A stretch of 61,645 bases of DNA from Bdellovibrio sp. GTDB taxonomy: Bacteria; UBA10199; 2-02-FULL-44-16; DYJF01. Shown piece by piece: positions 1 through 61,645 of this stretch. The position numbers and the translations under genes are program-made. The DNA is taken from positions 1 through 61,645 of the forward strand of contig DYJF01000003.1 of NCBI GenBank assembly GCA_020723205.1, given 5' to 3'. The notes under the pieces are model-generated. The model worked only from the letters and a program-made list of their open reading frames with translations. It was not told the DNA's origin and did not search any database. Position 1 is the first letter of the stretch; every line of letters begins with the position of its first letter.

Positions 1-423
1 CATCCGCACATGGTAGGGGCGGCCTACGATGCCATGGGCGAGCAGACATATGAATGGAAGCCGCCGGAGAGGTCGGAGGAGGAGAAAAACATCCCCATAG
101 ACAAGGAGGTGCTGCGGTTGGTGCGTGAAGCGATGGTAGGCGTCGTGGGGGAGCCGGGCGGTACCGCACACCGCCTTAGCACCTATCCCATTAAGATGGG
201 CGGGAAGACAGGTACGGCGCAGGTGGTGCAGCTCGACAGCAAGGTCGCATGTTTTGGGGAGAAGTGCAGGGACCACGCTTGGTTCATAGGATTCGCGCCT
301 GCGGAAGACCCGCAGATCGCCGCCGCGGCGGTCGTGGAACACGGAGGTTTCGGTGCATCGGCCGCCGCCCCGATCGTCGGAGCGATGATGCAGAAATATT
401 TCGATGCAGAGGGGAAGCAGTAA
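1..423 (+). CDS. mrdA: Penicillin-binding protein 2 (peptidoglycan D,D-transpeptidase), C-terminal fragment; gene begins upstream of window
   Basis: Frame is open to the window edge. KTGTAQ (KTG box) and an HAWFIGFAP-type transpeptidase C-terminus. Lies directly upstream of rodA, as in mrdA-rodA operons. Confidence 0.8.
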   Translation, partial: HPHMVGAAYDAMGEQTYEWKPPERSEEEKNIPIDKEVLRLVREAMVGVVGEPGGTAHRLSTYPIKMGGKTGTAQVVQLDSKVACFGEKCRDHAWFIGFAPAEDPQIAAAAVVEHGGFGASAAAPIVGAMMQKYFDAEGKQ

Positions 424-426
424 GAT

Positions 427-1524
427 ATGGAAAAAAGATTTGAGAACTTCAACTGGGCCTTCTTCGGCGTTACTATAGCGCTGGTCGTAGTGGGGCTCAT
501 CAACCTCTACAGCGCCGTTTATTTCTGGGGGGAGGGCGGCACGATGGCCCTGTTCTGGTCGCAACTACTATGGATGGGCATAGGCCTTCTCATGATGTTC
601 GTTGTCTCCTTCATCGACTACAGGATATTTCACCGTACCGCCGTGTACATTTACGTGGCCGTCAACATCCTGCTTCTGGCGTCCCTCTTTTTCGGAAAGG
701 TTGTGAGGGGGACCTCCGGGTGGATACAGTTCGGCGGCTTTTCGATGCAACCGGCGGAGTTCGCCAAGATCGCCTTCATATTCATAGCCGCCAAATACTA
801 CAGCGATCATCCCAATCCTGAAGGGTTCACGCTCAAGGACATGTTCAAACCGGCGCTGCTCATGCTCATACCGTTCGCCCTTATCGTGCTTCAGGGCGAC
901 ATGGGTTCGTCCCTGTTCCTCATCCTCATTTTCTCTTCGCTTGCCATGTTCGCGAAAATCAGGTGGGGCACGATAGTTCTTCTGCTCGTGGTCGGAATAG
1001 TCGCTGCGGGGGCTATCTATCAGTTCGGCCTCAAGGATTACCAGCGCACCCGCATATTCACTTTCATGCATCCGGAGACGGATGTGCGCGGCAGCGGATA
1101 TCACCTCATGCAGTCGAAGATCGCGGTCGGTTCCGGAAAGATATTTGGAAAGGGTTACCTTAGGGGCAACATCAACAAGCTCCGCTATCTTCCGGAGAGG
1201 CACACCGACTTCATCTTCCCCGTTTTTGCGGAGGAATGGGGTTTTGTCGGGAGCGTCGTGCTCTTGGGGCTCATGGGTGCCATGCTCCTGATGGGAGTGG
1301 AGATCGCCGCCAAGGCGCGCGAGCGGTTCGGAATTTTTCTTGCGATAGGGATCGTCTCAATGCTCTTCTGGCAGCTGGTCATCAATCTGGGCGGGGTCTT
1401 GGGGCTGATGCCCTTGACCGGCGTTACCTTGCCGCTCATGAGCTACGGCGGTTCGTCCGTCATCGCGGTTCTCATGGCCTTAGGCATACTTCAGAACATC
1501 AGCCGCCGCCGGTTCATGTTCTAG
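427..1524 (+). CDS. rodA: SEDS-family peptidoglycan glycosyltransferase RodA
   Basis: 365-aa polytopic membrane ORF with SEDS signatures (PAEFAKI, HTDFIFPVFAEEWGF, LPLMSYGGSS). Starts 4 nt after the mrdA stop. Confidence 0.9.
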   Translation: MEKRFENFNWAFFGVTIALVVVGLINLYSAVYFWGEGGTMALFWSQLLWMGIGLLMMFVVSFIDYRIFHRTAVYIYVAVNILLLASLFFGKVVRGTSGWIQFGGFSMQPAEFAKIAFIFIAAKYYSDHPNPEGFTLKDMFKPALLMLIPFALIVLQGDMGSSLFLILIFSSLAMFAKIRWGTIVLLLVVGIVAAGAIYQFGLKDYQRTRIFTFMHPETDVRGSGYHLMQSKIAVGSGKIFGKGYLRGNINKLRYLPERHTDFIFPVFAEEWGFVGSVVLLGLMGAMLLMGVEIAAKARERFGIFLAIGIVSMLFWQLVINLGGVLGLMPLTGVTLPLMSYGGSSVIAVLMALGILQNISRRRFMF

Positions 1525-1549
1525 TGCAGAAGTTCGAATGAAAAAAACT

Positions 1550-1579
1550 TTGACATGTTGCCGCTTTTGCAATTATGAG
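1550..1579 (+). promoter_or_regulatory. Putative sigma-70-type promoter upstream of trxA
   Basis: TTGACA at 1550-1555, then a 17-18 nt spacer and a weak -10 (TTATGA/TATGAG at 1573-1579). Lies about 40 nt upstream of the trxA start. Confidence 0.3.
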
Positions 1580-1615
1580 ATTCGCATACCAACTCATCGC
1601 TAGGGAGGTTCAATC

Positions 1616-1945
1616 ATGGCCGGGAAAAATGTTTATGAGGTGACGGACCAGACATTTGAAACTGAAGTGATCCAGTCAAACGTTCCGGTTCTGGTGGATT
1701 TCTGGGCGGCTTGGTGCGGGCCCTGCCAGGCACTTGGCCCCACGATAGAGTCTGTTGCCGATGAACAGGCGGGCAGGGTGAAGGTTTGCAAGATCAACGT
1801 GGATGACAACCCGGGTGTTGCGGCGAAGTTCGGAATCCGCTCGATCCCGACCATCTATCTATTTAAAAACGGACAGAATTTAGGACAACTGGTCGGTAAT
1901 GTAGCTAAGGGGGCGATCAACGAATTCCTGAAAAAGGCGTTTTAA
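1616..1945 (+). CDS. trxA: Thioredoxin
   Basis: 109 aa with the WCGPC active site and typical thioredoxin length and sequence. GGAGG lies upstream. Confidence 0.95.
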   Translation: MAGKNVYEVTDQTFETEVIQSNVPVLVDFWAAWCGPCQALGPTIESVADEQAGRVKVCKINVDDNPGVAAKFGIRSIPTIYLFKNGQNLGQLVGNVAKGAINEFLKKAF

Positions 1946-1973
1946 GACAATTGGGTTGACGCAATAAATTAAT

Positions 1974-2001
1974 CCACAGCTTTAATGGCTGTGGGTTTTT
2001 T
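1974..2001 (+). terminator. Rho-independent terminator after trxA
   Basis: Stem CCACAGC (1974-1980) pairs with GCTGTGG (1988-1994). It is followed by a T-run at 1996-2001. Confidence 0.7.
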
Positions 2002-2088
2002 ATTTAGAAATCAAATGGCTTGACATTCTAGGGCCGTCATGTTTTTTAAAACGGATCGAAGGTTTTTTGAAAGTTAAGCGATTTTATC

Positions 2089-2162
2089 GGGCCTTTAGCT
2101 CAGTTGGCTAGAGTACTTCCTTGACATGGAAGGGGTCACTGGTTCGAATCCAGTAAGGCCCA
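2089..2162 (+). tRNA. tRNA-Val (anticodon GAC)
   Basis: Cloverleaf read by eye: acceptor GGGCCTT/AAGGCCC, anticodon arm CTTCC-TTGACAT-GGAAG, T-loop GGTTCGAATCC. Confidence 0.93.
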
Positions 2163-2177
2163 CAAAGATAGTACAAA

Positions 2178-2222
2178 GTGTAGAAGTGTAGGAGTGTTCA
2201 AGTCCGACTCCTACACTTCTAC
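2178..2222 (+). repeat. Hairpin element in the thrS leader; copy 1 of a 19-mer also found after thrS
   Basis: GTGTAGAAGTGTAGGAGTG at 2178-2196. A perfect 16-bp stem joins 2180-2195 to 2207-2222 around an 11-nt loop. Confidence 0.8.
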
Positions 2223-2247
2223 GCATAAACGCTTCGACACTTTGATT

Positions 2248-3990
2248 ATGACCGAAAAGGGCGACGAAAATCTATTGAAGCTTGAAACTCTGCGGCATTC
2301 GGCCGCCCACGTTATGGCCGATGCGGTGAAGCGCCTTTTTCCCGGCGTGAAGCTTGCCATAGGACCGGCCATCGAGGACGGATTCTACTACGATTTCGAT
2401 TATCCCAAAGGATTCTCCACGGAGGATCTCTCAAAGATAGAAGCGGAGATGAAGAACATTATCGCCGCAGCGATTCCGTTCGAGCGAAGAGAAGTTCCGA
2501 AGAAGGAGGCAAGGGAGATATTCGAAAAGATGGGCGAGAAATACAAGCTCGAGCTCATCGATGAGCTCAACAGCGATACGGTCACGATATACAGGCACGG
2601 CGACTTTGTCGATCTCTGCCGCGGCCCGCACGTTTCGAATACGAGGGACGTCAAGGCGTTCAAGCTCTTGAAAGTGGCAGGCGCCTACTGGCGCGGCGAC
2701 GAGAAGAACCCGCAGCTGAACCGCATCTACGGGACCGCGTTCCTTTCAAAGAAGGAGCTCGAAGACTATCTTTCAATGCTTGAGGAGGCGGCCAAACGCG
2801 ATCATCGAAAGCTTGGAACCGCGCTGGACCTTTTCTCCACGATGGACGAGTACGGCGCCGGGCTCATACTCTGGCATCCGAAGGGCGGACGGATACGCGA
2901 CGCGATAGAGACCTTCTGGAAGCAGGAGCATTATCGCAACGGATACGATATCCTCTATACGCCGCACATCGGCCGCAAGACCTTGTGGGAGACGTCGGGC
3001 CACTTGGATTTCTACAGAGACAGCATGTATTCGCCCATGGACATCGATGGGAACGATTATTTCATCAAGCCGATGAACTGTCCGTTCCACATCATGGTCT
3101 ATAAGTCGCGGATGCGTTCTTACCGCGATCTCCCGCTAAGGTGGGCGGAACTGGGCACCGTTTACCGCTATGAAAAGAGCGGCGTGCTGCACGGTCTTTT
3201 GCGCGTGCGCGGTTTCACGCAGGACGATGCGCACATCATCTGCACGCCGGAACAGATAGAGGACGAGATCCGCGAAGTCCTCCGCTTTTCCTTGTTCATG
3301 TGGAAGTCGTTCGGCTTCACCAACATCAAGGCGTATCTCGCGACGCGCCCCGAAAAGGCGGTGGGAGAGCCGGAAAGGTGGGAGAAGGCAATCACTGCCC
3401 TGAAGAACGCCGCCACGGCGGAAAAAATGGACTACGAACTCGATCAGGGAGGCGGGGCGTTCTACGGGCCGAAGATAGATCTCAAGGTGAAGGACGCGCT
3501 CGGCCGCGAGTGGCAGATGACCACCATTCAATTTGATTTTAATCTGCCGGAGCGTTTCGATATGAGCTATATCGGCGCCGATGGACAGAAGCACAGACCG
3601 TTCATGGTGCATCGCGCTCTTCTGGGGAGCTTGGAGCGTTTCTTCGGCGTTCTGGTCGAGCATTATGCCGGCGATTTTCCCGTTTGGCTCGCGCCCGTTC
3701 AGGCGACCCTTCTCACGATTACCGACGATCAGATCCCGTTCGCAAAAAAGATACGGAATGATCTTAAGGCAAGCGGTGTCCGTGCCGAGCTCGACGACAG
3801 GAACGAGAAGCTGGGCTTGAAGATCCGCGAGGCCGAACTGCAAAAAACCCCGTATATGCTTGTGATCGGCGCCAAGGAAGCGGCGGCGAACTTGGTCGCC
3901 GTCCGTTCTCGCAAGAAGGGCGACTTGGGCCAGATGCCGGTTGATAGGTTCATAGAAATGATCACAAAGGATATAGGAGATAAGTCTTAA
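2248..3990 (+). CDS. thrS: Threonyl-tRNA synthetase (short form lacking the N-terminal TGS domain)
   Basis: Strong class II ThrRS sequence (RDHRKLG, PMNCPFH, FTQDDAHIF, GGGAFYGPKID). The ATG at 2248 is preferred over the ORF-track start at 2194, because 2194 lies inside the upstream hairpin. Confidence 0.9.
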   Translation: MTEKGDENLLKLETLRHSAAHVMADAVKRLFPGVKLAIGPAIEDGFYYDFDYPKGFSTEDLSKIEAEMKNIIAAAIPFERREVPKKEAREIFEKMGEKYKLELIDELNSDTVTIYRHGDFVDLCRGPHVSNTRDVKAFKLLKVAGAYWRGDEKNPQLNRIYGTAFLSKKELEDYLSMLEEAAKRDHRKLGTALDLFSTMDEYGAGLILWHPKGGRIRDAIETFWKQEHYRNGYDILYTPHIGRKTLWETSGHLDFYRDSMYSPMDIDGNDYFIKPMNCPFHIMVYKSRMRSYRDLPLRWAELGTVYRYEKSGVLHGLLRVRGFTQDDAHIICTPEQIEDEIREVLRFSLFMWKSFGFTNIKAYLATRPEKAVGEPERWEKAITALKNAATAEKMDYELDQGGGAFYGPKIDLKVKDALGREWQMTTIQFDFNLPERFDMSYIGADGQKHRPFMVHRALLGSLERFFGVLVEHYAGDFPVWLAPVQATLLTITDDQIPFAKKIRNDLKASGVRAELDDRNEKLGLKIREAELQKTPYMLVIGAKEAAANLVAVRSRKKGDLGQMPVDRFIEMITKDIGDKS

Positions 3991-4057
3991 GTGTAGAAGT
4001 GTAGGAGTGTAGAAGTCAGTTAGTATCAATGACCCCGGCACTCCAGACTTCTGCACT
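3991..4057 (+). repeat. Hairpin element between thrS and infC; copy 2 of the 19-mer
   Basis: 3991-4009 is identical to 2178-2196. It pairs with 4039-4057 (19 positions, 3 mismatches or wobbles) around a 29-nt loop. Confidence 0.75.
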
Positions 4058-4085
4058 TTAGCGCTGTTTTAAAAGGAGGTGCTTT

Positions 4086-4622
4086 ATCGAACCAAGAGAT
4101 GGGGCCAGGCGAAACGACCTGCGCATCAACCGCCGCATACGCGTTCCCGAGGTCCGACTGATAGGCGCAGACGGAGAACAGTTGGGCGTGTTCATCACGT
4201 CGGAGGCATTGAAGAGGGCGGAGGAGGTGGGATTGGACCTGGTCGAGATCTCGCCCACGGCAAGGCCGCCTGTCTGCAAGATAATGGATTACGGGAAGTA
4301 TAAGTATGATCAGGCGAAAAAGCGGCACGAGGCGAAGAAACATCAGGTGGTCGTTCGAACGAAAGAGATCAAGATGAGGCCGGCGACCGACGAACATGAT
4401 CTCCAGACGAAACTTCGTCACATCAAGCGCTTTCTGGAGGAGGGAGACAAGGTCAAGGTGACCTTGCGCTTCCGCGGCCGCGAGATGGCTCACATGGACC
4501 TTGGAAGACAGCGGCTTGCGCGCATTGTTCAGGAGGTCGCGGAGATAGGCGAGGTCGAGCAGATGCCGAAGCTCGAAGGCCGCATGATGAGCATGGTTGT
4601 GGGTCCGGCAAAGAAAAAATAG
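4086..4622 (+). CDS. infC: Translation initiation factor IF-3, probable non-AUG (ATC) start
   Basis: Typical IF-3 sequence continues in frame upstream of the ORF-track start (…[23 protein letters not shown]…). The frame opens at 4062. AGGAGGT at 4074-4080 is followed 5 nt later by ATC at 4086. Confidence 0.85.
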
Positions 4623-4643
4623 GAATAGAAAAGGAGAGAGACA

Positions 4644-4841
4644 ATGCCCAAAATAAAGACGAAACGCAGCGCGGCGAAGCGTTTTTCCGTGACCAAAAGC
4701 GGAAAGGTAAAGATGAAACGCTCGAAGCTTCGCCACATCCTGACGTCCAAAACAAGAAAGCAGAAGCGCCGACTGCGCAGCAAGCTGTTCGCATCACCGG
4801 CCGACATGGCCAAGCTGCGCCGGCTTTTGCCCTACGGCTAG
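4644..4841 (+). CDS. rpmI: 50S ribosomal protein L35
   Basis: 65-aa basic protein starting MPKIKTKRSAAKRF. Conserved infC-rpmI-rplT order. Confidence 0.95.
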   Translation: MPKIKTKRSAAKRFSVTKSGKVKMKRSKLRHILTSKTRKQKRRLRSKLFASPADMAKLRRLLPYG

Positions 4842-4855
4842 TAAGGAGGATCTAA

Positions 4856-5206
4856 ATGCCAAGAGTCAAACGAGGTGTAAGAGGAGCAAGAAGAAGGAAA
4901 GGTATCTTAAAGCAGGCGAAGGGATACTTCGGCGGACGCCACCGGCTCATTCGCACCGCATCGGAAGCGGTGGATAAGGGGCTGGCCTACGCATACGTCG
5001 GCAGGAAGCTCAAGAAGCGGGAATACAGGGGGCTGTGGCAGACGAGGATCAGCGCCGCGGCAAAGGAGAACGGGATCTCGTTCTCGCGCCTCATGGGCAA
5101 CCTGAAGAAGAAGGGCGTCGTGCTTGACCGCAAGATCCTTGCGGAACTTGCTGCACAACATCCCGGAGATTTTGCGGCCATCGCAAACCTTGCGAAGGGT
5201 GCATGA
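4856..5206 (+). CDS. rplT: 50S ribosomal protein L20
   Basis: 116 aa starting MPRVKRGV…RRRK. Conserved L20 sequence and position. Confidence 0.95.
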   Translation: MPRVKRGVRGARRRKGILKQAKGYFGGRHRLIRTASEAVDKGLAYAYVGRKLKKREYRGLWQTRISAAAKENGISFSRLMGNLKKKGVVLDRKILAELAAQHPGDFAAIANLAKGA

Positions 5207-6231
5207 TAGAAGAGATGATGAAAAAAATAGAAGCCGTCCGCGATGAGGCGATGAAGGAGGTCGCCTTCGTCAGCGACGCCGGCTCTGCGGAGAAGTGGCG
5301 CGTCAAGTATCTCGGGCGCAAGGGGGCAGTCCCGGCGCTCCTGACGGAGATGGGCTCTCTCGAGGCCGCCGAACGCCCCGTGATCGGCCGGCAGATCAAT
5401 GATCTCAAGGTGGTACTGACCGACGAGATTGAACGCTGCATAGGGTCGTTCGCGAAAATGGGGCAGGAGTCCGCCATCGCAAGGGAGCGCATAGATATAA
5501 CGCTTCCCGGCCGCGTTATAATTCCGGGCAACCGCCATCCGATAAGGCAGACGATGGACTATGTCGTGGACATATTCACCGGCATGGGTTTTTCCGTCTT
5601 TGAAGGCCCGGAGATCGAGAGCGACTATTACAATTTCGAGGCCTTGAACGTTCCCAAGGACCATCCCGCGCGCGATATGCAGGACACCTTCTACGTGGAC
5701 GGTGACTCGCTCCTTCGCACGCATACGTCCCCGGTGCAGATCCATGTGATGGAATCGCACAGGCCGCCGGTGTTCATGATCGCACCCGGGGCTGTCTACA
5801 GACGGGACAGCGACGTTTCGCACTCGCCTATGTTCTATCAGGTGGAGGGATTGATGGTCGACGAGCACATAACGTTTAAGGACCTGAAGGGCGTGCTCAC
5901 GACCTTCTGCAGAAAAGTCTTCGGAGAAAAGCACGGCGTACGTTTCAGGCCCAGCTTTTTCCCGTTCACGGAGCCGTCGGCCGAAGTGGACATCTCATGC
6001 GTGATGTGCGGCGGGACTGGCTGCCGTGTCTGCAAGATGAGCGGGTGGATGGAGATATTGGGATGCGGAATGGTCGATCCGGAGGTCTTCAAGGCGGTGA
6101 AGTACGATCCAAAGAAGCTGACCGGTTTCGCCTTCGGGGTCGGCATAGACCGCGTCGCGATGCTTCTCTACGGCATCAACGACATTCGGCTTTTTTATGA
6201 GAACGATTTGAGATTTTTGGAGCAGTTCTAA
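5203..6231 (+). CDS. pheS: Phenylalanyl-tRNA synthetase alpha subunit
   Basis: 342 aa with class II motifs (HPARDMQDTFY, FRPSFFPFTEPS, GFAFGVGIDR). ATGA overlap with rplT. Confidence 0.95.
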   Translation: MIEEMMKKIEAVRDEAMKEVAFVSDAGSAEKWRVKYLGRKGAVPALLTEMGSLEAAERPVIGRQINDLKVVLTDEIERCIGSFAKMGQESAIARERIDITLPGRVIIPGNRHPIRQTMDYVVDIFTGMGFSVFEGPEIESDYYNFEALNVPKDHPARDMQDTFYVDGDSLLRTHTSPVQIHVMESHRPPVFMIAPGAVYRRDSDVSHSPMFYQVEGLMVDEHITFKDLKGVLTTFCRKVFGEKHGVRFRPSFFPFTEPSAEVDISCVMCGGTGCRVCKMSGWMEILGCGMVDPEVFKAVKYDPKKLTGFAFGVGIDRVAMLLYGINDIRLFYENDLRFLEQF

Positions 6232-8291
6232 TGCGAGTTTCACTCGATTGGATAAAAGAGTTCGTCGATCCGAAGCTTCCTCCCGGAAAGCTCGCGGACG
6301 TCCTTACAATGGGCGGGCTTGAGGTCGAGGAGATGGAGAAGATCGGCGAAGATACGATATTTGAGCTCGGGATCACCCCCAACAGGGGCGATTGCCTCTC
6401 GGTGATCGGCGTCGCCCGCGAGATCGCAACGCTTTTGAAGAGGAACCTGCGCCTGCCCAAGGAGAAGAAGATCAAGGGGAGGGGGCGCATGCGCGATTTC
6501 ATAAACGTTTCTGTCAAGTCGCCCCTCGCGTGTCCGCGTTACACCGCGCGCGTCATCGACGGCGTCAAGATCGGGCCGTCGCCCGGCTGGATGGTGAGGA
6601 TGCTTGCCGCGTGCGGTATAAGGTCCATCAACAACGTCGTAGATGCGACGAACTATGTGATGCTTGAAACGAACCAGCCGCTGCACGCTTTCGATCACAG
6701 GTTCATCAGGGGCAAAAGGATCATCGTTTCCAATCCCCGCGGTCCTCTCGATTTCGTGACGCTGGACGGCGGGACGCAGAAAATAATCCCCTCTGATCTT
6801 CTGATATGCGACGGGGAAGGGCCGGTGGCTCTGGCCGGCGTCATGGGCGGGAAGAACTCGGAGGTCTCTGACGATACGACGACGGTCGTGCTAGAGAGCG
6901 CATATTTCGAGCCCTCGTCCGTGCGCCGTACGGCGAGGCGATTGGGTCTCGCGTCGGAATCTTCAAGGAGGTTCGAACGCGGCGTGGATCCCACGGGAAC
7001 CCTGCTGGCGCTCAACCGTTTGACGGAGATCATCCTGGAGACGGCGGGCGGCACGGCCACCGCCGACTGGGTGGACATAAATCCGAAAAAATTCGTTCCC
7101 AAGAGGGTCAAGCTCGAGGCGAAGGAGATAGGGAGGGTCTTGGGGATCGAGATAAAGCTGCCGGAGGCGAGAGCGATCCTGTCGCGTCTCGGCATGAAGT
7201 GCGGCGCGCCTGCGAAAGGGGCCATGAGCGTGGCGGTCCCCGCTTTCAGGCCGGATGTAACGCGTCAGATAGACCTGATAGAAGAGCTTGCCCGTCTCTA
7301 CGGTTACCACAGAATAGACGAGACGATGCCGTCCGCCACCATAGAGCCGATAGTCAGGCCGCGTTTCGTTTTGCAGGAACGCGCGGCGCGCGAAGCGCTC
7401 ATCGGCTGCGGATTGACGGAGGCGGTCACAATGGGTTTCTCCGATCCGCGCGATCTTGAGCCGTTCTCGTCGTTTTTGCCGGCGCCGATAGGAATAACCA
7501 ATCCGCTCTCGTCGGAGGAATCGGTCATGCGCACGATGCTCCTTTCCGGGCTTCTGCGCGCGCTGGCGGTCAGCGTCAGCCGTCAGCGCTATGACGTGCG
7601 CCTCTTCACGGCCGGGAACGTATATCTGAGGCCGCAGGGCGGGAAGCAGGAGGAGCCGCTCCATCTCGCGGGCGTTCTCTTTGGAAAGCGCCGCGTTCAG
7701 AGCTGGGAGGCGGCAAAAGAGATGGTCGATTTTTATGACGTCAAGGGAGCGGTCGAGGCCGTGCTCAAGTCGCTGGGGCTCTCGAAGCAGGCCGTCTGGC
7801 AGCGCGCCGATGATCACGAGTTCCTGCATCCGGGGCGTTCCGCCGTCCTCCTGGTGGGCAACCGCAGGGTCGGCTTCGCGGGGCAGCTCCATCCGGAGAT
7901 AGCTGCGAAGTGGGACATACCGGGCGAGTGTTTCGTGTTTGAACTGGAGTTCGAGAACCTCGCGCAGATGTCTTTGACGGAAAAGCCGCAGTTCTCCGAG
8001 CTCTCGAAGTTCCCGTTCGTTGAACGGGATGTCGCGATACTTGTGGACGATAAGATACCTTCCGTCGAGGTGCTCAAGGTCATACAGAACTCGGGAGTCT
8101 CGCTTGTTGCGGATGTGCGTCTCTTTGACGTCTACCGCGGCAAAGGGATAGAGGGCGGCAGGAAGAGCATCGCATACACGATAAGATACGCGTCGCCCGA
8201 ACGCACGCTGACCGACGAAGAGGTGAACAGCGCGCATCAAACGATAGTGAGGGCGCTCGAAACGAAATTGAACGCCGTTCTAAGAACATAA
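6231..8291 (+). CDS. pheT: Phenylalanyl-tRNA synthetase beta subunit (short form without the N-terminal OB-fold tRNA-binding domain)
   Basis: 686 aa. The B1 start (MRVSLDWIKEFV) joins directly to ELGITPNRGDCLS. B3/4, B5 and FDX-ACB-like regions are recognisable. 1-nt overlap with the pheS stop. Confidence 0.9.
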   Translation: MRVSLDWIKEFVDPKLPPGKLADVLTMGGLEVEEMEKIGEDTIFELGITPNRGDCLSVIGVAREIATLLKRNLRLPKEKKIKGRGRMRDFINVSVKSPLACPRYTARVIDGVKIGPSPGWMVRMLAACGIRSINNVVDATNYVMLETNQPLHAFDHRFIRGKRIIVSNPRGPLDFVTLDGGTQKIIPSDLLICDGEGPVALAGVMGGKNSEVSDDTTTVVLESAYFEPSSVRRTARRLGLASESSRRFERGVDPTGTLLALNRLTEIILETAGGTATADWVDINPKKFVPKRVKLEAKEIGRVLGIEIKLPEARAILSRLGMKCGAPAKGAMSVAVPAFRPDVTRQIDLIEELARLYGYHRIDETMPSATIEPIVRPRFVLQERAAREALIGCGLTEAVTMGFSDPRDLEPFSSFLPAPIGITNPLSSEESVMRTMLLSGLLRALAVSVSRQRYDVRLFTAGNVYLRPQGGKQEEPLHLAGVLFGKRRVQSWEAAKEMVDFYDVKGAVEAVLKSLGLSKQAVWQRADDHEFLHPGRSAVLLVGNRRVGFAGQLHPEIAAKWDIPGECFVFELEFENLAQMSLTEKPQFSELSKFPFVERDVAILVDDKIPSVEVLKVIQNSGVSLVADVRLFDVYRGKGIEGGRKSIAYTIRYASPERTLTDEEVNSAHQTIVRALETKLNAVLRT

Positions 8292-8305
8292 AAAAGGAGG
8301 ATGCC

Positions 8306-8596
8306 ATGACAAAAGCGGACATCATTGAGCAGATCTACGAGAAAGTGGGGTTCTCGAAGAAAGAGTCTGCGGAGATCGTTGAGCTTGTCTTTGATACAAT
8401 GAAGGAGACCTTGGAGAAGGGGGAGAAGATCAAGATCTCCGGTTTCGGCAACTTTGTCGTTCGCCAGAAGAGGCCCCGCATAGGGCGCAACCCGCAGACA
8501 GGCGAGGAGATCGAGATCTCCGCGAGGAAGGTCATGACGTTCAGGCCGAGCCAGGTCTTGAAGGCCGCTCTCAACAAAGGGGCAAGCGAGGCATAA
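8306..8596 (+). CDS. ihfA: Integration host factor alpha subunit (HU/IHF family)
   Basis: 96 aa with GFGNF…[12 protein letters not shown] arm motifs. Lies immediately after pheT, as in the E. coli pheST-ihfA arrangement. Confidence 0.85.
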
Positions 8597-8598
8597 CT

Positions 8599-9045
8599 AT
8601 GGCAAAGATGCAGGAAATACCCAACAAGCTTTATTTCCGCATCGGCGAGGTGAGCGACATCGTAGGCGTCAAGCCCTATGTTCTTCGCTACTGGGAATCG
8701 GAGTTTCCGGATATCAAGCCGTCGAAGTCGAAGTCGGGGCAGCGTCTTTACAAAAGGCGCGACGTTGAACTGCTGGTGGGAATAAAACGGCTCCTCTACG
8801 ATGAGCGCTTCACGATAGACGGTGCGCGTAAGCGCCTGAAAGAATGGAGCAGGGGCGAGGGGGCGAGGGAAGAGCCGGATGCGAAGGGGCCGAAGCAGCT
8901 GGATGTCTTCGAAACCAAGCATCCGCCGCAGACGACCGCTTCGAGGTCCGAAAGGACCGGCGACACCCTTGGCACCGGCGACAAAAAGGTCCTTGTCAAA
9001 ATAAAGAAGGACCTCGAATCGCTGCTCAGCATAATAAAGAGCTGA
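8599..9045 (+). CDS. MerR-family transcriptional regulator
   Basis: N-terminal MerR-type HTH ([25 protein letters not shown]…RLYKRRDV) with a low-complexity C-terminus. Confidence 0.8.
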
Positions 9046-9083
9046 CGCCTGATTTTTTCGTTTTCGATGCTCGTCTTGCTGGT

Positions 9084-9159
9084 CGGGGCATAGCTCAGCC
9101 TGGACTAGAGTGCTTGCTTGGGGTGCAAGAGGTCAGGGGTTCAAATCCCCTTGCCCCGA
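9084..9159 (+). tRNA. tRNA-Pro (anticodon GGG)
   Basis: Acceptor CGGGGCA/TGCCCCG, anticodon arm CTTGC-TTGGGGT-GCAAG, T-loop GGTTCAAATCC. Confidence 0.93.
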
Positions 9160-9242
9160 CCAGCGAGATGAGTCAGTTGGGTCGAAAAAATCATGTCAAA
9201 TCGACACAAGGTGTCATGTGCTCTGATCTGACCGGATAAATA

Positions 9243-9917
9243 ATGCTAAAGCTTTTAAAGCTCATAAGGGACGATTTCTCGATGGTCTTCGAACGCGATC
9301 CTGCGGCCAGATCGAAGGTCGAGATAGTTCTTTGCTATCCGGGGTTACATGCTCTTGTATTTCATAGGTTTGCTAACTATTTATGGAACCATCACTTGAA
9401 GTTACTGGGAAGGATGTTGTCTCATTTTTCAAGGTGGGTGACGGGCATCGAGATCCATCCCGGAGCAAAGATCGGGAACAGATTTTTCATAGACCACGGC
9501 ATGGGCGTGGTTATTGGCGAGACCACGGAGGTGGGCGATGATGTGACGCTCTATCAGGGGGTCACCTTGGGCGGCACTACGTGGACGAAGGGCAAGAGGC
9601 ATCCGACAATAGAAGACCGTGTGGTGATCGGCGCGGGAGCGATCCTTTTGGGTCCCATCCGCATCGGTCACGACTCAAGGATCGGTTCCTCGTCCGTCGT
9701 GATCCACGACGTCCCTTCGCTGTCCACTGTCGTCGGCATTCCGGGAAAAGTGGTCCATCGGCGCGATCCGATCGTGCACTCAGAGGATGATCACCAGTAC
9801 GATCTCCAGCACGGTACGCTGCCGGACCCCTTCGGCGACGCCATAGACGGTCTCCGCCGCAGTATACAGGAGATACACGCCCGCCTCATAGCTCTGGAAC
9901 AAAAACAGGAAGACTGA
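9243..9917 (+). CDS. cysE: Serine O-acetyltransferase
   Basis: 224 aa with ERDPAA…YPG and hexapeptide-repeat region IHPGAKIG…[13 protein letters not shown]. Confidence 0.9.
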
Positions 9918-9920
9918 AAA

Positions 9921-10988
9921 ATGGCAGGAAAAGTCCTTGTAGCGATGTCCGGGGGAGTGGATTCGTCGGTGGCGGCCCTTGTCCTGAAGGAACAGGGGTT
10001 CGACGTTGTCGGCGCTTCGATGCATCTTTTCAGCTGCGACCGCCCCCACGCGAAGAGCTGTTGTTCGGCCCGCGACCGAATGGACGCGAGGCGGGTTTGC
10101 GAGATGATCGGGGTCCCGTTCCTTTCCCTGGACCACCGCCGGGATTTCAAGCGCCTTGTGATTGAACCGTTCGTCGCAGAATACCTTAAGGGGCGGACGC
10201 CGTCGCCCTGCATCCTCTGCAATCAACACCTGAAGTTCGGTGTTCTCTTCGACGAGGCCGGACGAATAGGAGCGTCGCATGTGGCGACCGGGCACTATGC
10301 GCAGGTCGTCGCCCGCGGGGACGGAAGCTTCGGCTTGCACCGCGGTCACGATGTCGCAAAGGACCAGTCCTATTTCCTCTTCACCCTCACGCAAAAGGAG
10401 CTGGGAAAGGTCCTCTTCCCCGTGGGCAAAATGGCCAAGACGGAAGTGAGAAGGATCGCAAAAGAGAAAGGGCTTCCCACCTCTGAAAAGACGGAAAGCC
10501 AGGAGATCTGCTTTGTGGCGGACGGCGATTACGCTTCGTTCGTGGAGGAAGCAGGGCCCTGCGGATCGAAGGGCGCCGGCGACTTCGTTGACACGGAAGG
10601 AAAAAAGATCGGGCGCCACAAGGGTATCCATTGTTACACGGTGGGCCAGCGACGCGGACTGGGTTTCGGCGTGGGCCGTCGCCAGTATGTCGTGGGGATA
10701 GATGCGGAAAGAAACGAGGTCGTGCTGGGGACGAACGGAGACCTCCTTAAAAAGGAGATCTCTGTCAGGGCCGTGAGCTTCACCGGTTCCACGGAGGGAT
10801 TGTCCCCCGCGGACGGCGTCGAAGTGCAGATACGCTCCACGCACAGGGCGGCGCCCGCGCGCATCGAAGACGGGGGAGACGGCACAGTAAAAGTCGTATT
10901 TGAGGAGGCCCAGAGGGCAATCGCCCCCGGTCAAGCGGCCGTTTTTTATCGCGGTAGCGAGGTCATAGGGGGAGGGCTGATTGCCTAG
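9921..10988 (+). CDS. mnmA: tRNA 2-thiouridine(34) synthase MnmA
   Basis: 355 aa with the PP-loop AMSGGVDSS and typical MnmA length and sequence (ATGHYA, DQSYFL). Confidence 0.9.
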   Translation: MAGKVLVAMSGGVDSSVAALVLKEQGFDVVGASMHLFSCDRPHAKSCCSARDRMDARRVCEMIGVPFLSLDHRRDFKRLVIEPFVAEYLKGRTPSPCILCNQHLKFGVLFDEAGRIGASHVATGHYAQVVARGDGSFGLHRGHDVAKDQSYFLFTLTQKELGKVLFPVGKMAKTEVRRIAKEKGLPTSEKTESQEICFVADGDYASFVEEAGPCGSKGAGDFVDTEGKKIGRHKGIHCYTVGQRRGLGFGVGRRQYVVGIDAERNEVVLGTNGDLLKKEISVRAVSFTGSTEGLSPADGVEVQIRSTHRAAPARIEDGGDGTVKVVFEEAQRAIAPGQAAVFYRGSEVIGGGLIA

Positions 10989-12267
10989 CGTCTTCTTCAC
11001 AACCTTAGGATGCAAGACCAATCACTATGATTCGGACGCGTTGGCCGAAGCGTGCGTGCGCGCAGGATATATGCTCGCGCCGGCGGGCCGTGAAGCGGAT
11101 GTTCATGTGATAAATACGTGCACGGTAACGGCCGCGTCCGATGTGCGGGGCAGAAACATAATAAGGGGGGCCGTCCGCAGGAAAGGCCGGGGCAAGGTCG
11201 TGGTCTGCGGCTGCGGGCCAAAGATAGATGCGCAAAGATACAGGAGGATCGAAGGGGTAGATCACGTGATGGGAGCGCGATCGGAAATTGAATTGGTCGA
11301 TATTTTGAAAAGACACTTTACCCCCTCACCCCCGCTCTTTCCTGCGAGGAGCGAGGGAGAGACAGTTCAACCCCGCGCGCGTGCTTTCTTGAAGATTCAG
11401 GACGGTTGCGACAGCGGCTGCGCCTATTGCATAGTTCCAGCCGCAAGGGGGCCGGCCAGAAGCGTGTCCGTGGACCACGTCCTGACCGGTGTCAAAAAGC
11501 TTGAGGCGCAGGGTTTCAAAGAGGTGGTCTTGACCGGTATTCACATCGGACGTTACGGCCGCGACCTGAAGGAAGGCGGGACGCTTGCGGGGCTGATAGA
11601 AGAGATGCTCGCCTTAACCGACAGTTGCCGTATAAGGATAACTTCGCTCGATCCCGACGAAGTGGAGGATGGATTGGTTCGCCTGCTTTCTCATCCGCGC
11701 GTTTGCAGGCACCTACATCTGTCCCTTCAGAGCGGCTCGGACGCCGTCCTTGAGATGATGATGAGAAGAAAGGGCGCAGCCGTCTATGCAGAGAGGATAG
11801 AAGGCCTGGCGAAAGAGGTCCCTGGCATTGCGATCGGCGCGGACATCATAACGGGTTTTCCCGGCGAGACCGTCGCGCACTTCGAAGAGACAAAGGCCCT
11901 TGTGGAGCGCCTGCCGTTCGCTTATCTTCATGTCTTTCCATACTCGCAGCGCCCCGGTACTCCGGCGGCGACCATGAAAGATCAGGTGCCGGTCGCTGTT
12001 CGCAGGTCCCGTGCAAGGGAGCTTCTCGAAATTTCCGCGAGGAAACGCGACGCGTTTTACAAAAGCCGGATCGGCGAACGACTTGACGTGATAATTGTTT
12101 CCAAGAGACCTAATGGCGAGGGACTGGTCAAAGGGATCGGCGACAATTATGTCCCGGTGTATTTGTGCGGAGACGGATTAAAGTACAGAGAGATTTACAA
12201 TGTGGAGATATGCACCATAGAAGGTCGGCGCAGGGTTGAGGGGGTCATGGGGCGTCATCGGGGATAA
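10981..12267 (+). CDS. mtaB: Radical-SAM tRNA methylthiotransferase (MiaB/MtaB family)
   Basis: 428 aa. N-terminal UPF0004-type Cys residues, a radical-SAM CDSGCAYC (CxxxCxxC) motif and a TRAM-like C-terminus. Assignment to the MtaB subfamily rather than MiaB is tentative. Confidence 0.7.
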   Translation: MPSVFFTTLGCKTNHYDSDALAEACVRAGYMLAPAGREADVHVINTCTVTAASDVRGRNIIRGAVRRKGRGKVVVCGCGPKIDAQRYRRIEGVDHVMGARSEIELVDILKRHFTPSPPLFPARSEGETVQPRARAFLKIQDGCDSGCAYCIVPAARGPARSVSVDHVLTGVKKLEAQGFKEVVLTGIHIGRYGRDLKEGGTLAGLIEEMLALTDSCRIRITSLDPDEVEDGLVRLLSHPRVCRHLHLSLQSGSDAVLEMMMRRKGAAVYAERIEGLAKEVPGIAIGADIITGFPGETVAHFEETKALVERLPFAYLHVFPYSQRPGTPAATMKDQVPVAVRRSRARELLEISARKRDAFYKSRIGERLDVIIVSKRPNGEGLVKGIGDNYVPVYLCGDGLKYREIYNVEICTIEGRRRVEGVMGRHRG

Positions 12268-12270
12268 ATT

Positions 12271-12999
12271 ATGTCAATTTCTCGCGAAGAAAAAAAGAAG
12301 TTCAAGGAGTTCGAAAAACGTCTCGGGTACGGTTTTAAAAAGCGCGAACATCTGAAGCGTGCGCTCACGCACAAATCCTTCGCCAACGAGCAGCACCTTC
12401 CGCCGACGGAGCACAACGAACGCTACGAATACTTGGGAGACGCGGTGCTGGAGCTTTCCGTGAGCCATCTTCTCATGGAACAGTTTCCGACGCATCCGGA
12501 GGGGGAGCTTTCAAAGCTCCGTGCGGCGATCGTCAACGAAGAGCAGCTCGCATCCATGGCGAGGGCCTTGCGCATTGGCGATTACCTCTATCTTGGCAAG
12601 GGGGAGGACAGGACCGGCGGGCGCGAAAAGCCGTCGCTCCTCTCGGACGCCTTCGAGGCGGTCCTGGGGGGCGTGTACATGGACCGCGGTTTCGACAAGG
12701 CGAACGGCGTTGTGAGAAAGCAGTTCACGAAGGTCTTGAAGGAAGTGGGCGGCACCGGTTTTATGAAGGATTATAAAACACGGTTGCAGGAGATCTCGCA
12801 GGGGCGGTTCAGGGTCATGCCGCGCTATCGGCTGGTCAGCTCCACGGGTCCCGATCACAGGAAGACATTTGAGATTAACCTCTATATAAAGGAAGAGCTT
12901 GTCGGCGTGGGACACGGGGCCTCCAAAAAGGCCGCGGAACAGGACGCAGCAAGACAGGCACTGGAGAAGATCGAATGCAATTCAAATCGGGATATGTAG
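12271..12999 (+). CDS. rnc: Ribonuclease III
   Basis: 242 aa with the RNase III signature ERYEYLGDAVLEL and a C-terminal dsRBD (GPDHRKTFEI…SKKAAEQDAA). Followed by era, as in rnc-era operons. Confidence 0.95.
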   Translation: MSISREEKKKFKEFEKRLGYGFKKREHLKRALTHKSFANEQHLPPTEHNERYEYLGDAVLELSVSHLLMEQFPTHPEGELSKLRAAIVNEEQLASMARALRIGDYLYLGKGEDRTGGREKPSLLSDAFEAVLGGVYMDRGFDKANGVVRKQFTKVLKEVGGTGFMKDYKTRLQEISQGRFRVMPRYRLVSSTGPDHRKTFEINLYIKEELVGVGHGASKKAAEQDAARQALEKIECNSNRDM

Positions 13000-13859
13000 C
13001 GATCGTAGGGCGCCCCAACGTCGGCAAATCGACCTTGATGAACGCGATATTGGGCGAGGAGCTTGCCATTGTTACGGCCAAACCGCAGACCACGAGGCAC
13101 CGCATTACGGGCATACTCAACCAGGACGATGCGCAGATCGTGTTCCTCGACACGCCCGGCTACCATGAATCGAAGAAGCCGCTCAATTGCATCATGAACG
13201 AGGTGGTGGACGGCGTGATAGCCGATGCGGATTGCGTCTGCATAATGGTGGAGGCAGGGCAAAATGACGTCGGGATGGAAAAGGAACTTTTCAACCGGAT
13301 AGGCCGTGGACGTTCCATCGTCGTCGTCAACAAGGCGGACCTCGTGCACAAGAATCTTTACAGATCTGTTGCAGAGCGTTTCAAGAACGACTGGGACGTG
13401 AAGGAACTTGTCATACTCTCCGCGCTGAAGAACGAGGGGGTCATCACGCTGATCGACGCAATAAAGGAGCGTCTTCCCGCGGGCGAACCGCTTTTTCCCG
13501 CGGACGAATACACGACCCACACCGTTCGCTTTATCGCGTCCGAGCTCATCCGCGAGCAGGTCTTTTTGCAGATGCATCAGGAGATCCCTTATTCGACGGC
13601 CGTGCGCATCGAAGAGTTCAAGGACGCTACTGCGGACGATCCCGTGACGAGGATCAAAGCGGCCATCATAGTCGAGAAGGAGTCGCAGAAGGGGATGGTA
13701 ATAGGCAAAGGGGGGACGAGGATAAAGGAGATCGGCCAGAAGGCCCGCTTCAAGATAGAGGAGATGCTGGGTACCAAGGTTTATCTTGAACTCTTCGTCA
13801 AAGTGGAGGAAAACTGGACGAAAGACGGCGATAAAATAAGGGAATTCATGGGGGAGTAG
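12975..13859 (+). CDS. era: GTPase Era
   Basis: 294 aa with G1 GRPNVGKST, DTPG, NKAD and a C-terminal KH domain. Overlaps the rnc 3' end by 25 nt. Confidence 0.95.
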   Translation: MQFKSGYVAIVGRPNVGKSTLMNAILGEELAIVTAKPQTTRHRITGILNQDDAQIVFLDTPGYHESKKPLNCIMNEVVDGVIADADCVCIMVEAGQNDVGMEKELFNRIGRGRSIVVVNKADLVHKNLYRSVAERFKNDWDVKELVILSALKNEGVITLIDAIKERLPAGEPLFPADEYTTHTVRFIASELIREQVFLQMHQEIPYSTAVRIEEFKDATADDPVTRIKAAIIVEKESQKGMVIGKGGTRIKEIGQKARFKIEEMLGTKVYLELFVKVEENWTKDGDKIREFMGE

Positions 13860-13866
13860 TTTCTTA

Positions 13867-13893
13867 GCAACCTTTCGGGACGCGCGGCGATAA
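13867..13893 (+). promoter_or_regulatory. Alternative-sigma-type promoter motif, copy 1 of 4 (GCAACCT-N13-GCGATAA)
   Basis: Same architecture and spacing as the sites at 36712, 50417 and 51859. Ends 12 nt before the ATG at 13906. Confidence 0.45.
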
Positions 13894-13905
13894 AGGGGGT
13901 GGAAG

Positions 13906-14463
13906 ATGAAGGCCACTTACTACGATATCCTTGGGGTCAGCCCCGCGGCGTCGAACGACATAATCCACGCCGCATACCGCGCCCTCATGCTCAAGGACAA
14001 AAAACATCCCGATCTGGGCGGCGATCCCGAGGAGGCGAAGGCGATAAACGAGGCCTACTCGGTTCTCAAGGACGCCGAAAAACGCACAAAGTACGATTCG
14101 AGGATAGGGAAAACGTCCTTCTGGAAGTTCTGGGAAAGGGCGGCCCCGCAGACGAACGAGCGCCGCCGCGCGGTCCGCACCGCGGGCAGCTCCACGGTCT
14201 CCTTCTGTATGAACCATGATACGCGCTGGAACGTCGCGCGCGTGAAGGACTATTCCGTCATAGGTTGCCGCATTGTCTCGCATGAGCCGGTCAAAAAGAA
14301 CGAATCCGTGGTCATCTCCTGCACGAACACCGCATCGGCGGTCGTGCACGGCAAGGTCCGCTGGGTGCGCATGTATTGTCCCTCAATATTCGAAAGGGTG
14401 TACGAGGCCGGTATTGAGTTCGACCAGCCGATACACGACATCGCGCAGCGTCTATCGATTTAA
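13906..14463 (+). CDS. J-domain (DnaJ-like) protein fused to a PilZ-type domain
   Basis: N-terminus YYDILGV…HPD…AYSVL is a J domain. The C-terminus carries RRAVR (RxxxR) and, 22 residues later, DYSVIG (DxSxxG), the PilZ c-di-GMP-binding motifs. Confidence 0.7.
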
Positions 14464-14465
14464 TC

Positions 14466-14579
14466 TGAACGCAACGGCTCTCGGCCAACTCTTTGCATGT
14501 CCTTCCGCTCCCACATGATCTAGTCGTGCATATTGCAAGTCAGGATCCTGCAAAGAGTTGCCCTACGCCGTTGCGTTCA
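14466..14579. repeat. Long imperfect inverted repeat (potential stem of about 27 bp, 51-nt loop)
   Basis: TGAACGCAACGGC-tctc-GGCCAACTCTTTGCA (14466-14497) faces TGCAAAGAGTTGCC-ctac-GCCGTTGCGTTCA (14549-14579). The loop contains the palindrome CAGGATCCTG. Confidence 0.75.
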
Positions 14580-14639
14580 AATAATCAGGATTGCATCGCT
14601 CTGCGATGTCGTATATCGGTCTTGTCTGGAGATACATAG

Positions 14640-15815
14640 ATGAAGCGGAATATTCTGATTTTTGCGGTCCTCTTGGCGACGGCGCTCCCCTTTGTCGCGC
14701 GGGCGCAATATTATCAGGGCGCGACCTTCACCGGCATAGCTCACAACTGGGCTAGCCAGAAGATAGACGGCGAGCTTTGGGGGGTCGCGCGCGGCGATAT
14801 AGACGGGAACGGCGCAAAAGAGACGGTCATCCTGAAAAGGGATGCCGTCATCGTGGGCGCGCTCGACGCGGACGGTTTCAAGGCGACCACGCAATACGAA
14901 CTGAAGGGTTTTCTGGACGGTGTGCGCATCTATACTATGGACACGGACGGCGACGGCGCGGAGGAGATCGTCGTGTCGGCTATCGAGAACGGCCATCCTT
15001 CATCCCTTGCGCTAAGATATTCGAACGGCGGGCTCGAGCCGGTATTTGCGAATGCGCCGTGGCACATAAGGGTCGTCTCCATCGGCGGTTCGAAAAAGCT
15101 CGTCGGGCAGCAGTGGAACGGCGCCAATTTCTTTTTCGGACCGGTCTATGAGCTTGAGATCAAGTCGGGAAAACTCAAAAGCGCTGAAAGGTTGAAGCTC
15201 GGCTCTACGACCGACATCTTCGATTTCGGCATCATCTCGACCTCGAGCGACGACATCACCAAAGAAACGCGCGTCGAGAACTTCGCATGGCTGGAGGGAT
15301 ACAATCCCTTGAAGATCTACGAGCGCAAGAAGAAGAGATACAAGAAGATATGGTCGAGCGGCGTAAGGTTCGGCGGGACCATGAACCTTATCGAGGCCAC
15401 GCAGCGTGAAACGCTGGGTCAGGCGATGGATTATTATATACAGATAGACAGGGAGCCGGAGGTCGTCGGCATGAGAGGGCTGGACGTCGTGATAGCCGCC
15501 CAGCACGACATACCTCTCAAGAACATGATCGGCCGCAAACCGTATATAAGGAGCGGAAAGATCGTGGCCTTCAAAAGGGACTCCGTGCTGGGGTTCTCAA
15601 GGTATTTTGAAACTGAAGAGGTGCCCGGTTTCATATCTGATTTCCTGATCTTCGAGACGGAAGCGGTTCAAAGTGACGGCGCGGCGAAACCCAAGAAAGG
15701 GGCGCCGCCCGCAAAGGTGGTGCAGACCAAGCTCTTAATGGTGGTCCAGCCGGACACAAGCGCGTTTCGAGAGGACCGCGACAGTGTCCTCTTGAATTTC
15801 GACCTACCGAACTAA
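14640..15815 (+). CDS. Secreted FG-GAP/VCBS-like repeat protein (hypothetical)
   Basis: Signal peptide MKRNILIFAVLLATALPFVARA. Repeated GDIDGNGAKE and DTDGDGAEE calcium-binding-type loops. Confidence 0.6.
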   Translation: MKRNILIFAVLLATALPFVARAQYYQGATFTGIAHNWASQKIDGELWGVARGDIDGNGAKETVILKRDAVIVGALDADGFKATTQYELKGFLDGVRIYTMDTDGDGAEEIVVSAIENGHPSSLALRYSNGGLEPVFANAPWHIRVVSIGGSKKLVGQQWNGANFFFGPVYELEIKSGKLKSAERLKLGSTTDIFDFGIISTSSDDITKETRVENFAWLEGYNPLKIYERKKKRYKKIWSSGVRFGGTMNLIEATQRETLGQAMDYYIQIDREPEVVGMRGLDVVIAAQHDIPLKNMIGRKPYIRSGKIVAFKRDSVLGFSRYFETEEVPGFISDFLIFETEAVQSDGAAKPKKGAPPAKVVQTKLLMVVQPDTSAFREDRDSVLLNFDLPN

Positions 15816-15822
15816 GTAAGAA

Positions 15823-15849
15823 GGCCCGCCACTGGATCGCCGGCGGGCC
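15823..15849. terminator. GC-rich hairpin between convergent genes; probable bidirectional terminator
   Basis: GGCCCGCC (15823-15830) pairs with GGCGGGCC (15842-15849). It has short T-rich flanks on both strands and lies between the FG-GAP gene stop and the tRNA-Met 3' end. Confidence 0.55.
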
Positions 15850-15852
15850 GTT

Positions 15853-15929
15853 TGGTGGCGGAGGGCGGGATCGAACCGCCGACCTAGGGGTTATGAATCC
15901 CTCGCTCTAGCCATCTGAGCTACCCCGCC
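15853..15929 (-). tRNA. tRNA with CAU anticodon (Met; a lysidine-type Ile2 is not excluded), CCA encoded
   Basis: Reverse complement reads GGCGGGGTAGCTCAGATGGCTAGAGC…GGGATTCATAACCCC…GGTTCGATCCCGCCCTCCGCCACCA. Confidence 0.88.
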
Positions 15930-15989
15930 TCTGGTTTGCGCTAATATAATGATGAAAAATAATTTGTCGAGTTCAAAAATGTATGCTCT

Positions 15990-16424
15990 ATGAGAGGATC
16001 CATGAGGTCGAGAACCGGCAAGACGGCAAGGACGATCGTCGCAAGACTGGAGCGGGGCGAGGACCTCTATGATCGCCTCACGCAGCTGGTCCAGGATAAC
16101 TTTGTAAGTTCGGGCTCATTTCAGGTGATAGGCGCGGTCAAGAGGGCCAAGGTCGGCGTCTTCGAGCACGGCAAATACGAATGGACGATCCACGAGGGCG
16201 CGCTGGAGATATCGTCCTGCACGGGCAACGTCGCGGTCAAAGAGGGAAAACCCTTTGTGCATTGTCATGCGGTTCTAGGCGACCATAAAGGAACGGTCAT
16301 CTCCGGCCACGTCGGCGCAGGGTGCATCGTGGAGCCGACGGCCGAGGTGCATATGCAGGTATACGAGGGAGAGATGTCGCGCCGGTTCGATTCCGACACC
16401 GGATTGTGGATATTGGACATATGA
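15990..16424 (+). CDS. PPC-domain (DUF296) protein
   Basis: 144 aa with a DUF296/PPC-like pattern (ARLERGEDL…SFQVIGAV…HCHAVLGD…GGHV). The start may be one of the nearby downstream ATGs. Confidence 0.65.
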   Translation: MRGSMRSRTGKTARTIVARLERGEDLYDRLTQLVQDNFVSSGSFQVIGAVKRAKVGVFEHGKYEWTIHEGALEISSCTGNVAVKEGKPFVHCHAVLGDHKGTVISGHVGAGCIVEPTAEVHMQVYEGEMSRRFDSDTGLWILDI

Positions 16425-17722
16425 AACCCATAGTGGCAATAATCGGGCGCGCGAACGTGGGGAAGTCGCGTCTTTTCAACCGCCTCATCGGATACCGCAA
16501 GGCGCTCGTCGACGATTCCGCGGGAGTTACGCGCGACCGCCATTATGCGCCCGCGGACTGGAGCGGACGGGAATTTATCGCAGTGGACACCGGCGGGATC
16601 GATATCGATCCCGAAGCGGACATCGAGCGAAAGATCACCAAGCAGAGCTTGCATGCCGTCTCCGAGGCGGACGTCGTTGTCTGCGTCTTCGACGGCCAGA
16701 TAGACCCGATGCCGGACGATCGCGAGCTCGCCCGCCGCTTGAAGAAGATCGGAAAACCGGTCATCTTCGCGCTCAATAAGATCGACAAGGCCCAGCACGA
16801 GGAACGCGCCATCGAGTACCGTCGCATGGGTGTGGAACCGTTCGTTATGGTTTCCGCAGAGCACGGGCGCGGCGTGGATGATCTGCTCGAAGAGGTGGTC
16901 AAACATTTTCCCAAAGACGTGATGCCGGCTCCGAAGCCGGCGGGCCCGCGCGTGACGGTTGTTGGACGCCCCAACGTCGGCAAGTCGACGCTTATCAACC
17001 GTCTTGCCGGCGGCGAAAGGGTGATAGTCCACGAGAAGCCCGGGACGACGAGGGACGCCATAGACGTCGAGATAGAGTTCGACGGTAAACAGTACGTGTT
17101 CATAGATACGGCCGGCGTCAGAAAGCATTTCAGCGTCGGCGAGCACATCGAAAGATTCTCCGCCATGCGCTCCCTGCGAACGATAGACAGGAGCGATATC
17201 GTGATCCAGCTCATCGACGCGACGGAGGGATTGACTCATCAGGACCTGAACCTTGCAGGGTTCGTCGCGGAGCAGGGCAAGGGCATGATTTTGCTCGTCA
17301 ACAAGTGGGACTCCATGAAGGTCGAGTGGGACGAATACGAAAAGAACCTTCGCGACTGTCTCAAGGAGTTGCGCAATATGGATATTTCCGCTATATCCGC
17401 GAAGACGGGTTACCATTGCCTCAAGATCTTTGAACATATAGACGTGCTGGACCGCGCGCTGGATAAGAAAGTCCCGACCTCCGAACTGAACCGTATCCTC
17501 GAGAGGGCGCTCTCTTCGCACAACCTGCCCGCGTACAAGGGCAAGGCGGTGCGGGTATATTATGTCACGCAGACGGGGACGCGACCTCCGACCTTCACGC
17601 TCTTCACCAACTTTCCGGCGGCGGTGCCCTATGCGTACCGGCAATATCTGATCCACAGTTTTCAGGAGGCGTTGGAGGTCGAGGGGGTTCCGGTCAAATT
17701 GATATTCAGAAAGAAAACGTGA
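16421..17722 (+). CDS. der: Ribosome-associated GTPase Der (EngA)
   Basis: Two tandem GTPase domains (GRANVGKS… and GRPNVGKST…) plus a KH-like C-terminus. The start MKPIVAIIG at 16421 forms an ATGA overlap with the previous ORF. The ORF-track extension to 16322 is rejected. Confidence 0.95.
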   Translation: MKPIVAIIGRANVGKSRLFNRLIGYRKALVDDSAGVTRDRHYAPADWSGREFIAVDTGGIDIDPEADIERKITKQSLHAVSEADVVVCVFDGQIDPMPDDRELARRLKKIGKPVIFALNKIDKAQHEERAIEYRRMGVEPFVMVSAEHGRGVDDLLEEVVKHFPKDVMPAPKPAGPRVTVVGRPNVGKSTLINRLAGGERVIVHEKPGTTRDAIDVEIEFDGKQYVFIDTAGVRKHFSVGEHIERFSAMRSLRTIDRSDIVIQLIDATEGLTHQDLNLAGFVAEQGKGMILLVNKWDSMKVEWDEYEKNLRDCLKELRNMDISAISAKTGYHCLKIFEHIDVLDRALDKKVPTSELNRILERALSSHNLPAYKGKAVRVYYVTQTGTRPPTFTLFTNFPAAVPYAYRQYLIHSFQEALEVEGVPVKLIFRKKT

Positions 17723-17723
17723 C

Positions 17724-18557
17724 ATGCGTATCGTCGGCAAAATCCTTAAGTCGTTCTTCGATGATGATTGTTTCATGTTATCGGCGAACATCGCCTTCTG
17801 CGCGCTTTTGGCCCTGGTGCCGCTCACGATGATCATGGTCTCAATCGCCGGTTATTTTCTGGGGAGCTCCGGCGAGGTTTTTCAGCAGATAGTCAACGGC
17901 ATAATAGGCGTCCTGCCGATCGGCAAGGAGGAGTTCATCGCCAACATGCGCCAGCTGATGGAGCAGCGCTCCTCTTTGGGGATCGTGGGCGTCGTCTTTC
18001 TGGTCTTCATCGCGACGATCCTCGTCGGCTCGATCGAGCGCGCCTTCGACATTATCTTCAGGAGCGTGAAGCGCCGGAATTTCTTCCATTCGCGGCTCAT
18101 CGGCATCGCGCTCATCTTCTGGATCACGCTTTTGTTCTTCATCCCGACAATGATCAGGGTGCTCGAGGGCCTTCTCTACCGTTACGGGTTCGATTTTCCG
18201 CTGGATGAGATATTCACGGCGGACGTCTTCATGTTCTTCGTCACGTTCCTGTCGTTCGTCATCGGCAGCGTCGTGATCCCCAACCAGAAGGTCTATGCCC
18301 GATATGCCGCGATAGGAGGCGTCGTATTCGCGCTGGGCGTCTTTCTCGCGAGGATCATCTTCCGGTGGTACATAGACATTGCCATCACGCGCTACAATGT
18401 GATCTACGGCTCGTTCACGGCCGCGATACTTTTCATCGTCTGGACCTATTATCTTGCCAACGTGCTGCTGCTTTCCGCCGAGGTCGTGGCGCAGATACAG
18501 TCATGGCGGCGCGGGAATGCGGAGAACACGAACCCAGGCGCTCCCATCGACGAATAG
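17724..18557 (+). CDS. YihY/BrkB-family membrane protein
   Basis: 277-aa polytopic protein with YihY-like features (NIAFCALLALVPL…, GSFTAAILFIVWTYY). Confidence 0.7.
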   Translation: MRIVGKILKSFFDDDCFMLSANIAFCALLALVPLTMIMVSIAGYFLGSSGEVFQQIVNGIIGVLPIGKEEFIANMRQLMEQRSSLGIVGVVFLVFIATILVGSIERAFDIIFRSVKRRNFFHSRLIGIALIFWITLLFFIPTMIRVLEGLLYRYGFDFPLDEIFTADVFMFFVTFLSFVIGSVVIPNQKVYARYAAIGGVVFALGVFLARIIFRWYIDIAITRYNVIYGSFTAAILFIVWTYYLANVLLLSAEVVAQIQSWRRGNAENTNPGAPIDE

Positions 18558-18706
18558 CTCCAAAATATCAAGCAAAGTCAATGCGTTGCGGTTGACAAGG
18601 GGGCGCATCTGGCATATCGTTTTGCCTCCTTTGATTCAAAAGGAAGGAGGATGTTATCAGCACATATAAAAGACTGCCGCGGGGCAAACAGAAACCGAAG
18701 AACGAG

Positions 18707-19339
18707 TTGGCGGACTGGACGGTGCACGCGTTCACCTTCGTGCGCGATAATCTCAAGGTCGCCGGATGGATGGCGGGAATTGCAGCGATCGTCCTTCTCA
18801 TCGTTCTTTCCGGAAACCGCATTCATTCCTACAGGGTGAACAAGGCGGCTGGGGCACTTTACGCGGCGCAGACGATGGCCGCCGGATCTGCCGAACAGCA
18901 AAAAGCGCTTGAAGAGATGGCCGACGATTATAGTTCGACGCCGGCGGGCCGCGAGGCGATGCTGCTGCTGGGCGATATATACATGGCCCGGGGCGACATC
19001 GATCTTGCGCAGGAAAAATTCGGAGAGCTGGCTAAGAAGAGCGGCGGAACGCCGCTGATGCAGATCGCGGCGCTGCACCGCTTGGCGGCGGCGCAGAAGG
19101 CGGCGGGCAGGACGCAGGACGCCGCGAAGACGTTCATTACGGCCGCGGATAATCTTAAGAACTTAAATCGTCCGGAGAGCTTGTATCAGGCGGGGTTGTG
19201 CTACGAGGAACTGAAGCAGTATGACGAAGCGGCGAAGATATACCGCCGCGTCACCGACAGCGCATCGGAAGGCGATGCGAGATCGAAAAGTGAGGAGCGT
19301 CTCTTATGGCTCATTGCGAGCGGTACCATCTCCGGCTGA
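18707..19339 (+). CDS. YfgM-like membrane-anchored TPR protein
   Basis: N-terminal TM (VAGWMAGIAAIVLLIVL) followed by TPR-like helices. Lies directly upstream of a BamB-like gene, as in yfgM-bamB. The start is uncertain: TTG at 18707, or an upstream in-frame codon (see findings). Confidence 0.5.
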   Translation: MADWTVHAFTFVRDNLKVAGWMAGIAAIVLLIVLSGNRIHSYRVNKAAGALYAAQTMAAGSAEQQKALEEMADDYSSTPAGREAMLLLGDIYMARGDIDLAQEKFGELAKKSGGTPLMQIAALHRLAAAQKAAGRTQDAAKTFITAADNLKNLNRPESLYQAGLCYEELKQYDEAAKIYRRVTDSASEGDARSKSEERLLWLIASGTISG

Positions 19340-20526
19340 TCGTCCTTGCTGTGGCCCTCTTCGTCTGCATCGGCGGCGGAGATCTTTTTGCCGCGAACAA
19401 GTATCAGAGGCAGACGTCCATTGTCAGCCACACAAGATATCCGCGCATGTACCACTTGAAAAGGGGCGACGTCCACGCGAGCGTAAAAAAAATAGGCGCC
19501 GTCAAACTCAAGAAATCCTCCTTCTGGAACAAGAAGCCGTTCCAGTTCTCCACACCTCTCGTGACCGATTCGATGCTCTTCATCGGCGTCGACGCGGGCG
19601 TCTTCTACGGCATCAAGGCGGACAAGATGAAGAAGGCGTGGCAGTATAAGACGGCCGGACCCGTGCAGTCGAAGGCGGCGGTCGACGGCGAGACGGTCTA
19701 TTTCGGGGACGCGGACGGTTTCGCTTACGCTCTCTCCTCGACCGACGGCAAGGAGATATGGAAGACGCAGCTCGATTCGGCGATCCTCGCCGCGCCGCTC
19801 ATCATAGGCGACAGGATATATTTTGTTACGGAGTCGGCGCGTTTGTATGCCTTGAACAGGGGCTCGGGCGAGGAGCTCATGCGCACCGAGCCGCTGGAGA
19901 AGTCGATGGGATTTTCGGTGCGCCGCGCATCGAACCCCGTCTATACCAACGGCCTCATAATCTTCGGAGCCGCAACGGGCGCGCTTTTGGCCTACCGCGA
20001 GAACGGCAACCTCGTCTGGGTGAAACAGCTTGGGGAGAGGCAGGAGATAGTTTCCGACCTCGACAGCCAGCCCCTCGTGCAGGGCGGCAACGTTTTCGTT
20101 ACGACGGCGGACAAGAGGGTTTTTTGTGTGAACGCGGCGACAGGGAACATCGTTTGGGCGAGCGCGGAGGCAGGGGGACCCAATGATCTGGCCATTAGCG
20201 GCGACAAGCTCTTCGCTGCCGGCGGCGGCGTGCTTTCGGCGCTCACGGTCTCCGAAGGCGGCAAGCTCTGGGAACAGGATTTCGAGACGCCGGAGATATC
20301 CTCGCCGGCGGTATATGAAAAAATCGTGGCGGTGGTCTCCACCAACGAAAAACTCTTTCTCGTGGACAGCGATAACGGCGACATAATCTTCATGCGGTTC
20401 GTGAAGAAGGGCAGCTTCGGCGATCCTGTTTTTTCGGATAACCGGCTCTATATCATTTCGAATACGGGTCTTCTCTACGGTTTTTCTGTGAAGGAGAAAG
20501 CGCCGAAGCCGGCAAAAAAGGGCTAG
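19306..20526 (+). CDS. bamB: PQQ-like beta-propeller protein, BamB-like
   Basis: 406 aa with repeated PQQ/WD-like blades (…G.VYFG..DG..YAL….G...W). N-terminal hydrophobic segment containing a Cys. Synteny with the yfgM-like gene. Confidence 0.6.
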   Translation: MAHCERYHLRLIVLAVALFVCIGGGDLFAANKYQRQTSIVSHTRYPRMYHLKRGDVHASVKKIGAVKLKKSSFWNKKPFQFSTPLVTDSMLFIGVDAGVFYGIKADKMKKAWQYKTAGPVQSKAAVDGETVYFGDADGFAYALSSTDGKEIWKTQLDSAILAAPLIIGDRIYFVTESARLYALNRGSGEELMRTEPLEKSMGFSVRRASNPVYTNGLIIFGAATGALLAYRENGNLVWVKQLGERQEIVSDLDSQPLVQGGNVFVTTADKRVFCVNAATGNIVWASAEAGGPNDLAISGDKLFAAGGGVLSALTVSEGGKLWEQDFETPEISSPAVYEKIVAVVSTNEKLFLVDSDNGDIIFMRFVKKGSFGDPVFSDNRLYIISNTGLLYGFSVKEKAPKPAKKG

Positions 20527-20601
20527 GGGACGTTTTCGTTTGCCCAAATTCGGCGGTTTTGTTAGATTTTGCGCTCGATGCCGTTCGGGGGACGACATAA
20601 G

Positions 20602-22641
20602 ATGCGAATTCCGCAAAAGTTCCTTTTGATTTTCGCTACGGCGGTTGCTTTTTTTGCGGCCGTGCCGGACTCCTTTGCCGATTCAACGACCTTCAACGCG
20701 CTCTTCTTCAAGCCGGCCACGGGAAAAAACCCGTATCTCATGCTCCACTCGACGGACACGCTCCATCAGTTCCAATTCCAGTTCGGCGAGTACATGTCGT
20801 TCGGCTACAGGCCCCTTGAGATATACGATTCCGGCCAGCGCATCAGGGGCGTCATAGACGACACCCTCGTCTCCGATTTCATCGGCGCGATAAGTTTTCT
20901 TGAATGGCTGCAGCTGGGCTTCGACTTTCCGGTGGCGATCCTCAACAAGTACAGGAGCCCGGACGCCACCGCGGCAACGCCGATGAGCAACGAGATGGCC
21001 CTCTCCGACCTGCGTTTCGAGATAAAGGCCCGCGTGCTCGATCCGTGCGTCTTTCCCGTAGGCCTTGCCTTCGTTCCATTCATCAGCGTGCCCACCGGCA
21101 AGGGCAGCGTTTACATGGGAGACCCGGGCCCGACCGGCGGTATCAAGGCGGTCGTGGACGGCCGTGTCTGGAAAAACGTGCTTTTGACCCTCAACTTGGG
21201 CTACCAGACAGGCGAGGACGTCGCCATCAGGAACGTCCATTATCAGCACCGCATGCTCTTGGGCGCCGGCGTCAACGCAAGGTTCAAGCACGGGTTGTCG
21301 CTCTTCGGCGAGATCAACGGCGATTACGCCTTCTCGAAGTTCTTCAGCGCCAAGGAGATGAACCCCACAGAGGCGATGGTCGGCGTGAAATGGGCCATCA
21401 AGGACACGGGGGTCGAACTGTCGGCCGCGGGCGGCAACTGCATCATCTGCGGCGTGAAGGGCGCATATGCCCGCGCCGTCGTCGGCGTGAGCTATCGCTA
21501 CAATCCGAAAAAATACCGCGCAATGGACGCGTCGGCGGAGAAACCGTGCAACAGGCGCTTCACGAAGGGGCTGACGCCGGAGGAGATCTACGATCTCAAG
21601 ATGAAGTGCCCGCCGAATCCGGCCGACTTCAAAGCCGGCGTGCATGACGACGCGTGCCCGAAATATTACGAATTGAGCGAGATCGCGGAGCTCATGATGC
21701 GCTGCCCGTCGAGCCCGGACGATTTCGTGCAGGGCGTTCACGACGACGCGTGCCAGAAGGTCTTCACGCTGAGCGACAAGTACACCTCCGAAGAGATACA
21801 GAGCATCTACACGCTCATGGCGTCCGAATTGGGGCTGCGCTGCCCGGCCGATCCTTCGGAGTTCAGTCCGCTTCTGCACGATCAGGCCTGCCCCAAATAT
21901 TATGACTTAAAGGAGGTCTCCGAGCTCGCGGCTATCTGTCCGACGGAGGAGGAGGAATACAGGCCGGGCGTGGATTACGCGGATTGCCCGAAATACTACA
22001 CGCTCCGCGATAAATATCCGGAAGACCAGTGGGAGCTCATCGCGAAGCTCTCCAAGAAGGATTCCGACAAGGACCGCATAAACGACTATCTTGACCAGTG
22101 TCCCGACGATCCGGAGGACTACGAAGGTTTCGCGGACTCGGACGGCTGTCCGGACCGCGGCATTGCGGCGATCTCCAACGGCGAGATACAGACGTTCATG
22201 CCGGTCTATTTCGATTTCAACAGTTCTAAGTTGAAATACGACGCGACGCAGGCGCTTGATCAGGTCATTGCCATAATCAACCAGACCCCGTGGATAAAAA
22301 GGGTGCTTGTAGGGGGCCATGCGGACCAGCGCGGCACGGAGGGCGCCAACGAAAAGATATCCATGAAGCGCTCGCAGGATGTCGTGAACTACATGCAAAC
22401 ACACGGCACCCGCTCCGACGTGCTCCTGACGCCGGTGGGATACGGCGCAAGAAAGCCCATCTCGACCGGGACGTCCGAAGAGGATTACGCAAGGAACCGC
22501 CGCGTGGTCTTCACGATCGCAAGCGAAGGATTTGTCCCTCGGCGCGCGCCGCGCGTCCAGACCGAAAAGATATCTGCTCCCGCGGAGGCGGTGCCGGAAG
22601 CTCCGTCGTACGACAAACCGCAGCCGAAGCGATGGGAGTAA
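20602..22641 (+). CDS. OmpA-family outer-membrane protein with N-terminal barrel-like domain, Cys-repeat linker, TSP3-like motif and C-terminal OmpA domain
   Basis: Signal peptide MRIPQKFLLIFATAVAFFAAVPDSFA. C-terminal OmpA_C pattern (FDFNSSKL…GHADQRGT…NEKISMKRSQ…NRRVVF). DQCPDDPEDYEGFADSDGCPD is a thrombospondin-type-3-like motif. The start could instead be 20569 or 20578. Confidence 0.8.
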   Translation: MRIPQKFLLIFATAVAFFAAVPDSFADSTTFNALFFKPATGKNPYLMLHSTDTLHQFQFQFGEYMSFGYRPLEIYDSGQRIRGVIDDTLVSDFIGAISFLEWLQLGFDFPVAILNKYRSPDATAATPMSNEMALSDLRFEIKARVLDPCVFPVGLAFVPFISVPTGKGSVYMGDPGPTGGIKAVVDGRVWKNVLLTLNLGYQTGEDVAIRNVHYQHRMLLGAGVNARFKHGLSLFGEINGDYAFSKFFSAKEMNPTEAMVGVKWAIKDTGVELSAAGGNCIICGVKGAYARAVVGVSYRYNPKKYRAMDASAEKPCNRRFTKGLTPEEIYDLKMKCPPNPADFKAGVHDDACPKYYELSEIAELMMRCPSSPDDFVQGVHDDACQKVFTLSDKYTSEEIQSIYTLMASELGLRCPADPSEFSPLLHDQACPKYYDLKEVSELAAICPTEEEEYRPGVDYADCPKYYTLRDKYPEDQWELIAKLSKKDSDKDRINDYLDQCPDDPEDYEGFADSDGCPDRGIAAISNGEIQTFMPVYFDFNSSKLKYDATQALDQVIAIINQTPWIKRVLVGGHADQRGTEGANEKISMKRSQDVVNYMQTHGTRSDVLLTPVGYGARKPISTGTSEEDYARNRRVVFTIASEGFVPRRAPRVQTEKISAPAEAVPEAPSYDKPQPKRWE

Positions 22642-22651
22642 AGGAGGAATC

Positions 22652-23653
22652 ATGTTTCACATTATGGTGATGATCATGGCCCTGATGGTCATTGCGCCTG
22701 CCGGCGCATATGCGCAAAGGTGGGAAGGGGTTAGCACGTCGGCGCCGCCCAAGGAATCGCCGGCGCCTGTCGCGCAACCGAAAGAGGCGCCCGCTCAAGC
22801 GACGACGCCTGCGTATCCTCCTCCGCCCGCCCACACGCAGCCCTCGGCTGTCGCTCCCTCCGCTTCGGGCAAATCCGATCTACCCGCCGGCTGGGACAGA
22901 CCCGCGGAGGTTCCACAGGGTGCGGTTCGCCTCGAGGATATTAAACCGGGAACGCGCCCTGCGGCAACCGCAGCTCCGGCCCCGAAGCCCGCTCCTGCGC
23001 CGCAACCGGCCGCCAAGTCAGCGGCAGCTCCGGTTCCGGCGGAGCCGGTCGTGACAGACCCGAACCTTTACGACACAAGAATGCAGCCGGCGGTTCCTCC
23101 GCCGGGATATTCCCAGCCGACGACACTTTACAAGACAAGGGCTGAGACGGTCGCTCCGGCACCGGCGCCTGTGCGTGCGCCTGTCGCCGCTCCGTCAGCG
23201 GGCGGATGTAAATCCGATCTCCCCGGAGGGGCCTGCCCGGAAGCGGTTGTTCCCCCCGGCGCGGTTCGTCTGGAAGACGTAAAGCCGGGAACGCGCCCCA
23301 AGCCAATGACCGGCGAGGTCATTCCTCCAAAATATCCCTCGGCAGCACCGGCTCCTACGCCTGCGCCGACACCAATGCGCGCCCCTGTCGCGGCGCCTTC
23401 AACGGGCGGATGCAAGTCGGACATCCCGGGAGTTCCGTGCACGGAAGCCGCGGTCCCGCCGGGCGCCGTTCGCCTTGAAGACATAAAGCCGGGGACTCGT
23501 CCGGCGACAGCGTCACAGCCGAGGCCGACCCCGCCGTCCACGGATGAGTTTGCGCCGCCTCCGCCGGCGAAGAAGAGCAATATAGAAGAGGTGCCCGTCG
23601 GAGCCGACGGCGTACCCATAGATCAGTCGAAACAAAAACAGCGCTGGGAATAG
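22652..23653 (+). CDS. Secreted Pro/Ala-rich repeat protein (hypothetical)
   Basis: GGAGGAATC-ATG start with signal peptide MFHIMVMIMALMVIAPAGAYA. Three copies of (C)KSD(L/I)P…P(Q/P)GAVRLED(I/V)KPGTRP. The ORF-track start at 22532 overlaps the ompA gene and is rejected. Confidence 0.6.
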   Translation: MFHIMVMIMALMVIAPAGAYAQRWEGVSTSAPPKESPAPVAQPKEAPAQATTPAYPPPPAHTQPSAVAPSASGKSDLPAGWDRPAEVPQGAVRLEDIKPGTRPAATAAPAPKPAPAPQPAAKSAAAPVPAEPVVTDPNLYDTRMQPAVPPPGYSQPTTLYKTRAETVAPAPAPVRAPVAAPSAGGCKSDLPGGACPEAVVPPGAVRLEDVKPGTRPKPMTGEVIPPKYPSAAPAPTPAPTPMRAPVAAPSTGGCKSDIPGVPCTEAAVPPGAVRLEDIKPGTRPATASQPRPTPPSTDEFAPPPPAKKSNIEEVPVGADGVPIDQSKQKQRWE

Positions 23654-23661
23654 ACAGATGC

Positions 23662-26708
<3,047 letters not shown>

Positions 26709-26725
26709 GCCACGAATCCTAATCG

Positions 26726-26742
26726 TAATCTTAATCGCTTTT
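26726..26742 (+). repeat. 17-nt direct repeat, copy 1 (TAATCTTAATCGCTTTT)
   Basis: Identical 17-mer at 27777-27793. A related inverted version lies at 29460-29486. Confidence 0.8.
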
Positions 26743-26809
26743 CACGGTTAATATGATCGTAGTTCGAGATCTAGAGTCTAGTTCCAGATCAAAGATCTTA
26801 GATCATAGA

Positions 26810-27145
26810 TTACCGACGTAGCCGCATGATCATGGCATAAGCCAAACGAAGCTCCGATTTGAGCTCATCATTGAAAGATGCGGCGATGTAGCCAAAAGCG
26901 CAGATGATATCTAGCGCCGCTGCCGTCTCCGCGATGGAAGCAAGCGAAATATCAAAGAAACGATTCCGCTCTCTTGTTGAACGCCTGCCGTTGCCCTCCG
27001 CTAGATTGAGCATTGAACTAGAAAATGCCCTGTTAAGCTGATCTTCCAGATAATATGTGCCCTTGGGCAGTTTTTCTATTAGCGTTGGCAACTTTCTTGC
27101 GACATCTAGCAACACTACATAGCATTTCAGTTTTTGGTGATTCAT
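26810..27145 (-). CDS. Four-helix-bundle protein, 23S rRNA-IVS / Avd-like family (P1)
   Basis: 111 aa, MNHQKLKCY…LEDQL.RA…LNLAEGNG…ER.RFF.ISL.SIAE. This is the typical IVS-protein family pattern. Confidence 0.85.
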   Translation of the reverse strand: MNHQKLKCYVVLLDVARKLPTLIEKLPKGTYYLEDQLNRAFSSSMLNLAEGNGRRSTRERNRFFDISLASIAETAAALDIICAFGYIAASFNDELKSELRLAYAMIMRLRR

Positions 27146-27257
27146 GGGTTCCTCCTAGTTTGTTTTTGGCCTCTTGCCTCCTCAATGAGGGTGGGGAGGC
27201 AAGAGGCCATAAACAAAAGGAGGATTTTATGTTCAACCACCAAAAACTGAAATGCTA
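27120..27257. repeat. Palindromic core of module 1 (central hairpin + both RBSs + 5' ends of P1 and P2)
   Basis: A perfect 14-bp stem joins 27168-27181 to 27195-27208 around a 13-nt loop. CCTCC (27151-27155) faces GGAGG (27219-27223). 27120-27139 is the exact reverse complement of 27238-27257 (20 nt inside both CDSs). Confidence 0.9.
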
Positions 27258-27564
27258 CGAGTTTGCACTAGATGCGGCAAGAAAGGTGCCAACGCTGATT
27301 AGAGGATGGCCATCTGGTTATGGATATCTGGAAGATCAGCTCAAGCGTGCGGCATCAAGCGTCGTGCTCAACATTGCGGAGGGCAACTACAGGTATTCAG
27401 TGAAGGAGCGGAGGCGGTTTTTCGAAATCGCAAGGGCATCTGCGGGTGAAGTCTCCTCGATTCTGGATATCGCGCACGCCTATCGTCTCGTCGCAGATTC
27501 AGACTACGCCCTGATGCAGAATATCCTCATCCAGATCGTCAAGATGCTATATCATTTGCGGTAA
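27229..27564 (+). CDS. Four-helix-bundle protein, 23S rRNA-IVS / Avd-like family (P2)
   Basis: 111 aa, MFNHQKLKCY…LEDQLKRA…LNIAEGN…ERRRFFEIARASAGEV. The ATG at 27229 follows AAGGAGG. The longer ORF-track start at 27055 is rejected. Confidence 0.85.
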   Translation: MFNHQKLKCYEFALDAARKVPTLIRGWPSGYGYLEDQLKRAASSVVLNIAEGNYRYSVKERRRFFEIARASAGEVSSILDIAHAYRLVADSDYALMQNILIQIVKMLYHLR

Positions 27565-27567
27565 CCT

Positions 27568-27630
27568 CCGTTCGCCCTGAGCTTGTCGAAGGATGAACGG
27601 TGCTCGCTCAGGACAGGCCTGTCGAAGGGC
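27568..27630. repeat. Degenerate GC-rich palindromic (REP-like) element
   Basis: CCGTTCGCC-ctgagcttgtcgaa-GGATGAACGG, followed by a half copy GCTCAGGACAGGCCTGTCGAAGGGC. The word tgtcgaagg occurs in both halves. Confidence 0.5.
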
Positions 27631-27641
27631 CTACGCGCCCG

Positions 27642-27675
27642 CCTTCCCCGCCGCTTGCAATAGGGTGGGGAGGGG
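27642..27675. repeat. Third hairpin carrying the conserved AGGGTGG loop motif
   Basis: CCTTCCCC (27642-27649) pairs with GGGGAGGGG (27667-27675). The loop ends …GCAATAGGGT, like the loops of the two module hairpins. Confidence 0.5.
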
Positions 27676-27683
27676 AGTAAAGA

Positions 27684-27711
27684 ACCACTGGTAACGCGAC
27701 CACTGGTAACG
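27684..27711 (+). repeat. Tandem direct repeat, 2 x ACCACTGGTAACG (15-nt period)
   Basis: Read directly: ACCACTGGTAACGcgACCACTGGTAACG. Confidence 0.85.
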
Positions 27712-27776
27712 GAGCAACGGCAATATAACTATTTATTTTTAGCCATTTACGGGTGGGTCAAGTGCAGGTGGCAATC

Positions 27777-27793
27777 TAATCTTAATCGCTTTT
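27777..27793 (+). repeat. 17-nt direct repeat, copy 2 (TAATCTTAATCGCTTTT)
   Basis: Identical to 26726-26742. Confidence 0.8.
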
Positions 27794-27829
27794 ATCGCCG
27801 ATCTTTTCTGGGGGATGGTCAGGTAGGGC

Positions 27830-28189
27830 TTAGCCCTTTTCTCTTGCCTCTGCGGCCCATGTGCTCATGAATGTGGTATATGCCGTTTCGGCATCGAGCC
27901 AGATGGTGTTCGTAAAGGCGGGATGTGTGTGGCAGCGCGAGCCGTGCAGGACGCTTATATCGAGATTGTTGAAGATGAACGTGTAATAATCCATCGTCCG
28001 GCGGCATGGGGAGAAGACGTCCTCGGTCACCTTCACGTATGAGATGTTGGGTATGAGCCCGTACTCGCCGTCGGTATTGGGCGATTCGAAGTCGGCCCTG
28101 CGATAGCCGTTCCTCTCAAGCGCACTCATCAATCTTGCGCTCTTGAAATAATCCGAAACAAAGTTCGTGATCTGTGAAATGAAGCTCAT
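27830..28189 (-). CDS. Hypothetical protein (119 aa)
   Basis: ORF with an internal ATG at 28189 (MSFISQITNF…) preceded by a GGGAG-like RBS. No family recognised. The longer version to 28282 would overlap the DUF167 gene. Confidence 0.45.
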   Translation of the reverse strand: MSFISQITNFVSDYFKSARLMSALERNGYRRADFESPNTDGEYGLIPNISYVKVTEDVFSPCRRTMDYYTFIFNNLDISVLHGSRCHTHPAFTNTIWLDAETAYTTFMSTWAAEAREKG

Positions 28190-28256
28190 AAGTATAAGGT
28201 CTCCCTTATACCTATTATCGGCCGAGAAGGGGGCAGAAGTTTCGTCTGAATGAAAT

Positions 28257-28538
28257 TTAGATGCCCCGCAAAAGACGTTCAATTTCGGGTCGTTTGACGC
28301 CCTTTATGAAAAGGAGCTTGTTCCGGCCGGTCTCTCCGCGGATGATGGATACGGAGGATTTGGGCACGCAAAGGGTGTGGGCGATGAACTCTATGAGCGC
28401 CTCGTTGGCGCGTCCTTCGATTGGAGGCGCCGCGAGTGCAACCGCCAGCGCGCCGCTTCTTTCCCCCTTCAGCCGGCTCTTTGATGCGCGCGGGGTGACA
28501 TAGCATTCGATCGTCACGCCGTCCTTGTGGTCTTGCAT
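28257..28538 (-). CDS. DUF167 (YggU-like) protein
   Basis: 93 aa: MQDHKDGVTIECYVTPRASKSRL…ALAVALAAPPIEGRANEALIEFIA…SVSIIRGETGRNKLL. This is the typical DUF167 pattern. The ORF-track start at 28709 is rejected. Confidence 0.75.
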   Translation of the reverse strand: MQDHKDGVTIECYVTPRASKSRLKGERSGALAVALAAPPIEGRANEALIEFIAHTLCVPKSSVSIIRGETGRNKLLFIKGVKRPEIERLLRGI

Positions 28539-28585
28539 GTTAAGCACAAGGTAATTAATGCAATAATTGATGCCAATACGCAACG

Positions 28586-28936
28586 TCAGAAATTTGAAGG
28601 AGGATTCATCAGCGCCCAGAGCATCTTGCTGACTTCGGTGAGACGCGATTTGACAGCGCTGGAGGCCATCGGAGGCATCAGGCCGAAGGAGGACGCAAGA
28701 TCGATGCATGCGGAGACCTCCACAGCCGAAGCACGCGCGATCTCGAAGAAGCGGCGGCGTTCCGCTGCGCTTCTGCGCGCGTTTCCTTCCGCGATATTGA
28801 GAACGACCGAAGCAATGGCGCGGCGCAGCTGATCATAAAGATAACCAAGCCCGCGGGGCCACCTGGCACCCTCCTTGCTCAACCCCTCTGCTAACCTTAC
28901 CGCCCTTTGGTAGCACTCCAGTTTTTCGTGCAACAT
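28586..28936 (-). CDS. Four-helix-bundle protein, 23S rRNA-IVS / Avd-like family (P3)
   Basis: MLHEKLECY…YDQLRRA…LNIAEGN…ERRRFFEIARASAVEV. The ATG at 28936 lies 5 nt after GGAGG. The closest paralog by eye is P2. Confidence 0.85.
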   Translation of the reverse strand: MLHEKLECYQRAVRLAEGLSKEGARWPRGLGYLYDQLRRAIASVVLNIAEGNARRSAAERRRFFEIARASAVEVSACIDLASSFGLMPPMASSAVKSRLTEVSKMLWALMNPPSNF

Positions 28937-29046
28937 AAACACCTCCTAGTTTGTCAGTTTTCGCTGCCCTCTCATAAAGGGTGGAGGGCAGCGAAAACTG
29001 ACAAACAAAAGGAGGAGTTATGAATCACGAAAAACTGGAGTGCTAC
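28910..29046. repeat. Palindromic core of module 2 (central hairpin + both RBSs + 5' ends of P3 and P4)
   Basis: A perfect 23-bp stem joins 28949-28971 to 28984-29006 around a 12-nt loop, TCATAAAGGGTG. 28910-28930 is the exact reverse complement of 29026-29046 (21 nt inside both CDSs). Confidence 0.9.
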
Positions 29047-29355
29047 AGGCAGTTGGTTTCAATAGCAGAGGAGGTTGCAAGGAGGGTGGCCAGGTGGCCC
29101 AAAGGACACGGTAACCTTGTCGATCAGCTGCGCCGCGCAGCGACCTCCGCGGTTCTCAATCTGGCGGAAGGCAACGGAAAGAGCAGATACAGACGCGAAC
29201 GCCGCTGGTTCTTTCGAATCTCGCTCGGCTCGATCGCCGAAGTTGCGGCGGCTCTTGATCTTGCCCACGCATTCGGGCTGATCGAAAGCAGAGGGCTGGA
29301 TTCTCTCAAATCACGGCTTCGCGTGGCATACGTGCAAGTGAGAGCCCTCCCATGA
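29020..29355 (+). CDS. Four-helix-bundle protein, 23S rRNA-IVS / Avd-like family (P4)
   Basis: 111 aa, MNHEKLECY…VDQLRRA…LNLAEGNG…RERRWFFRISLGSIAEVAAALD. The closest paralog by eye is P1. Confidence 0.85.
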   Translation: MNHEKLECYRQLVSIAEEVARRVARWPKGHGNLVDQLRRAATSAVLNLAEGNGKSRYRRERRWFFRISLGSIAEVAAALDLAHAFGLIESRGLDSLKSRLRVAYVQVRALP

Positions 29356-29459
29356 GCCCTGTTCTCTTCTCACAGTTGCTCAGTTATCAGTTCTCTCGCT
29401 CTTTTCTCTGTTCTCTGCGGTTAACGGCGATGATCAAACGATGGAACAGCGATAGAAGT

Positions 29460-29486
29460 GCGATAAAAAGCGATAAAAAAGCGATT
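29460..29486 (-). repeat. Inverted, reiterated version of the AATCGCTTTT boundary motif
   Basis: The plus strand reads GCGATAAAAAGCGATAAAAAAGCGATT. The reverse complement, AATCGCTTTTTTATCGCTTTTTATCGC, resembles 27783-27799 (AATCGCTTTTATCGCC). Confidence 0.55.
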
Positions 29487-29533
29487 CAGAATGGCATTGA
29501 CACTCAACCAGTATTGAAGCTACTTCAGCCCTG

Positions 29534-32500
29534 ATGCAGCACTCGCCCTTCGTACATCTGCACCTGCATACATATTACAGCCTTCTCGACGGCGCCATCC
29601 CCATCGAGGCGCTGGCTCTGCGCGCAAAAGAGCTCAAAATGCCCTCGGTCGCCATGACCGATCACGGCAACCTCTTCGGCGCCATCGAGTTCTACGAAAA
29701 GATACAAAGGCACGGGATAAAGCCCATAATCGGCTGCGAGGCCTATGTCGTTACGAAGGGCTCGAGAAAGGACAGGGGCGGCCAGTTGGAGGGCTTCACG
29801 TCCCATCTGGTCCTTTTGTGCAAGAATAGGGCTGGTTATAGGAACCTCTGCCGTCTGATAAGTTCAAGTTATTTAGAAGGGTTCTATTATAAACCACGAA
29901 TAGATAAAGATCTATTGCGTGAGCATAATGAGGGACTGATCGCACTGTCGGGTTGCCTCAAAGGAGAGATATCAAGGGCGCTTTTTGAGGACCGGATGGA
30001 GGACGCCAGGGCCGCAGCCCTTGAGTACGCCTCCATATTCACGAACGACCGTTTCTTTTTGGAGCTTCAGGATCAGGGTCTGGAAGGGCAGGCAAAGGTC
30101 AGAAAAGGGATCATGGAGCTGGCGAGAGGGACGGGGCTGCCGCTCGTTGCCACGAACGATGTGCATTATCTTTCGAGGGAGGATTCATCCGCGCAGGACG
30201 CGCTTCTTTGCATACAGACGGGAACGACCATAGACGCGAAGGACCGCCTGCGCCTTATGAGCGACCAGTTCTATTTGAAGTCGCATGACGAGATGGCCTC
30301 TCTCTTCAGCGATTGTCCCGAGGCGATATCGAACACCATGGCGGTCGCGGAGCGGTTGAATCTGGACTTCGATTTCAAGACCTACCATTTTCCGAAGTTC
30401 GTACCGCCGGAAGGCGTGGACCTCGCCAATTATCTGGAGCAGCAGGCGAGGGACGGCTTGAAGAGGCGCTGGTCCTCCATCGTCGCGGTCCAGAAGAAAG
30501 ACGAGGAGACGCTCAAGGCGGAATACGAGGCGCGACTGGTGGAGGAGCTCTCGCTCATCAAGACGATGGGTTTTGCCGGATATTTCCTCATCGTCGCCGA
30601 CTTCATCGGTTTCGCAAAGACGAAGAACATTCCTGTGGGCCCCGGACGCGGCTCCGCGGCCGGCTCGCTCGTCGCCTATTGCCTCAATATAACGGACATA
30701 GATCCCTTGGTGCACGGACTTCTCTTCGAGCGTTTCCTGAACCCGGAGCGCATCAGCATGCCCGACATGGACATAGACTTCTGCATGCGCCGCCGCGACG
30801 AGGTCATAAGATACGTCGCGGAAAAATACGGCAATGTCTCGCAGATAATAACGTTCGGAAAGATGAAGGCGAGGGCGGTCGTGCGCGACGTGGGCCGCGT
30901 GATGGGCATGGCCTACGGTGAGGTGGACCGCATCGCCAAGCTCATCCCCGCGACGCTCAACATGACGCTCGCACAGGCCCTCGAGATAGAGCCGAAGCTC
31001 AAGGACGAGGTGAAGAGATCGCAGGAAGTGAAGCGCATGATAGAGATCGCGCGCTCGCTTGAGGGTTTTCCGCGCCATGCGTCCACTCACGCGGCGGGCG
31101 TCGTCATCTCCGACAAGCCGCTCTCCGAGTTCCTGCCGCTGTATCTCGGCCAGCACGATGAAATAGTGACGCAGTTCGACATGAAGGCGGTCGAGAAGGT
31201 AGGCCTCGTCAAGTTCGACTTTCTGGGCCTCAAGACGCTGACCGTCATTGACGATGCGGTGAGACAGATCGAAAAACGGCACGGCATAAAAGTGGGAATA
31301 GACACGCTTCCGTTCGACGATCCGCTCGTCTATTCGGAACTGTCGCACGGCGACACCGCCGGCGTCTTCCAGCTCGAAAGCTCCGGCATGACCGACCTCG
31401 TGATGCGTTTGAAGCCCAGCGTCTTCGCTGACCTGGTCGCTCTGGTCGCGCTTTTCCGCCCGGGTCCCTTGGGCAGCGGCATGGTGGACGATTTCATAAA
31501 CCGCAAGCACGGCAAGACGCCCATCAGGTACGAGCTTTTGCAGCTCGAGCCGATACTCAAAGACACGTACGGCGTCATCGTCTATCAGGAACAGGTGATG
31601 CAGATAGCGAACCGCTTGGCGGGGTTCTCGCTGGGAGAGGCGGACATACTGCGCCGCGCGATGGGAAAGAAGAAGGCCGAGGAGATGGCCAAGCAGAAGG
31701 AGCGCTTCATCGGCGGCTGTGTCGCGAACAAGATATCAAGGGCGAGGGCCGAGCGGCTCTTCGATCTTATAGCGAAATTCGCCGAATACGGGTTCAACAA
31801 ATCTCATAGCGCGGCGTACGCGCTGGTCGCCTACCAGACCGCGTATCTCAAGTTCCATTATCCGACCGAGTTCATGGCCGCGCTGCTCACCACTGAAAAG
31901 GACAACGCGGACAAGATCCTGCAGTACATCGGCGACTGCAAATCGAGGGCGATAAAGATCCTGCCGCCGGACGTCAACGAGAGCGGCCGCGATTTTTCCG
32001 TCGTCGCCGACAACACGATCCGCTTTGGACTCGCCGCCGTGAAGAACGTGGGTGAGGCGGCCATCGACAGCGTCGTTGCGGTAAGAGAGGCGGCGGGGCC
32101 CTTCACGTCGCTGTTCGACTTCTGCGAGAGGGTGGATTCAAGAAAGGCCAACAAGCGCGTGATAGAATCGCTCATCAAATGCGGGGCGTTCGATTTTGCG
32201 GGAGCCCCCCGCGCCGCGATGTTCACATCGCTCGACCGCGCCATGGACATGGCGTCCTCGCATCAGCGCGACAGGCAGACCGGCCAGGCGCGGATATTCG
32301 ACCTGATGGGCGAAAGATCGCAAACGCCCGAGAAGCTCGAAGATGTTCCCGAGTGGCAGGAGCGCCAGCTTCTGGCCTTCGAAAAAGAGTCGCTGGGGTT
32401 TTACATCACCGGCCATCCGCTCGCGCGGTTCGAGACGATGCTCGCGCAGTATGCCAACTTCGACACGTCCACGGTGGCCTCCGCCAAGGACAAGCAGGAG

Positions 32501-32995
32501 GTCAGGATGGGCGGCGTCTGCGCCAAGCTCAAGGAGATAACCACGAAGCGGGGCGACCGCATGGGATTCGTGACGCTCGAGGACCTGAAAGGGTCCGCGG
32601 AGATCATCGTCTTCTCCGACGTCTATACCGCGAGCCACCTTCTCATAAAGGGGGAGCGGCCGTTCTTCGTCATCGGACAGGCGGACACGGACGGCGAGAC
32701 GGTCAAGATCATTGCGCGCCAGATATTACCGCTGGAAGAGGCGCCGGAACATTTGACCAAGAGCATACATTTCATCCTGCACGCGCCGGAAGTGACGGCA
32801 AAACATATCGCCCAACTCAAGAACGTGCTGGGGCGTTTTCCCGGAAAATGCCCCGGCTTCGTGCACTTGGTTTCGCCCAATAAGACGGAAACTGTGCTTG
32901 CCCTGCCCGACGATTTAAAGCTTGTTCCGACGCCGCAACTTGTGGCATCAGTGGAAAAACTATTCGGTCACAATGTCACGAGATTCATCTCCTAA
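29534..32995 (+). CDS. dnaE: DNA polymerase III alpha subunit
   Basis: 1153 aa. PHP domain start (FVHLHLHTYYSLLDG), polymerase core (…DIDFC…, GLVKFDFLGL) and a C-terminal OB fold. Confidence 0.95.
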   Translation: MQHSPFVHLHLHTYYSLLDGAIPIEALALRAKELKMPSVAMTDHGNLFGAIEFYEKIQRHGIKPIIGCEAYVVTKGSRKDRGGQLEGFTSHLVLLCKNRAGYRNLCRLISSSYLEGFYYKPRIDKDLLREHNEGLIALSGCLKGEISRALFEDRMEDARAAALEYASIFTNDRFFLELQDQGLEGQAKVRKGIMELARGTGLPLVATNDVHYLSREDSSAQDALLCIQTGTTIDAKDRLRLMSDQFYLKSHDEMASLFSDCPEAISNTMAVAERLNLDFDFKTYHFPKFVPPEGVDLANYLEQQARDGLKRRWSSIVAVQKKDEETLKAEYEARLVEELSLIKTMGFAGYFLIVADFIGFAKTKNIPVGPGRGSAAGSLVAYCLNITDIDPLVHGLLFERFLNPERISMPDMDIDFCMRRRDEVIRYVAEKYGNVSQIITFGKMKARAVVRDVGRVMGMAYGEVDRIAKLIPATLNMTLAQALEIEPKLKDEVKRSQEVKRMIEIARSLEGFPRHASTHAAGVVISDKPLSEFLPLYLGQHDEIVTQFDMKAVEKVGLVKFDFLGLKTLTVIDDAVRQIEKRHGIKVGIDTLPFDDPLVYSELSHGDTAGVFQLESSGMTDLVMRLKPSVFADLVALVALFRPGPLGSGMVDDFINRKHGKTPIRYELLQLEPILKDTYGVIVYQEQVMQIANRLAGFSLGEADILRRAMGKKKAEEMAKQKERFIGGCVANKISRARAERLFDLIAKFAEYGFNKSHSAAYALVAYQTAYLKFHYPTEFMAALLTTEKDNADKILQYIGDCKSRAIKILPPDVNESGRDFSVVADNTIRFGLAAVKNVGEAAIDSVVAVREAAGPFTSLFDFCERVDSRKANKRVIESLIKCGAFDFAGAPRAAMFTSLDRAMDMASSHQRDRQTGQARIFDLMGERSQTPEKLEDVPEWQERQLLAFEKESLGFYITGHPLARFETMLAQYANFDTSTVASAKDKQEVRMGGVCAKLKEITTKRGDRMGFVTLEDLKGSAEIIVFSDVYTASHLLIKGERPFFVIGQADTDGETVKIIARQILPLEEAPEHLTKSIHFILHAPEVTAKHIAQLKNVLGRFPGKCPGFVHLVSPNKTETVLALPDDLKLVPTPQLVASVEKLFGHNVTRFIS

Positions 32996-33026
32996 AAAAA
33001 GAGGAAAGGGCGTACGCCGCGCGCGT

Positions 33027-34274
33027 ATGGCGGATCGCGTCTTCGTCGTGGGCGTCAAGCACGGCCGCATGACGACATCCCAGATGGAGCGCTCCTTCGA
33101 GGAGCTTGTGCGCCTCGTGAACACGGCTGGGGGGCAGGTGGCCGCGTCCACAAGGCAGGACGTGAAGCGCATCGACCCCGCGACCTTTTTGGGGCGCGGC
33201 AAGGTGGAGGAGATCGCCTCCCTCGTGCGCGAGAACAACGCCGACCTCGTCGTGGTGGACGAGGACCTCTCGCCGGTGCAGAACAGGAACTTGGAAGAGC
33301 GCCTGGGCGCCTTCGTGCTGGATCGTACGGCGGTGATACTCGACATATTCGCCATGCGGGCGCGCACGGGCGAGGGCAAGCTTCAGGTGGAGCTGGCCCA
33401 GCTTGAGTATCTGGCGCCGCGCCTTGTGGGCCGCGGCCGGATGTTCTCGCAGCAGGCGGGCCGCATCGGAACGCGCGGTCCCGGAGAGACGGCGCTCGAA
33501 TACGAAAGGCGCAACATCAGGGACCGCATCACTCATCTGCGCCGGCAGATAGAAAAGGTGAGGGCGTCCCGCGAGATCCACCGCCAAAAACGCAAGGCGG
33601 TACCGATACCCATGGTCGCGATAGTCGGCTACACGAACGCAGGAAAATCAACCGTGATGAACACCCTGACCGACGCCCAGGTCTTCGTTGAGGACAAGCT
33701 CTTCGCGACATTGGACCCGACCGTCAGAAGGTTGCGCCTGCCCTCGGGGCGGGACGTGCTTCTGGCGGACACTGTGGGGTTCATAAGGCGCCTGCCGCAC
33801 CAGCTGGTCGCCGCGTTCAAGGCGACGTTCGAGGAGATCGCTTACGCCGACCTTATCGTGGAGGTCCTGGACGTATCCGATCCGGACGCCCCCCAGCAGG
33901 TGAAGGTCGTGGACTCCGTCTTGGAGGAGATGGAGCTCAATCAAAAACCCAGAATACTCGTGCTCAACAAATGCGACCGGTTCGAAAAGTTCTATACGGA
34001 CGACGACGCGCTTCCGGTCTCGGCCATGACGGGCGACGGAATGGGGCTTCTCGTCGAAAAGATAGAGGGTATGCTCAAAAGCGGTTTTTCGCGGATGAGA
34101 TTGTATCTGCCGTACGCCCGCGGGGACGTACTGTGCATGATCTACCGCATCGGCCATGTCTACAGCGCGAAACACAGCGGCAAACACGTGATCGTGGACT
34201 GTGAACTGCCTGAAAAATACGCCAACAAGTTCAGGCCGTTCGGGAGAACTAGGAGCTTGTCTAAGGCGCAATAA
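33027..34274 (+). CDS. hflX: GTPase HflX
   Basis: HflX N-domain (…ILDIFAMRARTGEGKLQVELAQLEY…GPGETALE) and G-domain (GYTNAGKST, DTVGF, NKCD). The start is set at MADRVFVVGV. The ORF-track start at 32922 overlaps dnaE. Confidence 0.88.
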   Translation: MADRVFVVGVKHGRMTTSQMERSFEELVRLVNTAGGQVAASTRQDVKRIDPATFLGRGKVEEIASLVRENNADLVVVDEDLSPVQNRNLEERLGAFVLDRTAVILDIFAMRARTGEGKLQVELAQLEYLAPRLVGRGRMFSQQAGRIGTRGPGETALEYERRNIRDRITHLRRQIEKVRASREIHRQKRKAVPIPMVAIVGYTNAGKSTVMNTLTDAQVFVEDKLFATLDPTVRRLRLPSGRDVLLADTVGFIRRLPHQLVAAFKATFEEIAYADLIVEVLDVSDPDAPQQVKVVDSVLEEMELNQKPRILVLNKCDRFEKFYTDDDALPVSAMTGDGMGLLVEKIEGMLKSGFSRMRLYLPYARGDVLCMIYRIGHVYSAKHSGKHVIVDCELPEKYANKFRPFGRTRSLSKAQ

Positions 34275-34327
34275 TGTTGTAAATCGAAGATGTCATTGCT
34301 TCGCTACGCCCGCAATGACCTGATATT

Positions 34328-34891
34328 ATGACAGTTGCAAATATCCTTACTACGATACGTTTCGTTCTGACGCCCGTCTTCGTCGCGTTCTTCATAGTTG
34401 AACAGCACGCGTGGGCGATCATCGTCTTCAGCGTGGCCGGTTTTACGGACCTGATAGACGGCACGGTCGCGCGCATGTTGAAACAGCCGTCCGCGAAAGG
34501 CGCGCTCATGGACCCGGTGGCCGACAAATTCCTGGTCCAATCCTGTTTCGTCTGCCTGTTCGCGGCCGGTATCATCCCGTGGTGGTTCTTCATCCTGGCC
34601 ATGGGGCGCGACGTCATGATCGTCTCCGGCATCTTCTATCTCGAATACAAGAAATACGAGCTGCCTTACCGAGCGACGTGGTCCTCGAAGATAGCGACCC
34701 TCTTCCAGCTCGCGGTGGCCGTGATAGGCCTCATACTCTGGTGGGAGCCCAAGATGGCGATAGGCGTGCTCTCGCTTCCTGATCTCTATTTCGGCATCAT
34801 CGTCACGACGTCGCTCCTTTTAGTCGTCAGCGGCGCGCAATACGTCATGATCGGTCTTTCGATCCTCAAAGAGAACCGGGTGAGGGCATGA
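34328..34891 (+). CDS. pgsA: CDP-alcohol phosphatidyltransferase (PgsA-like)
   Basis: 187-aa membrane protein with the motif DLIDGTVAR…G…DPVADK (D-x2-DG-x2-AR…G-x3-D-x3-D). Confidence 0.8.
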   Translation: MTVANILTTIRFVLTPVFVAFFIVEQHAWAIIVFSVAGFTDLIDGTVARMLKQPSAKGALMDPVADKFLVQSCFVCLFAAGIIPWWFFILAMGRDVMIVSGIFYLEYKKYELPYRATWSSKIATLFQLAVAVIGLILWWEPKMAIGVLSLPDLYFGIIVTTSLLLVVSGAQYVMIGLSILKENRVRA

Positions 34892-35976
34892 GCCGCCTCA
34901 AACTCAAGCTTGTCGTAAGCGACTTTCATCTCGGCAAGGGTCCTTACTTCGCCAACGGGGAGAGGAACTATCTCGAGGATTTCTTCTACGACCAGAGATT
35001 CTCGGAGTTTCTGGCCTACTATTCCGCGGAGGAGTACGAAAAAGCGGATATCGAGCTGGTCATAGGCGGCGATTTTTTCAACCACCTGCAGGTGGATCCT
35101 CGCGAGATCAATCCGGAGTTCATCACCGAGCGCGTGGCGCTGGCCCGTACGGGTGCGATCATGGAAGGACACCCGGCCATTTTCGAGGCGCTGAAAAAGT
35201 TCGCGGCGACGCCCAATCACCGGATAACGTTCCTTGTCGGCAATCATGATATAGCGCTTCTGTACGCGTCGGTCTCAAGATACGTTGAACAGGCGATAGG
35301 CGGGCAGACCCGTGTCCACATGACTCCGCAGCATATCACTGACGGCGTCTGTTTCGAGCACGGCAACCAGCACGTAGCCGAGAACTGGATCGATTTCGAC
35401 AACCCCTTCGTGACGAAGGACGTCTCGGAGCCGATAATAGACCTCCCGTGGGGCGATCTGTTCGTCATTCGTTTTTTGAACCGCGTGAAGAAGGAGCGCC
35501 ATTACGTGGACAAGGTGTTCCCGTTCAAGATGTACCTGCGCTGGGCGCTTTTGCACGACACATGGTTCGCCCTGCGCGCGTCCTTCTACGGCATCGTCTA
35601 TTTCATGCAGGTCCTGCTCAAGGTGGGGGAGAACCGCAATTTTCAGACGAAGAGGACGCTCAAGATCATGAAGGAGTTCTCCTTTCCGGTGAAGATGCAC
35701 CGCGCGGCCAAGCGCGTTCTTCGCGCGCATCCGGAATGCAAGATCGTCGTCTTCGGCCACGGCCACAGGCCGGCATCGTGGCAATTCGGCGACGGGCGCT
35801 GGTATTTCAATACCGGAATATGGAACGAGATGATCAGCATGGACGTAGGCACGATGGGCCGTTCCTTGAGGTTCACGTTCGCAGAGATCTGTTACGATAA
35901 GCACAACGCGCCTAAAGGGCAGCTCAAGGAATGGAAGGGCTGCTACCGCGAAGTGGAGGACGTAGTTCTCACATGA
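34888..35976 (+). CDS. Calcineurin-like metallophosphoesterase
   Basis: Motifs SDFHLG, GGDFFNH, VGNHD and GHGH appear in the canonical order. ATGA overlap with pgsA. Confidence 0.6.
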   Translation: MSRLKLKLVVSDFHLGKGPYFANGERNYLEDFFYDQRFSEFLAYYSAEEYEKADIELVIGGDFFNHLQVDPREINPEFITERVALARTGAIMEGHPAIFEALKKFAATPNHRITFLVGNHDIALLYASVSRYVEQAIGGQTRVHMTPQHITDGVCFEHGNQHVAENWIDFDNPFVTKDVSEPIIDLPWGDLFVIRFLNRVKKERHYVDKVFPFKMYLRWALLHDTWFALRASFYGIVYFMQVLLKVGENRNFQTKRTLKIMKEFSFPVKMHRAAKRVLRAHPECKIVVFGHGHRPASWQFGDGRWYFNTGIWNEMISMDVGTMGRSLRFTFAEICYDKHNAPKGQLKEWKGCYREVEDVVLT

Positions 35977-36608
35977 TAGAATGCGTTGACCTAGGACTCA
36001 TTTCATACACTGAAGCGTGGGGGATCCAGGAGGAGCTTCGCGCAAGGCGCGAAAAAGGGGATATCCCTGATCGTCTTTTGCTTCTGGAGCATCCGCCCGT
36101 CTTGACCTTGGGCAAACGCGAGTGCAAAGAGGATATCGTATCCTCTCCGGAGGCGATCGCCGCGGACGGTATCGGCATCGTGAAAGCGAACCGCGGCGGA
36201 CGCGTCACATATCACGGCCCCGGCCAGCTGGTGGGGTATTTCATCTTCGATGTCGGGGATGCCGGCATCAAGCGTTTTGTCTGTCTCATCGAGGAGCTTC
36301 TTATCGAGACGCTGGGGGAGTTCGGGATAAAAGGCCATCGCGACCGTGAGCACCCGGGCGTCTGGGTGGGGCAGGACAAGATCGCCGCGATAGGCCTCCA
36401 CGTATCGCGCGGCATCACACAGCATGGATTCGCCCTCAACGTGGACCCCAACCTTTCACACTATCGCCACATAGTTCCCTGCGGGATACGCGGCCGCGGC
36501 GTGACCTCGATGAAGGTGCTTATGGAGACATGTCCCGCCATGGGCGCGGTAAGATCGGTGCTGAAGACGAAGCTCGACGGCCTTTTCATAAAAAACCGCG
36601 CAGTTTAA
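35973..36608 (+). CDS. lipB: Octanoyltransferase LipB
   Basis: 211 aa: LLLEHPPVLTLGKRE…RGGRVTYHGPGQLVGY…KIAAIG. The start MIECVDLG forms an ATGA overlap with the previous gene. Confidence 0.9.
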   Translation: MIECVDLGLISYTEAWGIQEELRARREKGDIPDRLLLLEHPPVLTLGKRECKEDIVSSPEAIAADGIGIVKANRGGRVTYHGPGQLVGYFIFDVGDAGIKRFVCLIEELLIETLGEFGIKGHRDREHPGVWVGQDKIAAIGLHVSRGITQHGFALNVDPNLSHYRHIVPCGIRGRGVTSMKVLMETCPAMGAVRSVLKTKLDGLFIKNRAV

Positions 36609-36711
36609 GCAATGGTTGAAGTTTATCATCGCCAAAATATTATTAAATAATAGATAATTAGCGCCTAGACATTAAAGTTATGTGCTAGATATATCCCTAC
36701 GCAATTACTTA

Positions 36712-36738
36712 GCAACTTCCTGATCTTTCTGCCGAAAA
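36712..36738 (+). promoter_or_regulatory. Alternative-sigma-type promoter motif, copy 2 of 4 (GCAACTT-N13-CCGAAAA)
   Basis: Lies in the AT-rich intergenic region, 27 nt before the ATG at 36766. Followed by GTGAGGGAGCA (36756-36766), an 11-mer also found at 51892-51902. Confidence 0.5.
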
Positions 36739-36765
36739 AGAAGCGGGTATTCAACGTGAGGGAGC

Positions 36766-44210: not shown

Positions 44211-46132
44211 AAAGTGCGCTCTTCAAATGCGAGAGAGAGATCGTCGCCGCCTTCGCCGAGGTCTTAATCCCGCTTCAAGCTTCAAGCGAAGAGATGCCGC
44301 GCCTTCTTGATAGCGTGGACGGGCACGTCGCTCTAATGACGCGCGAGATGCGATTCCTTTTCCGCCTCTGCCTCTGGGTGTTCGAGCTTTCTGCTTTTTT
44401 CTATTACGGAAAGATGCGGCTAATGAGCCGCATGGACGTATCATTGCGGGTCCGCTACGTTGCGGCGTGGCACCACACGTGGTGGTCGGTCAAGAGGACG
44501 ATGAAGAGATATCTGGAAACCATCGTCTTTATGAACTATTACGGTCTGCCCGATGTCGCCGAAAAGGTCTGCGGTTTCACTCCCGAATTCGCGCCGCCCC
44601 TAGGTACGTGCGATTTTCCGTCGGTAAATCTAGTCACCTCAATTCCGGAAGCGGATATCGATGAAGAAGTGGACGTCTGCGTGATCGGTTCCGGCGCCGG
44701 CGGCTCGGTCGTCGCCAAGGAGCTCGCGGAAAAAGGCCGCTCCGTTATCGTTCTGGAAGAGGGAGGATTTTTTACCGGCGCCGACGTCAAAAAGGACGTC
44801 GTCGCGCAGATGAAGCGTTTCTACCGGAACGGAGGCGTGGTCAACACGTTCGGGTGGCCGGCGATACTCGTCCCGGTCGGCTGCTGCGTGGGTGGGACGA
44901 CGTTCATCAATTCGGGGACGTGTTTCCGCACGCCCGACCCCGTCTTCGAAAGATGGGTGGCCGAGTTCGGGCTGACCGGATGGTCCCCGTTCCACATGCG
45001 GACGAGTTACGAGGCGGTGGAGAAGGTGATGCCCCCCGCAGCTGCCGAAGAAAAAGTGCAGAGCAGGGCGGCTACGCTCTTTGAAACGGGGCTCAAGAAA
45101 ATGGGGCACAAGCTCATGCCGCTCGCGCGCAACGCGCCGAAATGCTGCGGCAGCGGGACCTGTCCGTTCGGCTGCCCCACGAACGCCAAGCAGTCCATGC
45201 AGCTCAACTACATCCCTCTGGCGCTTCAGGCGGGGGCCAGGGTCTATGCGAACTGCAGGGCGAAGCGGATTGTCTACGGCAAAAGGCACGCGACCGAGGT
45301 CATAGGCGAGTTCTTCGACAGAAAGGAAGGGAAGAGAGGGGCGCTCATCAGGGTGAAGGCAAAGGCGATAGTTGTGGCGTGCGGCTCGCTTCACACTCCG
45401 CTGCTTCTCAATTCTTCCGGCATTCCCGACGTGAGCGGACAGATAGGAAAGAACCTGACGCTTCATCCGGCGGCGAAGGTGATGGCGCTCTTCGACGACG
45501 ACGTTCGCGGCTGGCGCGGTATCCCGCAGGGTTATTTCTGCGACGCGCTGGTGCCGGAAGGCGTGATGCTCGAAGGAATTTTTTTGCCGCCCGCTTTCAC
45601 CGCTTCGACCCTTCTTTTGACGGGGGCGGCCCACCGAGCCGCGATGGGGTCCTACAACCGGCTCGCGATGTTCGGCATGATGGTCTCCGACACGACGCGG
45701 GGCGCGGTCTTGAAGGGCTTCAGGGGGCAGCCGATCGCGGTTTACAACATAAACCGGCATGACCTCCCCAAATACAGGCGCGGCATACGATTCTTGGCTG
45801 ACGCCTTCTTCGAGGCGGGCGCCAGAAAATTGTTCCTGCCGTTCCACACGCTGCCGGAGGTCTCGCGCGAAGAGGGCGTGGGCCCCATCATCGAGCACCG
45901 GCTGCGCAACAAGGACTTGGACCTTCAGGCGTTCCATCCGCTGGGAACGTGCAGGATGGGCGCCGATCCGCGCGAGGCGGTCCTCGATCCGAACGCGCGT
46001 CTCTACGGACTGGACAATCTGTTCGTCGCCGACGGCTCCATTTTCCCGACGTCGCTCGGAGTCAATCCCATGCTGACGATCATGGCCGCCGCATACAAAA
46101 TCTCGAACACGATAAACAGGGATATCCTGTGA
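44207..46132 (+). CDS. GMC-family FAD-dependent oxidoreductase with N-terminal extension
   Basis: Rossmann motif VCVIGSGAGGSVVAKELAEKG…VLEEG and a C-terminal GMC pattern (HPLGTCRMG, LFVADGSIFPTS). Confidence 0.8.
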   Translation: MKSALFKCEREIVAAFAEVLIPLQASSEEMPRLLDSVDGHVALMTREMRFLFRLCLWVFELSAFFYYGKMRLMSRMDVSLRVRYVAAWHHTWWSVKRTMKRYLETIVFMNYYGLPDVAEKVCGFTPEFAPPLGTCDFPSVNLVTSIPEADIDEEVDVCVIGSGAGGSVVAKELAEKGRSVIVLEEGGFFTGADVKKDVVAQMKRFYRNGGVVNTFGWPAILVPVGCCVGGTTFINSGTCFRTPDPVFERWVAEFGLTGWSPFHMRTSYEAVEKVMPPAAAEEKVQSRAATLFETGLKKMGHKLMPLARNAPKCCGSGTCPFGCPTNAKQSMQLNYIPLALQAGARVYANCRAKRIVYGKRHATEVIGEFFDRKEGKRGALIRVKAKAIVVACGSLHTPLLLNSSGIPDVSGQIGKNLTLHPAAKVMALFDDDVRGWRGIPQGYFCDALVPEGVMLEGIFLPPAFTASTLLLTGAAHRAAMGSYNRLAMFGMMVSDTTRGAVLKGFRGQPIAVYNINRHDLPKYRRGIRFLADAFFEAGARKLFLPFHTLPEVSREEGVGPIIEHRLRNKDLDLQAFHPLGTCRMGADPREAVLDPNARLYGLDNLFVADGSIFPTSLGVNPMLTIMAAAYKISNTINRDIL

Positions 46133-46136
46133 TATC

Positions 46137-46754
46137 ATGAAGACGATAATCAGCCCCGACACGAAAAGAGAGAACAGGGTCCCGCCCGGACAGCATCTCA
46201 CGAAAAAATGGCCGGTGCTTCAGTGCGGAAGCGTGCCGAAGGTGGACGCATCGAACTGGATCCTGAAGATTAGGGGTCTTGTTGAGAAGGAGCGCGAGAT
46301 GTCCTTGGGCGAGTTCACGGCCCTCCCGCGCGTGAAGGTGTTCTGCGACATGCACTGCGTGACCACATGGTCGAAACTGGACAACACCTTCGAAGGCGTA
46401 GCCACTTCGGTCGTCAGGGACCTTGTGAAGATCAGGCCGGAAGCAGGGCACGTCATGGTGCACGGTCTTGTCGACTGGTCGACTAACATACCGCTCGATG
46501 AGTTCTTCGCCGAGGACTGCCTCTTTGCGATCAAACATGACGATAGGCCGATCGACGTGGATCACGGCGCGCCCATCCGTCTCATCGTGCCGCGCCTGTA
46601 TCTCTGGAAGAGCGCCAAATGGGTCACCGACCTTGAGTTCGTCGCCCTGGAAAGGCCGGGTTTTTGGGAGCAGCGCGGCTATCACATCCACGGCGATCCG
46701 TGGAAGGAAGAGAGATATTCCGAACCGCCCGACATGTCAGGCAGCGGGATATAA
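46137..46754 (+). CDS. Molybdopterin-dependent oxidoreductase (sulfite-oxidase-like catalytic domain)
   Basis: 205 aa: …W.L.I.GLVE…SL.EF..LP…DMHCVT.WS…, and …HGAPIRLIVP..Y.WKSAKWV. This fits the YuiH/MsrP-like pattern. Confidence 0.7.
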   Translation: MKTIISPDTKRENRVPPGQHLTKKWPVLQCGSVPKVDASNWILKIRGLVEKEREMSLGEFTALPRVKVFCDMHCVTTWSKLDNTFEGVATSVVRDLVKIRPEAGHVMVHGLVDWSTNIPLDEFFAEDCLFAIKHDDRPIDVDHGAPIRLIVPRLYLWKSAKWVTDLEFVALERPGFWEQRGYHIHGDPWKEERYSEPPDMSGSGI

Positions 46755-46783
46755 GCGAGAGGAAATGAAAGGGAGGGTAATCA

Positions 46784-47692
46784 TCAGTCCTCGAAAGTGT
46801 AAACGAACAGGCCGCTTGAAAGTTTCGGCGCGAACCATGTGGATTTCGGCGGCATGATCCCTTTGCGATCCGCAAGATCCATGATGTCGGACATTGTCAC
46901 ATCCGCAAGGGGCCTTTTTAGAGGGTCGCCGCTCCAGTCGTAGCGATAGACGCGCACTTCGTCATCGGGGAATATCACCGCAGGAAAGAAGTTGTATCTC
47001 TCGTCTCCGCGATGGTCCTTCGACTCTTTTCTGATCATCGCGCGGACACGAGAGGCCGCGGCGCTTCGATGGTGTCCATCGGCGATATAGAGCGCGCCCA
47101 CGCGCGAAAAAACGTTCGTTATGTCGGCCGTCGCCTTCGCACGCCACAGTACGTGCCTTACGCCGTTCCCGTCAGTGATGTCGTAGATGGGTTTGTCCGC
47201 CGTCTCGGAAGCGATCAGGCGTTTTATCTCGCCGGTCGAGCGGAAGACGATGATGACCGGCTCCGGATGCGCCCTCATCTTGTAGGCCAGCCGCGTGCGG
47301 TCGTCCTCCTTTTCCTTGCGAGTCTTCTCGTGCCGGCGGATGAGCTCCGAATCATATTCGTCCACCGACGTGCCGCAGACTAGACCGGTCTGCGAATGCG
47401 TCCCGCTTTCGAGCCGATATACGAAAAAGGATTCCCTGCCGCGCGCGAGCCAGCCGTTCTCCAAGAAGTTCGTCAAATTCCGCGCGGCGGTCTCATAGAC
47501 GCGGTCGTCATATTCGCCGGTGCCGGGCGGAAGGTCCACCTCGGCTCTCGTGACGTGAAGAAGGGAATGGGGGTTGTCTGCCGCAAGATCTCTTGCCTCC
47601 TCCGGGCCAATGACGTCATACGGCGGGCACGCGACGAGACGCGCGATATCCGCTCTCGGCAACAGCGCGGGAAAAGGGATTATCTTTGACAT
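46784..47692 (-). CDS. DUF1015-family protein (short form)
   Basis: N-terminus IIPFPALLP…PPYDVI…, then ADGHHRSAAA and the C-terminal …PKSTWFAPKLSSGL. This matches the DUF1015 pattern. At 302 aa it appears shorter than I recall for the family. Confidence 0.7.
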   Translation of the reverse strand: MSKIIPFPALLPRADIARLVACPPYDVIGPEEARDLAADNPHSLLHVTRAEVDLPPGTGEYDDRVYETAARNLTNFLENGWLARGRESFFVYRLESGTHSQTGLVCGTSVDEYDSELIRRHEKTRKEKEDDRTRLAYKMRAHPEPVIIVFRSTGEIKRLIASETADKPIYDITDGNGVRHVLWRAKATADITNVFSRVGALYIADGHHRSAAASRVRAMIRKESKDHRGDERYNFFPAVIFPDDEVRVYRYDWSGDPLKRPLADVTMSDIMDLADRKGIMPPKSTWFAPKLSSGLFVYTFED

Positions 47693-47723
47693 GACGAGGG
47701 GTTTATTGAATATATCTTTTTAT

Positions 47724-48797
47724 ATGTCAACAAAACGCATCTACAACTTTAACGCAGGACCCGCAGTGCTGCCGCTGGAGGTGCTTGAGGAGATCCGTTC
47801 GGGCTTCATGGAGTTCGGCGGCATGTCCATCTTCGAGATCAGCCATCGCTCGAAGAAGTTCGGCGCCATCCTCGAGGAGACAGAGAATTTAGTCGTCGAG
47901 CTCATGGGCGTTCCCAAGAACTACCGGGTCCTTTTTCTGCAGGGCGGCGCCTCTTTGCAGTTCGCGATGGTGCCGATGAACCTGATGGATAAGACCGCCG
48001 ATTACGCGTTGACCGGAAGCTGGTCCAAAAAGGCGCTTGCCGAGGCGAAGGTCGTCGGCGCTCCACGTGCGGCCTTTTCCTCGGAGGAGACGAAGTTTTC
48101 CCGGACGCCCGCCTCTTCGGAGATAGACATGGGAAGAGACTCAAGTTATCTCCACATCACTTCGAACAATACGATCTACGGAACGCAGTATCACGCGTTC
48201 CCTGAAACGGGAGACGTGCCGCTCGTCGCCGACATGTCGTCCGACATCCTTTCCCGAGCCGTGGACGTTTCGCGCTTCGGCCTCATCTACGCAGGCGCGC
48301 AGAAAAATCTCGGGCCGGCCGGCGTCACGCTGGTGGCGATCCGCGAGGATCTGGCCGGGCGCAATTACCGCGGGCTTCCGGCGATGCTTCGCTACTCGAC
48401 GCATGTCGAGAACAATTCCCTCTATAACACCCCTCCGGTCTTTGCGATATACGCCGTGGGGCTCGTGCTTAAGTGGCTCAAGCGTCAGGGGGGAGTTGCG
48501 AAGATGGAGCAGGTGAACAGCCGGAAGGCGGCCCTTATATATGATGTGCTCGACCGCTCGACCTTCTACAGGAGCCATGCCGATAAGCAGAGCCGCTCTT
48601 TCATGAACGTCGTCTTTACGCTTCCAAGCGACGAGCTCACTTCTAAGTTCATTGCGAAGGCGGAAGAGAACGACATGGCGGGCCTCAAGGGGCACAGATC
48701 GGTGGGCGGCATCCGCGCCTCCATCTACAACGCTTTTCCCATGGACGGAGTAGAGGCCCTTGCGCAATTCATGCGGGAATTCGAAAGGACACGATGA
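47724..48797 (+). CDS. serC: Phosphoserine aminotransferase
   Basis: Start MSTKRIYNFNAGPAVLP at 47724. Contains GAQKNLGPAGVT (PLP Lys region). The ORF-track extension to 47574 overlaps the divergent gene and is rejected. Confidence 0.92.
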   Translation: MSTKRIYNFNAGPAVLPLEVLEEIRSGFMEFGGMSIFEISHRSKKFGAILEETENLVVELMGVPKNYRVLFLQGGASLQFAMVPMNLMDKTADYALTGSWSKKALAEAKVVGAPRAAFSSEETKFSRTPASSEIDMGRDSSYLHITSNNTIYGTQYHAFPETGDVPLVADMSSDILSRAVDVSRFGLIYAGAQKNLGPAGVTLVAIREDLAGRNYRGLPAMLRYSTHVENNSLYNTPPVFAIYAVGLVLKWLKRQGGVAKMEQVNSRKAALIYDVLDRSTFYRSHADKQSRSFMNVVFTLPSDELTSKFIAKAEENDMAGLKGHRSVGGIRASIYNAFPMDGVEALAQFMREFERTR

Positions 48798-50365
48798 GAT
48801 ACAAGGTACTGTGCACCGACGGCTTTGGGAAAGCGGGTCTCGAAGAGTTGGAGCGGTCGGCGCTGATCGAGGTCGTATTCGAGAAATCGCTCACGCACGA
48901 GGAACTGGTGGCTAAGATCGCGCCCTATGACGGGCTCATCGTGCGCAGCGCCTCTGAAGTCTCCCGTGACGTCATAGAGGCGGGCGCGAATCTCAAGGTA
49001 GTTGCGCGCGCAGGGGTGGGGACGGACAACATCGATCTCGACGCGGCGACCGAAAAGGGAATATTTGTCGTCAACGCCCCCGCGGGCAATACTACGTCCA
49101 CTGCCGAGCTCACGTTCGCGATGATCCTTGCCCTCTCGCGGCACATACCACAGGCCGCGCACGCGATGACGGAAGGGCGGTGGGAGAAGAAGAAGTTCAT
49201 GGGTGCGGAGCTTGCGGGCAAGATCTTGGGCGTCATCGGTTTCGGGCGCATCGGCCGCGAGGTCGCAAGGCGCGCGAGGAGCTTTCAAATGAACGTCATG
49301 GCGTTTGATCCCTATCTGAACGATGCGCAATTTGGAACGTCCGGTGCCGATCCTGCCCGGCTCGAGGATATCTACCGGAACGCCGATTACATAACCGTCC
49401 ATACGCCGCTGACGGATGAGACACGGAATCTCATCGCCGGCCGCGAACTCTCCATGATGAAGCGCACGGCGTATATCGTCAATTGCGCCCGCGGCGGCAT
49501 AGTGAACGAGGAGGACCTCGCGGCGGCCTTAAAGAACGGAACGATCGCCGGAGCGGCGCTCGATGTCTTCACGGAGGAGCCCTTCAAGAGGCCCGTTTTT
49601 CAGAACTTGGAGAACGTCATTCTCACCCCCCACCTCGGCGCTTCGACGCGCGAGGCGCAGGATGCCGTGGCGGTCGAGGCGGCGCTGGCCGTCGTCGGAT
49701 TTTTCAGCGAAGGAATGAGCTTGGGCGCGGTCAATCTGGACGTGGCCGTGCGCCATGCCGAGGGGCTGAAACCCCGCATTGAACTCGCGGAAAAACTTGG
49801 CCGGCTCGTCTCCCAGTTGAGCGGGGGCCGTATCAACAAGCTCACGATACTTAGCTCACAGGCATCGGCCAACGTCCTCGCCCTCTCCGCCGTCAAGGGC
49901 GCTCTCGCAGCATGTCAGGGAAGACAGGTAACTCTCGTCAATGCGGCGGCGGTCGCAAAGGATATGGGCGTAGCGGTCGCTCAAGAGACCGTCGAAGAGC
50001 GGCAGGATTTCGCGAACGCCTTCGGTATAGCGGTGGAGGCGCAGGGCGGCAGGCAGGAGGTCTGGGGGACCATACTTCAGGACGGAACGCCGCAAATTGT
50101 CTCACTCAATAGTTATCGCGTGGAGATCATACCGAGGGGACAGATGCTCTTGATCCAGAACAGCGACCGGCCCGGCGTGATAGGCAGGATAAGCTCGGTC
50201 CTCGGGAACGCGGGCGTCAATATCGCGGAGATGCAGAACGTCCGTAACAAGAGGGGGGCCGATGCCCTGACGGTGATCAGGGTGGACGACGGCGTGGATG
50301 GGGAGGTCCTGGCCGTGATCGGAAAGGATGAGGCCGTCATCAAGGCATGGCACGTGAGTCTGTAA
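48794..50365 (+). CDS. serA: D-3-phosphoglycerate dehydrogenase (long form with ASB and ACT domains)
   Basis: 523 aa with NAD motif GVIGFGRIGREVA, catalytic region …NCARGG…HLGAST and a C-terminal ACT domain. ATGA overlap with serC. Confidence 0.92.
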   Translation: MRYKVLCTDGFGKAGLEELERSALIEVVFEKSLTHEELVAKIAPYDGLIVRSASEVSRDVIEAGANLKVVARAGVGTDNIDLDAATEKGIFVVNAPAGNTTSTAELTFAMILALSRHIPQAAHAMTEGRWEKKKFMGAELAGKILGVIGFGRIGREVARRARSFQMNVMAFDPYLNDAQFGTSGADPARLEDIYRNADYITVHTPLTDETRNLIAGRELSMMKRTAYIVNCARGGIVNEEDLAAALKNGTIAGAALDVFTEEPFKRPVFQNLENVILTPHLGASTREAQDAVAVEAALAVVGFFSEGMSLGAVNLDVAVRHAEGLKPRIELAEKLGRLVSQLSGGRINKLTILSSQASANVLALSAVKGALAACQGRQVTLVNAAAVAKDMGVAVAQETVEERQDFANAFGIAVEAQGGRQEVWGTILQDGTPQIVSLNSYRVEIIPRGQMLLIQNSDRPGVIGRISSVLGNAGVNIAEMQNVRNKRGADALTVIRVDDGVDGEVLAVIGKDEAVIKAWHVSL

Positions 50366-50416
50366 AATGGCGGTTATGAAGCCGCAGAGTCCGTCAAAAT
50401 AACTAAGTAAAAGAGA

Positions 50417-50443
50417 GCAACTTTTCAGACCCCCGACCGAAAA
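50417..50443 (+). promoter_or_regulatory. Alternative-sigma-type promoter motif, copy 3 of 4 (GCAACTT-N13-CCGAAAA)
   Basis: Ends 9 nt before the ATG at 50453, so the transcript would be leaderless or nearly so. Confidence 0.45.
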
Positions 50444-50452
50444 GGGGGGAGG

Positions 50453-51766
50453 ATGACCACACTGGAAAGGACATACAGCAGCATCAACCATTATAAGGGC
50501 TCGTTACTCCCCATATACGAAGAGGTCTGCGGCGATACCGCGACCTATCCGGGTGTCGAGGACGGTTTCGAGCGCTATCTTTCGCGCACGCAGTTTGAAC
50601 AGCCCCAAAGTGTAGACGTCAAATACCTCACTGCAGCGCCCGCCGACGCTGCGGCCGTCTTCCAAAAATTTCTGGGTGGCGGCAAGAACTGCCCCGACGG
50701 ATCGCTTCGCGGGCGGGCCCGCATGAACGCCTTATCGCTCAGCAGCGCGGCCAGAGGCAGCGTGGCTCAGGGGTCCGACGGGAGCGTCGTTTACGTTCCG
50801 GATCTCGCTTCGCTCTATCTCGCGTGGCAGCGTTTTCTCCCGGAATATCTTCAAAACATCTGGGCCGCTCACGCCGCTGTCGAAAGGTACATGGACGATC
50901 CGAACCTCGATCTCATGACGCTGGCCGAAATACGGAGGGCGGCGGGCCGCTCCGAGATAATGGCCTCGGAAATGTATAATGAGGTGGTCCCGCTCATGAA
51001 ATCCTTTAGGGATCGCTCGTGGCAGTGGATCTCCGCCGCATCCCAGTTCGCCAAGATCAATAACTTCCGGTCGCTGGTCCTGCTCTTGCTGGAGAGTGGT
51101 CGATCGGGGCCGTCCTTCGAAGAGGACCTTGAGTTCTATGCCGGCACGTTCATGTCGGCGGTGCGAGGTCTCCGTGATCCCTTCGACTGGGTGAAGAGGG
51201 TCACGGATGACGTGATCAAGGTGGTAGCGCCCAACGTCCGGTTGCGATGGCCCAAGGAAACGCCCGTAATCGAAACCGCGGATCCGCACACGTTCTACCG
51301 TCTCCTTGACCAGATCACCGCTTGGGTGGTCGAGAGCTCTTTCGGCAGGGAGGGATACGTTCTGGAGTTCAAGTGGGACGGTTTTAAAAAGAGATTCGTT
51401 GCGATAGTGCCCTCTGCGACCGAGCCGCCTCTCGTGGTGCGACACCTCTTGGAGCGTCTGAAAGGGGAGTTCACGCTCGACAAAGAGGCCGGCACCGTCT
51501 GGCTAAGCGTGCCGGTCAAGGTCATATCTAAGCCGTCATCCCCCGTGAACGGGGACAGCGGCGGCGGTAGCGGGCCAGAAGGCGACGAGCCGGTCCCCGT
51601 TGTGAACGGCCTGGCGACGGCCGGCGAATCGTTGTTGCCGGTTCAAGGCGCCCTGCAGGCCAACTTCCGCGGCGGTGCGAGCTTCTTCGGTATGGCGCGG
51701 CCGCAGCAATTCATACTCATACCGCAGCATTTGAACACGTTCCCCCTCTCGCCCGCCGTTCAATAA
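50453..51766 (+). CDS. Hypothetical protein D (437 aa); C-terminal third weakly resembles a degenerate GHKL/HATPase-like fold, followed by a Gly/Pro linker and a tail related to protein A
   Basis: Long ORF with no clear family. …ADPHTFYRLLDQITAWVVES…VLEFKWDG…FVAIVPS…GTVWLSVPV is reminiscent of a histidine-kinase ATPase-domain layout without the G-boxes. Confidence 0.55.
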   Translation: MTTLERTYSSINHYKGSLLPIYEEVCGDTATYPGVEDGFERYLSRTQFEQPQSVDVKYLTAAPADAAAVFQKFLGGGKNCPDGSLRGRARMNALSLSSAARGSVAQGSDGSVVYVPDLASLYLAWQRFLPEYLQNIWAAHAAVERYMDDPNLDLMTLAEIRRAAGRSEIMASEMYNEVVPLMKSFRDRSWQWISAASQFAKINNFRSLVLLLLESGRSGPSFEEDLEFYAGTFMSAVRGLRDPFDWVKRVTDDVIKVVAPNVRLRWPKETPVIETADPHTFYRLLDQITAWVVESSFGREGYVLEFKWDGFKKRFVAIVPSATEPPLVVRHLLERLKGEFTLDKEAGTVWLSVPVKVISKPSSPVNGDSGGGSGPEGDEPVPVVNGLATAGESLLPVQGALQANFRGGASFFGMARPQQFILIPQHLNTFPLSPAVQ

Positions 51767-51858
51767 ATACGACAAATTCATCGTAATATATACTTATGAT
51801 ACAGTGTATTATAAGCGATATATAAGGTTATACCTTAGATCGTTCCAGACGAAAAAAG

Positions 51859-51885
51859 GCAACTTTTACGACTTTTTGCCGAAAA
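51859..51885 (+). promoter_or_regulatory. Alternative-sigma-type promoter motif, copy 4 of 4 (GCAACTT-N13-CCGAAAA)
   Basis: Lies in the AT-rich intergenic region, 49 nt before the ATG at 51935. Followed by GTGAGGGAGCA at 51892-51902. Confidence 0.5.
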
Positions 51886-51934
51886 TAATCGGTGAGGGAG
51901 CAAAAGGGGGAGTTTCATCGATCGGGGAGCAAAA

Positions 51935-52360
51935 ATGTCAGTAAATCCTGTAGAGATCATTAACAAGTGGATGGGAACGCATTTCGGAGGGAGTTCGGAC
52001 GTCGTCCTTGACTGTCCGGAGGCGGCGGTGGAGTGCGATGAAGCGGTCCTCGAGTGCTCGGTCCAAAGCGATGTGGCGGCGGGCAATGTCTGTGTGTTCA
52101 CGAACGAAGCCGGCGTGTCGCCCACGACCATTGATATCTTCCGCTCGGACGGCCAGACGAGGCGGTTCCTCATCAATCCCGCCTTTCTGACCATGTCCTT
52201 TGAAGAGCGTGTTGATCATATGACCCCCGTTCGGCCGGAACTGTTCGAAGACGATATATCCGAAAAAGTGGCTGGCGCGCATAGGGACATAGAGTTCGCA
52301 TCGTTCTTCGACAGCTATCTCAAGCCGGTTGCGACATTCGCCGGATTTCTCTTGCAGTAG
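51935..52360 (+). CDS. Hypothetical protein E (141 aa)
   Basis: GGGGAGcaaaaATG start. Small acidic protein with no family recognised. Confidence 0.55.
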   Translation: MSVNPVEIINKWMGTHFGGSSDVVLDCPEAAVECDEAVLECSVQSDVAAGNVCVFTNEAGVSPTTIDIFRSDGQTRRFLINPAFLTMSFEERVDHMTPVRPELFEDDISEKVAGAHRDIEFASFFDSYLKPVATFAGFLLQ

Positions 52361-52378
52361 GGCGCATTGCTGATAGGT

Positions 52379-52600
52379 ATGAGTAGCGACGAAGAACCGG
52401 AAGCGCACGCGGCTCCTCAATATCCGCACGAGTTTCCCGCGGACGGAGGCGACGGCGCGGTTCTGGACCATCTTTCAGTGGAAACTGCAGAGCCGGAGCC
52501 GGTAGCAACAGCAATTGAAGAGGACAGGCCAAGGCGAAGGGTCAGCCATCTCCCGTCAGGTTATTCAGCGGATGGCGAAGTTTTAAGATATCTCCCCTAG
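52379..52600 (+). CDS. Hypothetical small acidic, probably disordered protein F (73 aa)
   Basis: This is the only ORF filling the gap between E and G on the same strand. Composition is E/D/P/A-rich. The start is uncertain (52367 or 52379). Confidence 0.35.
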   Translation: MSSDEEPEAHAAPQYPHEFPADGGDGAVLDHLSVETAEPEPVATAIEEDRPRRRVSHLPSGYSADGEVLRYLP

Positions 52601-52607
52601 CACTACT

Positions 52608-53177
52608 ATGGAACTTCTAGGCAAAGTATCAAAGGTCGATTGCGATGTCACGCCCGCCTCGCAGCGGTTGTCGGTATCCCTCTACAAGCTCGTCTGCGGC
52701 AATGACGGAGCGTACGCCTATGTCGACGAGGTCGCCGGTGCTCTTCTCGCCGACCAGCGCTTCGCGGAGGTGCAGATCATCAATGAGATGCTGATGAAGG
52801 ACGCGTATGCGGGCGCGTACTACAGGTCGTTCGGCGAAGAGGCGCTTGTCGTACTTGATTGCGCGCGGGCCTTCGGCGGCATCTGCGTCATCAATCCGTG
52901 GAACGAAACGTTCATTCATATCACGACATTTCGTCCGAGGTCCGGCCACATACGGGACGAGATATGGATGCAGCCATGGTATTTTCTTGAGAACCAAACC
53001 CCTACTTTTGAGATCGAGGGAGATATGAACCAGTCCGTTCTCAACGCCGCATCAATGGTAGTGGAGTCCCGCTATTACTTTGACCATCCCGAAGCGAGGC
53101 CCCCCGAAACGCCGGACGCCGGGCAGGACGCCGGCGGCCAGAGCGCCGTTGACCGCATATTCTCCTATGGCCGTTGA
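52608..53177 (+). CDS. Hypothetical protein G (189 aa)
   Basis: ORF with coding-like composition, same strand, 7 nt after F. No family recognised. Confidence 0.5.
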
Positions 53178-53209
53178 CAGGCCCGTCTCCCGCGTGCTTT
53201 AAGATCCCC

Positions 53210-53749
53210 ATGGAAGAGTTGATCCGCAGATTGCTCTTGGAACTTGGCGAGGACCCGTCGCGCGAAGGCCTCAAGAAAACTCCGGCGCGGGTCAAGGATT
53301 CTCTCCGTTTCTTGACCGAGGGTTATGCGCAGGACCCCAAAAAACTCATCGAAAATTCCGTCTATTCCGACAAACACGAAGAGATGGTTCTGATCAAAGA
53401 CATTCCTTTGTATAGCCTATGTGAGCATCACATGCTGCCTTTCTTCGGCCACGCGCACGTTGCATATATCCCCAATGAAAAGATTGTCGGCATCTCGAAG
53501 ATCGCGCGCATGGTGGATTTGTTTGCCCGTCGTCTTCAAGTGCAAGAACGTCTCACGAATCAAATTGCAAATACGTTGATGGAGACCCTTGGTCCCAAAG
53601 GAGTTGCCTGCGTCATCGAGGCCGAGCATCTGTGCATGCAGATGAGAGGCGTCCAGAAGCGCGGCACCGCGATCATCACTTCCGCAATGCTCGGCGCGTT
53701 CAGGTCCCGTCCGGAGACGCGCGCCGAGTTCATGAACCTCATTAAATAG
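53210..53749 (+). CDS. folE: GTP cyclohydrolase I (FolE type 1)
   Basis: 179 aa: [13 protein letters not shown]…, [26 protein letters not shown]. The start is set at MEELIRRLL. Confidence 0.93.
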
Positions 53750-54356
53750 TTCGCTGATATTTCTGATAGTAGATAGTGCGGCCCATGTTGATCCATTTTT
53801 GGGCGAAGAGTGTGGGATATGCATCGTCGGATCGGTTCTTCACGACCTCTGGATAACATGTTTCGAGAAGCGGGATGCCGCAAACTTCATCTGCGACCGC
53901 CTCGGCATAAGGGGCGAAATCGGTCGTGATGTTCAACTTCCCGTAGAATTTCAGGACGTGACGGCAGTCTTCCAGAAAATCCCGCGACAGGACCCTGTTC
54001 TTTTCATGGCGGCGCTTGGGCCATGGATCGGGAAAATTGACGTAGATCGCGTCCACCGAGTTCTCCCTGAAAAAGCGGGGCAGGGCGCATCGCGCGTCGT
54101 CCTGAATGACGGTCACGTTCTTCAGTTTTCTGTTCTCTGTTCTCTCGATCAGTTTATCTACTCTCTTCCTCTTGATCTCGATCCCGACTATCGACTTATC
54201 CGGATTTGTTTCCGCCAGATGAAAAAGGAAATCCCCGCGTCCCGGACCGATCTCGACTATGACACTTTCCGTCAACCTCGTGTCGGCAGGGTACACGAAC
54301 GGGATCTTTTGCAATTCGTTCGTCGAGATTGATTTGTAGGGCAAAGCCGCCGCCAT
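53742..54356 (-). CDS. trmB: tRNA (guanine-N7)-methyltransferase
   Basis: 204 aa: [11 protein letters not shown]…GIEI…, [14 protein letters not shown]. This is the TrmB signature. Confidence 0.9.
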
Positions 54357-54407
54357 GAAGCAAGAATAACTACAACAAAGGTCGCATTGTCAACTGTGTC
54401 AAAACGC

Positions 54408-54472
54408 GGAGGCGTAGGGGCTGTGGGGTCATGGGGCGTCTCGGAGGTGATTGCATCCATCCCTACGCCTCC
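54408..54472 (+). promoter_or_regulatory. 12-bp perfect inverted repeat in the leader of the first giant sigma gene
   Basis: GGAGGCGTAGGG (54408-54419) faces CCCTACGCCTCC (54461-54472), separated by 41 nt. Confidence 0.6.
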
Positions 54473-54530
54473 GATCTTCGCCCATAATTCCCTTGCCTGC
54501 AGGCCCCCGGCGGATATATGCCTTGCGGCG

Positions 54531-57134
54531 GTGAACCTTGCCCCCCAGATATCCTGTATGAGCGGTTTTGCGGCCGCCGGTAACATGGCGGCCTTCAATG
54601 CGGCGTGGTTCGCTGTGAGAACGAATGTGCTGGCGCCCATGGGCCTTGCCGCAGAGCAGCTTGGTGTTCCGCTTTCTCCGCCTGATAATTTCGCTTTGGC
54701 CGTCGATATGAGGAACAAAGTGATGGACGGTCTGCGTCCCCATCTCGACCGGCAGATCGTCCGCTTTGTCGACTCGCATCAGCCGCTGACCTCAGAAACG
54801 TTCGAAAGCGAGGGATTCGAGGGCCCCGTGGGGGCGGTCCTGTTGGCGGACAGGGTCTATGATCACGGTGTCGTTTCCTTCGATCCAGCGAAGATGTTCA
54901 TCGCCTCCGCGCTGATGCTCCTGGACAGAAGTCCAGTTGCGATCTCGCATGTTCCTCTCAAGTACGGTTCGCGCGGTCTTGAAGGTTACCGGTACACATA
55001 TCATCCGATGGAGGAGATGCGCATCCAGACGGAGATCGACAGATTGAGAGTGGATGAGGGGTCCTTGGACCTCGTAAGGATACCCCACATATCACGCGGC
55101 GCGCTGCTGAGGATCATCGAACAGCTCGCCAGGGCGCATGATCTCTTTCATCCGCGCCTTCTGAAGCTGAAGAATTTCGAGGCCGGTTTGCAGGGCTGGA
55201 ATGCTCATGTGTATGGACTGTACAAATTCTATTGGAATCTTCTCCTGCAAGAGGGGGCCTTGGGCCACATCGTCGATTTCATGCTCGACGACCTGAGCGT
55301 TGAGAGACCGGAGCAGCTATCTCTGGCCGAGCAAGCGAGAATTCTGGGGCTGACCCATGCAAAGATCAAGTGGGATCGGGTGAGCCCTCAACTTAAGGCC
55401 TATCTGCTTTTCAGGCTGGCGGAAGAGGCCGGTGTGGTGCATCCGAGATTTTTGACCGTCGACCATTTCAGAGACCATGAGATAGAGGAATTGGGTTCCA
55501 CTCTTACAGGTCTATACCGTAATCATAGCGTACGCATAAAGGAACCCGGGAGAGCGGTGGAAGCCGCTCTCGACGATGCGGGTGTTACGCCCCTTGAGAA
55601 CCTGCCGTGGGACGTGCAGCTCACCGGGCTCAGGCAGCGCGGTTTCATCAAATGGGACATAGTGCCGCTGTCGACGCAACGGCAGTTGCTGGAGACGGCG
55701 AGGGATTCGATGCCGGCCAAGAACGGTCTGAAGTGTCCGCATGTTCGCGTGCTCAACACGGCCTTGCTGAAGAATCTCGTCCTCGAGGGAATAGGCGTGA
55801 GTCTGGCGGGCCTGCTTGCTCATTACGAGGGTCAGATGCCCCCCGACTACGACGGGACGGTTCGTGATTTCATGCTGGACCGGCTTGGTGTCGAAAAGTT
55901 CGAAGAGCTTCCTTACGAACTGCAGTGTCGTTGCCTGCGATATGATATCCGGTCATGGGACAGGATGCCGCGGGCGTTGATCTTAAGATTCATGGAGAGG
56001 CTGCAAGAGATACACGGTCTGCCGCACGTTAGATTCGTTTCCAGCCAACAGATGCAAAGAACCATCATACCCGAGCTCGGCCAGCGCCTCGATGGTCTTT
56101 ATCATCGCTTTCGCGTCACAAAAAGGGAAGATGACACGAGGGAGATCGTCGACATAGTTCTGGATCACGTCGGCGCTCCCAAGTTCAAAGAAATGCCATT
56201 GGATCTCCAGCTTCAATGGACGCAGCGGCCCAACGTCAAGATAACGACTTGGCGGCGCGTACCTGAAGGAGTGATCCGTCATTATCTTCTTGAGACGATG
56301 AGGGGGGCCGGCGTCAGAACGCCTGATGATATATTCGAACGGCATTTTCATATGAGGGCCGGCGGCAAAGATACGAAGCTCGTAGGTCTGTACAATTATC
56401 TCAGGAGCGTGCGGTCGGCCCTTGGCGTGGATCAGAGGACGGTCGACTGGGCGTTTCAGCGCTACGGCGTGATGCAGTTCAGTATGCAGGCGAAGCGGAG
56501 CGCCGGGGCGCGGCTCCTGGAACGGGATGAGAAGAGATTTCTCCTCCGCATCGCGAAGATGGGCGACAGAGCGGCGATGGATCATCTGGTCCACTTTTAT
56601 CGCCCCCTCATAGAGAGCATTGCCCGACGCGTCCTGGCCAGATGGCCCGCTTCGCGTCTGACGATCGACGAGCTCGTCCAAGCGGGGCGGATAGGGTTTG
56701 CAAAGATAGTGGAGCTCCACGATCCGGCGAGGGCAAGTCTTGAGACTCACGTGAAGAGCTCTCTTCCAAGGCGGCTCATGAACGCTATCCGGCTGGCCGG
56801 CGGATCGAAGGAGGTGTCATTGTTCGATCCGATGAGCGCCGATGAGGACGGACTTACTTATGAAAGCGTCATCGAAGACGTTGGAACGACGCGCGCTGAT
56901 AGCGATATCGGTGATGCGGAGCTGAGAGAATATGTCTACATGGCGATGGGATCTTCCGGTCTCAATGAGGATGAAAGATTCGTTCTGATACAGAGGGGGC
57001 TTGAGGGCCATACGTTGGAGGAGGTCGGACGGATGCTCGATCTAAGTAGAGAGAGGATCAGGCAGCTGGCCGAATCAGCTATGAGAAAGATCGCAAATGG
57101 ACCTTACGCTGCGGTCTTGAAAGAACTGCTATGA
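54531..57134 (+). CDS. Giant sigma-70-family protein S1: repeat-containing N-terminal region of about 640 aa + sigma region 2-like + region 4 (region 3 segment absent)
   Basis: C-terminus …GDRAAMDHLVHFYRPLIESIA…DELVQAGRIGF…LNEDERFVLIQRGLEGHTLEEVGRMLDLSRERIRQLAESAMRKI, with a canonical region 4.2 HTH. The GTG at 54531 aligns with the Met1 of paralog S2. The ATG at 54558 is an alternative start. Confidence 0.7.
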   Translation: MNLAPQISCMSGFAAAGNMAAFNAAWFAVRTNVLAPMGLAAEQLGVPLSPPDNFALAVDMRNKVMDGLRPHLDRQIVRFVDSHQPLTSETFESEGFEGPVGAVLLADRVYDHGVVSFDPAKMFIASALMLLDRSPVAISHVPLKYGSRGLEGYRYTYHPMEEMRIQTEIDRLRVDEGSLDLVRIPHISRGALLRIIEQLARAHDLFHPRLLKLKNFEAGLQGWNAHVYGLYKFYWNLLLQEGALGHIVDFMLDDLSVERPEQLSLAEQARILGLTHAKIKWDRVSPQLKAYLLFRLAEEAGVVHPRFLTVDHFRDHEIEELGSTLTGLYRNHSVRIKEPGRAVEAALDDAGVTPLENLPWDVQLTGLRQRGFIKWDIVPLSTQRQLLETARDSMPAKNGLKCPHVRVLNTALLKNLVLEGIGVSLAGLLAHYEGQMPPDYDGTVRDFMLDRLGVEKFEELPYELQCRCLRYDIRSWDRMPRALILRFMERLQEIHGLPHVRFVSSQQMQRTIIPELGQRLDGLYHRFRVTKREDDTREIVDIVLDHVGAPKFKEMPLDLQLQWTQRPNVKITTWRRVPEGVIRHYLLETMRGAGVRTPDDIFERHFHMRAGGKDTKLVGLYNYLRSVRSALGVDQRTVDWAFQRYGVMQFSMQAKRSAGARLLERDEKRFLLRIAKMGDRAAMDHLVHFYRPLIESIARRVLARWPASRLTIDELVQAGRIGFAKIVELHDPARASLETHVKSSLPRRLMNAIRLAGGSKEVSLFDPMSADEDGLTYESVIEDVGTTRADSDIGDAELREYVYMAMGSSGLNEDERFVLIQRGLEGHTLEEVGRMLDLSRERIRQLAESAMRKIANGPYAAVLKELL

Positions 57135-59899
57135 ATCTTGCCTCTCAGATATCCTGTATGAGCGGTTTTGCGGCCGCCGGTAACATGGCGGCCTTCAATG
57201 CGGCGTGGTCCGCCGTGAGCGTCAACGTCCTGCCGGCCATGGGCCTTGGCGTGGAGCAGCTCGGTGTTCCGCTTTCTCCTCCTGACAACTTTGCGCTAGC
57301 CGCCGATATGAGGAATAGGGTGATCGAAGGTGTGCGTCCGGCTCTCGACCAGCAACTTACGCGTTTCGTCGACACGCACCAGCCGCTCACTTCCGAAACG
57401 TTCGAAAGCGAAGGGTTCGAAGGTCCCGTGGGGGCGATCATGCTGGCGGACAAGGTCTATGATCACAATGTTGTTTCCTTCGATCCCGCAAAGATGTTCA
57501 TAGCATCTGCTCTGACGTTAGTGGAGAGAAGCCCTGTTGCCATCTCACATGTTCCCCTCAAATACGGCTCGCGCGGTCTTGAAAGTTACCGGTACACATA
57601 TCATCCGATGGAAGAGATGCGCATCCAGGCGGAGATCGACCGCTTGAGGGTCGAGGAGAAACCGTTAGGTTTCAGGAGGATCCCGCACCTCTCGCGAGGT
57701 GTGCTGATAAGGATCATCGAACAGATCGCAAAAGCGCACGGTTTGCCTCATTTGCGGCTGCTTGGTCGGGATAATTTCAGGACCAGGATGCCCGGCTGGA
57801 AGGCGCAGGTACAGGGATTATATAAGTTCTATCGTGATATCCTGCCCGAAGGAGAGAACGCGGGCCGTATAGTCGATTTCATGCTCGACAGTCTGGGGGT
57901 TCAGAGATTTGACGAGCTGTCCTTGTCGGATCAGGCAAGATATTTAAGATTACGATATTCAAGGATCAACTGGGACATCGTAGGCCACCAACTCAAAGAA
58001 TATCTCCTCTTTCGTCTTGCCGAGGAGGCGGGCGTCGTGCATCCGCGTTTTCTGACCAGCGATCATTTCAGGGAATTCGAGATAGAGGAGTTGGGCTCCA
58101 CACTGATCGGTCTATACGATAACTATAAGGCGCGCTTGAAGGAACATGGCAGAGTCGTGGAGGCCATCCTCAACGACGCGGGCGTTGCCTCTTTTGAGAG
58201 CTTGGCCTGGGACGTCCAGCTCAAGGGGCTGGGAGAGCGCGATAATGTCAAATGGGACGTCGTGCCGGCGTCGACGCAGCTCAAATTGCTGGAGATCGCT
58301 AAAGAGCGGATGCCTGTGAAGAACGGCTTGAAATGTCCGCATCTGCGCGTGCTTATCGCCGATCAGTTGAAAGTGCTCGTGATCGGGGAGATAGAAGTGA
58401 GTCTGGGTGGGCTGTATGAACGTTACAGACGCAAGCTGCCGGAAGATAACGAAGACACGATCCTTGATTTCATGCTGGATCGGCTGGGTGTGGAAAGATT
58501 AGAAGACCTTCCCTATGAGTTGCAGTGCCTTTGTTTAAGATACGATGAAAAGCGGCCGTGGAACAGGGTGCCTGCGTCCTTGATACTGAAATTCATTGAG
58601 AGGTTGAGGGAGATCAACGATCTGCCTCACGTGAGATTCGTTTCAGCTGAACAGATGCAGACGACGATCATACCGGAGATCGGCCAATCCCTGGGCGGTC
58701 TTTACCATCATTTTCTTTTGAGGAAGAGGGCGGACGATCACAGGGAGATCGTCGATATCATTCTTGACCATACCGGCGCTCCCGGATTCGAGGAGATGCC
58801 GCTCCGCCTTCAACTCCAATGGACGCAGCAGCAGTCCGGCAAGCTGGCAAGCTGGCGGCGTATGCCCGAAGGAGTGATCCGTTACTATCTCTTTGAGGTG
58901 ATGAGAGCGGCGGGAGTCAGAAGATGTGATGATCTGTTGCAGCGACATTTTCGCTTGAGAGTCGGTGGCAAGAAAACGGCATTAATGGGTCTGTACACAT
59001 ACCTTGGTAATTTACGGGCCGGCACGGGTGAAAATGCCAGGACGATCGACTGGGCGTTCTCGCGCTACGGCATGGACGTGCAATTCAGCGTGGAGGCCAA
59101 GCGCAGCGGCGGCGGGAAGATGCTGGACCAGAGAGAGAAGATGTTCCTGATGGAGATGGCGAAGATGGGCGACAGAACGGCCACGGATCACCTGATCTTT
59201 TTCTATCAGCCGCTCATTGCGAGCATCGTATACGGTTTCAGGTCGAGGGCAGGGGGATCGCGTTTAACGATGGATGAGCTGCTCCAGTTTGCACGCATAG
59301 AATTCTCTACGTTGCTAGGACTCTACGATCCGACTCTTGGCAGTTTTGAGACATACGTAAAAAGTTCACTTCCCTGGCGGGTCTTAACTGCGATCAAACG
59401 GTCCGGCAGAACGATACATCTTCCAGTGTATTATGTAGATTTTATGCGGCAGGTCGGCAGGGTGCGCCGGCAATTATTGGGGAGACTGGAGCGCGATCCT
59501 TCGGATGAGGAACTGGCCGGAGCCCTCGGCGTGACCGTCGATACACTAAAGGACAGGCAGTCGCGCTTCACGACAGAAGTCTCTCTATTCTCTCCACTGG
59601 GAGGAGATGATGACGAATTCACATATGAAAGCGTGATAGAGGATGTTAACGCGCTTCGTCCCGATAATGAGTATCTGGATACGGACATGCGAGAATTGAT
59701 TGAGCAGGCGATAAACGGCTCGGGGCTGAATGAGAAAGAAAAGATCGTCATGACGCAAAGGGGGTTTGGAGATCGTACGCTTGAGGAAGTCGGTCAGATG
59801 CTCGATCTAAGTAGAGAGAGGATCAGGCAGCTGGCCCAATCGGCCATGAGAAAGATCGCAGAAGGTCCCTATGCCGAGATCTTGAAAGAGATCCTCTGA
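57131..59899 (+). CDS. Giant sigma-70-family protein S2: repeat-containing N-terminal region of about 640 aa + sigma regions 2, 3 and 4
   Basis: Paralog of S1, roughly two-thirds identical by eye. C-terminus has region 2 (…DHLIFFYQPLIASI…), RTIHLPVYYVDFMRQVGRVRRQLLGRLERDPSDEELAGALGV (regions 2.4/3) and region 4 (TLEEVGQMLDLSRERIRQLAQSAMRKI). ATGA overlap with S1. Confidence 0.75.
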   Translation: MNLASQISCMSGFAAAGNMAAFNAAWSAVSVNVLPAMGLGVEQLGVPLSPPDNFALAADMRNRVIEGVRPALDQQLTRFVDTHQPLTSETFESEGFEGPVGAIMLADKVYDHNVVSFDPAKMFIASALTLVERSPVAISHVPLKYGSRGLESYRYTYHPMEEMRIQAEIDRLRVEEKPLGFRRIPHLSRGVLIRIIEQIAKAHGLPHLRLLGRDNFRTRMPGWKAQVQGLYKFYRDILPEGENAGRIVDFMLDSLGVQRFDELSLSDQARYLRLRYSRINWDIVGHQLKEYLLFRLAEEAGVVHPRFLTSDHFREFEIEELGSTLIGLYDNYKARLKEHGRVVEAILNDAGVASFESLAWDVQLKGLGERDNVKWDVVPASTQLKLLEIAKERMPVKNGLKCPHLRVLIADQLKVLVIGEIEVSLGGLYERYRRKLPEDNEDTILDFMLDRLGVERLEDLPYELQCLCLRYDEKRPWNRVPASLILKFIERLREINDLPHVRFVSAEQMQTTIIPEIGQSLGGLYHHFLLRKRADDHREIVDIILDHTGAPGFEEMPLRLQLQWTQQQSGKLASWRRMPEGVIRYYLFEVMRAAGVRRCDDLLQRHFRLRVGGKKTALMGLYTYLGNLRAGTGENARTIDWAFSRYGMDVQFSVEAKRSGGGKMLDQREKMFLMEMAKMGDRTATDHLIFFYQPLIASIVYGFRSRAGGSRLTMDELLQFARIEFSTLLGLYDPTLGSFETYVKSSLPWRVLTAIKRSGRTIHLPVYYVDFMRQVGRVRRQLLGRLERDPSDEELAGALGVTVDTLKDRQSRFTTEVSLFSPLGGDDDEFTYESVIEDVNALRPDNEYLDTDMRELIEQAINGSGLNEKEKIVMTQRGFGDRTLEEVGQMLDLSRERIRQLAQSAMRKIAEGPYAEILKEIL

Positions 59900-60681
59900 T
59901 CCCGCAGTTCGATGTACAGCAACGTTCCTCCCACGACCATCGGGGCTACGAATAGAAGATTGAAGAAGGGGACGACGAAGGCGGAGCCCAAGCCCACCAT
60001 GGCCCACTTGTTCTTGAGCCCGAACGCAATGCGCTCCCTGAAGGGCAGCACGCGGCGGCCCATCGGCAGATCGGCATAGGCGAAGCCCAAGTCCCACGAG
60101 CCGAAAAGAAGTGTCAACGCGACATAGAGTGGGGAGCCGACAACGGGGATGACGTTCAGGATGAATAGCACTACGGGTATGGCAAGGAGCATGGCCGCCT
60201 TGAGCGCCTCTATCCTGATCGTGCGGCAGAGGTCCCTTATGAACTTTTTCCATGCGAAGGGCGGGGGCTCGGTGCCGGCGACCAATGTCTCCACGCGTTC
60301 AGAGAGCGCATCGTTGAAGGGCGAGGCGATGATGAGGCCTGTGACATAGGAGATAATAAGAAGAATGATTAAGCTTAGGATCACGATTAAGATTTGGAAA
60401 ATCAGATTAAGAACCCAGAGGAGGGCGTCGGCGACGTGGAGATACCATGTCGTTGGATTCTCGATGTCGAGATGACCCAGATGTGTCGTGAGCCAGCCGT
60501 ATATGTCGGTGTAGTAATGCGCGAAGCCGGCGATCATTACGATGAGCAGGATAATATTGATAAGGGTGGGAAGGATCGCCCACTTCCAAAGGCGGGGATG
60601 CGAGGCCAAGAATGTGAAGCCCCTGAAGAGGCAGCCGACGCCGGAAGCAAGGTCCTTCGTCCTAGACATAGGCGTCTTCAT
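59869..60681 (-). CDS. CysZ/EI24-family membrane protein
   Basis: 270-aa polytopic protein with an N-terminus (FRGFTFLASHPRLWKWAILPTLINIILL…) typical of the CysZ/EI24 (DUF540) family. Its 3' end overlaps the S2 3' end by 31 nt (convergent). Confidence 0.6.
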   Translation of the reverse strand: MKTPMSRTKDLASGVGCLFRGFTFLASHPRLWKWAILPTLINIILLIVMIAGFAHYYTDIYGWLTTHLGHLDIENPTTWYLHVADALLWVLNLIFQILIVILSLIILLIISYVTGLIIASPFNDALSERVETLVAGTEPPPFAWKKFIRDLCRTIRIEALKAAMLLAIPVVLFILNVIPVVGSPLYVALTLLFGSWDLGFAYADLPMGRRVLPFRERIAFGLKNKWAMVGLGSAFVVPFFNLLFVAPMVVGGTLLYIELRDQRISFKISA

Positions 60682-60705
60682 AGAGTAAATTGGCTATAAA
60701 AGCAA

Positions 60706-61605
60706 ATGGCTAACGCATTGGACAACGCGGTTGACGGCTATATCACGCATCTCAAGGTCGAGCGCCATCTTTCGGCGAAGACCCTCGAGGCGTATTCTCA
60801 TGACCTGCGCCGTTTTTCCGGATTCGTTCAAGGACAGGGCGTGGCCTCGCCCGATAAGGTCGCCGAGCCGCATCTTCTGTCGTTTCTGGTCCTGCTCCAT
60901 CGCGAGAAGATAGGGAGCAGAAGCGTGGCGCGATATCTCTCGGCGCTCCGAGGTTTTTTTAAATATCTGATGAAGGAAAAGACGATCAAGAACAACCCCG
61001 CGGCGCGCATCGAATCTCCCGCGCGCTGGCAGAAGCTTCCCAAATATCTGACGGTCGGGGACGTGGACGCGCTTCTCGTCCAGCCGGACAAAAAGACGGA
61101 TCTGGGCCTTCGCGACCACGCGATGATACAGCTCATGTACGCGTCGGGGCTGCGCATCTCGGAGCTTTGCGAGGTGACACTTGAACGGCTCAATCTCCAG
61201 CAGGGGTTCGTCATCATCATGGGCAAGGGTTCGAAGGAGCGGCTGGTGCCGGTAGGCAAGGCGGCCCTCGACGCGCTGAACGAATATCTGGGCGTTTCAA
61301 GACCCCGCCTCATGAAAGGAAGGATAGGTGACCATCTTTTCGTATCGCACAGCGGGGAGCATCTCTCCCGACAGCGGTTCTGGGAGATCATCAAGGCCGG
61401 CGCCAGAAAGGCGGGCATCACTGTGAACGTGACGCCGCACATGCTTCGCCACTCCTTCGCCACGCACATGCTGGAAAGGGGCGCCGACCTCCGAAGCGTG
61501 CAGACCATGCTCGGTCATTCGGACATAGCCACCACACAGATCTACACGCACGTCACCACGAAGCACCTAAAGGACCTGTACAGGAAATTTCACCCGAGAT
61601 CATGA
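60706..61605 (+). CDS. xerD: Tyrosine recombinase, XerC/XerD family
   Basis: 299 aa. N-terminal SAM-like domain (YITHLKVERHLSAKTLEAYSHDL) and catalytic region (…GLRISEL…, HMLRHSFATHMLERGADLRSVQTMLGHSDIATTQIYTHV). Confidence 0.8.
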   Translation: MANALDNAVDGYITHLKVERHLSAKTLEAYSHDLRRFSGFVQGQGVASPDKVAEPHLLSFLVLLHREKIGSRSVARYLSALRGFFKYLMKEKTIKNNPAARIESPARWQKLPKYLTVGDVDALLVQPDKKTDLGLRDHAMIQLMYASGLRISELCEVTLERLNLQQGFVIIMGKGSKERLVPVGKAALDALNEYLGVSRPRLMKGRIGDHLFVSHSGEHLSRQRFWEIIKAGARKAGITVNVTPHMLRHSFATHMLERGADLRSVQTMLGHSDIATTQIYTHVTTKHLKDLYRKFHPRS

Positions 61606-61645
61606 AAAAGACGTGACACCGTAGACCTGAAACCCCCTGTTCACT

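Follow-up and report, generated by a model that had tools for sequence, protein, structure and literature searches.

Genes of the PF05635 (“S23p”) family are carried by the ORF-bearing intervening sequences of 23S rRNA in Coxiella burnetii, Leptospira, Brucella and Haemophilus. In Coxiella the S23p ORF is preceded by tandem heptamers; the intervening sequence is excised by RNase III and has been termed a selfish element, and the ORF itself was reported to be decaying and probably untranslated (PMC4990558). The same sequence family and fold are found in free-standing genes for a “four helix bundle protein” (TIGR02436), among them XCC0516 (PDB 2GSC) and BT_0352 (PDB 2RLD), which occur singly and whose solved proteins are homopentamers. 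The accessory variability determinant Avd (PDB 4DWL, 8UB7) is a four-helix bundle of similar size, and forms a ring-shaped pentamer within an RNA-protein complex.

The window (the whole 61.6-kb stretch of DNA that was analysed) contains two cassettes of this family between guaA and dnaE. Like the 23S intervening sequences, such cassettes are small, AT-richer elements with a patchy distribution, seen as selfish and as acquired horizontally. Both carry PF05635 genes with short tandem repeats next to them, which are heptamers in Coxiella and arrays of 6-11 nt in the cassettes, and both have long double-stranded stems of the type cut by RNase III. Unlike them, the cassettes lie between protein-coding genes rather than inside rRNA, and hold two paralogous genes rather than one; in the cassettes the stem separates the two genes and includes both ribosome-binding sites, whereas in the intervening sequences it encloses the gene, and purifying selection on the cassette genes is strong, whereas decay is reported for the Coxiella ORF. 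An earlier note on this DNA had held that these genes are not intervening sequences, which is correct as to their position outside rRNA but too strong, given that the two have in common inverted flanks, a gene of the S23p type and short tandem repeats next to it. With MITEs, REP/BIME sequences and IS200/IS605-related PATEs the cassettes have in common their small size, multicopy and intergenic occurrence, lack of a transposase, inverted termini, richness in hairpins and decaying copies, but they differ in having two conserved, selected protein genes, a low copy number (about 3-5 or more per genome) and termini made of short-period arrays instead of defined inverted repeats; no partner transposase family was identified for them.

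Gene content of the guaA-dnaE interval

The interval (26709-29533) encodes four PF05635/TIGR02436 proteins in two head-to-head pairs, with a hairpin of about 75 nt central to each pair. All four proteins score far above the curated cut-offs of PF05635 (62-79 bits; cut-off 33.8) and TIGR02436 (58-74 bits; cut-off 24), no other gene in the window belongs to the family, and the genes and positions given in the earlier note are upheld. The left pair consists of P1 (26810..27145, minus strand) and P2 (27229..27564, plus strand), the right pair of P3 (28586..28936/28942, minus strand, with the ATG at 28936 as the likely start) and P4 (29020..29355, plus strand); P1, P2 and P4 are IVP/S23p four-helix-bundle proteins of 111 aa. 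From their sequences, P1 and P4 form one type, A, and P2 and P3 another, B: in the C-terminal halves identity is 57% between P1 and P4 and 45% between P2 and P3, with the remaining cross pairs at 32-36%, and among the proteins of 15 intact modules found in other genomes, each has a nearest neighbour of its own type. The closest-paralog relationships proposed by eye thus hold for the C-terminal halves, but across their entire length the four differ from one another to nearly the same degree (41-53%), and the first ~30 residues are closest to the same-module partner instead (64% and 54%). A and B are probably old paralogous genes, transcribed away from each other.

Between the two pairs lie a gene for a hypothetical protein of 119 aa (27830..28189, minus strand), a near-ORFan that belongs to neither cassette, and a DUF167/YggU gene (28257..28538, minus strand). 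A REP/MITE-like palindromic repeat (27568..27630, plus strand) is inserted between P2 and the terminal array, outside the cassette proper; its contig depth is 55x versus 6.5x, with many loose ends. Further along (27642..27683, plus strand) is a short hairpin with the promoter-like motif TTGCAA-N17-TAAAGA, which shares GGGTGGGGAGG with the central-hairpin apex; the same feature also accompanies modules in L096 and L103. GC content is 47.2% in the left module, compared to 59.2% for guaB-guaA and 57.1% for the window, so that this module is indeed AT-rich, as had been noted by eye. Equally in line with the earlier reading, rRNA is absent from the whole window, and ten large ORFs scanned, some 10 kb either side, gave no match to a reverse transcriptase, transposase or integrase; five of the ten had no Pfam family match whatsoever.

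Central hairpins

The left hairpin (27151..27223) has 32 bp, 31 of them Watson-Crick, and the apex TCAATGAGGGTGGGG; at its base the anti-Shine-Dalgarno sequence CCTCC is paired with the Shine-Dalgarno sequence GGAGG. The right hairpin (28942..29015) has 35 bp, 34 of them Watson-Crick, and the apex TCATAAAGGGTGG. These near-perfect hairpins fill both head-to-head gaps; whichever strand is folded, their energies are -50 to -58 kcal/mol (z-scores, -9.7 to -13.9), and none of 200 shuffles folded as well. Stems in the first 15 hairpins measured are 29-37 bp long with 0-2 G-U pairs, and the remaining hairpins fold likewise; this almost purely Watson-Crick stem contains both Shine-Dalgarno sequences, which would pair with each other to form the hairpin base.

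In an alignment of 24 hairpins, paired cells amount to 90.1% versus 62.7% in shuffles and double-change cells to 112 versus 35, and the covariation score is 0.761 versus 0.26 in shuffles (0/500 shuffles reach 0.761; slid controls, 0.15-0.30). The stem sequence is different in nearly every module, and the hairpins diverge by 7-20%, while dS at synonymous sites of the same modules is 0.5-1.4. The loop motif CAT(A/G)AGGGTG is seen in both orientations among modules, and is exactly flipped between L097 and L098, modules that are 88% identical. The perfect complementarity of the arms could be maintained at the level of DNA, through template switching or through gene conversion within the palindromes, instead of by selection on RNA structure, and the near absence of G-U pairs is equally consistent with such upkeep. 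A search for sigma-70-like promoters at the hairpins found none.

Terminal repeat arrays

On the A side of the left module is an outer 6-nt periodic array (26715..26742, plus strand; AATCCT, AATCGT, AATCTT and AATCGC, then TTTT) and, directly downstream of the P1 stop codon, a 6/7-nt array of opposite polarity (26768..26812, plus strand; AGATCT/AGATCAT type); the terminal 6-nt array of the B side lies at 27773..27793 (plus strand; AATCTAATCTTAATCGCTTTT). The outer A-side array and the B-side array each hold a copy of the AATCGCTTTT motif as the exact 16-mer AATCTTAATCGCTTTT (at 26727 and 27778), and an inverted copy with 2 mismatches (29477-29492) is part of an 11-nt phased array (29448-29485) at the right module; matches of this type number three versus 0.49 expected, in agreement with the two direct and one inverted boundary motifs first described. 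The B-side array of other modules comes directly after the B stop codon, where homology ends. For the right module the probable B-side end of the insertion is at 28557..28585 (minus strand), the left junction being resolvable only to about 28557-28607, while the A-side terminal region (29359..29484, plus strand), conserved in L096, L103, L020 and L023, comprises CTCTTC/GTTCTC 6-7-nt repeats (29359-29417) followed by 11-nt phased GCGATAAAAA repeats (29449-29484). The candidate target-site duplication at the right module, ATT, is too short to count, and the 16-bp direct repeat around the left module has as counterparts only similar, non-identical arrays, in L003.

Repeats of the kind that follow both cassette stop codons also flank the free-standing single genes sampled, as inverted 6-nt arrays on both sides. 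In single-gene relatives from many phyla, the lag-6 autocorrelation of the flanks is 0.41-0.44 versus about 0.25 at other lags, and exact inverted flank matches of at least 12 nt occur at 36 of 112 loci versus 8 of 336 controls. Mismatches between these flanking arrays show no strand bias, with 63 G-U against 58 A-C, and thus lend no support to an RNA stem at the single-gene loci. The inverted arrays bracketing the genes recall the ORF-bearing 23S rRNA intervening sequences. The cassettes differ from the free-standing genes in being obligate A+B pairs with a central hairpin, and in the reversed polarity of the array relative to the gene (40 nt downstream, sense strand: 38% purine in pairs versus 54% in singles). 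Neither the arrays nor the paired form appeared in any publication that we found.

Distribution of the cassette

A census of other MAGs and metagenomes identified 29 further head-to-head modules beyond the two in the window, 23 of them intact, and each of the 19 modules aligned protein by protein (15 intact) has one A and one B. The cassette is made up of the divergent A and B genes, a Watson-Crick hairpin of 29-37 bp and outer arrays of 6-11 nt. Dispersed copies number at least five in the MAG Ac.bin.255, at least five in CAXXGI01 and at least three in CAYWXY01; module copies are 88-95% identical across 838-934 bp, and their similarity breaks off sharply close to where the genes end. Purifying selection acts on both proteins, with dN/dS of 0.05-0.19 overall (P1, 0.14-0.19; P2, 0.10-0.13; P3, 0.05-0.11; P4, 0.10-0.11). 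No such cassettes were found on viral contigs, and no description of the architecture was found in Rfam, PADLOC or the searchable literature. Neither the modules themselves nor the called neighbours of those examined encode a recombinase, a reverse transcriptase or a nuclease; at most other loci the screen covered PF05635 alone.

Comparison of the guaA-dnaE junction in three close relatives, with GuaA proteins 87%, 87% and 82% identical, revealed an empty site: no PF05635 gene is present at the orthologous locus, and DUF167(-) and dnaE(+) are adjacent in the same orientation, with start codons 57-60 bp apart in the two 87% relatives (L085 and L086). To judge from this gene order, DUF167 is an ancestral host gene and its head-to-head position beside dnaE is the ancestral arrangement. 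Homology with the empty-site dnaE promoter region of the relatives restarts at about 29485. The cassette family is real, occurs in multiple copies, and varies in its presence from one related genome to another.

It could be argued that P1 to P4 are resident chromosomal genes, that is, an immobile, divergently transcribed pair of RNA-binding proteins or small regulators served by a palindromic operator and multiplied by normal paralogy. The strength of purifying selection on both genes, the absence of a mobility gene and the palindromic region between divergent genes, a classic layout of autoregulated pairs, would all suit such an origin, but we consider it unlikely: the orthologous site is empty in close relatives, yet one of these relatives, Ac.bin.255, carries at least five modules elsewhere; near-identical, sharp-ended copies sit in unrelated contexts; the left module is deviant in GC; and some copies have decayed and lost their centres (L020, L046, L051, L126). 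The variation of the stem sequence from module to module also speaks against a common sequence-specific DNA-binding factor that would recognise it as an operator.

Similarly improbable is a two-protein addiction or defence module (toxin-antitoxin or anti-phage), the loss of which would be harmful and whose hairpin and arrays would be merely regulatory. The compact two-gene unit, its strict A+B pairing and its multicopy, patchy distribution would accord with this, and PF05635 has been listed among CRISPR-associated domains (PMC10910872) and among domains near diversity-generating retroelements, DGRs (PMC10053308); however, there is no PADLOC match, A and B are paralogues that share a single fold and in which no catalytic domain can be recognised, toxin-antitoxin pairs are unusual as divergent genes that are not co-transcribed, and single-gene relatives are far commoner than pairs. 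This proposal concerns function only, and a mobile cassette is compatible with it.

Two probable insertions at one locus

The earlier note regarded the right module as a diverged reverse-complement copy of the left, the two forming a mobile or invertible cassette of an undescribed kind. Taken as a single composite element, the whole 2.8-kb interval would consist of inverted module copies flanking an invertible or movable segment of ~1 kb, in keeping with the opposite A/B order of the two modules, the AATCGCTTTT-type motifs at three boundaries and a second pair of mutually inverted modules, in L002, 2.7 kb apart around one gene. The central DUF167(-)/dnaE(+) arrangement, however, is ancestral and its orientation unchanged in the three module-less relatives. 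Between the two modules, the DNA of same-type genes shows just 47-55% identity, while each module has relatives of 78-87% DNA identity in other genomes (for the right module, 85-87% to L096 and L103, both in unrelated flanks); the left module belongs to sublineage I and the right to sublineage II, so that neither is a copy of the other, and sequences that are only ~50% identical are too diverged for homologous inversion. In both hairpins the asymmetric parts (loop TCAnnnAGGGTG, bulges) are in direct orientation on the plus strand, and thus simple reverse complementation of the left module does not give the right one. No recombinase is present; the L002 pair has the opposite polarity, with its A sides inward, which leaves no consistent composite design; and opposite orientation in two cases has a chance probability of 0.25. 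The composite-element reading is already largely refuted, and we consider it very unlikely. What stands of the earlier proposal is that each module behaves as an inserted, multicopy unit, of a kind for which no description was found; what does not is a single nested or invertible cassette.

On balance, and with moderate confidence, we favour two independent insertions of a small palindromic selfish cassette of ~0.85-0.95 kb, on either side of ancestral host DNA. The empty sites, the resumed homology at ~29485, the GC content of the left module (47% versus 59%) and the different sublineages point in this direction.

Protein fold and relationship to Avd

The AlphaFold2 model of P2 (pLDDT 94.8) matched 2GSC in Foldseek (TM 0.86-0.89), and the model aligns with 2RLD at TM 0.75-0.86 and with Avd (4DWL/8UB7) at TM 0.63-0.80. 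Descent from DGRs, as orphan avd genes whose reverse transcriptase and template repeat have been lost, can practically be dismissed despite the fold and family in common with Avd: sequence similarity falls to the IVP/XCC0516 branch (E 1e-17) with Avd undetected from sequence, the genetic architecture is different, neither a reverse transcriptase within about 10 kb nor a template/variable repeat pair was found, and the compact two-gene layout is found intact in another 23 modules, no retroelement gene lying next to those whose called neighbours were examined.

A model for the cassette

We read the cassette as a palindromic two-gene selfish element of the IVS/S23p type, its mobility and function being inferred. 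The A and B proteins may assemble into a ring-shaped hetero-oligomer, by analogy with the homopentamers of XCC0516, BT_0352 and Avd, and might bind nucleic acid, as the presence of the Avd ring in an RNA-protein complex suggests. A transcript across the cassette centre would form a long hairpin that, as in the ORF-bearing 23S intervening sequences, could hide both ribosome-binding sites and offer a substrate for RNase III; expression of both genes would then be gated at this point. The terminal arrays may serve as cis sites for the spread of the cassette, with the spreading activity, which is not encoded nearby, supplied in trans or by the A and B proteins themselves. We found no earlier description of the paired form of the IVS/S23p selfish cassette; this palindromic two-gene type, of which the genomes in a group of uncultured bacteria each hold several copies, is apparently related to the rRNA intervening sequences.

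Four PF05635 Genes between guaA and dnaE

Six genes lie between guaA (stop codon at 26708) and dnaE (start codon at 29534), and four of them encode members of PF05635, the 23S rRNA intervening-sequence (IVS) protein or S23p family, which is also described by TIGR02436 ("four helix bundle protein"). They form two modules, each a head-to-head gene pair around a central hairpin: P1 (26810-27145, minus strand) and P2 (27229-27564, plus strand) on the left, P3 (28586-28936/28942, minus strand) and P4 (29020-29355, plus strand) on the right, with a hypothetical gene (27830-28189, minus strand) and a DUF167/YggU gene (28257-28538, minus strand) between the modules. All four proteins score above the curated cut-offs (62-79 bits against PF05635, cut-off 33.8; 58-74 bits against TIGR02436, cut-off 24), and a six-frame HMM scan found no fifth family member in the window. 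The left module had been described from inspection as AT-rich, and its GC content is indeed 47% against 59% in guaB-guaA.

The AF2 model of P2, the sole protein modelled, is an up-down four-helix bundle (pLDDT 94.8). Its best structural match is XCC0516 (2GSC; TM 0.86-0.89), followed by BT_0352 (2RLD; TM 0.75-0.86); Avd, from the diversity-generating retroelement of a Bordetella phage (4DWL/8UB7), ranks next (TM 0.63-0.80). There are five chains in each of 2GSC and 2RLD. A sequence profile of the family detects 2GSC at E = 1e-17; Avd went undetected by this profile.

The hypothetical protein of 119 aa encoded at 27830-28189 has no family match and is a near-ORFan, with three distant relatives in 1.8 billion representative proteins; one of these is 2216 aa long and matches in 14 stretches, and the protein may thus represent a rare repeat domain. 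A 60-aa reading frame (29352-29534, plus strand) overlaps the P4 stop codon (ATGA) and the dnaE start codon (TGATG); it passes through arrays of low complexity and is unlikely to be a gene.

Two Old Paralogs that Travel Together

With P2 as query, about 100 relatives were retrieved, nearly all of them metagenomic, and context look-ups placed the same head-to-head pair within unrelated neighborhoods. A total of 160 loci (designated by L-numbers) came from scanning species-representative genomes and JGI metagenomes. Each close relative belongs to a divergent pair; distant family members are single genes from Verrucomicrobiota, Planctomycetota, Ignavibacteria, Bacteroidota and other groups. Beyond those in the window, 29 head-to-head modules were found, 23 of them intact. 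The neighbors of the window's own two modules are guaB, guaA, DUF167, dnaE, hflX and further core genes.

Every module aligned protein by protein (19/19) combines one gene of type A with one of type B. Type A, to which P1 and P4 belong, carries the signatures LNL(A/S)EGNG and FF.IS..SI(A/S)E; type B, including P2 and P3, carries LNIAEGN.R, FF.IARAS..E and KML(Y/W). The nearest neighbor of each protein, in every sequence region, is a protein of the same type from a different module, which identifies A and B as old paralogs travelling together. Genes of both types are under strong purifying selection, with dN/dS of 0.05-0.19 in A and B alike.

The modules fall into two sublineages, one (I) with MNHQKLKCY/MFNHQKLKCY N-termini, which includes the left module, and the other (II) with MNHEKLECY/MLHEKLECY N-termini, which includes the right. 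The earlier note had taken the right module to be a diverged inverted copy of the left on the strength of C-terminal resemblances. These resemblances are real (57% identity for P1-P4 and 45% for P2-P3, against 32-36% for other cross pairs), while over their full length the four proteins are almost equidistant (41-53%) and the first 30 residues are most like those of the same-module partner (64% and 54%). The proposed copying has to be abandoned, as the modules belong to different sublineages and each has closer relatives elsewhere: P2 is 82% identical to a protein from the metagenome-assembled genome Ac.bin.255 and only 50% identical to P3, and the right module shares 85-87% DNA identity over about 860 bp with L096 and L103. 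Neither module was therefore copied from the other.

At least eight dispersed PF05635 copies occur on the chromosome of a single planctomycete, Candidatus Uabimicrobium sp. HlEnr_7 (L016-L022, L040). In each copy the HMM match is in two pieces about 6 nt apart, which may reflect a shared frameshift or insertion, or a divergent subfamily.

Occupied Sites, Empty Sites and Decay

The closest genomes by GuaA identity are L085 (Ac.bin.255) and L086 at 87%, and L088/L089 at 82%; none has a PF05635 gene at this locus. In L085 and L086 the local order is guaB-guaA, then DUF167 (minus strand) and dnaE (plus strand) with start codons 57-60 bp apart; in L088/L089, DUF167 (minus strand) directly follows guaA, and dnaE is not adjacent. 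Although empty at this site, Ac.bin.255 has at least five modules on contigs other than that of the locus. Aligned to the empty sites, the window becomes homologous again at about 29485, within the promoter region of dnaE and just past the terminal array of the right module, which together with the empty sites defines the right module as an insertion of about 0.9 kb, placed between DUF167 and dnaE. The left module was inserted after guaA, and DUF167 is an ancestral gene in its ancestral orientation.

Within-genome copies that are 91-95% identical share 838-934 bp, with homology stopping abruptly a few to about 130 bp past the stop codons, and L097 and L098, from one metagenome, are 88% identical over a likewise sharp-ended 902 bp. 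The flanks differ too much from the empty sites to fix exact junctions or target duplications. At the right module the candidate duplication is a 3-bp ATT, which is too short when divergence from the empty sites is about 20%. A 16-bp direct repeat surrounds the left module as two exact copies; in the related L003 module the copies are inexact.

Decayed modules (L020:2619-3280, L046:3501-4243, L051:3507-4243 and L126:553-1260) lack the center of the palindrome, made up of the two N-termini and the hairpin, which has been deleted or has given way to 57-260 nt of sequence, some of it array-like; if long palindromes are unstable, such loss of the center is what one would expect.

The suggestion that the whole interval is one invertible or composite cassette does not survive these comparisons: same-type genes of the two modules share only 47-55% DNA identity, no recombinase was found among the ORFs scanned, and DUF167 lies in its ancestral orientation. 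The locus was found in only one sequencing run, as contigs of a subsurface metagenome, in a single arrangement and no alternative orientation. A search for RNA runs gave none for the window or for L096, and L012 was found as contigs only. One short contig of the metagenome run joins 28822 to 29199, skipping 376 nt across the center of the right module, with a shorter side of 30 nt; this joint is probably an assembly-graph artefact between paralogous sequences, though it could be a center-deleted variant. A second such neighborhood exists in Ac.bin.255, where two modules of different sublineages lie mutually inverted 2.7 kb apart (L002:2574-6336; JBGSNL010000009), flanking an FHA/PEGA/TPR gene with their A sides inward, and modules may cluster more often than by chance.

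A Covarying Palindrome at the Center of Each Module

Both head-to-head gaps are almost perfect hairpins (27151-27223 and 28942-29015), with folding energies of -50 to -58 kcal/mol whichever strand is folded (z -9.7 to -13.9; matched by 0/200 shuffles). At the base of each stem CCTCC pairs with GGAGG, which means that one gene's Shine-Dalgarno sequence is paired with the complement of its partner's. The asymmetric features of the two hairpins, loop and bulges, lie in direct orientation, a departure from the inversion described earlier. An Rfam search of 26400-29800 with permissive filters returned only matches below threshold, to models of eukaryotic microRNA precursors, that is, generic long hairpins.

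The first 15 hairpins measured have 29-37 stem pairs, nearly all Watson-Crick with 0-2 G-U, and those found later show the same type of fold, with nearly every module having its own stem sequence. In a plain MAFFT alignment of 24 hairpins, RNAalifold recovered a 16-pair core with compensatory double changes at each pair. Paired cells made up 90.1% of this alignment (62.7% when shuffled), double-change cells numbered 112 (shuffled, 35), and one-sided changes only 9; the covariation score of 0.761 (shuffled, 0.26) was reached by 0/500 shuffles, and slid controls scored 0.15-0.30. Between close relatives the hairpins diverge by 7-20%, against dS of 0.5-1.4 in the flanking genes, and compensation is seen for several of these differences (CAG...CTG versus CAT...ATG, for example).

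In different copies the apical motif, approximately CAT(A/G)AGGGTG(A), points either way with respect to the A-to-B direction. Between L097 and L098 it is exactly flipped, the flipping segment being the hairpin loop only (about 5-12 nt), which shows that the loop inverts between the long inverted arms on short evolutionary time scales. Similarity between the arms falls outward, from about 0.88 in the stem to 0.73-0.81 in the first 60 coding nt and about 0.5 at the 3' ends, and within modules derived states of helix 1 are common to A and B, such as DQTKRA in both L013 proteins, a pattern suggestive of gene conversion that spreads outward from the center of the palindrome, or else of co-adaptation at an A/B interface. 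The idea of a flippable -10 box in the loop, making the hairpin a promoter, found no support, CATAAA being a weak -10 and no -35 being consistent across modules; a promoter scan gave no site at either window hairpin.

Terminal Arrays and Bracketed Single-Gene Relatives

Short-period arrays follow both stop codons of a module, composed of (A/G)ATCNT hexamers in sublineage I and of GAGAAC-type hexamers with 11-nt phased ATCGC repeats in sublineage II. The boundary motifs reported from inspection were recovered: the 16-mer AATCTTAATCGCTTTT has exact copies at 26727 and 27778 and an inverted copy, differing at two positions, at 29477-29492 (3 matches against 0.49 expected), and the motif AATCGCTTTT proved to be the outer end of the terminal arrays. 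Homology between the L009 and L002 copies ends exactly at this outer array end. The two outer arrays of a module are opposite in polarity and pair only weakly with each other, the strong stem being central. As to coding potential, neither read-through of the B stop codon nor small hydrophobic reading frames are conserved between modules.

Similar arrays are found around single PF05635 genes of many phyla, which are bracketed by inverted 6-nt arrays, for example TCTTGCTCTTGCTCTTA ... TAAGAGCAAGAGCAAGA (loci L024-L084 and L105-L169, e.g., L024:3870-4420, L032:3880-4430, L036, L045, L047 and L065). The bracket often exactly fills the gap from the host stop codon to the next start codon. Flanks of single genes show a lag-6 autocorrelation of 0.41-0.44, against about 0.25 at other lags, and 36/112 single-gene loci have exact inverted matches of 12 nt or longer, versus 8/336 controls. 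Mismatches between these flanking arrays show no bias of G-U over A-C (63 versus 58), and an RNA stem is therefore unsupported for them. Paired modules and singles differ in array polarity, which is reversed with respect to the gene in the former.

Between P2 and its terminal array, the left module carries additional sequence. A REP/MITE-like palindromic repeat (27568-27630; CCGTTCGCCCTGAGCTTGTCGAAGG...CTCAGGACAGGCCTGTCGAAGGGC) is present once in the window and stands at about 55x contig depth in the source metagenome, versus 6.5x in its surroundings, with many loose ends. Likewise inserted there is a promoter-like hairpin at 27642-27683, with the motif TTGCAA-N17-TAAA(G/T)A and the spacer TAGGGTGGGGAGGGGAG; the motif is found beside modules of both sublineages (also at L096:2976-2997 and 3926-3947, and L103:1334-1355 and 2876-2897). 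The sequence GGGTGGGGAGG has just two occurrences in the window, where 0.02 are expected: one in the promoter-like motif, the other at the left hairpin apex. Two 13-nt direct repeats (27684-27711) and then a T-run follow the motif in the window, making it a candidate small RNA promoter; it may drive a small RNA.

Comparison with Known Elements and a Proposed Mechanism

The unit that emerges is a multicopy cassette, present or absent between related genomes, that consists of two selected paralogs, a covarying palindrome that contains both ribosome-binding sites, and conserved terminal arrays. It resembles insertion sequences and transposons in its multiple copies, defined ends and occupied versus empty sites; unlike an insertion sequence, its only genes are the two PF05635 genes, and no transposase or integrase was found in the nearby ORFs scanned. 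A diversity-generating retroelement would have an adjacent reverse transcriptase, and no such domain was detected among the ORFs that were scanned up to about 10 kb away (five of these have no family match), nor is there a direct repeat in 26500-29700 that would correspond to a template/variable repeat pair of about 100-150 bp. Unlike an invertible DNA switch, the cassette comes with no recombinase, and the central segment has its ancestral orientation in relatives. It also differs from known defence systems, the six interval proteins giving no PADLOC match at E<=0.01, and from known RNA families, as Rfam gave no match above threshold. No relatives were found on viral contigs.

The closest parallel lies within the family itself. 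Insertion sites of 23S rRNA IVSs are in helix 9, 25 or 45. The IVS of Coxiella contains an S23p ORF with tandem heptamers upstream, is excised by RNase III, has a GC content below that of its genome, and has been described as a selfish element (PMC4990558). The cassettes share the S23p-family ORF with such elements (PMC4990558), and the array-bracketed single PF05635 genes resemble the Coxiella IVS. Unlike IVSs, the cassettes lie outside rRNA, between guaA, DUF167 and dnaE in a window with no rRNA, and their strong stem is central, whereas the IVS stem encloses the element. The cassette works most like an ORF-bearing IVS that left rRNA and became a head-to-head dimer. We regard the palindromic two-gene cassette as a variant of the IVS/S23p kind whose paired form and arrays are without a published description that we could find: literature on PF05635, TIGR02436, S23p and IVS yielded the Coxiella paper and passing mentions, with no description of paired modules or arrays.

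By analogy with homopentameric 2GSC, 2RLD and Avd, A and B would form a ring-shaped hetero-oligomer that binds nucleic acid. Judging from the anatomy of the cassette and from rRNA IVSs, a transcript crossing the center would be sense to one gene and antisense to the other, and would form a duplex, 29 bp or longer, in which the Shine-Dalgarno sequence is buried. Long RNA duplexes are textbook substrates of RNase III, and the stem is a predicted one; with the ribosome-binding site hidden and the stem open to cleavage, the hairpin would gate or process expression of both genes symmetrically. If the hairpin has to fold on both strands, this would account for its Watson-Crick-only pairing. Alternatively, the pairing may have a purely DNA-level origin, in homogenisation of the palindrome by template switching, which predicts the same pairing pattern as selection on RNA.

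No recombinase or reverse transcriptase was found in or near the cassette among the ORFs scanned. A wider reading, which we consider rather improbable at present, is that IVS-protein genes with short-period inverted arrays constitute widespread, overlooked recombinase-free selfish cassettes in many phyla, of which rRNA IVSs are the long-known special case, and that the ring-forming protein itself (here an A/B heteromer on the central palindrome) recognises the arrays or hairpin and drives spread, or removal from host transcripts.

The PF05635/S23p/Avd-like family is common and has been known for decades from rRNA IVSs, and we know of no function shown for it outside diversity-generating retroelements. 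The A/B cassettes combine features ready for experiment, namely two strongly selected proteins, a strongly covarying hairpin with both ribosome-binding sites, conserved arrays, and clear occupied and empty sites, and they raise the questions of whether the proteins bind the hairpin or arrays, whether RNase III cuts the stem, and whether a marked cassette is mobile. What adds to their interest is the array signature seen across the PF05635 family, together with the experiments on that family which they allow. If the inverted 6-nt bracket holds across the family, IVSs would be one face of a broader class of small selfish elements for which no recombinase is known, which would also explain many unannotated intergenic insertions of 0.5-1 kb in environmental genomes.

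Follow-up and report, generated by a model that had tools for sequence, protein, structure and literature searches.

Tandem giant sigma-70-family paralogs with an N-terminal array of five alpha-helical repeats: candidate alternative sigma factors with a proposed built-in regulatory element

Two adjacent genes in a 61,645-nucleotide stretch of DNA (the whole of which is referred to here as the window) encode giant paralogous proteins that end in a sigma-70-family module and carry, ahead of it, about 650 residues dominated by five tandem repeats. We propose, with a probability of about 0.5, that the pair are alternative sigma-70-type factors in which the array acts as a built-in regulatory or partner-binding element, and that they serve a regulon of their own marked by a bipartite promoter-like motif.

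Reading frames, selection and genomic setting of the gene pair

Copy 1 occupies 54531..57134 and copy 2 57131..59899; these and all other features described below lie on the plus strand. Both reading frames were found intact, as the preliminary description had it, and the overlap that it linked to translational coupling is present in the sequence, where the ATG start of copy 2 overlaps the stop codon of copy 1 (ATGA, in ...CTGCTATGAATC...). Copy 1 has alternative in-frame starts at TTG 54387 and ATG 54558; GTG 54531, which gives a protein of 867 residues, is the most plausible start and yields VNLAPQISCMSGF, parallel to the MNLASQISCMSGF of the 922-residue copy 2. Full-length alignment of the two proteins gives 61% identity and 74% similarity. 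Copy 2 consists of a head domain, a conserved helix, five repeats and sigma regions 1.2-2-3-4; copy 1 has the same head, helix and repeats, followed by sigma regions 1.2-2, a 3.2 linker and region 4, without 3.0/3.1.

In each of the three pairs compared, dN/dS lies between 0.11 and 0.23 for head, repeats and sigma module alike (0.13-0.23 for copy 1); both copies are under purifying selection and appear from these comparisons to be functional. The dS between the copies is 0.63 in the head and approximately 1.4 elsewhere. The source organism is uncultured and more than one start codon is possible for copy 1, which would be in keeping with pseudogenes or with an artefact of assembly or annotation; however, 867 and 922 codons run without interruption, dN/dS is around 0.15-0.2, at least 15 independent assemblies carry full-length orthologues and the AlphaFold models are confident. 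The dN/dS values and the set of orthologues effectively refute this reading, whose likelihood we consider negligible.

The neighbors of the pair in the window are the housekeeping genes folE, trmB, a cysZ-like gene and xerD, and among eight genome loci no conserved anti-sigma or partner gene was found beside the sigma gene. The GC content of the two sigma genes is 0.563 and 0.536, compared with 0.578 +/- 0.024; the slightly lower GC content remarked on earlier is present, but it is trivial, with folE and trmB equally low. Likewise, the tandem arrangement is real in the window, but duplication is not a trait of the family, since one copy is present at every other locus, including that of the syntenic relative L001.

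The C-terminal module is related to group 1-3 sigma factors

The preliminary description had assigned the C-terminal ends of both proteins to the sigma-70 family, and on this point profile, predicted-structure and fold searches agree. The module makes up the last 210-260 or so residues of each copy. In copy 2 it spans 59111..59896 (aa 661-922), with region 1.2/2 at about aa 664-760, region 3 at aa ~762-845 (nt ~59414-59665) and region 4 at aa 865-909 (nt 59723-59857); in copy 1 it spans 56505..57131 (aa 659-867), with region 2 at aa 687-754 (nt 56589-56792) and region 4 at aa 810-854 (nt 56958-57092). The Pfam profile for region 4 (PF04545) matches both copies with 45.5 and 47.2 bits respectively (cut-off 24.1), and that for region 3 (PF04539) matches copy 2 only, with 39 bits (cut-off 25.3). 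The region 2 profile (PF04542) falls below its cut-off of 24 in copy 1, at 21.4 bits, and was unreported for copy 2. NCBIfam TIGR02937 scores 57.1 and 62.5 bits for the two copies, above its cut-off of 42.9; models of RpoS, SigB, RpoD and FliA align with copy 2 from region 1.2 through region 4.2; sigma A chains in the PDB match at 1e-23 in sequence searches; and Foldseek, given the whole predicted model, returned sigma chains at 1e-8 and nothing else.

Region 2 is the most diverged part of the module and a probable assignment, supported by TIGR02937, the full-length sigma models, the PDB SigA chains and the Foldseek matches. Alignment with PDB SigA shows that the equivalents of Q406 and Y430 are kept, while W433/W434 are replaced by S-S, Q437 by W, T440 by L and R441 by T; we take W433/W434, Q437, T440 and R441 (sigma-70 numbering) to be positions that read and melt the -10 element. 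The weak Pfam match and these changes count against our preferred reading, in which the competence of the module to melt promoters is putative. The RTIHLPV junction of copy 2 is conserved against the RpoS, SigB, RpoD and FliA models and the SigA and RpoS chains, and the region 4.2 helix RERIRQ is the same as in E. coli sigma-70.

Judged by its sequence, the module is nearest to the group 1-3 factors, and is group-3-like or RpoS-like rather than ECF; the best model matches are RpoD, RpoS and SigB rather than ECF-specific models. Copy 2 aligns end to end, over regions 1.2-4, with the group 2/3 factors RpoS, SigB/F/G and FliA/WhiG, as well as with the solved SigA and RpoS chains. The giant sigmas differ from these factors in scoring far below the equivalog cut-offs (RpoS, for example, 85 against 379), in their altered W-dyad and -10-reading residues, in the missing region 3 of copy 1, and in the approximately 650 structured residues placed before region 1.2. 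Assignment as a primary sigma (RpoD/SigA) was rejected, as the best RpoD model reaches 91 of the 555 bits required and S-S stands in place of W433/W434, and no match to region 1.1 was found in the giant sigmas. Assignment to FliA/WhiG (TIGR02479) was rejected with copy 2 scoring 68.4 bits and copy 1 38.7 (cut-off 189.6), and an ECF (group 4) assignment on the ground that copy 2 and most of the family carry region 3 and a region-1.2-like segment.

The group 3 architecture, with region 3 present, is seen in copy 2 and not in copy 1, which shows a 53-residue gap relative to copy 2 that precisely removes region 3.0/3.1 and leaves a 3.2-like linker (EVSLFDP...). Region 3 has been lost independently at least 4-5 times across the family. 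Copy 1 clusters with the region-3-bearing homologues P0001 and P0003 (95% bootstrap) and is two-domain only through secondary loss. An ancient region-3-minus paralog lineage combined with gene conversion was considered and rejected, as P0002 groups with the region-3-minus clade P0004-7 in 0% of bootstraps.

A head domain, a conserved helix and five repeats form the N-terminal region

The absence of any recognized family from the N-terminal region, reported from a first inspection, held in profile, structure-prediction and fold searches. The N-terminal ~650 residues gave no match in Pfam, NCBIfam, PADLOC, PHROGs or PDB sequences (for Pfam, residues 1-660 at E <= 1), and their predicted model retrieved nothing significant in a fold search of the PDB or BFVD. 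The first 150 residues of copy 2 (57131..57580) form a predicted helical bundle (pLDDT ~85-90), with the equivalent head of copy 1 at 54531-54980. The conserved head of about 150 residues described previously does exist, but it is confined to the closest eight or so homologues, the long forms P0001-P0008. It is followed by a helix at 57581..57676 in copy 2 (aa 151-182; YRYTYHPMEEMRIQAEIDRLRV) and at 54981-55076 in copy 1, which is conserved family-wide (consensus YRYTYHPxEExRIQxEIDRL). T156, E162, R164, E168 and I169 are invariant in 13/13 homologues, and in short-form homologues the helix lies at the extreme N-terminus.

The repeats that had been suspected in the extension could be resolved into five alpha-helical units of about 95 residues. 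The array of copy 2 (57677..59095) comprises R1 (57677-57964), R2 (57965-58246), R3 (58247-58552), R4 (58553-58846) and R5 (58847-59095); that of copy 1 (55077..56486, aa 183-652) contains five domains by the repeat HMM. The units are mutually homologous (hhalign probability 85-99.8%) when hand-cut and compared profile to profile, and BLASTP self-comparison showed none of them. Each is predicted to contain about five helices and a beta-hairpin, with the motifs W..VP, LPHxR.L, GLY..Y, D..LD.LGV and an invariant Q, and the array, which is rigid, is modelled with a pLDDT of ~85-95. Derivation from a cryptic sigma domain or from the head was rejected (hhalign probability 0.3% and 0.1%).

No known repeat family accounts for these units. 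In a Pfam comparison of 54 single repeats at E <= 10, matches were scattered and one-off, with no recurring family, and the best match of the repeat profile to PDB sequences was non-significant (E 0.19). HEAT, ARM and TPR solenoids share an all-helical tandem organization with the array, and the weak top Foldseek matches were SF3B1, importins and condensin HEAT subunits; however, their units have 34-45 residues and 2-3 helices, and Foldseek E values of at least 0.03, probabilities of at most 0.3 and TM scores of ~0.1, along with the profile search, led us to reject such a solenoid. With confident predicted models and no structural relative, the repeat represents a new protein repeat family.

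R2 is 37-71% identical across species, compared with 15-34% between R2 and R1, R3, R4 or R5. This position-wise conservation spans MAGs labelled Deltaproteobacteria/Pseudomonadota (the lineage of the window by DnaE) as well as Margulisiibacteriota, WOR-1 and Saganbacteria. The five repeats are anciently fixed, with each position individually conserved; such conservation across distant lineages would imply a conserved binding partner for the array.

Distribution of the family and of the repeat

The giant sigma family comprises about 20 representative clusters among 1.84 billion, with all members from MAGs or metagenomes. Our search of the literature on large or N-terminally extended sigma factors, repeats and Margulisbacteria returned nothing on it. 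Phage or viral relatives were absent from IMG/VR, INPHARED (tblastn), PHROGs and BFVD, and a phage- or plasmid-like origin was rejected on the negative IMG/VR, INPHARED and PHROGs results.

The repeat itself is more widely used. It is fused N-terminally to SF1 helicases (AAA_11/AAA_12) and to a SecA-DEAD-like ATPase/motor, and also occurs in giant proteins, in proteins with lysine-rich linkers and weak HTH matches, in a glycoside-hydrolase-like membrane protein and in a divergent group that ends in a sigma-like module of regions 2 and 4 (hhalign 94.4%, E 9e-8). As this divergent group shares the arrangement, the repeat-sigma fusion is old and persistent.

These partners bear on what the array does. 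It might be a nucleic-acid-binding arm that contacts DNA or RNA outside the -35 and -10 elements, or a tether between RNA polymerase and a nucleic-acid structure, which would lend the sigma additional specificity, instead of an autoinhibitory or protein-binding module. The N-terminal fusions to helicases and a motor, those to lysine-rich-linker proteins with HTH matches, the association with two kinds of sigma module and the basic charge of R1 (+7) and R5 (+6), with a pI of ~9 in many family members, are all consistent with such an arm. However, R2 (-7) and R3 (-3) are acidic, a mixture of charge on which we rejected uniformly basic, DNA-binding-like repeats; the invariant residues (W, G-L-Y, D..LD.LG, Q) look structural; there is no fold similarity to known DNA- or RNA-binding repeats; one partner is the glycoside-hydrolase-like membrane protein; and no conserved DNA element was found beyond the bipartite motif. 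We consider an arm or tether of this kind unlikely. It concerns the role of the N-terminus only and is compatible with the regulon proposed below.

A further alternative is that the proteins are not initiation factors, and that a sigma-like module has been re-used in another machine, for instance an MzaA-like defence component with the array as an NLR/STAND-like sensor. MzaA of the MZA anti-phage system (NF041931, PDLC02203), a system whose existence is confirmed in the literature, resembles the giant sigmas in carrying, in ~700 residues, a C-terminal sigma-like module behind a long N-terminal region, and the MzaA model is among the matches to our proteins (NCBIfam NF041931 at 1.9e-19; PADLOC MzaA). 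The repeats are also common to SF1 helicases of a type frequent in defence systems, and in the helicase fusions they look recently amplified. Only model positions 543-711 of 726 align, however, within the sigma part, and the N-terminal regions do not match. At 70 bits against a cut-off of 800 (30 bits in PADLOC), and with no MzaB-E-like neighbors, membership of MZA was rejected, as was a defence island, for which PADLOC yielded this weak match alone. The housekeeping genes around the pair, and likewise around the repeat-helicase fusion gene, the ancient fixation of the five repeats under purifying rather than diversifying selection, and the lack of phage or viral relatives also argue against a defence machine, which we regard as highly improbable.

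A bipartite promoter-like motif accompanies the sigma genes

A bipartite motif, GCAACYTTT-N11-SCGAWAA in the long forms and a GAAAT variant in short-form genomes, lies directly upstream of, in an operon with, or adjoining the sigma gene in every genome examined. The alternative-sigma-type motif first noticed near the pair is in this way linked to the giant sigma family across genomes, and the four promoters said to bear it were located. Two copies of GCAACTTTT-N11-CCGAAAA (26.2 bits each) lie at 50417..50443, directly upstream of the orphan ORF 50453-51766, and at 51859..51885, where the leader is conserved in L001 and precedes the orphan ORF 51935-52360 and its paralogous orphan 52608-53177. 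The plus-strand ORF 51935-52360 has both the motif and a Shine-Dalgarno sequence and is likelier than a minus-strand ORF at 51938-52471, which was set aside. The two weaker sites are GCAACCTTT-N11-GCGATAA at 13867..13893 (21.5 bits), upstream of a DnaJ-PilZ ORF (13906-14463), and GCAACTTCC-N11-CCGAAAA at 36712..36738 (18.8 bits), upstream of the orphan ORF 36766-38046.

Five long-form genomes hold six strong sites, with about zero expected by chance, all on the sigma strand and no further from the sigma gene than 4.2 kb on its upstream or 0.3 kb on its downstream side. In L003 the motif lies 34 nt before the sigma ATG, and in L002 it heads an orphan-sigma operon. In the short forms the variant ends 4-16 nt before the ATG in 8/8 sigma genes, compared with 4/79 other genes (Fisher 8.5e-9), a pattern which, like the distance counted as near sigma, was defined post hoc; the low count among other genes led us to reject a general housekeeping promoter of these AT-rich genomes. 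The variant also precedes the repeat-helicase gene in L009. Found at or beside the sigma gene throughout the genomes examined, and standing ahead of orphan genes, the motif suggests autoregulation and a private regulon.

It may instead belong to another alternative sigma, sigma-28/FliA-like or ECF-like and encoded elsewhere, with the giant sigmas and the orphans as its regulon; the giant sigmas would then recognize some different promoter. The motif is close to the E. coli sigma-28 consensus, TAAAGTTT-N11-GCCGATAA, with equal N11 spacing (a likeness of the candidate promoter that also links the family to the group 2/3 sigmas), and in L010 GCCGATAA is matched exactly. A PilZ-domain protein is among the targets, and in the window, L001 and L010 the motif is absent directly upstream of the sigma gene. 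The region 4.2 of the giant sigmas is also sigma-70-like rather than FliA-like, and its RERIRQ helix would predict a TTGACA-type -35 element, not GCAAC. On the other hand, all of the approximately 12 motif-driven genes are orphans, none flagellar or chemotactic, the giant sigma gene is the sole feature common to all motif loci, and the motif tracks it across distant phyla (8/8 short forms, L003 and L002; in the window, L001 and L010 it is adjacent), as is classic for autoregulated alternative sigmas. We regard control by another sigma as unlikely and keep to the reading in which the giant sigmas recognize the motif themselves.

Proposed mechanism and comparison with known systems

In our preferred model the two sigma genes would be co-transcribed, and their products would bind the RNA polymerase core through regions 2 and 4 and direct it to the bipartite motif, whose conservation at the sigma loci lends this step indirect support. 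Each would activate its own gene in many genomes and a small private regulon of orphans, which in the window may comprise the 50453-53177 cluster, the DnaJ-PilZ protein and ORF 36766. The repeat array would serve as a cis regulatory or partner-binding element in place of a separate anti-sigma; it may silence regions 2 and 4 and release them on binding of a partner or ligand, or it may anchor the holoenzyme to a conserved macromolecule. The paralog that has region 3 and the one that lacks it probably act on different subsets of promoters, according to whether contacts with region 3 (extended -10) are required.

N-terminal elements that modulate DNA or core binding are found in RpoD (region 1.1 and the non-conserved region), in actinobacterial SigA/HrdB and in plastid sigma extensions. 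M. tuberculosis SigA provides an example (PMC10011835). Such elements are either short acidic domains or extensions that are mostly disordered, in contrast to the ordered array of about 500 residues and the head domain of the giant sigmas.

The closest functional analogy would be the ECF factors with fused extensions, namely ECF41 (SnoaL), ECF42 (TPR), ECF57 (WD40-like) and ECF238 (CorE), in which sensing and regulation presumably pass to the extension, replacing the anti-sigma and so giving a precedent for cis control (PMC8999054). Both groups have a large, sometimes repeat-rich extension in cis and lack a cognate anti-sigma gene. The extended ECFs, however, are two-domain factors with mostly C-terminal extensions of 70-200 residues made of known domains, whereas the giant sigmas are group-3-like with region 3 ancestral, and their N-terminal extension of 500-650 residues is built of a repeat without a Pfam or fold match; a known ECF-type extension (TPR, SnoaL, WD40 or zinc-finger anti-sigma) was rejected, as neither residues 1-660 nor the 54 single repeats match one. 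The statement in the preliminary description that the proteins fit no described class stands for the domain, its N-terminal position and its size; the concept is less unprecedented, since repeat-rich fused extensions are established among ECFs (ECF42 TPR and ECF57 WD40-like; PMC8999054).

Implications

What is new in the family is a non-ECF sigma whose N-terminal array is very large, ordered and undescribed, and beside which no anti-sigma partner was found; it is conserved in lineages without cultured representatives (Margulisiibacteriota, Saganbacteria and a Deltaproteobacteria-labelled MAG lineage). Bacterial transcription is switched chiefly by sigma factors, and to our knowledge control through fused domains has until now been elucidated almost solely in small ECF sigmas. 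With a candidate promoter of its own and a few orphan genes as its candidate regulon, the family can be tested for function in vitro without culturing the organism.

A wider, speculative and on balance unlikely proposal is that the ~95-residue repeat is a new and portable targeting module for nucleic-acid machines, common to sigma factors, SF1 helicases and a SecA-like motor, and that in the sigma it serves as an additional arm for reading or docking; the protein would then be a self-contained, one-component group-3 sigma, and the repeated, domain-precise loss of region 3, seen even inside one tandem pair, would be a live model of how two-domain (ECF-like) sigmas descend from three-domain ancestors. 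If this were true, the sigma would read beyond the -35 and -10 elements, or a conserved macromolecule would switch it on, and no such mode of regulation is known to have been described outside the ECF sigmas. The forms that have region 3 and those that lack it make up a natural series, with both kinds paired in tandem in one genome, which could be used to study the contribution of region 3 and the evolution of two-domain sigmas. Finally, if the array is a switch controlled by a ligand or partner, it could serve as an orthogonal regulatory part.

The tandem giant genes encode selected sigma-70-family paralogs

The two giant genes of the window, copy 1 and copy 2, are real, selected and co-transcribed sigma-70-family paralogs that carry a new N-terminal repeat module. 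They are found on the plus strand at 54387/54531-57134 and 57131-59899, with their coding sequences overlapping by ATGA, as the preliminary description had it, and over their whole length they share 61% identity and 74% similarity. The best choice of start for copy 1 is the GTG at 54531, giving a protein of 867 aa, with TTG 54387 and ATG 54558 as possible alternatives; from this GTG the N-terminus is VNLAPQISCMSGF, which matches the MNLASQISCMSGF of copy 2 (922 aa) in layout.

Nei-Gojobori dN/dS was calculated between the two copies, and between each of them and the orthologue at L001, a syntenic relative of the window. Values of 0.11-0.23 were obtained in the N-terminal head, the repeats and the sigma module alike, which rules out that the genes are pseudogenes. 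The heads of the two copies (54531-54980 and 57131-57580) differ with a dS of 0.63 and a dN of 0.10, against a dS of about 1.4 over the rest of the genes, and this lower value is suggestive of gene conversion near the 5' end of each tandem copy.

The slightly lower GC content first attributed to these genes is present (0.563 for copy 1 and 0.536 for copy 2, compared with 0.578 +/- 0.024 for other genes) but marginal; folE and trmB are just as low, and it is therefore no sign of foreign origin. The roughly 60 kb around the sigma genes is core chromosome, and holds thrS, pheT, guaB, guaA, dnaE, dsbD, a serA-like gene, folE, trmB, a cysZ-like gene, xerD and three tRNAs. Among named sequences, DnaE has its nearest relatives, at about 70% identity, in uncultured MAGs that carry the label Pseudomonadota or Deltaproteobacteria. 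Several close DnaE relatives of this lineage from outside the window (P0148, P0150, P0154, P0179, P0181 and P0187) are around 1,600 aa long and have intein/LAGLIDADG Pfam domains; the dnaE of the window (29534-32995) has no intein. Upstream of it, at 29466-29490 on the minus strand, is a short run of tandem (A)TCGCTTTTT-like units, and a 17-nt element, TAATCTTAATCGCTTTT, is found on the plus strand in two intergenic regions about 1 kb apart (26722-26742 and 27773-27793).

The sigma module is diverged, and copy 1 lacks region 3

The C-terminal sigma-70-family module proposed for both proteins is borne out by Pfam region 4 (45-47 bits against a cut-off of 24) and by the generic NCBIfam sigma-70 model, whose cut-off both exceed. 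Profiles for the other regions gave a less even picture, with region 3 matched in copy 2 only (39 bits) and the region 2 score of copy 1 slightly under threshold. Models for RpoS, SigB, the RpoD C-terminus and FliA align end to end with copy 2, all far under their equivalog cut-offs. Matches to solved chains of SigA, HrdB and RpoS (1e-18 to 1e-23) span regions 1.2 to 4.2, and the Foldseek matches of the AlphaFold model of copy 2 (pLDDT 80.6) are sigma chains. Read in E. coli sigma-70 numbering, the solved-chain alignment keeps the RTIHLPV junction and the region 4.2 helix RERIRQ, and shows changes in the residues for melting and for reading the -10 element (W433/W434 to S-S, Q437 to W, T440 to L and R441 to T). 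These matches, with the kept and changed residues, indicate that the module is a diverged group-3-like or RpoS-like sigma, and neither an ECF nor a primary one. Copy 1 has a clean 53-aa deletion corresponding to region 3.0/3.1, and keeps the 3.2-like linker.

The N-terminal region contains five tandem repeats

The N-terminal 650 residues consist of a head, a conserved helix and five tandem units. The head thought to be highly conserved does exist, as a helical domain (aa 1-150), but is restricted to the eight or so closest homologues. The helix that follows (aa ~151-182; YRYTYHPxEExRIQxEIDRL) is invariant across the family, and forms the extreme N-terminus of the short forms, which have no head. 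The units of about 95 aa, R1 to R5, occupy aa 183-278, 279-372, 373-474, 475-572 and 573-655 of copy 2, and are mutually homologous (hhalign probability 85-99.8%). They share the pattern W..VP...L, LPHxR.L, a beta-hairpin, GLY..Y, D..LD.LGV and an invariant Q. In the AlphaFold model of the N-terminal region (pLDDT 85.8 overall, up to ~85-95 in the repeats) each unit has about five helices and a hairpin.

The region had been thought to fall outside known families, and all searches agree with this: there was no match in Pfam, NCBIfam, PADLOC, PHROGs or PDB sequences, and no significant fold in PDB or BFVD, where the best hits (E 0.03) were generic solenoids. Pfam searches with 54 individual repeats, at E <= 10, also brought up no recurring family. 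Comparison with sigma domains led us to reject the repeat as a hidden sigma domain. Since the same repeat position is far better conserved across species than different repeats resemble each other, it follows that the array is ancient, with a role of its own for every unit.

Family distribution and recurrent loss of region 3

Searching 5.8 billion clusters by word index gave 13 proteins; with a single-repeat profile, an exhaustive HMM search through 1.84 billion representatives gave 90 clusters. There are seven family loci in 185,579 species genomes and eight in 241 million metagenome records; none was found in viral collections. The long forms, which have the head, belong to the lineage of the window (GC 54-60%), and the short forms to Margulisiibacteriota, WOR-1, Saganbacteria and other MAGs. 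Synteny with the window (folE, trmB, sigma, xerD) is kept in L001, which has a single sigma copy with region 3 present; no tandem pair was seen at loci other than the window. Trees settle no branching order for copy 1, copy 2 and the L001 protein, and so the duplication may be older than the split from L001, or copy 1 may simply be faster-evolving.

Loss of region 3 is recurrent in the family, having occurred with identical boundaries on at least 4-5 separate branches. In a tree of the sigma module only, copy 1 falls with the copy 2 and L001 proteins, both of which bear region 3 (95% bootstrap), and never with the other region-3-less clade.

The repeat is found in other proteins

In SF1 AAA_11/AAA_12 helicases and in a SecA-DEAD-like ATPase the repeat forms an N-terminal fusion; one such helicase gene, from Saganbacteria, lies amid housekeeping genes. 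The repeat is also present inside giant proteins of 2-6.5 kaa (some 5.7-6.5 kaa), two of which hold sigma-like segments. This set of fusions and giant proteins comprises P0021 (3629-7423 of locus L009), P0024-P0026, P0033 and P0056; P0054; and P0032, P0035 and P0072. Adjacent repeats of the helicase P0024 are nearly identical, which indicates recent amplification. A glycosidase-like membrane protein carries the repeat, and repeat-only proteins have lysine-rich linkers and weak HTH matches. That the array binds nucleic acid is a rival to a regulatory or docking role; the net charge of the units is mixed (R1 +7, R2 -7, R3 -3, R4 0 and R5 +6).

A large divergent group (P0034, P0036, P0038, P0044, P0045, P0047, P0049, P0051-P0053, P0055, P0057 and others), found in metagenome assemblies only, has 4-6 repeats, and its last ~200 aa match nothing in Pfam. 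Profile-profile comparison identifies this C-terminus as a sigma region 2 and 4 module (94.4%, E 9e-8, 158 columns), and the group is a hidden class of sigma-like proteins. From this and the other occurrences of the repeat it follows that arrays and sigma modules form an old and recurrent combination.

A promoter-like motif tracks the sigma family

A bipartite promoter-like motif, GCAACYTTT-N11-SCGAWAA, with a chance expectation of essentially zero, tracks the sigma family. The four motif-bearing promoters noticed at the outset were identified by PWM on the plus strand of the window: at 50417-50443 and 51859-51885 (26 bits each), upstream of orphan ORFs 50453-51766 and 51935-52360; at 13867-13893 (21.5 bits), upstream of ORF 13906-14463; and at 36712-36738 (18.8 bits), upstream of orphan ORF 36766-38046. 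The small protein encoded at 13906-14463 (+) has an unusual combination of a DnaJ J-domain and a PilZ (c-di-GMP-binding) domain.

In the other long-form genomes, strong sites that are orthologous or analogous to these are present at L001 6806, with a leader near-identical to that of the window; at L002 8328, heading an orphan-sigma operon; at L003 9943, 34 nt 5' of the sigma ATG; and at L010 7688, about 150 nt past the sigma stop and ahead of an orphan, in a locus left out of matrix construction. The motif is at or adjoining the giant sigma gene in five of five long-form genomes. The six strong sites share the strand of the sigma gene, and 8% of the space searched contains every one of them (P ~3e-7, with the interval chosen post hoc). 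The short forms have a variant, (T)GAAAT-N15/16-(C)CGAWAA, whose end is 4-16 nt 5' of the sigma ATG in all eight loci, implying near-leaderless sigma mRNAs in these genomes; it precedes 8/8 sigma genes and 4/79 others (Fisher P 8.5e-9, with the pattern refined post hoc). At L009 the GAAAT variant also lies 5' of the repeat-helicase gene.

The orphan cluster 3' of the motif consists of 50453-51766, 51935-52360 and 52608-53177 (+) in the window and 6883-7539 and 7550-8143 in L001, none matching a Pfam or PHROG family. The ORFs starting at 51935 and 52608, and both in L001, are diverged paralogs (E 1e-5 to 1e-28), to which that at 50453 is weakly related. Of two overlapping reading frames here, 51935-52360 on the plus strand is the more plausible; the other, 51938-52471, is longer and antisense.

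The sigma-28 consensus is TAAAGTTT-N11-GCCGATAA, which the motif resembles, and a rival reading is that another sigma, such as a sigma-28-like factor, recognises it. The -35 part of the motif has an ECF-like AAC; no flagellar genes, and no Pfam families except DnaJ-PilZ, are found among the motif-preceded genes.

Discussion

We give roughly one chance in two to a joint reading in which the giant sigma would recognise the bipartite motif, autoregulate in many genomes and drive a small regulon of orphan genes, with the repeat array acting as a cis regulatory or docking element. No conserved neighbour gene, an anti-sigma in particular, was found at the loci compared, and the array may take the place of an anti-sigma, on the analogy of the fused extensions of ECF sigmas (PMC8999054). 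We disfavour the view that the giant sigma is a non-initiation factor like MzaA, itself a large sigma-like protein; the MzaA match is confined to the sigma part (70 bits, where the cut-off is 800), and no Mza genes lie nearby.

The suggestion that these proteins lie outside any described class holds for the repeat, but ECF sigmas with fused regulatory extensions, even ones rich in repeats, are already known. As MzaA is also known, the giant sigma is not categorically new. What is new here is a non-ECF sigma with an N-terminal extension of 500-650 residues predicted to be ordered, a repeat family without relatives in sequence or structure, and a candidate cognate promoter. Of evolutionary interest is that region 3 was lost repeatedly and in a domain-precise way, which is caught here within a tandem pair.
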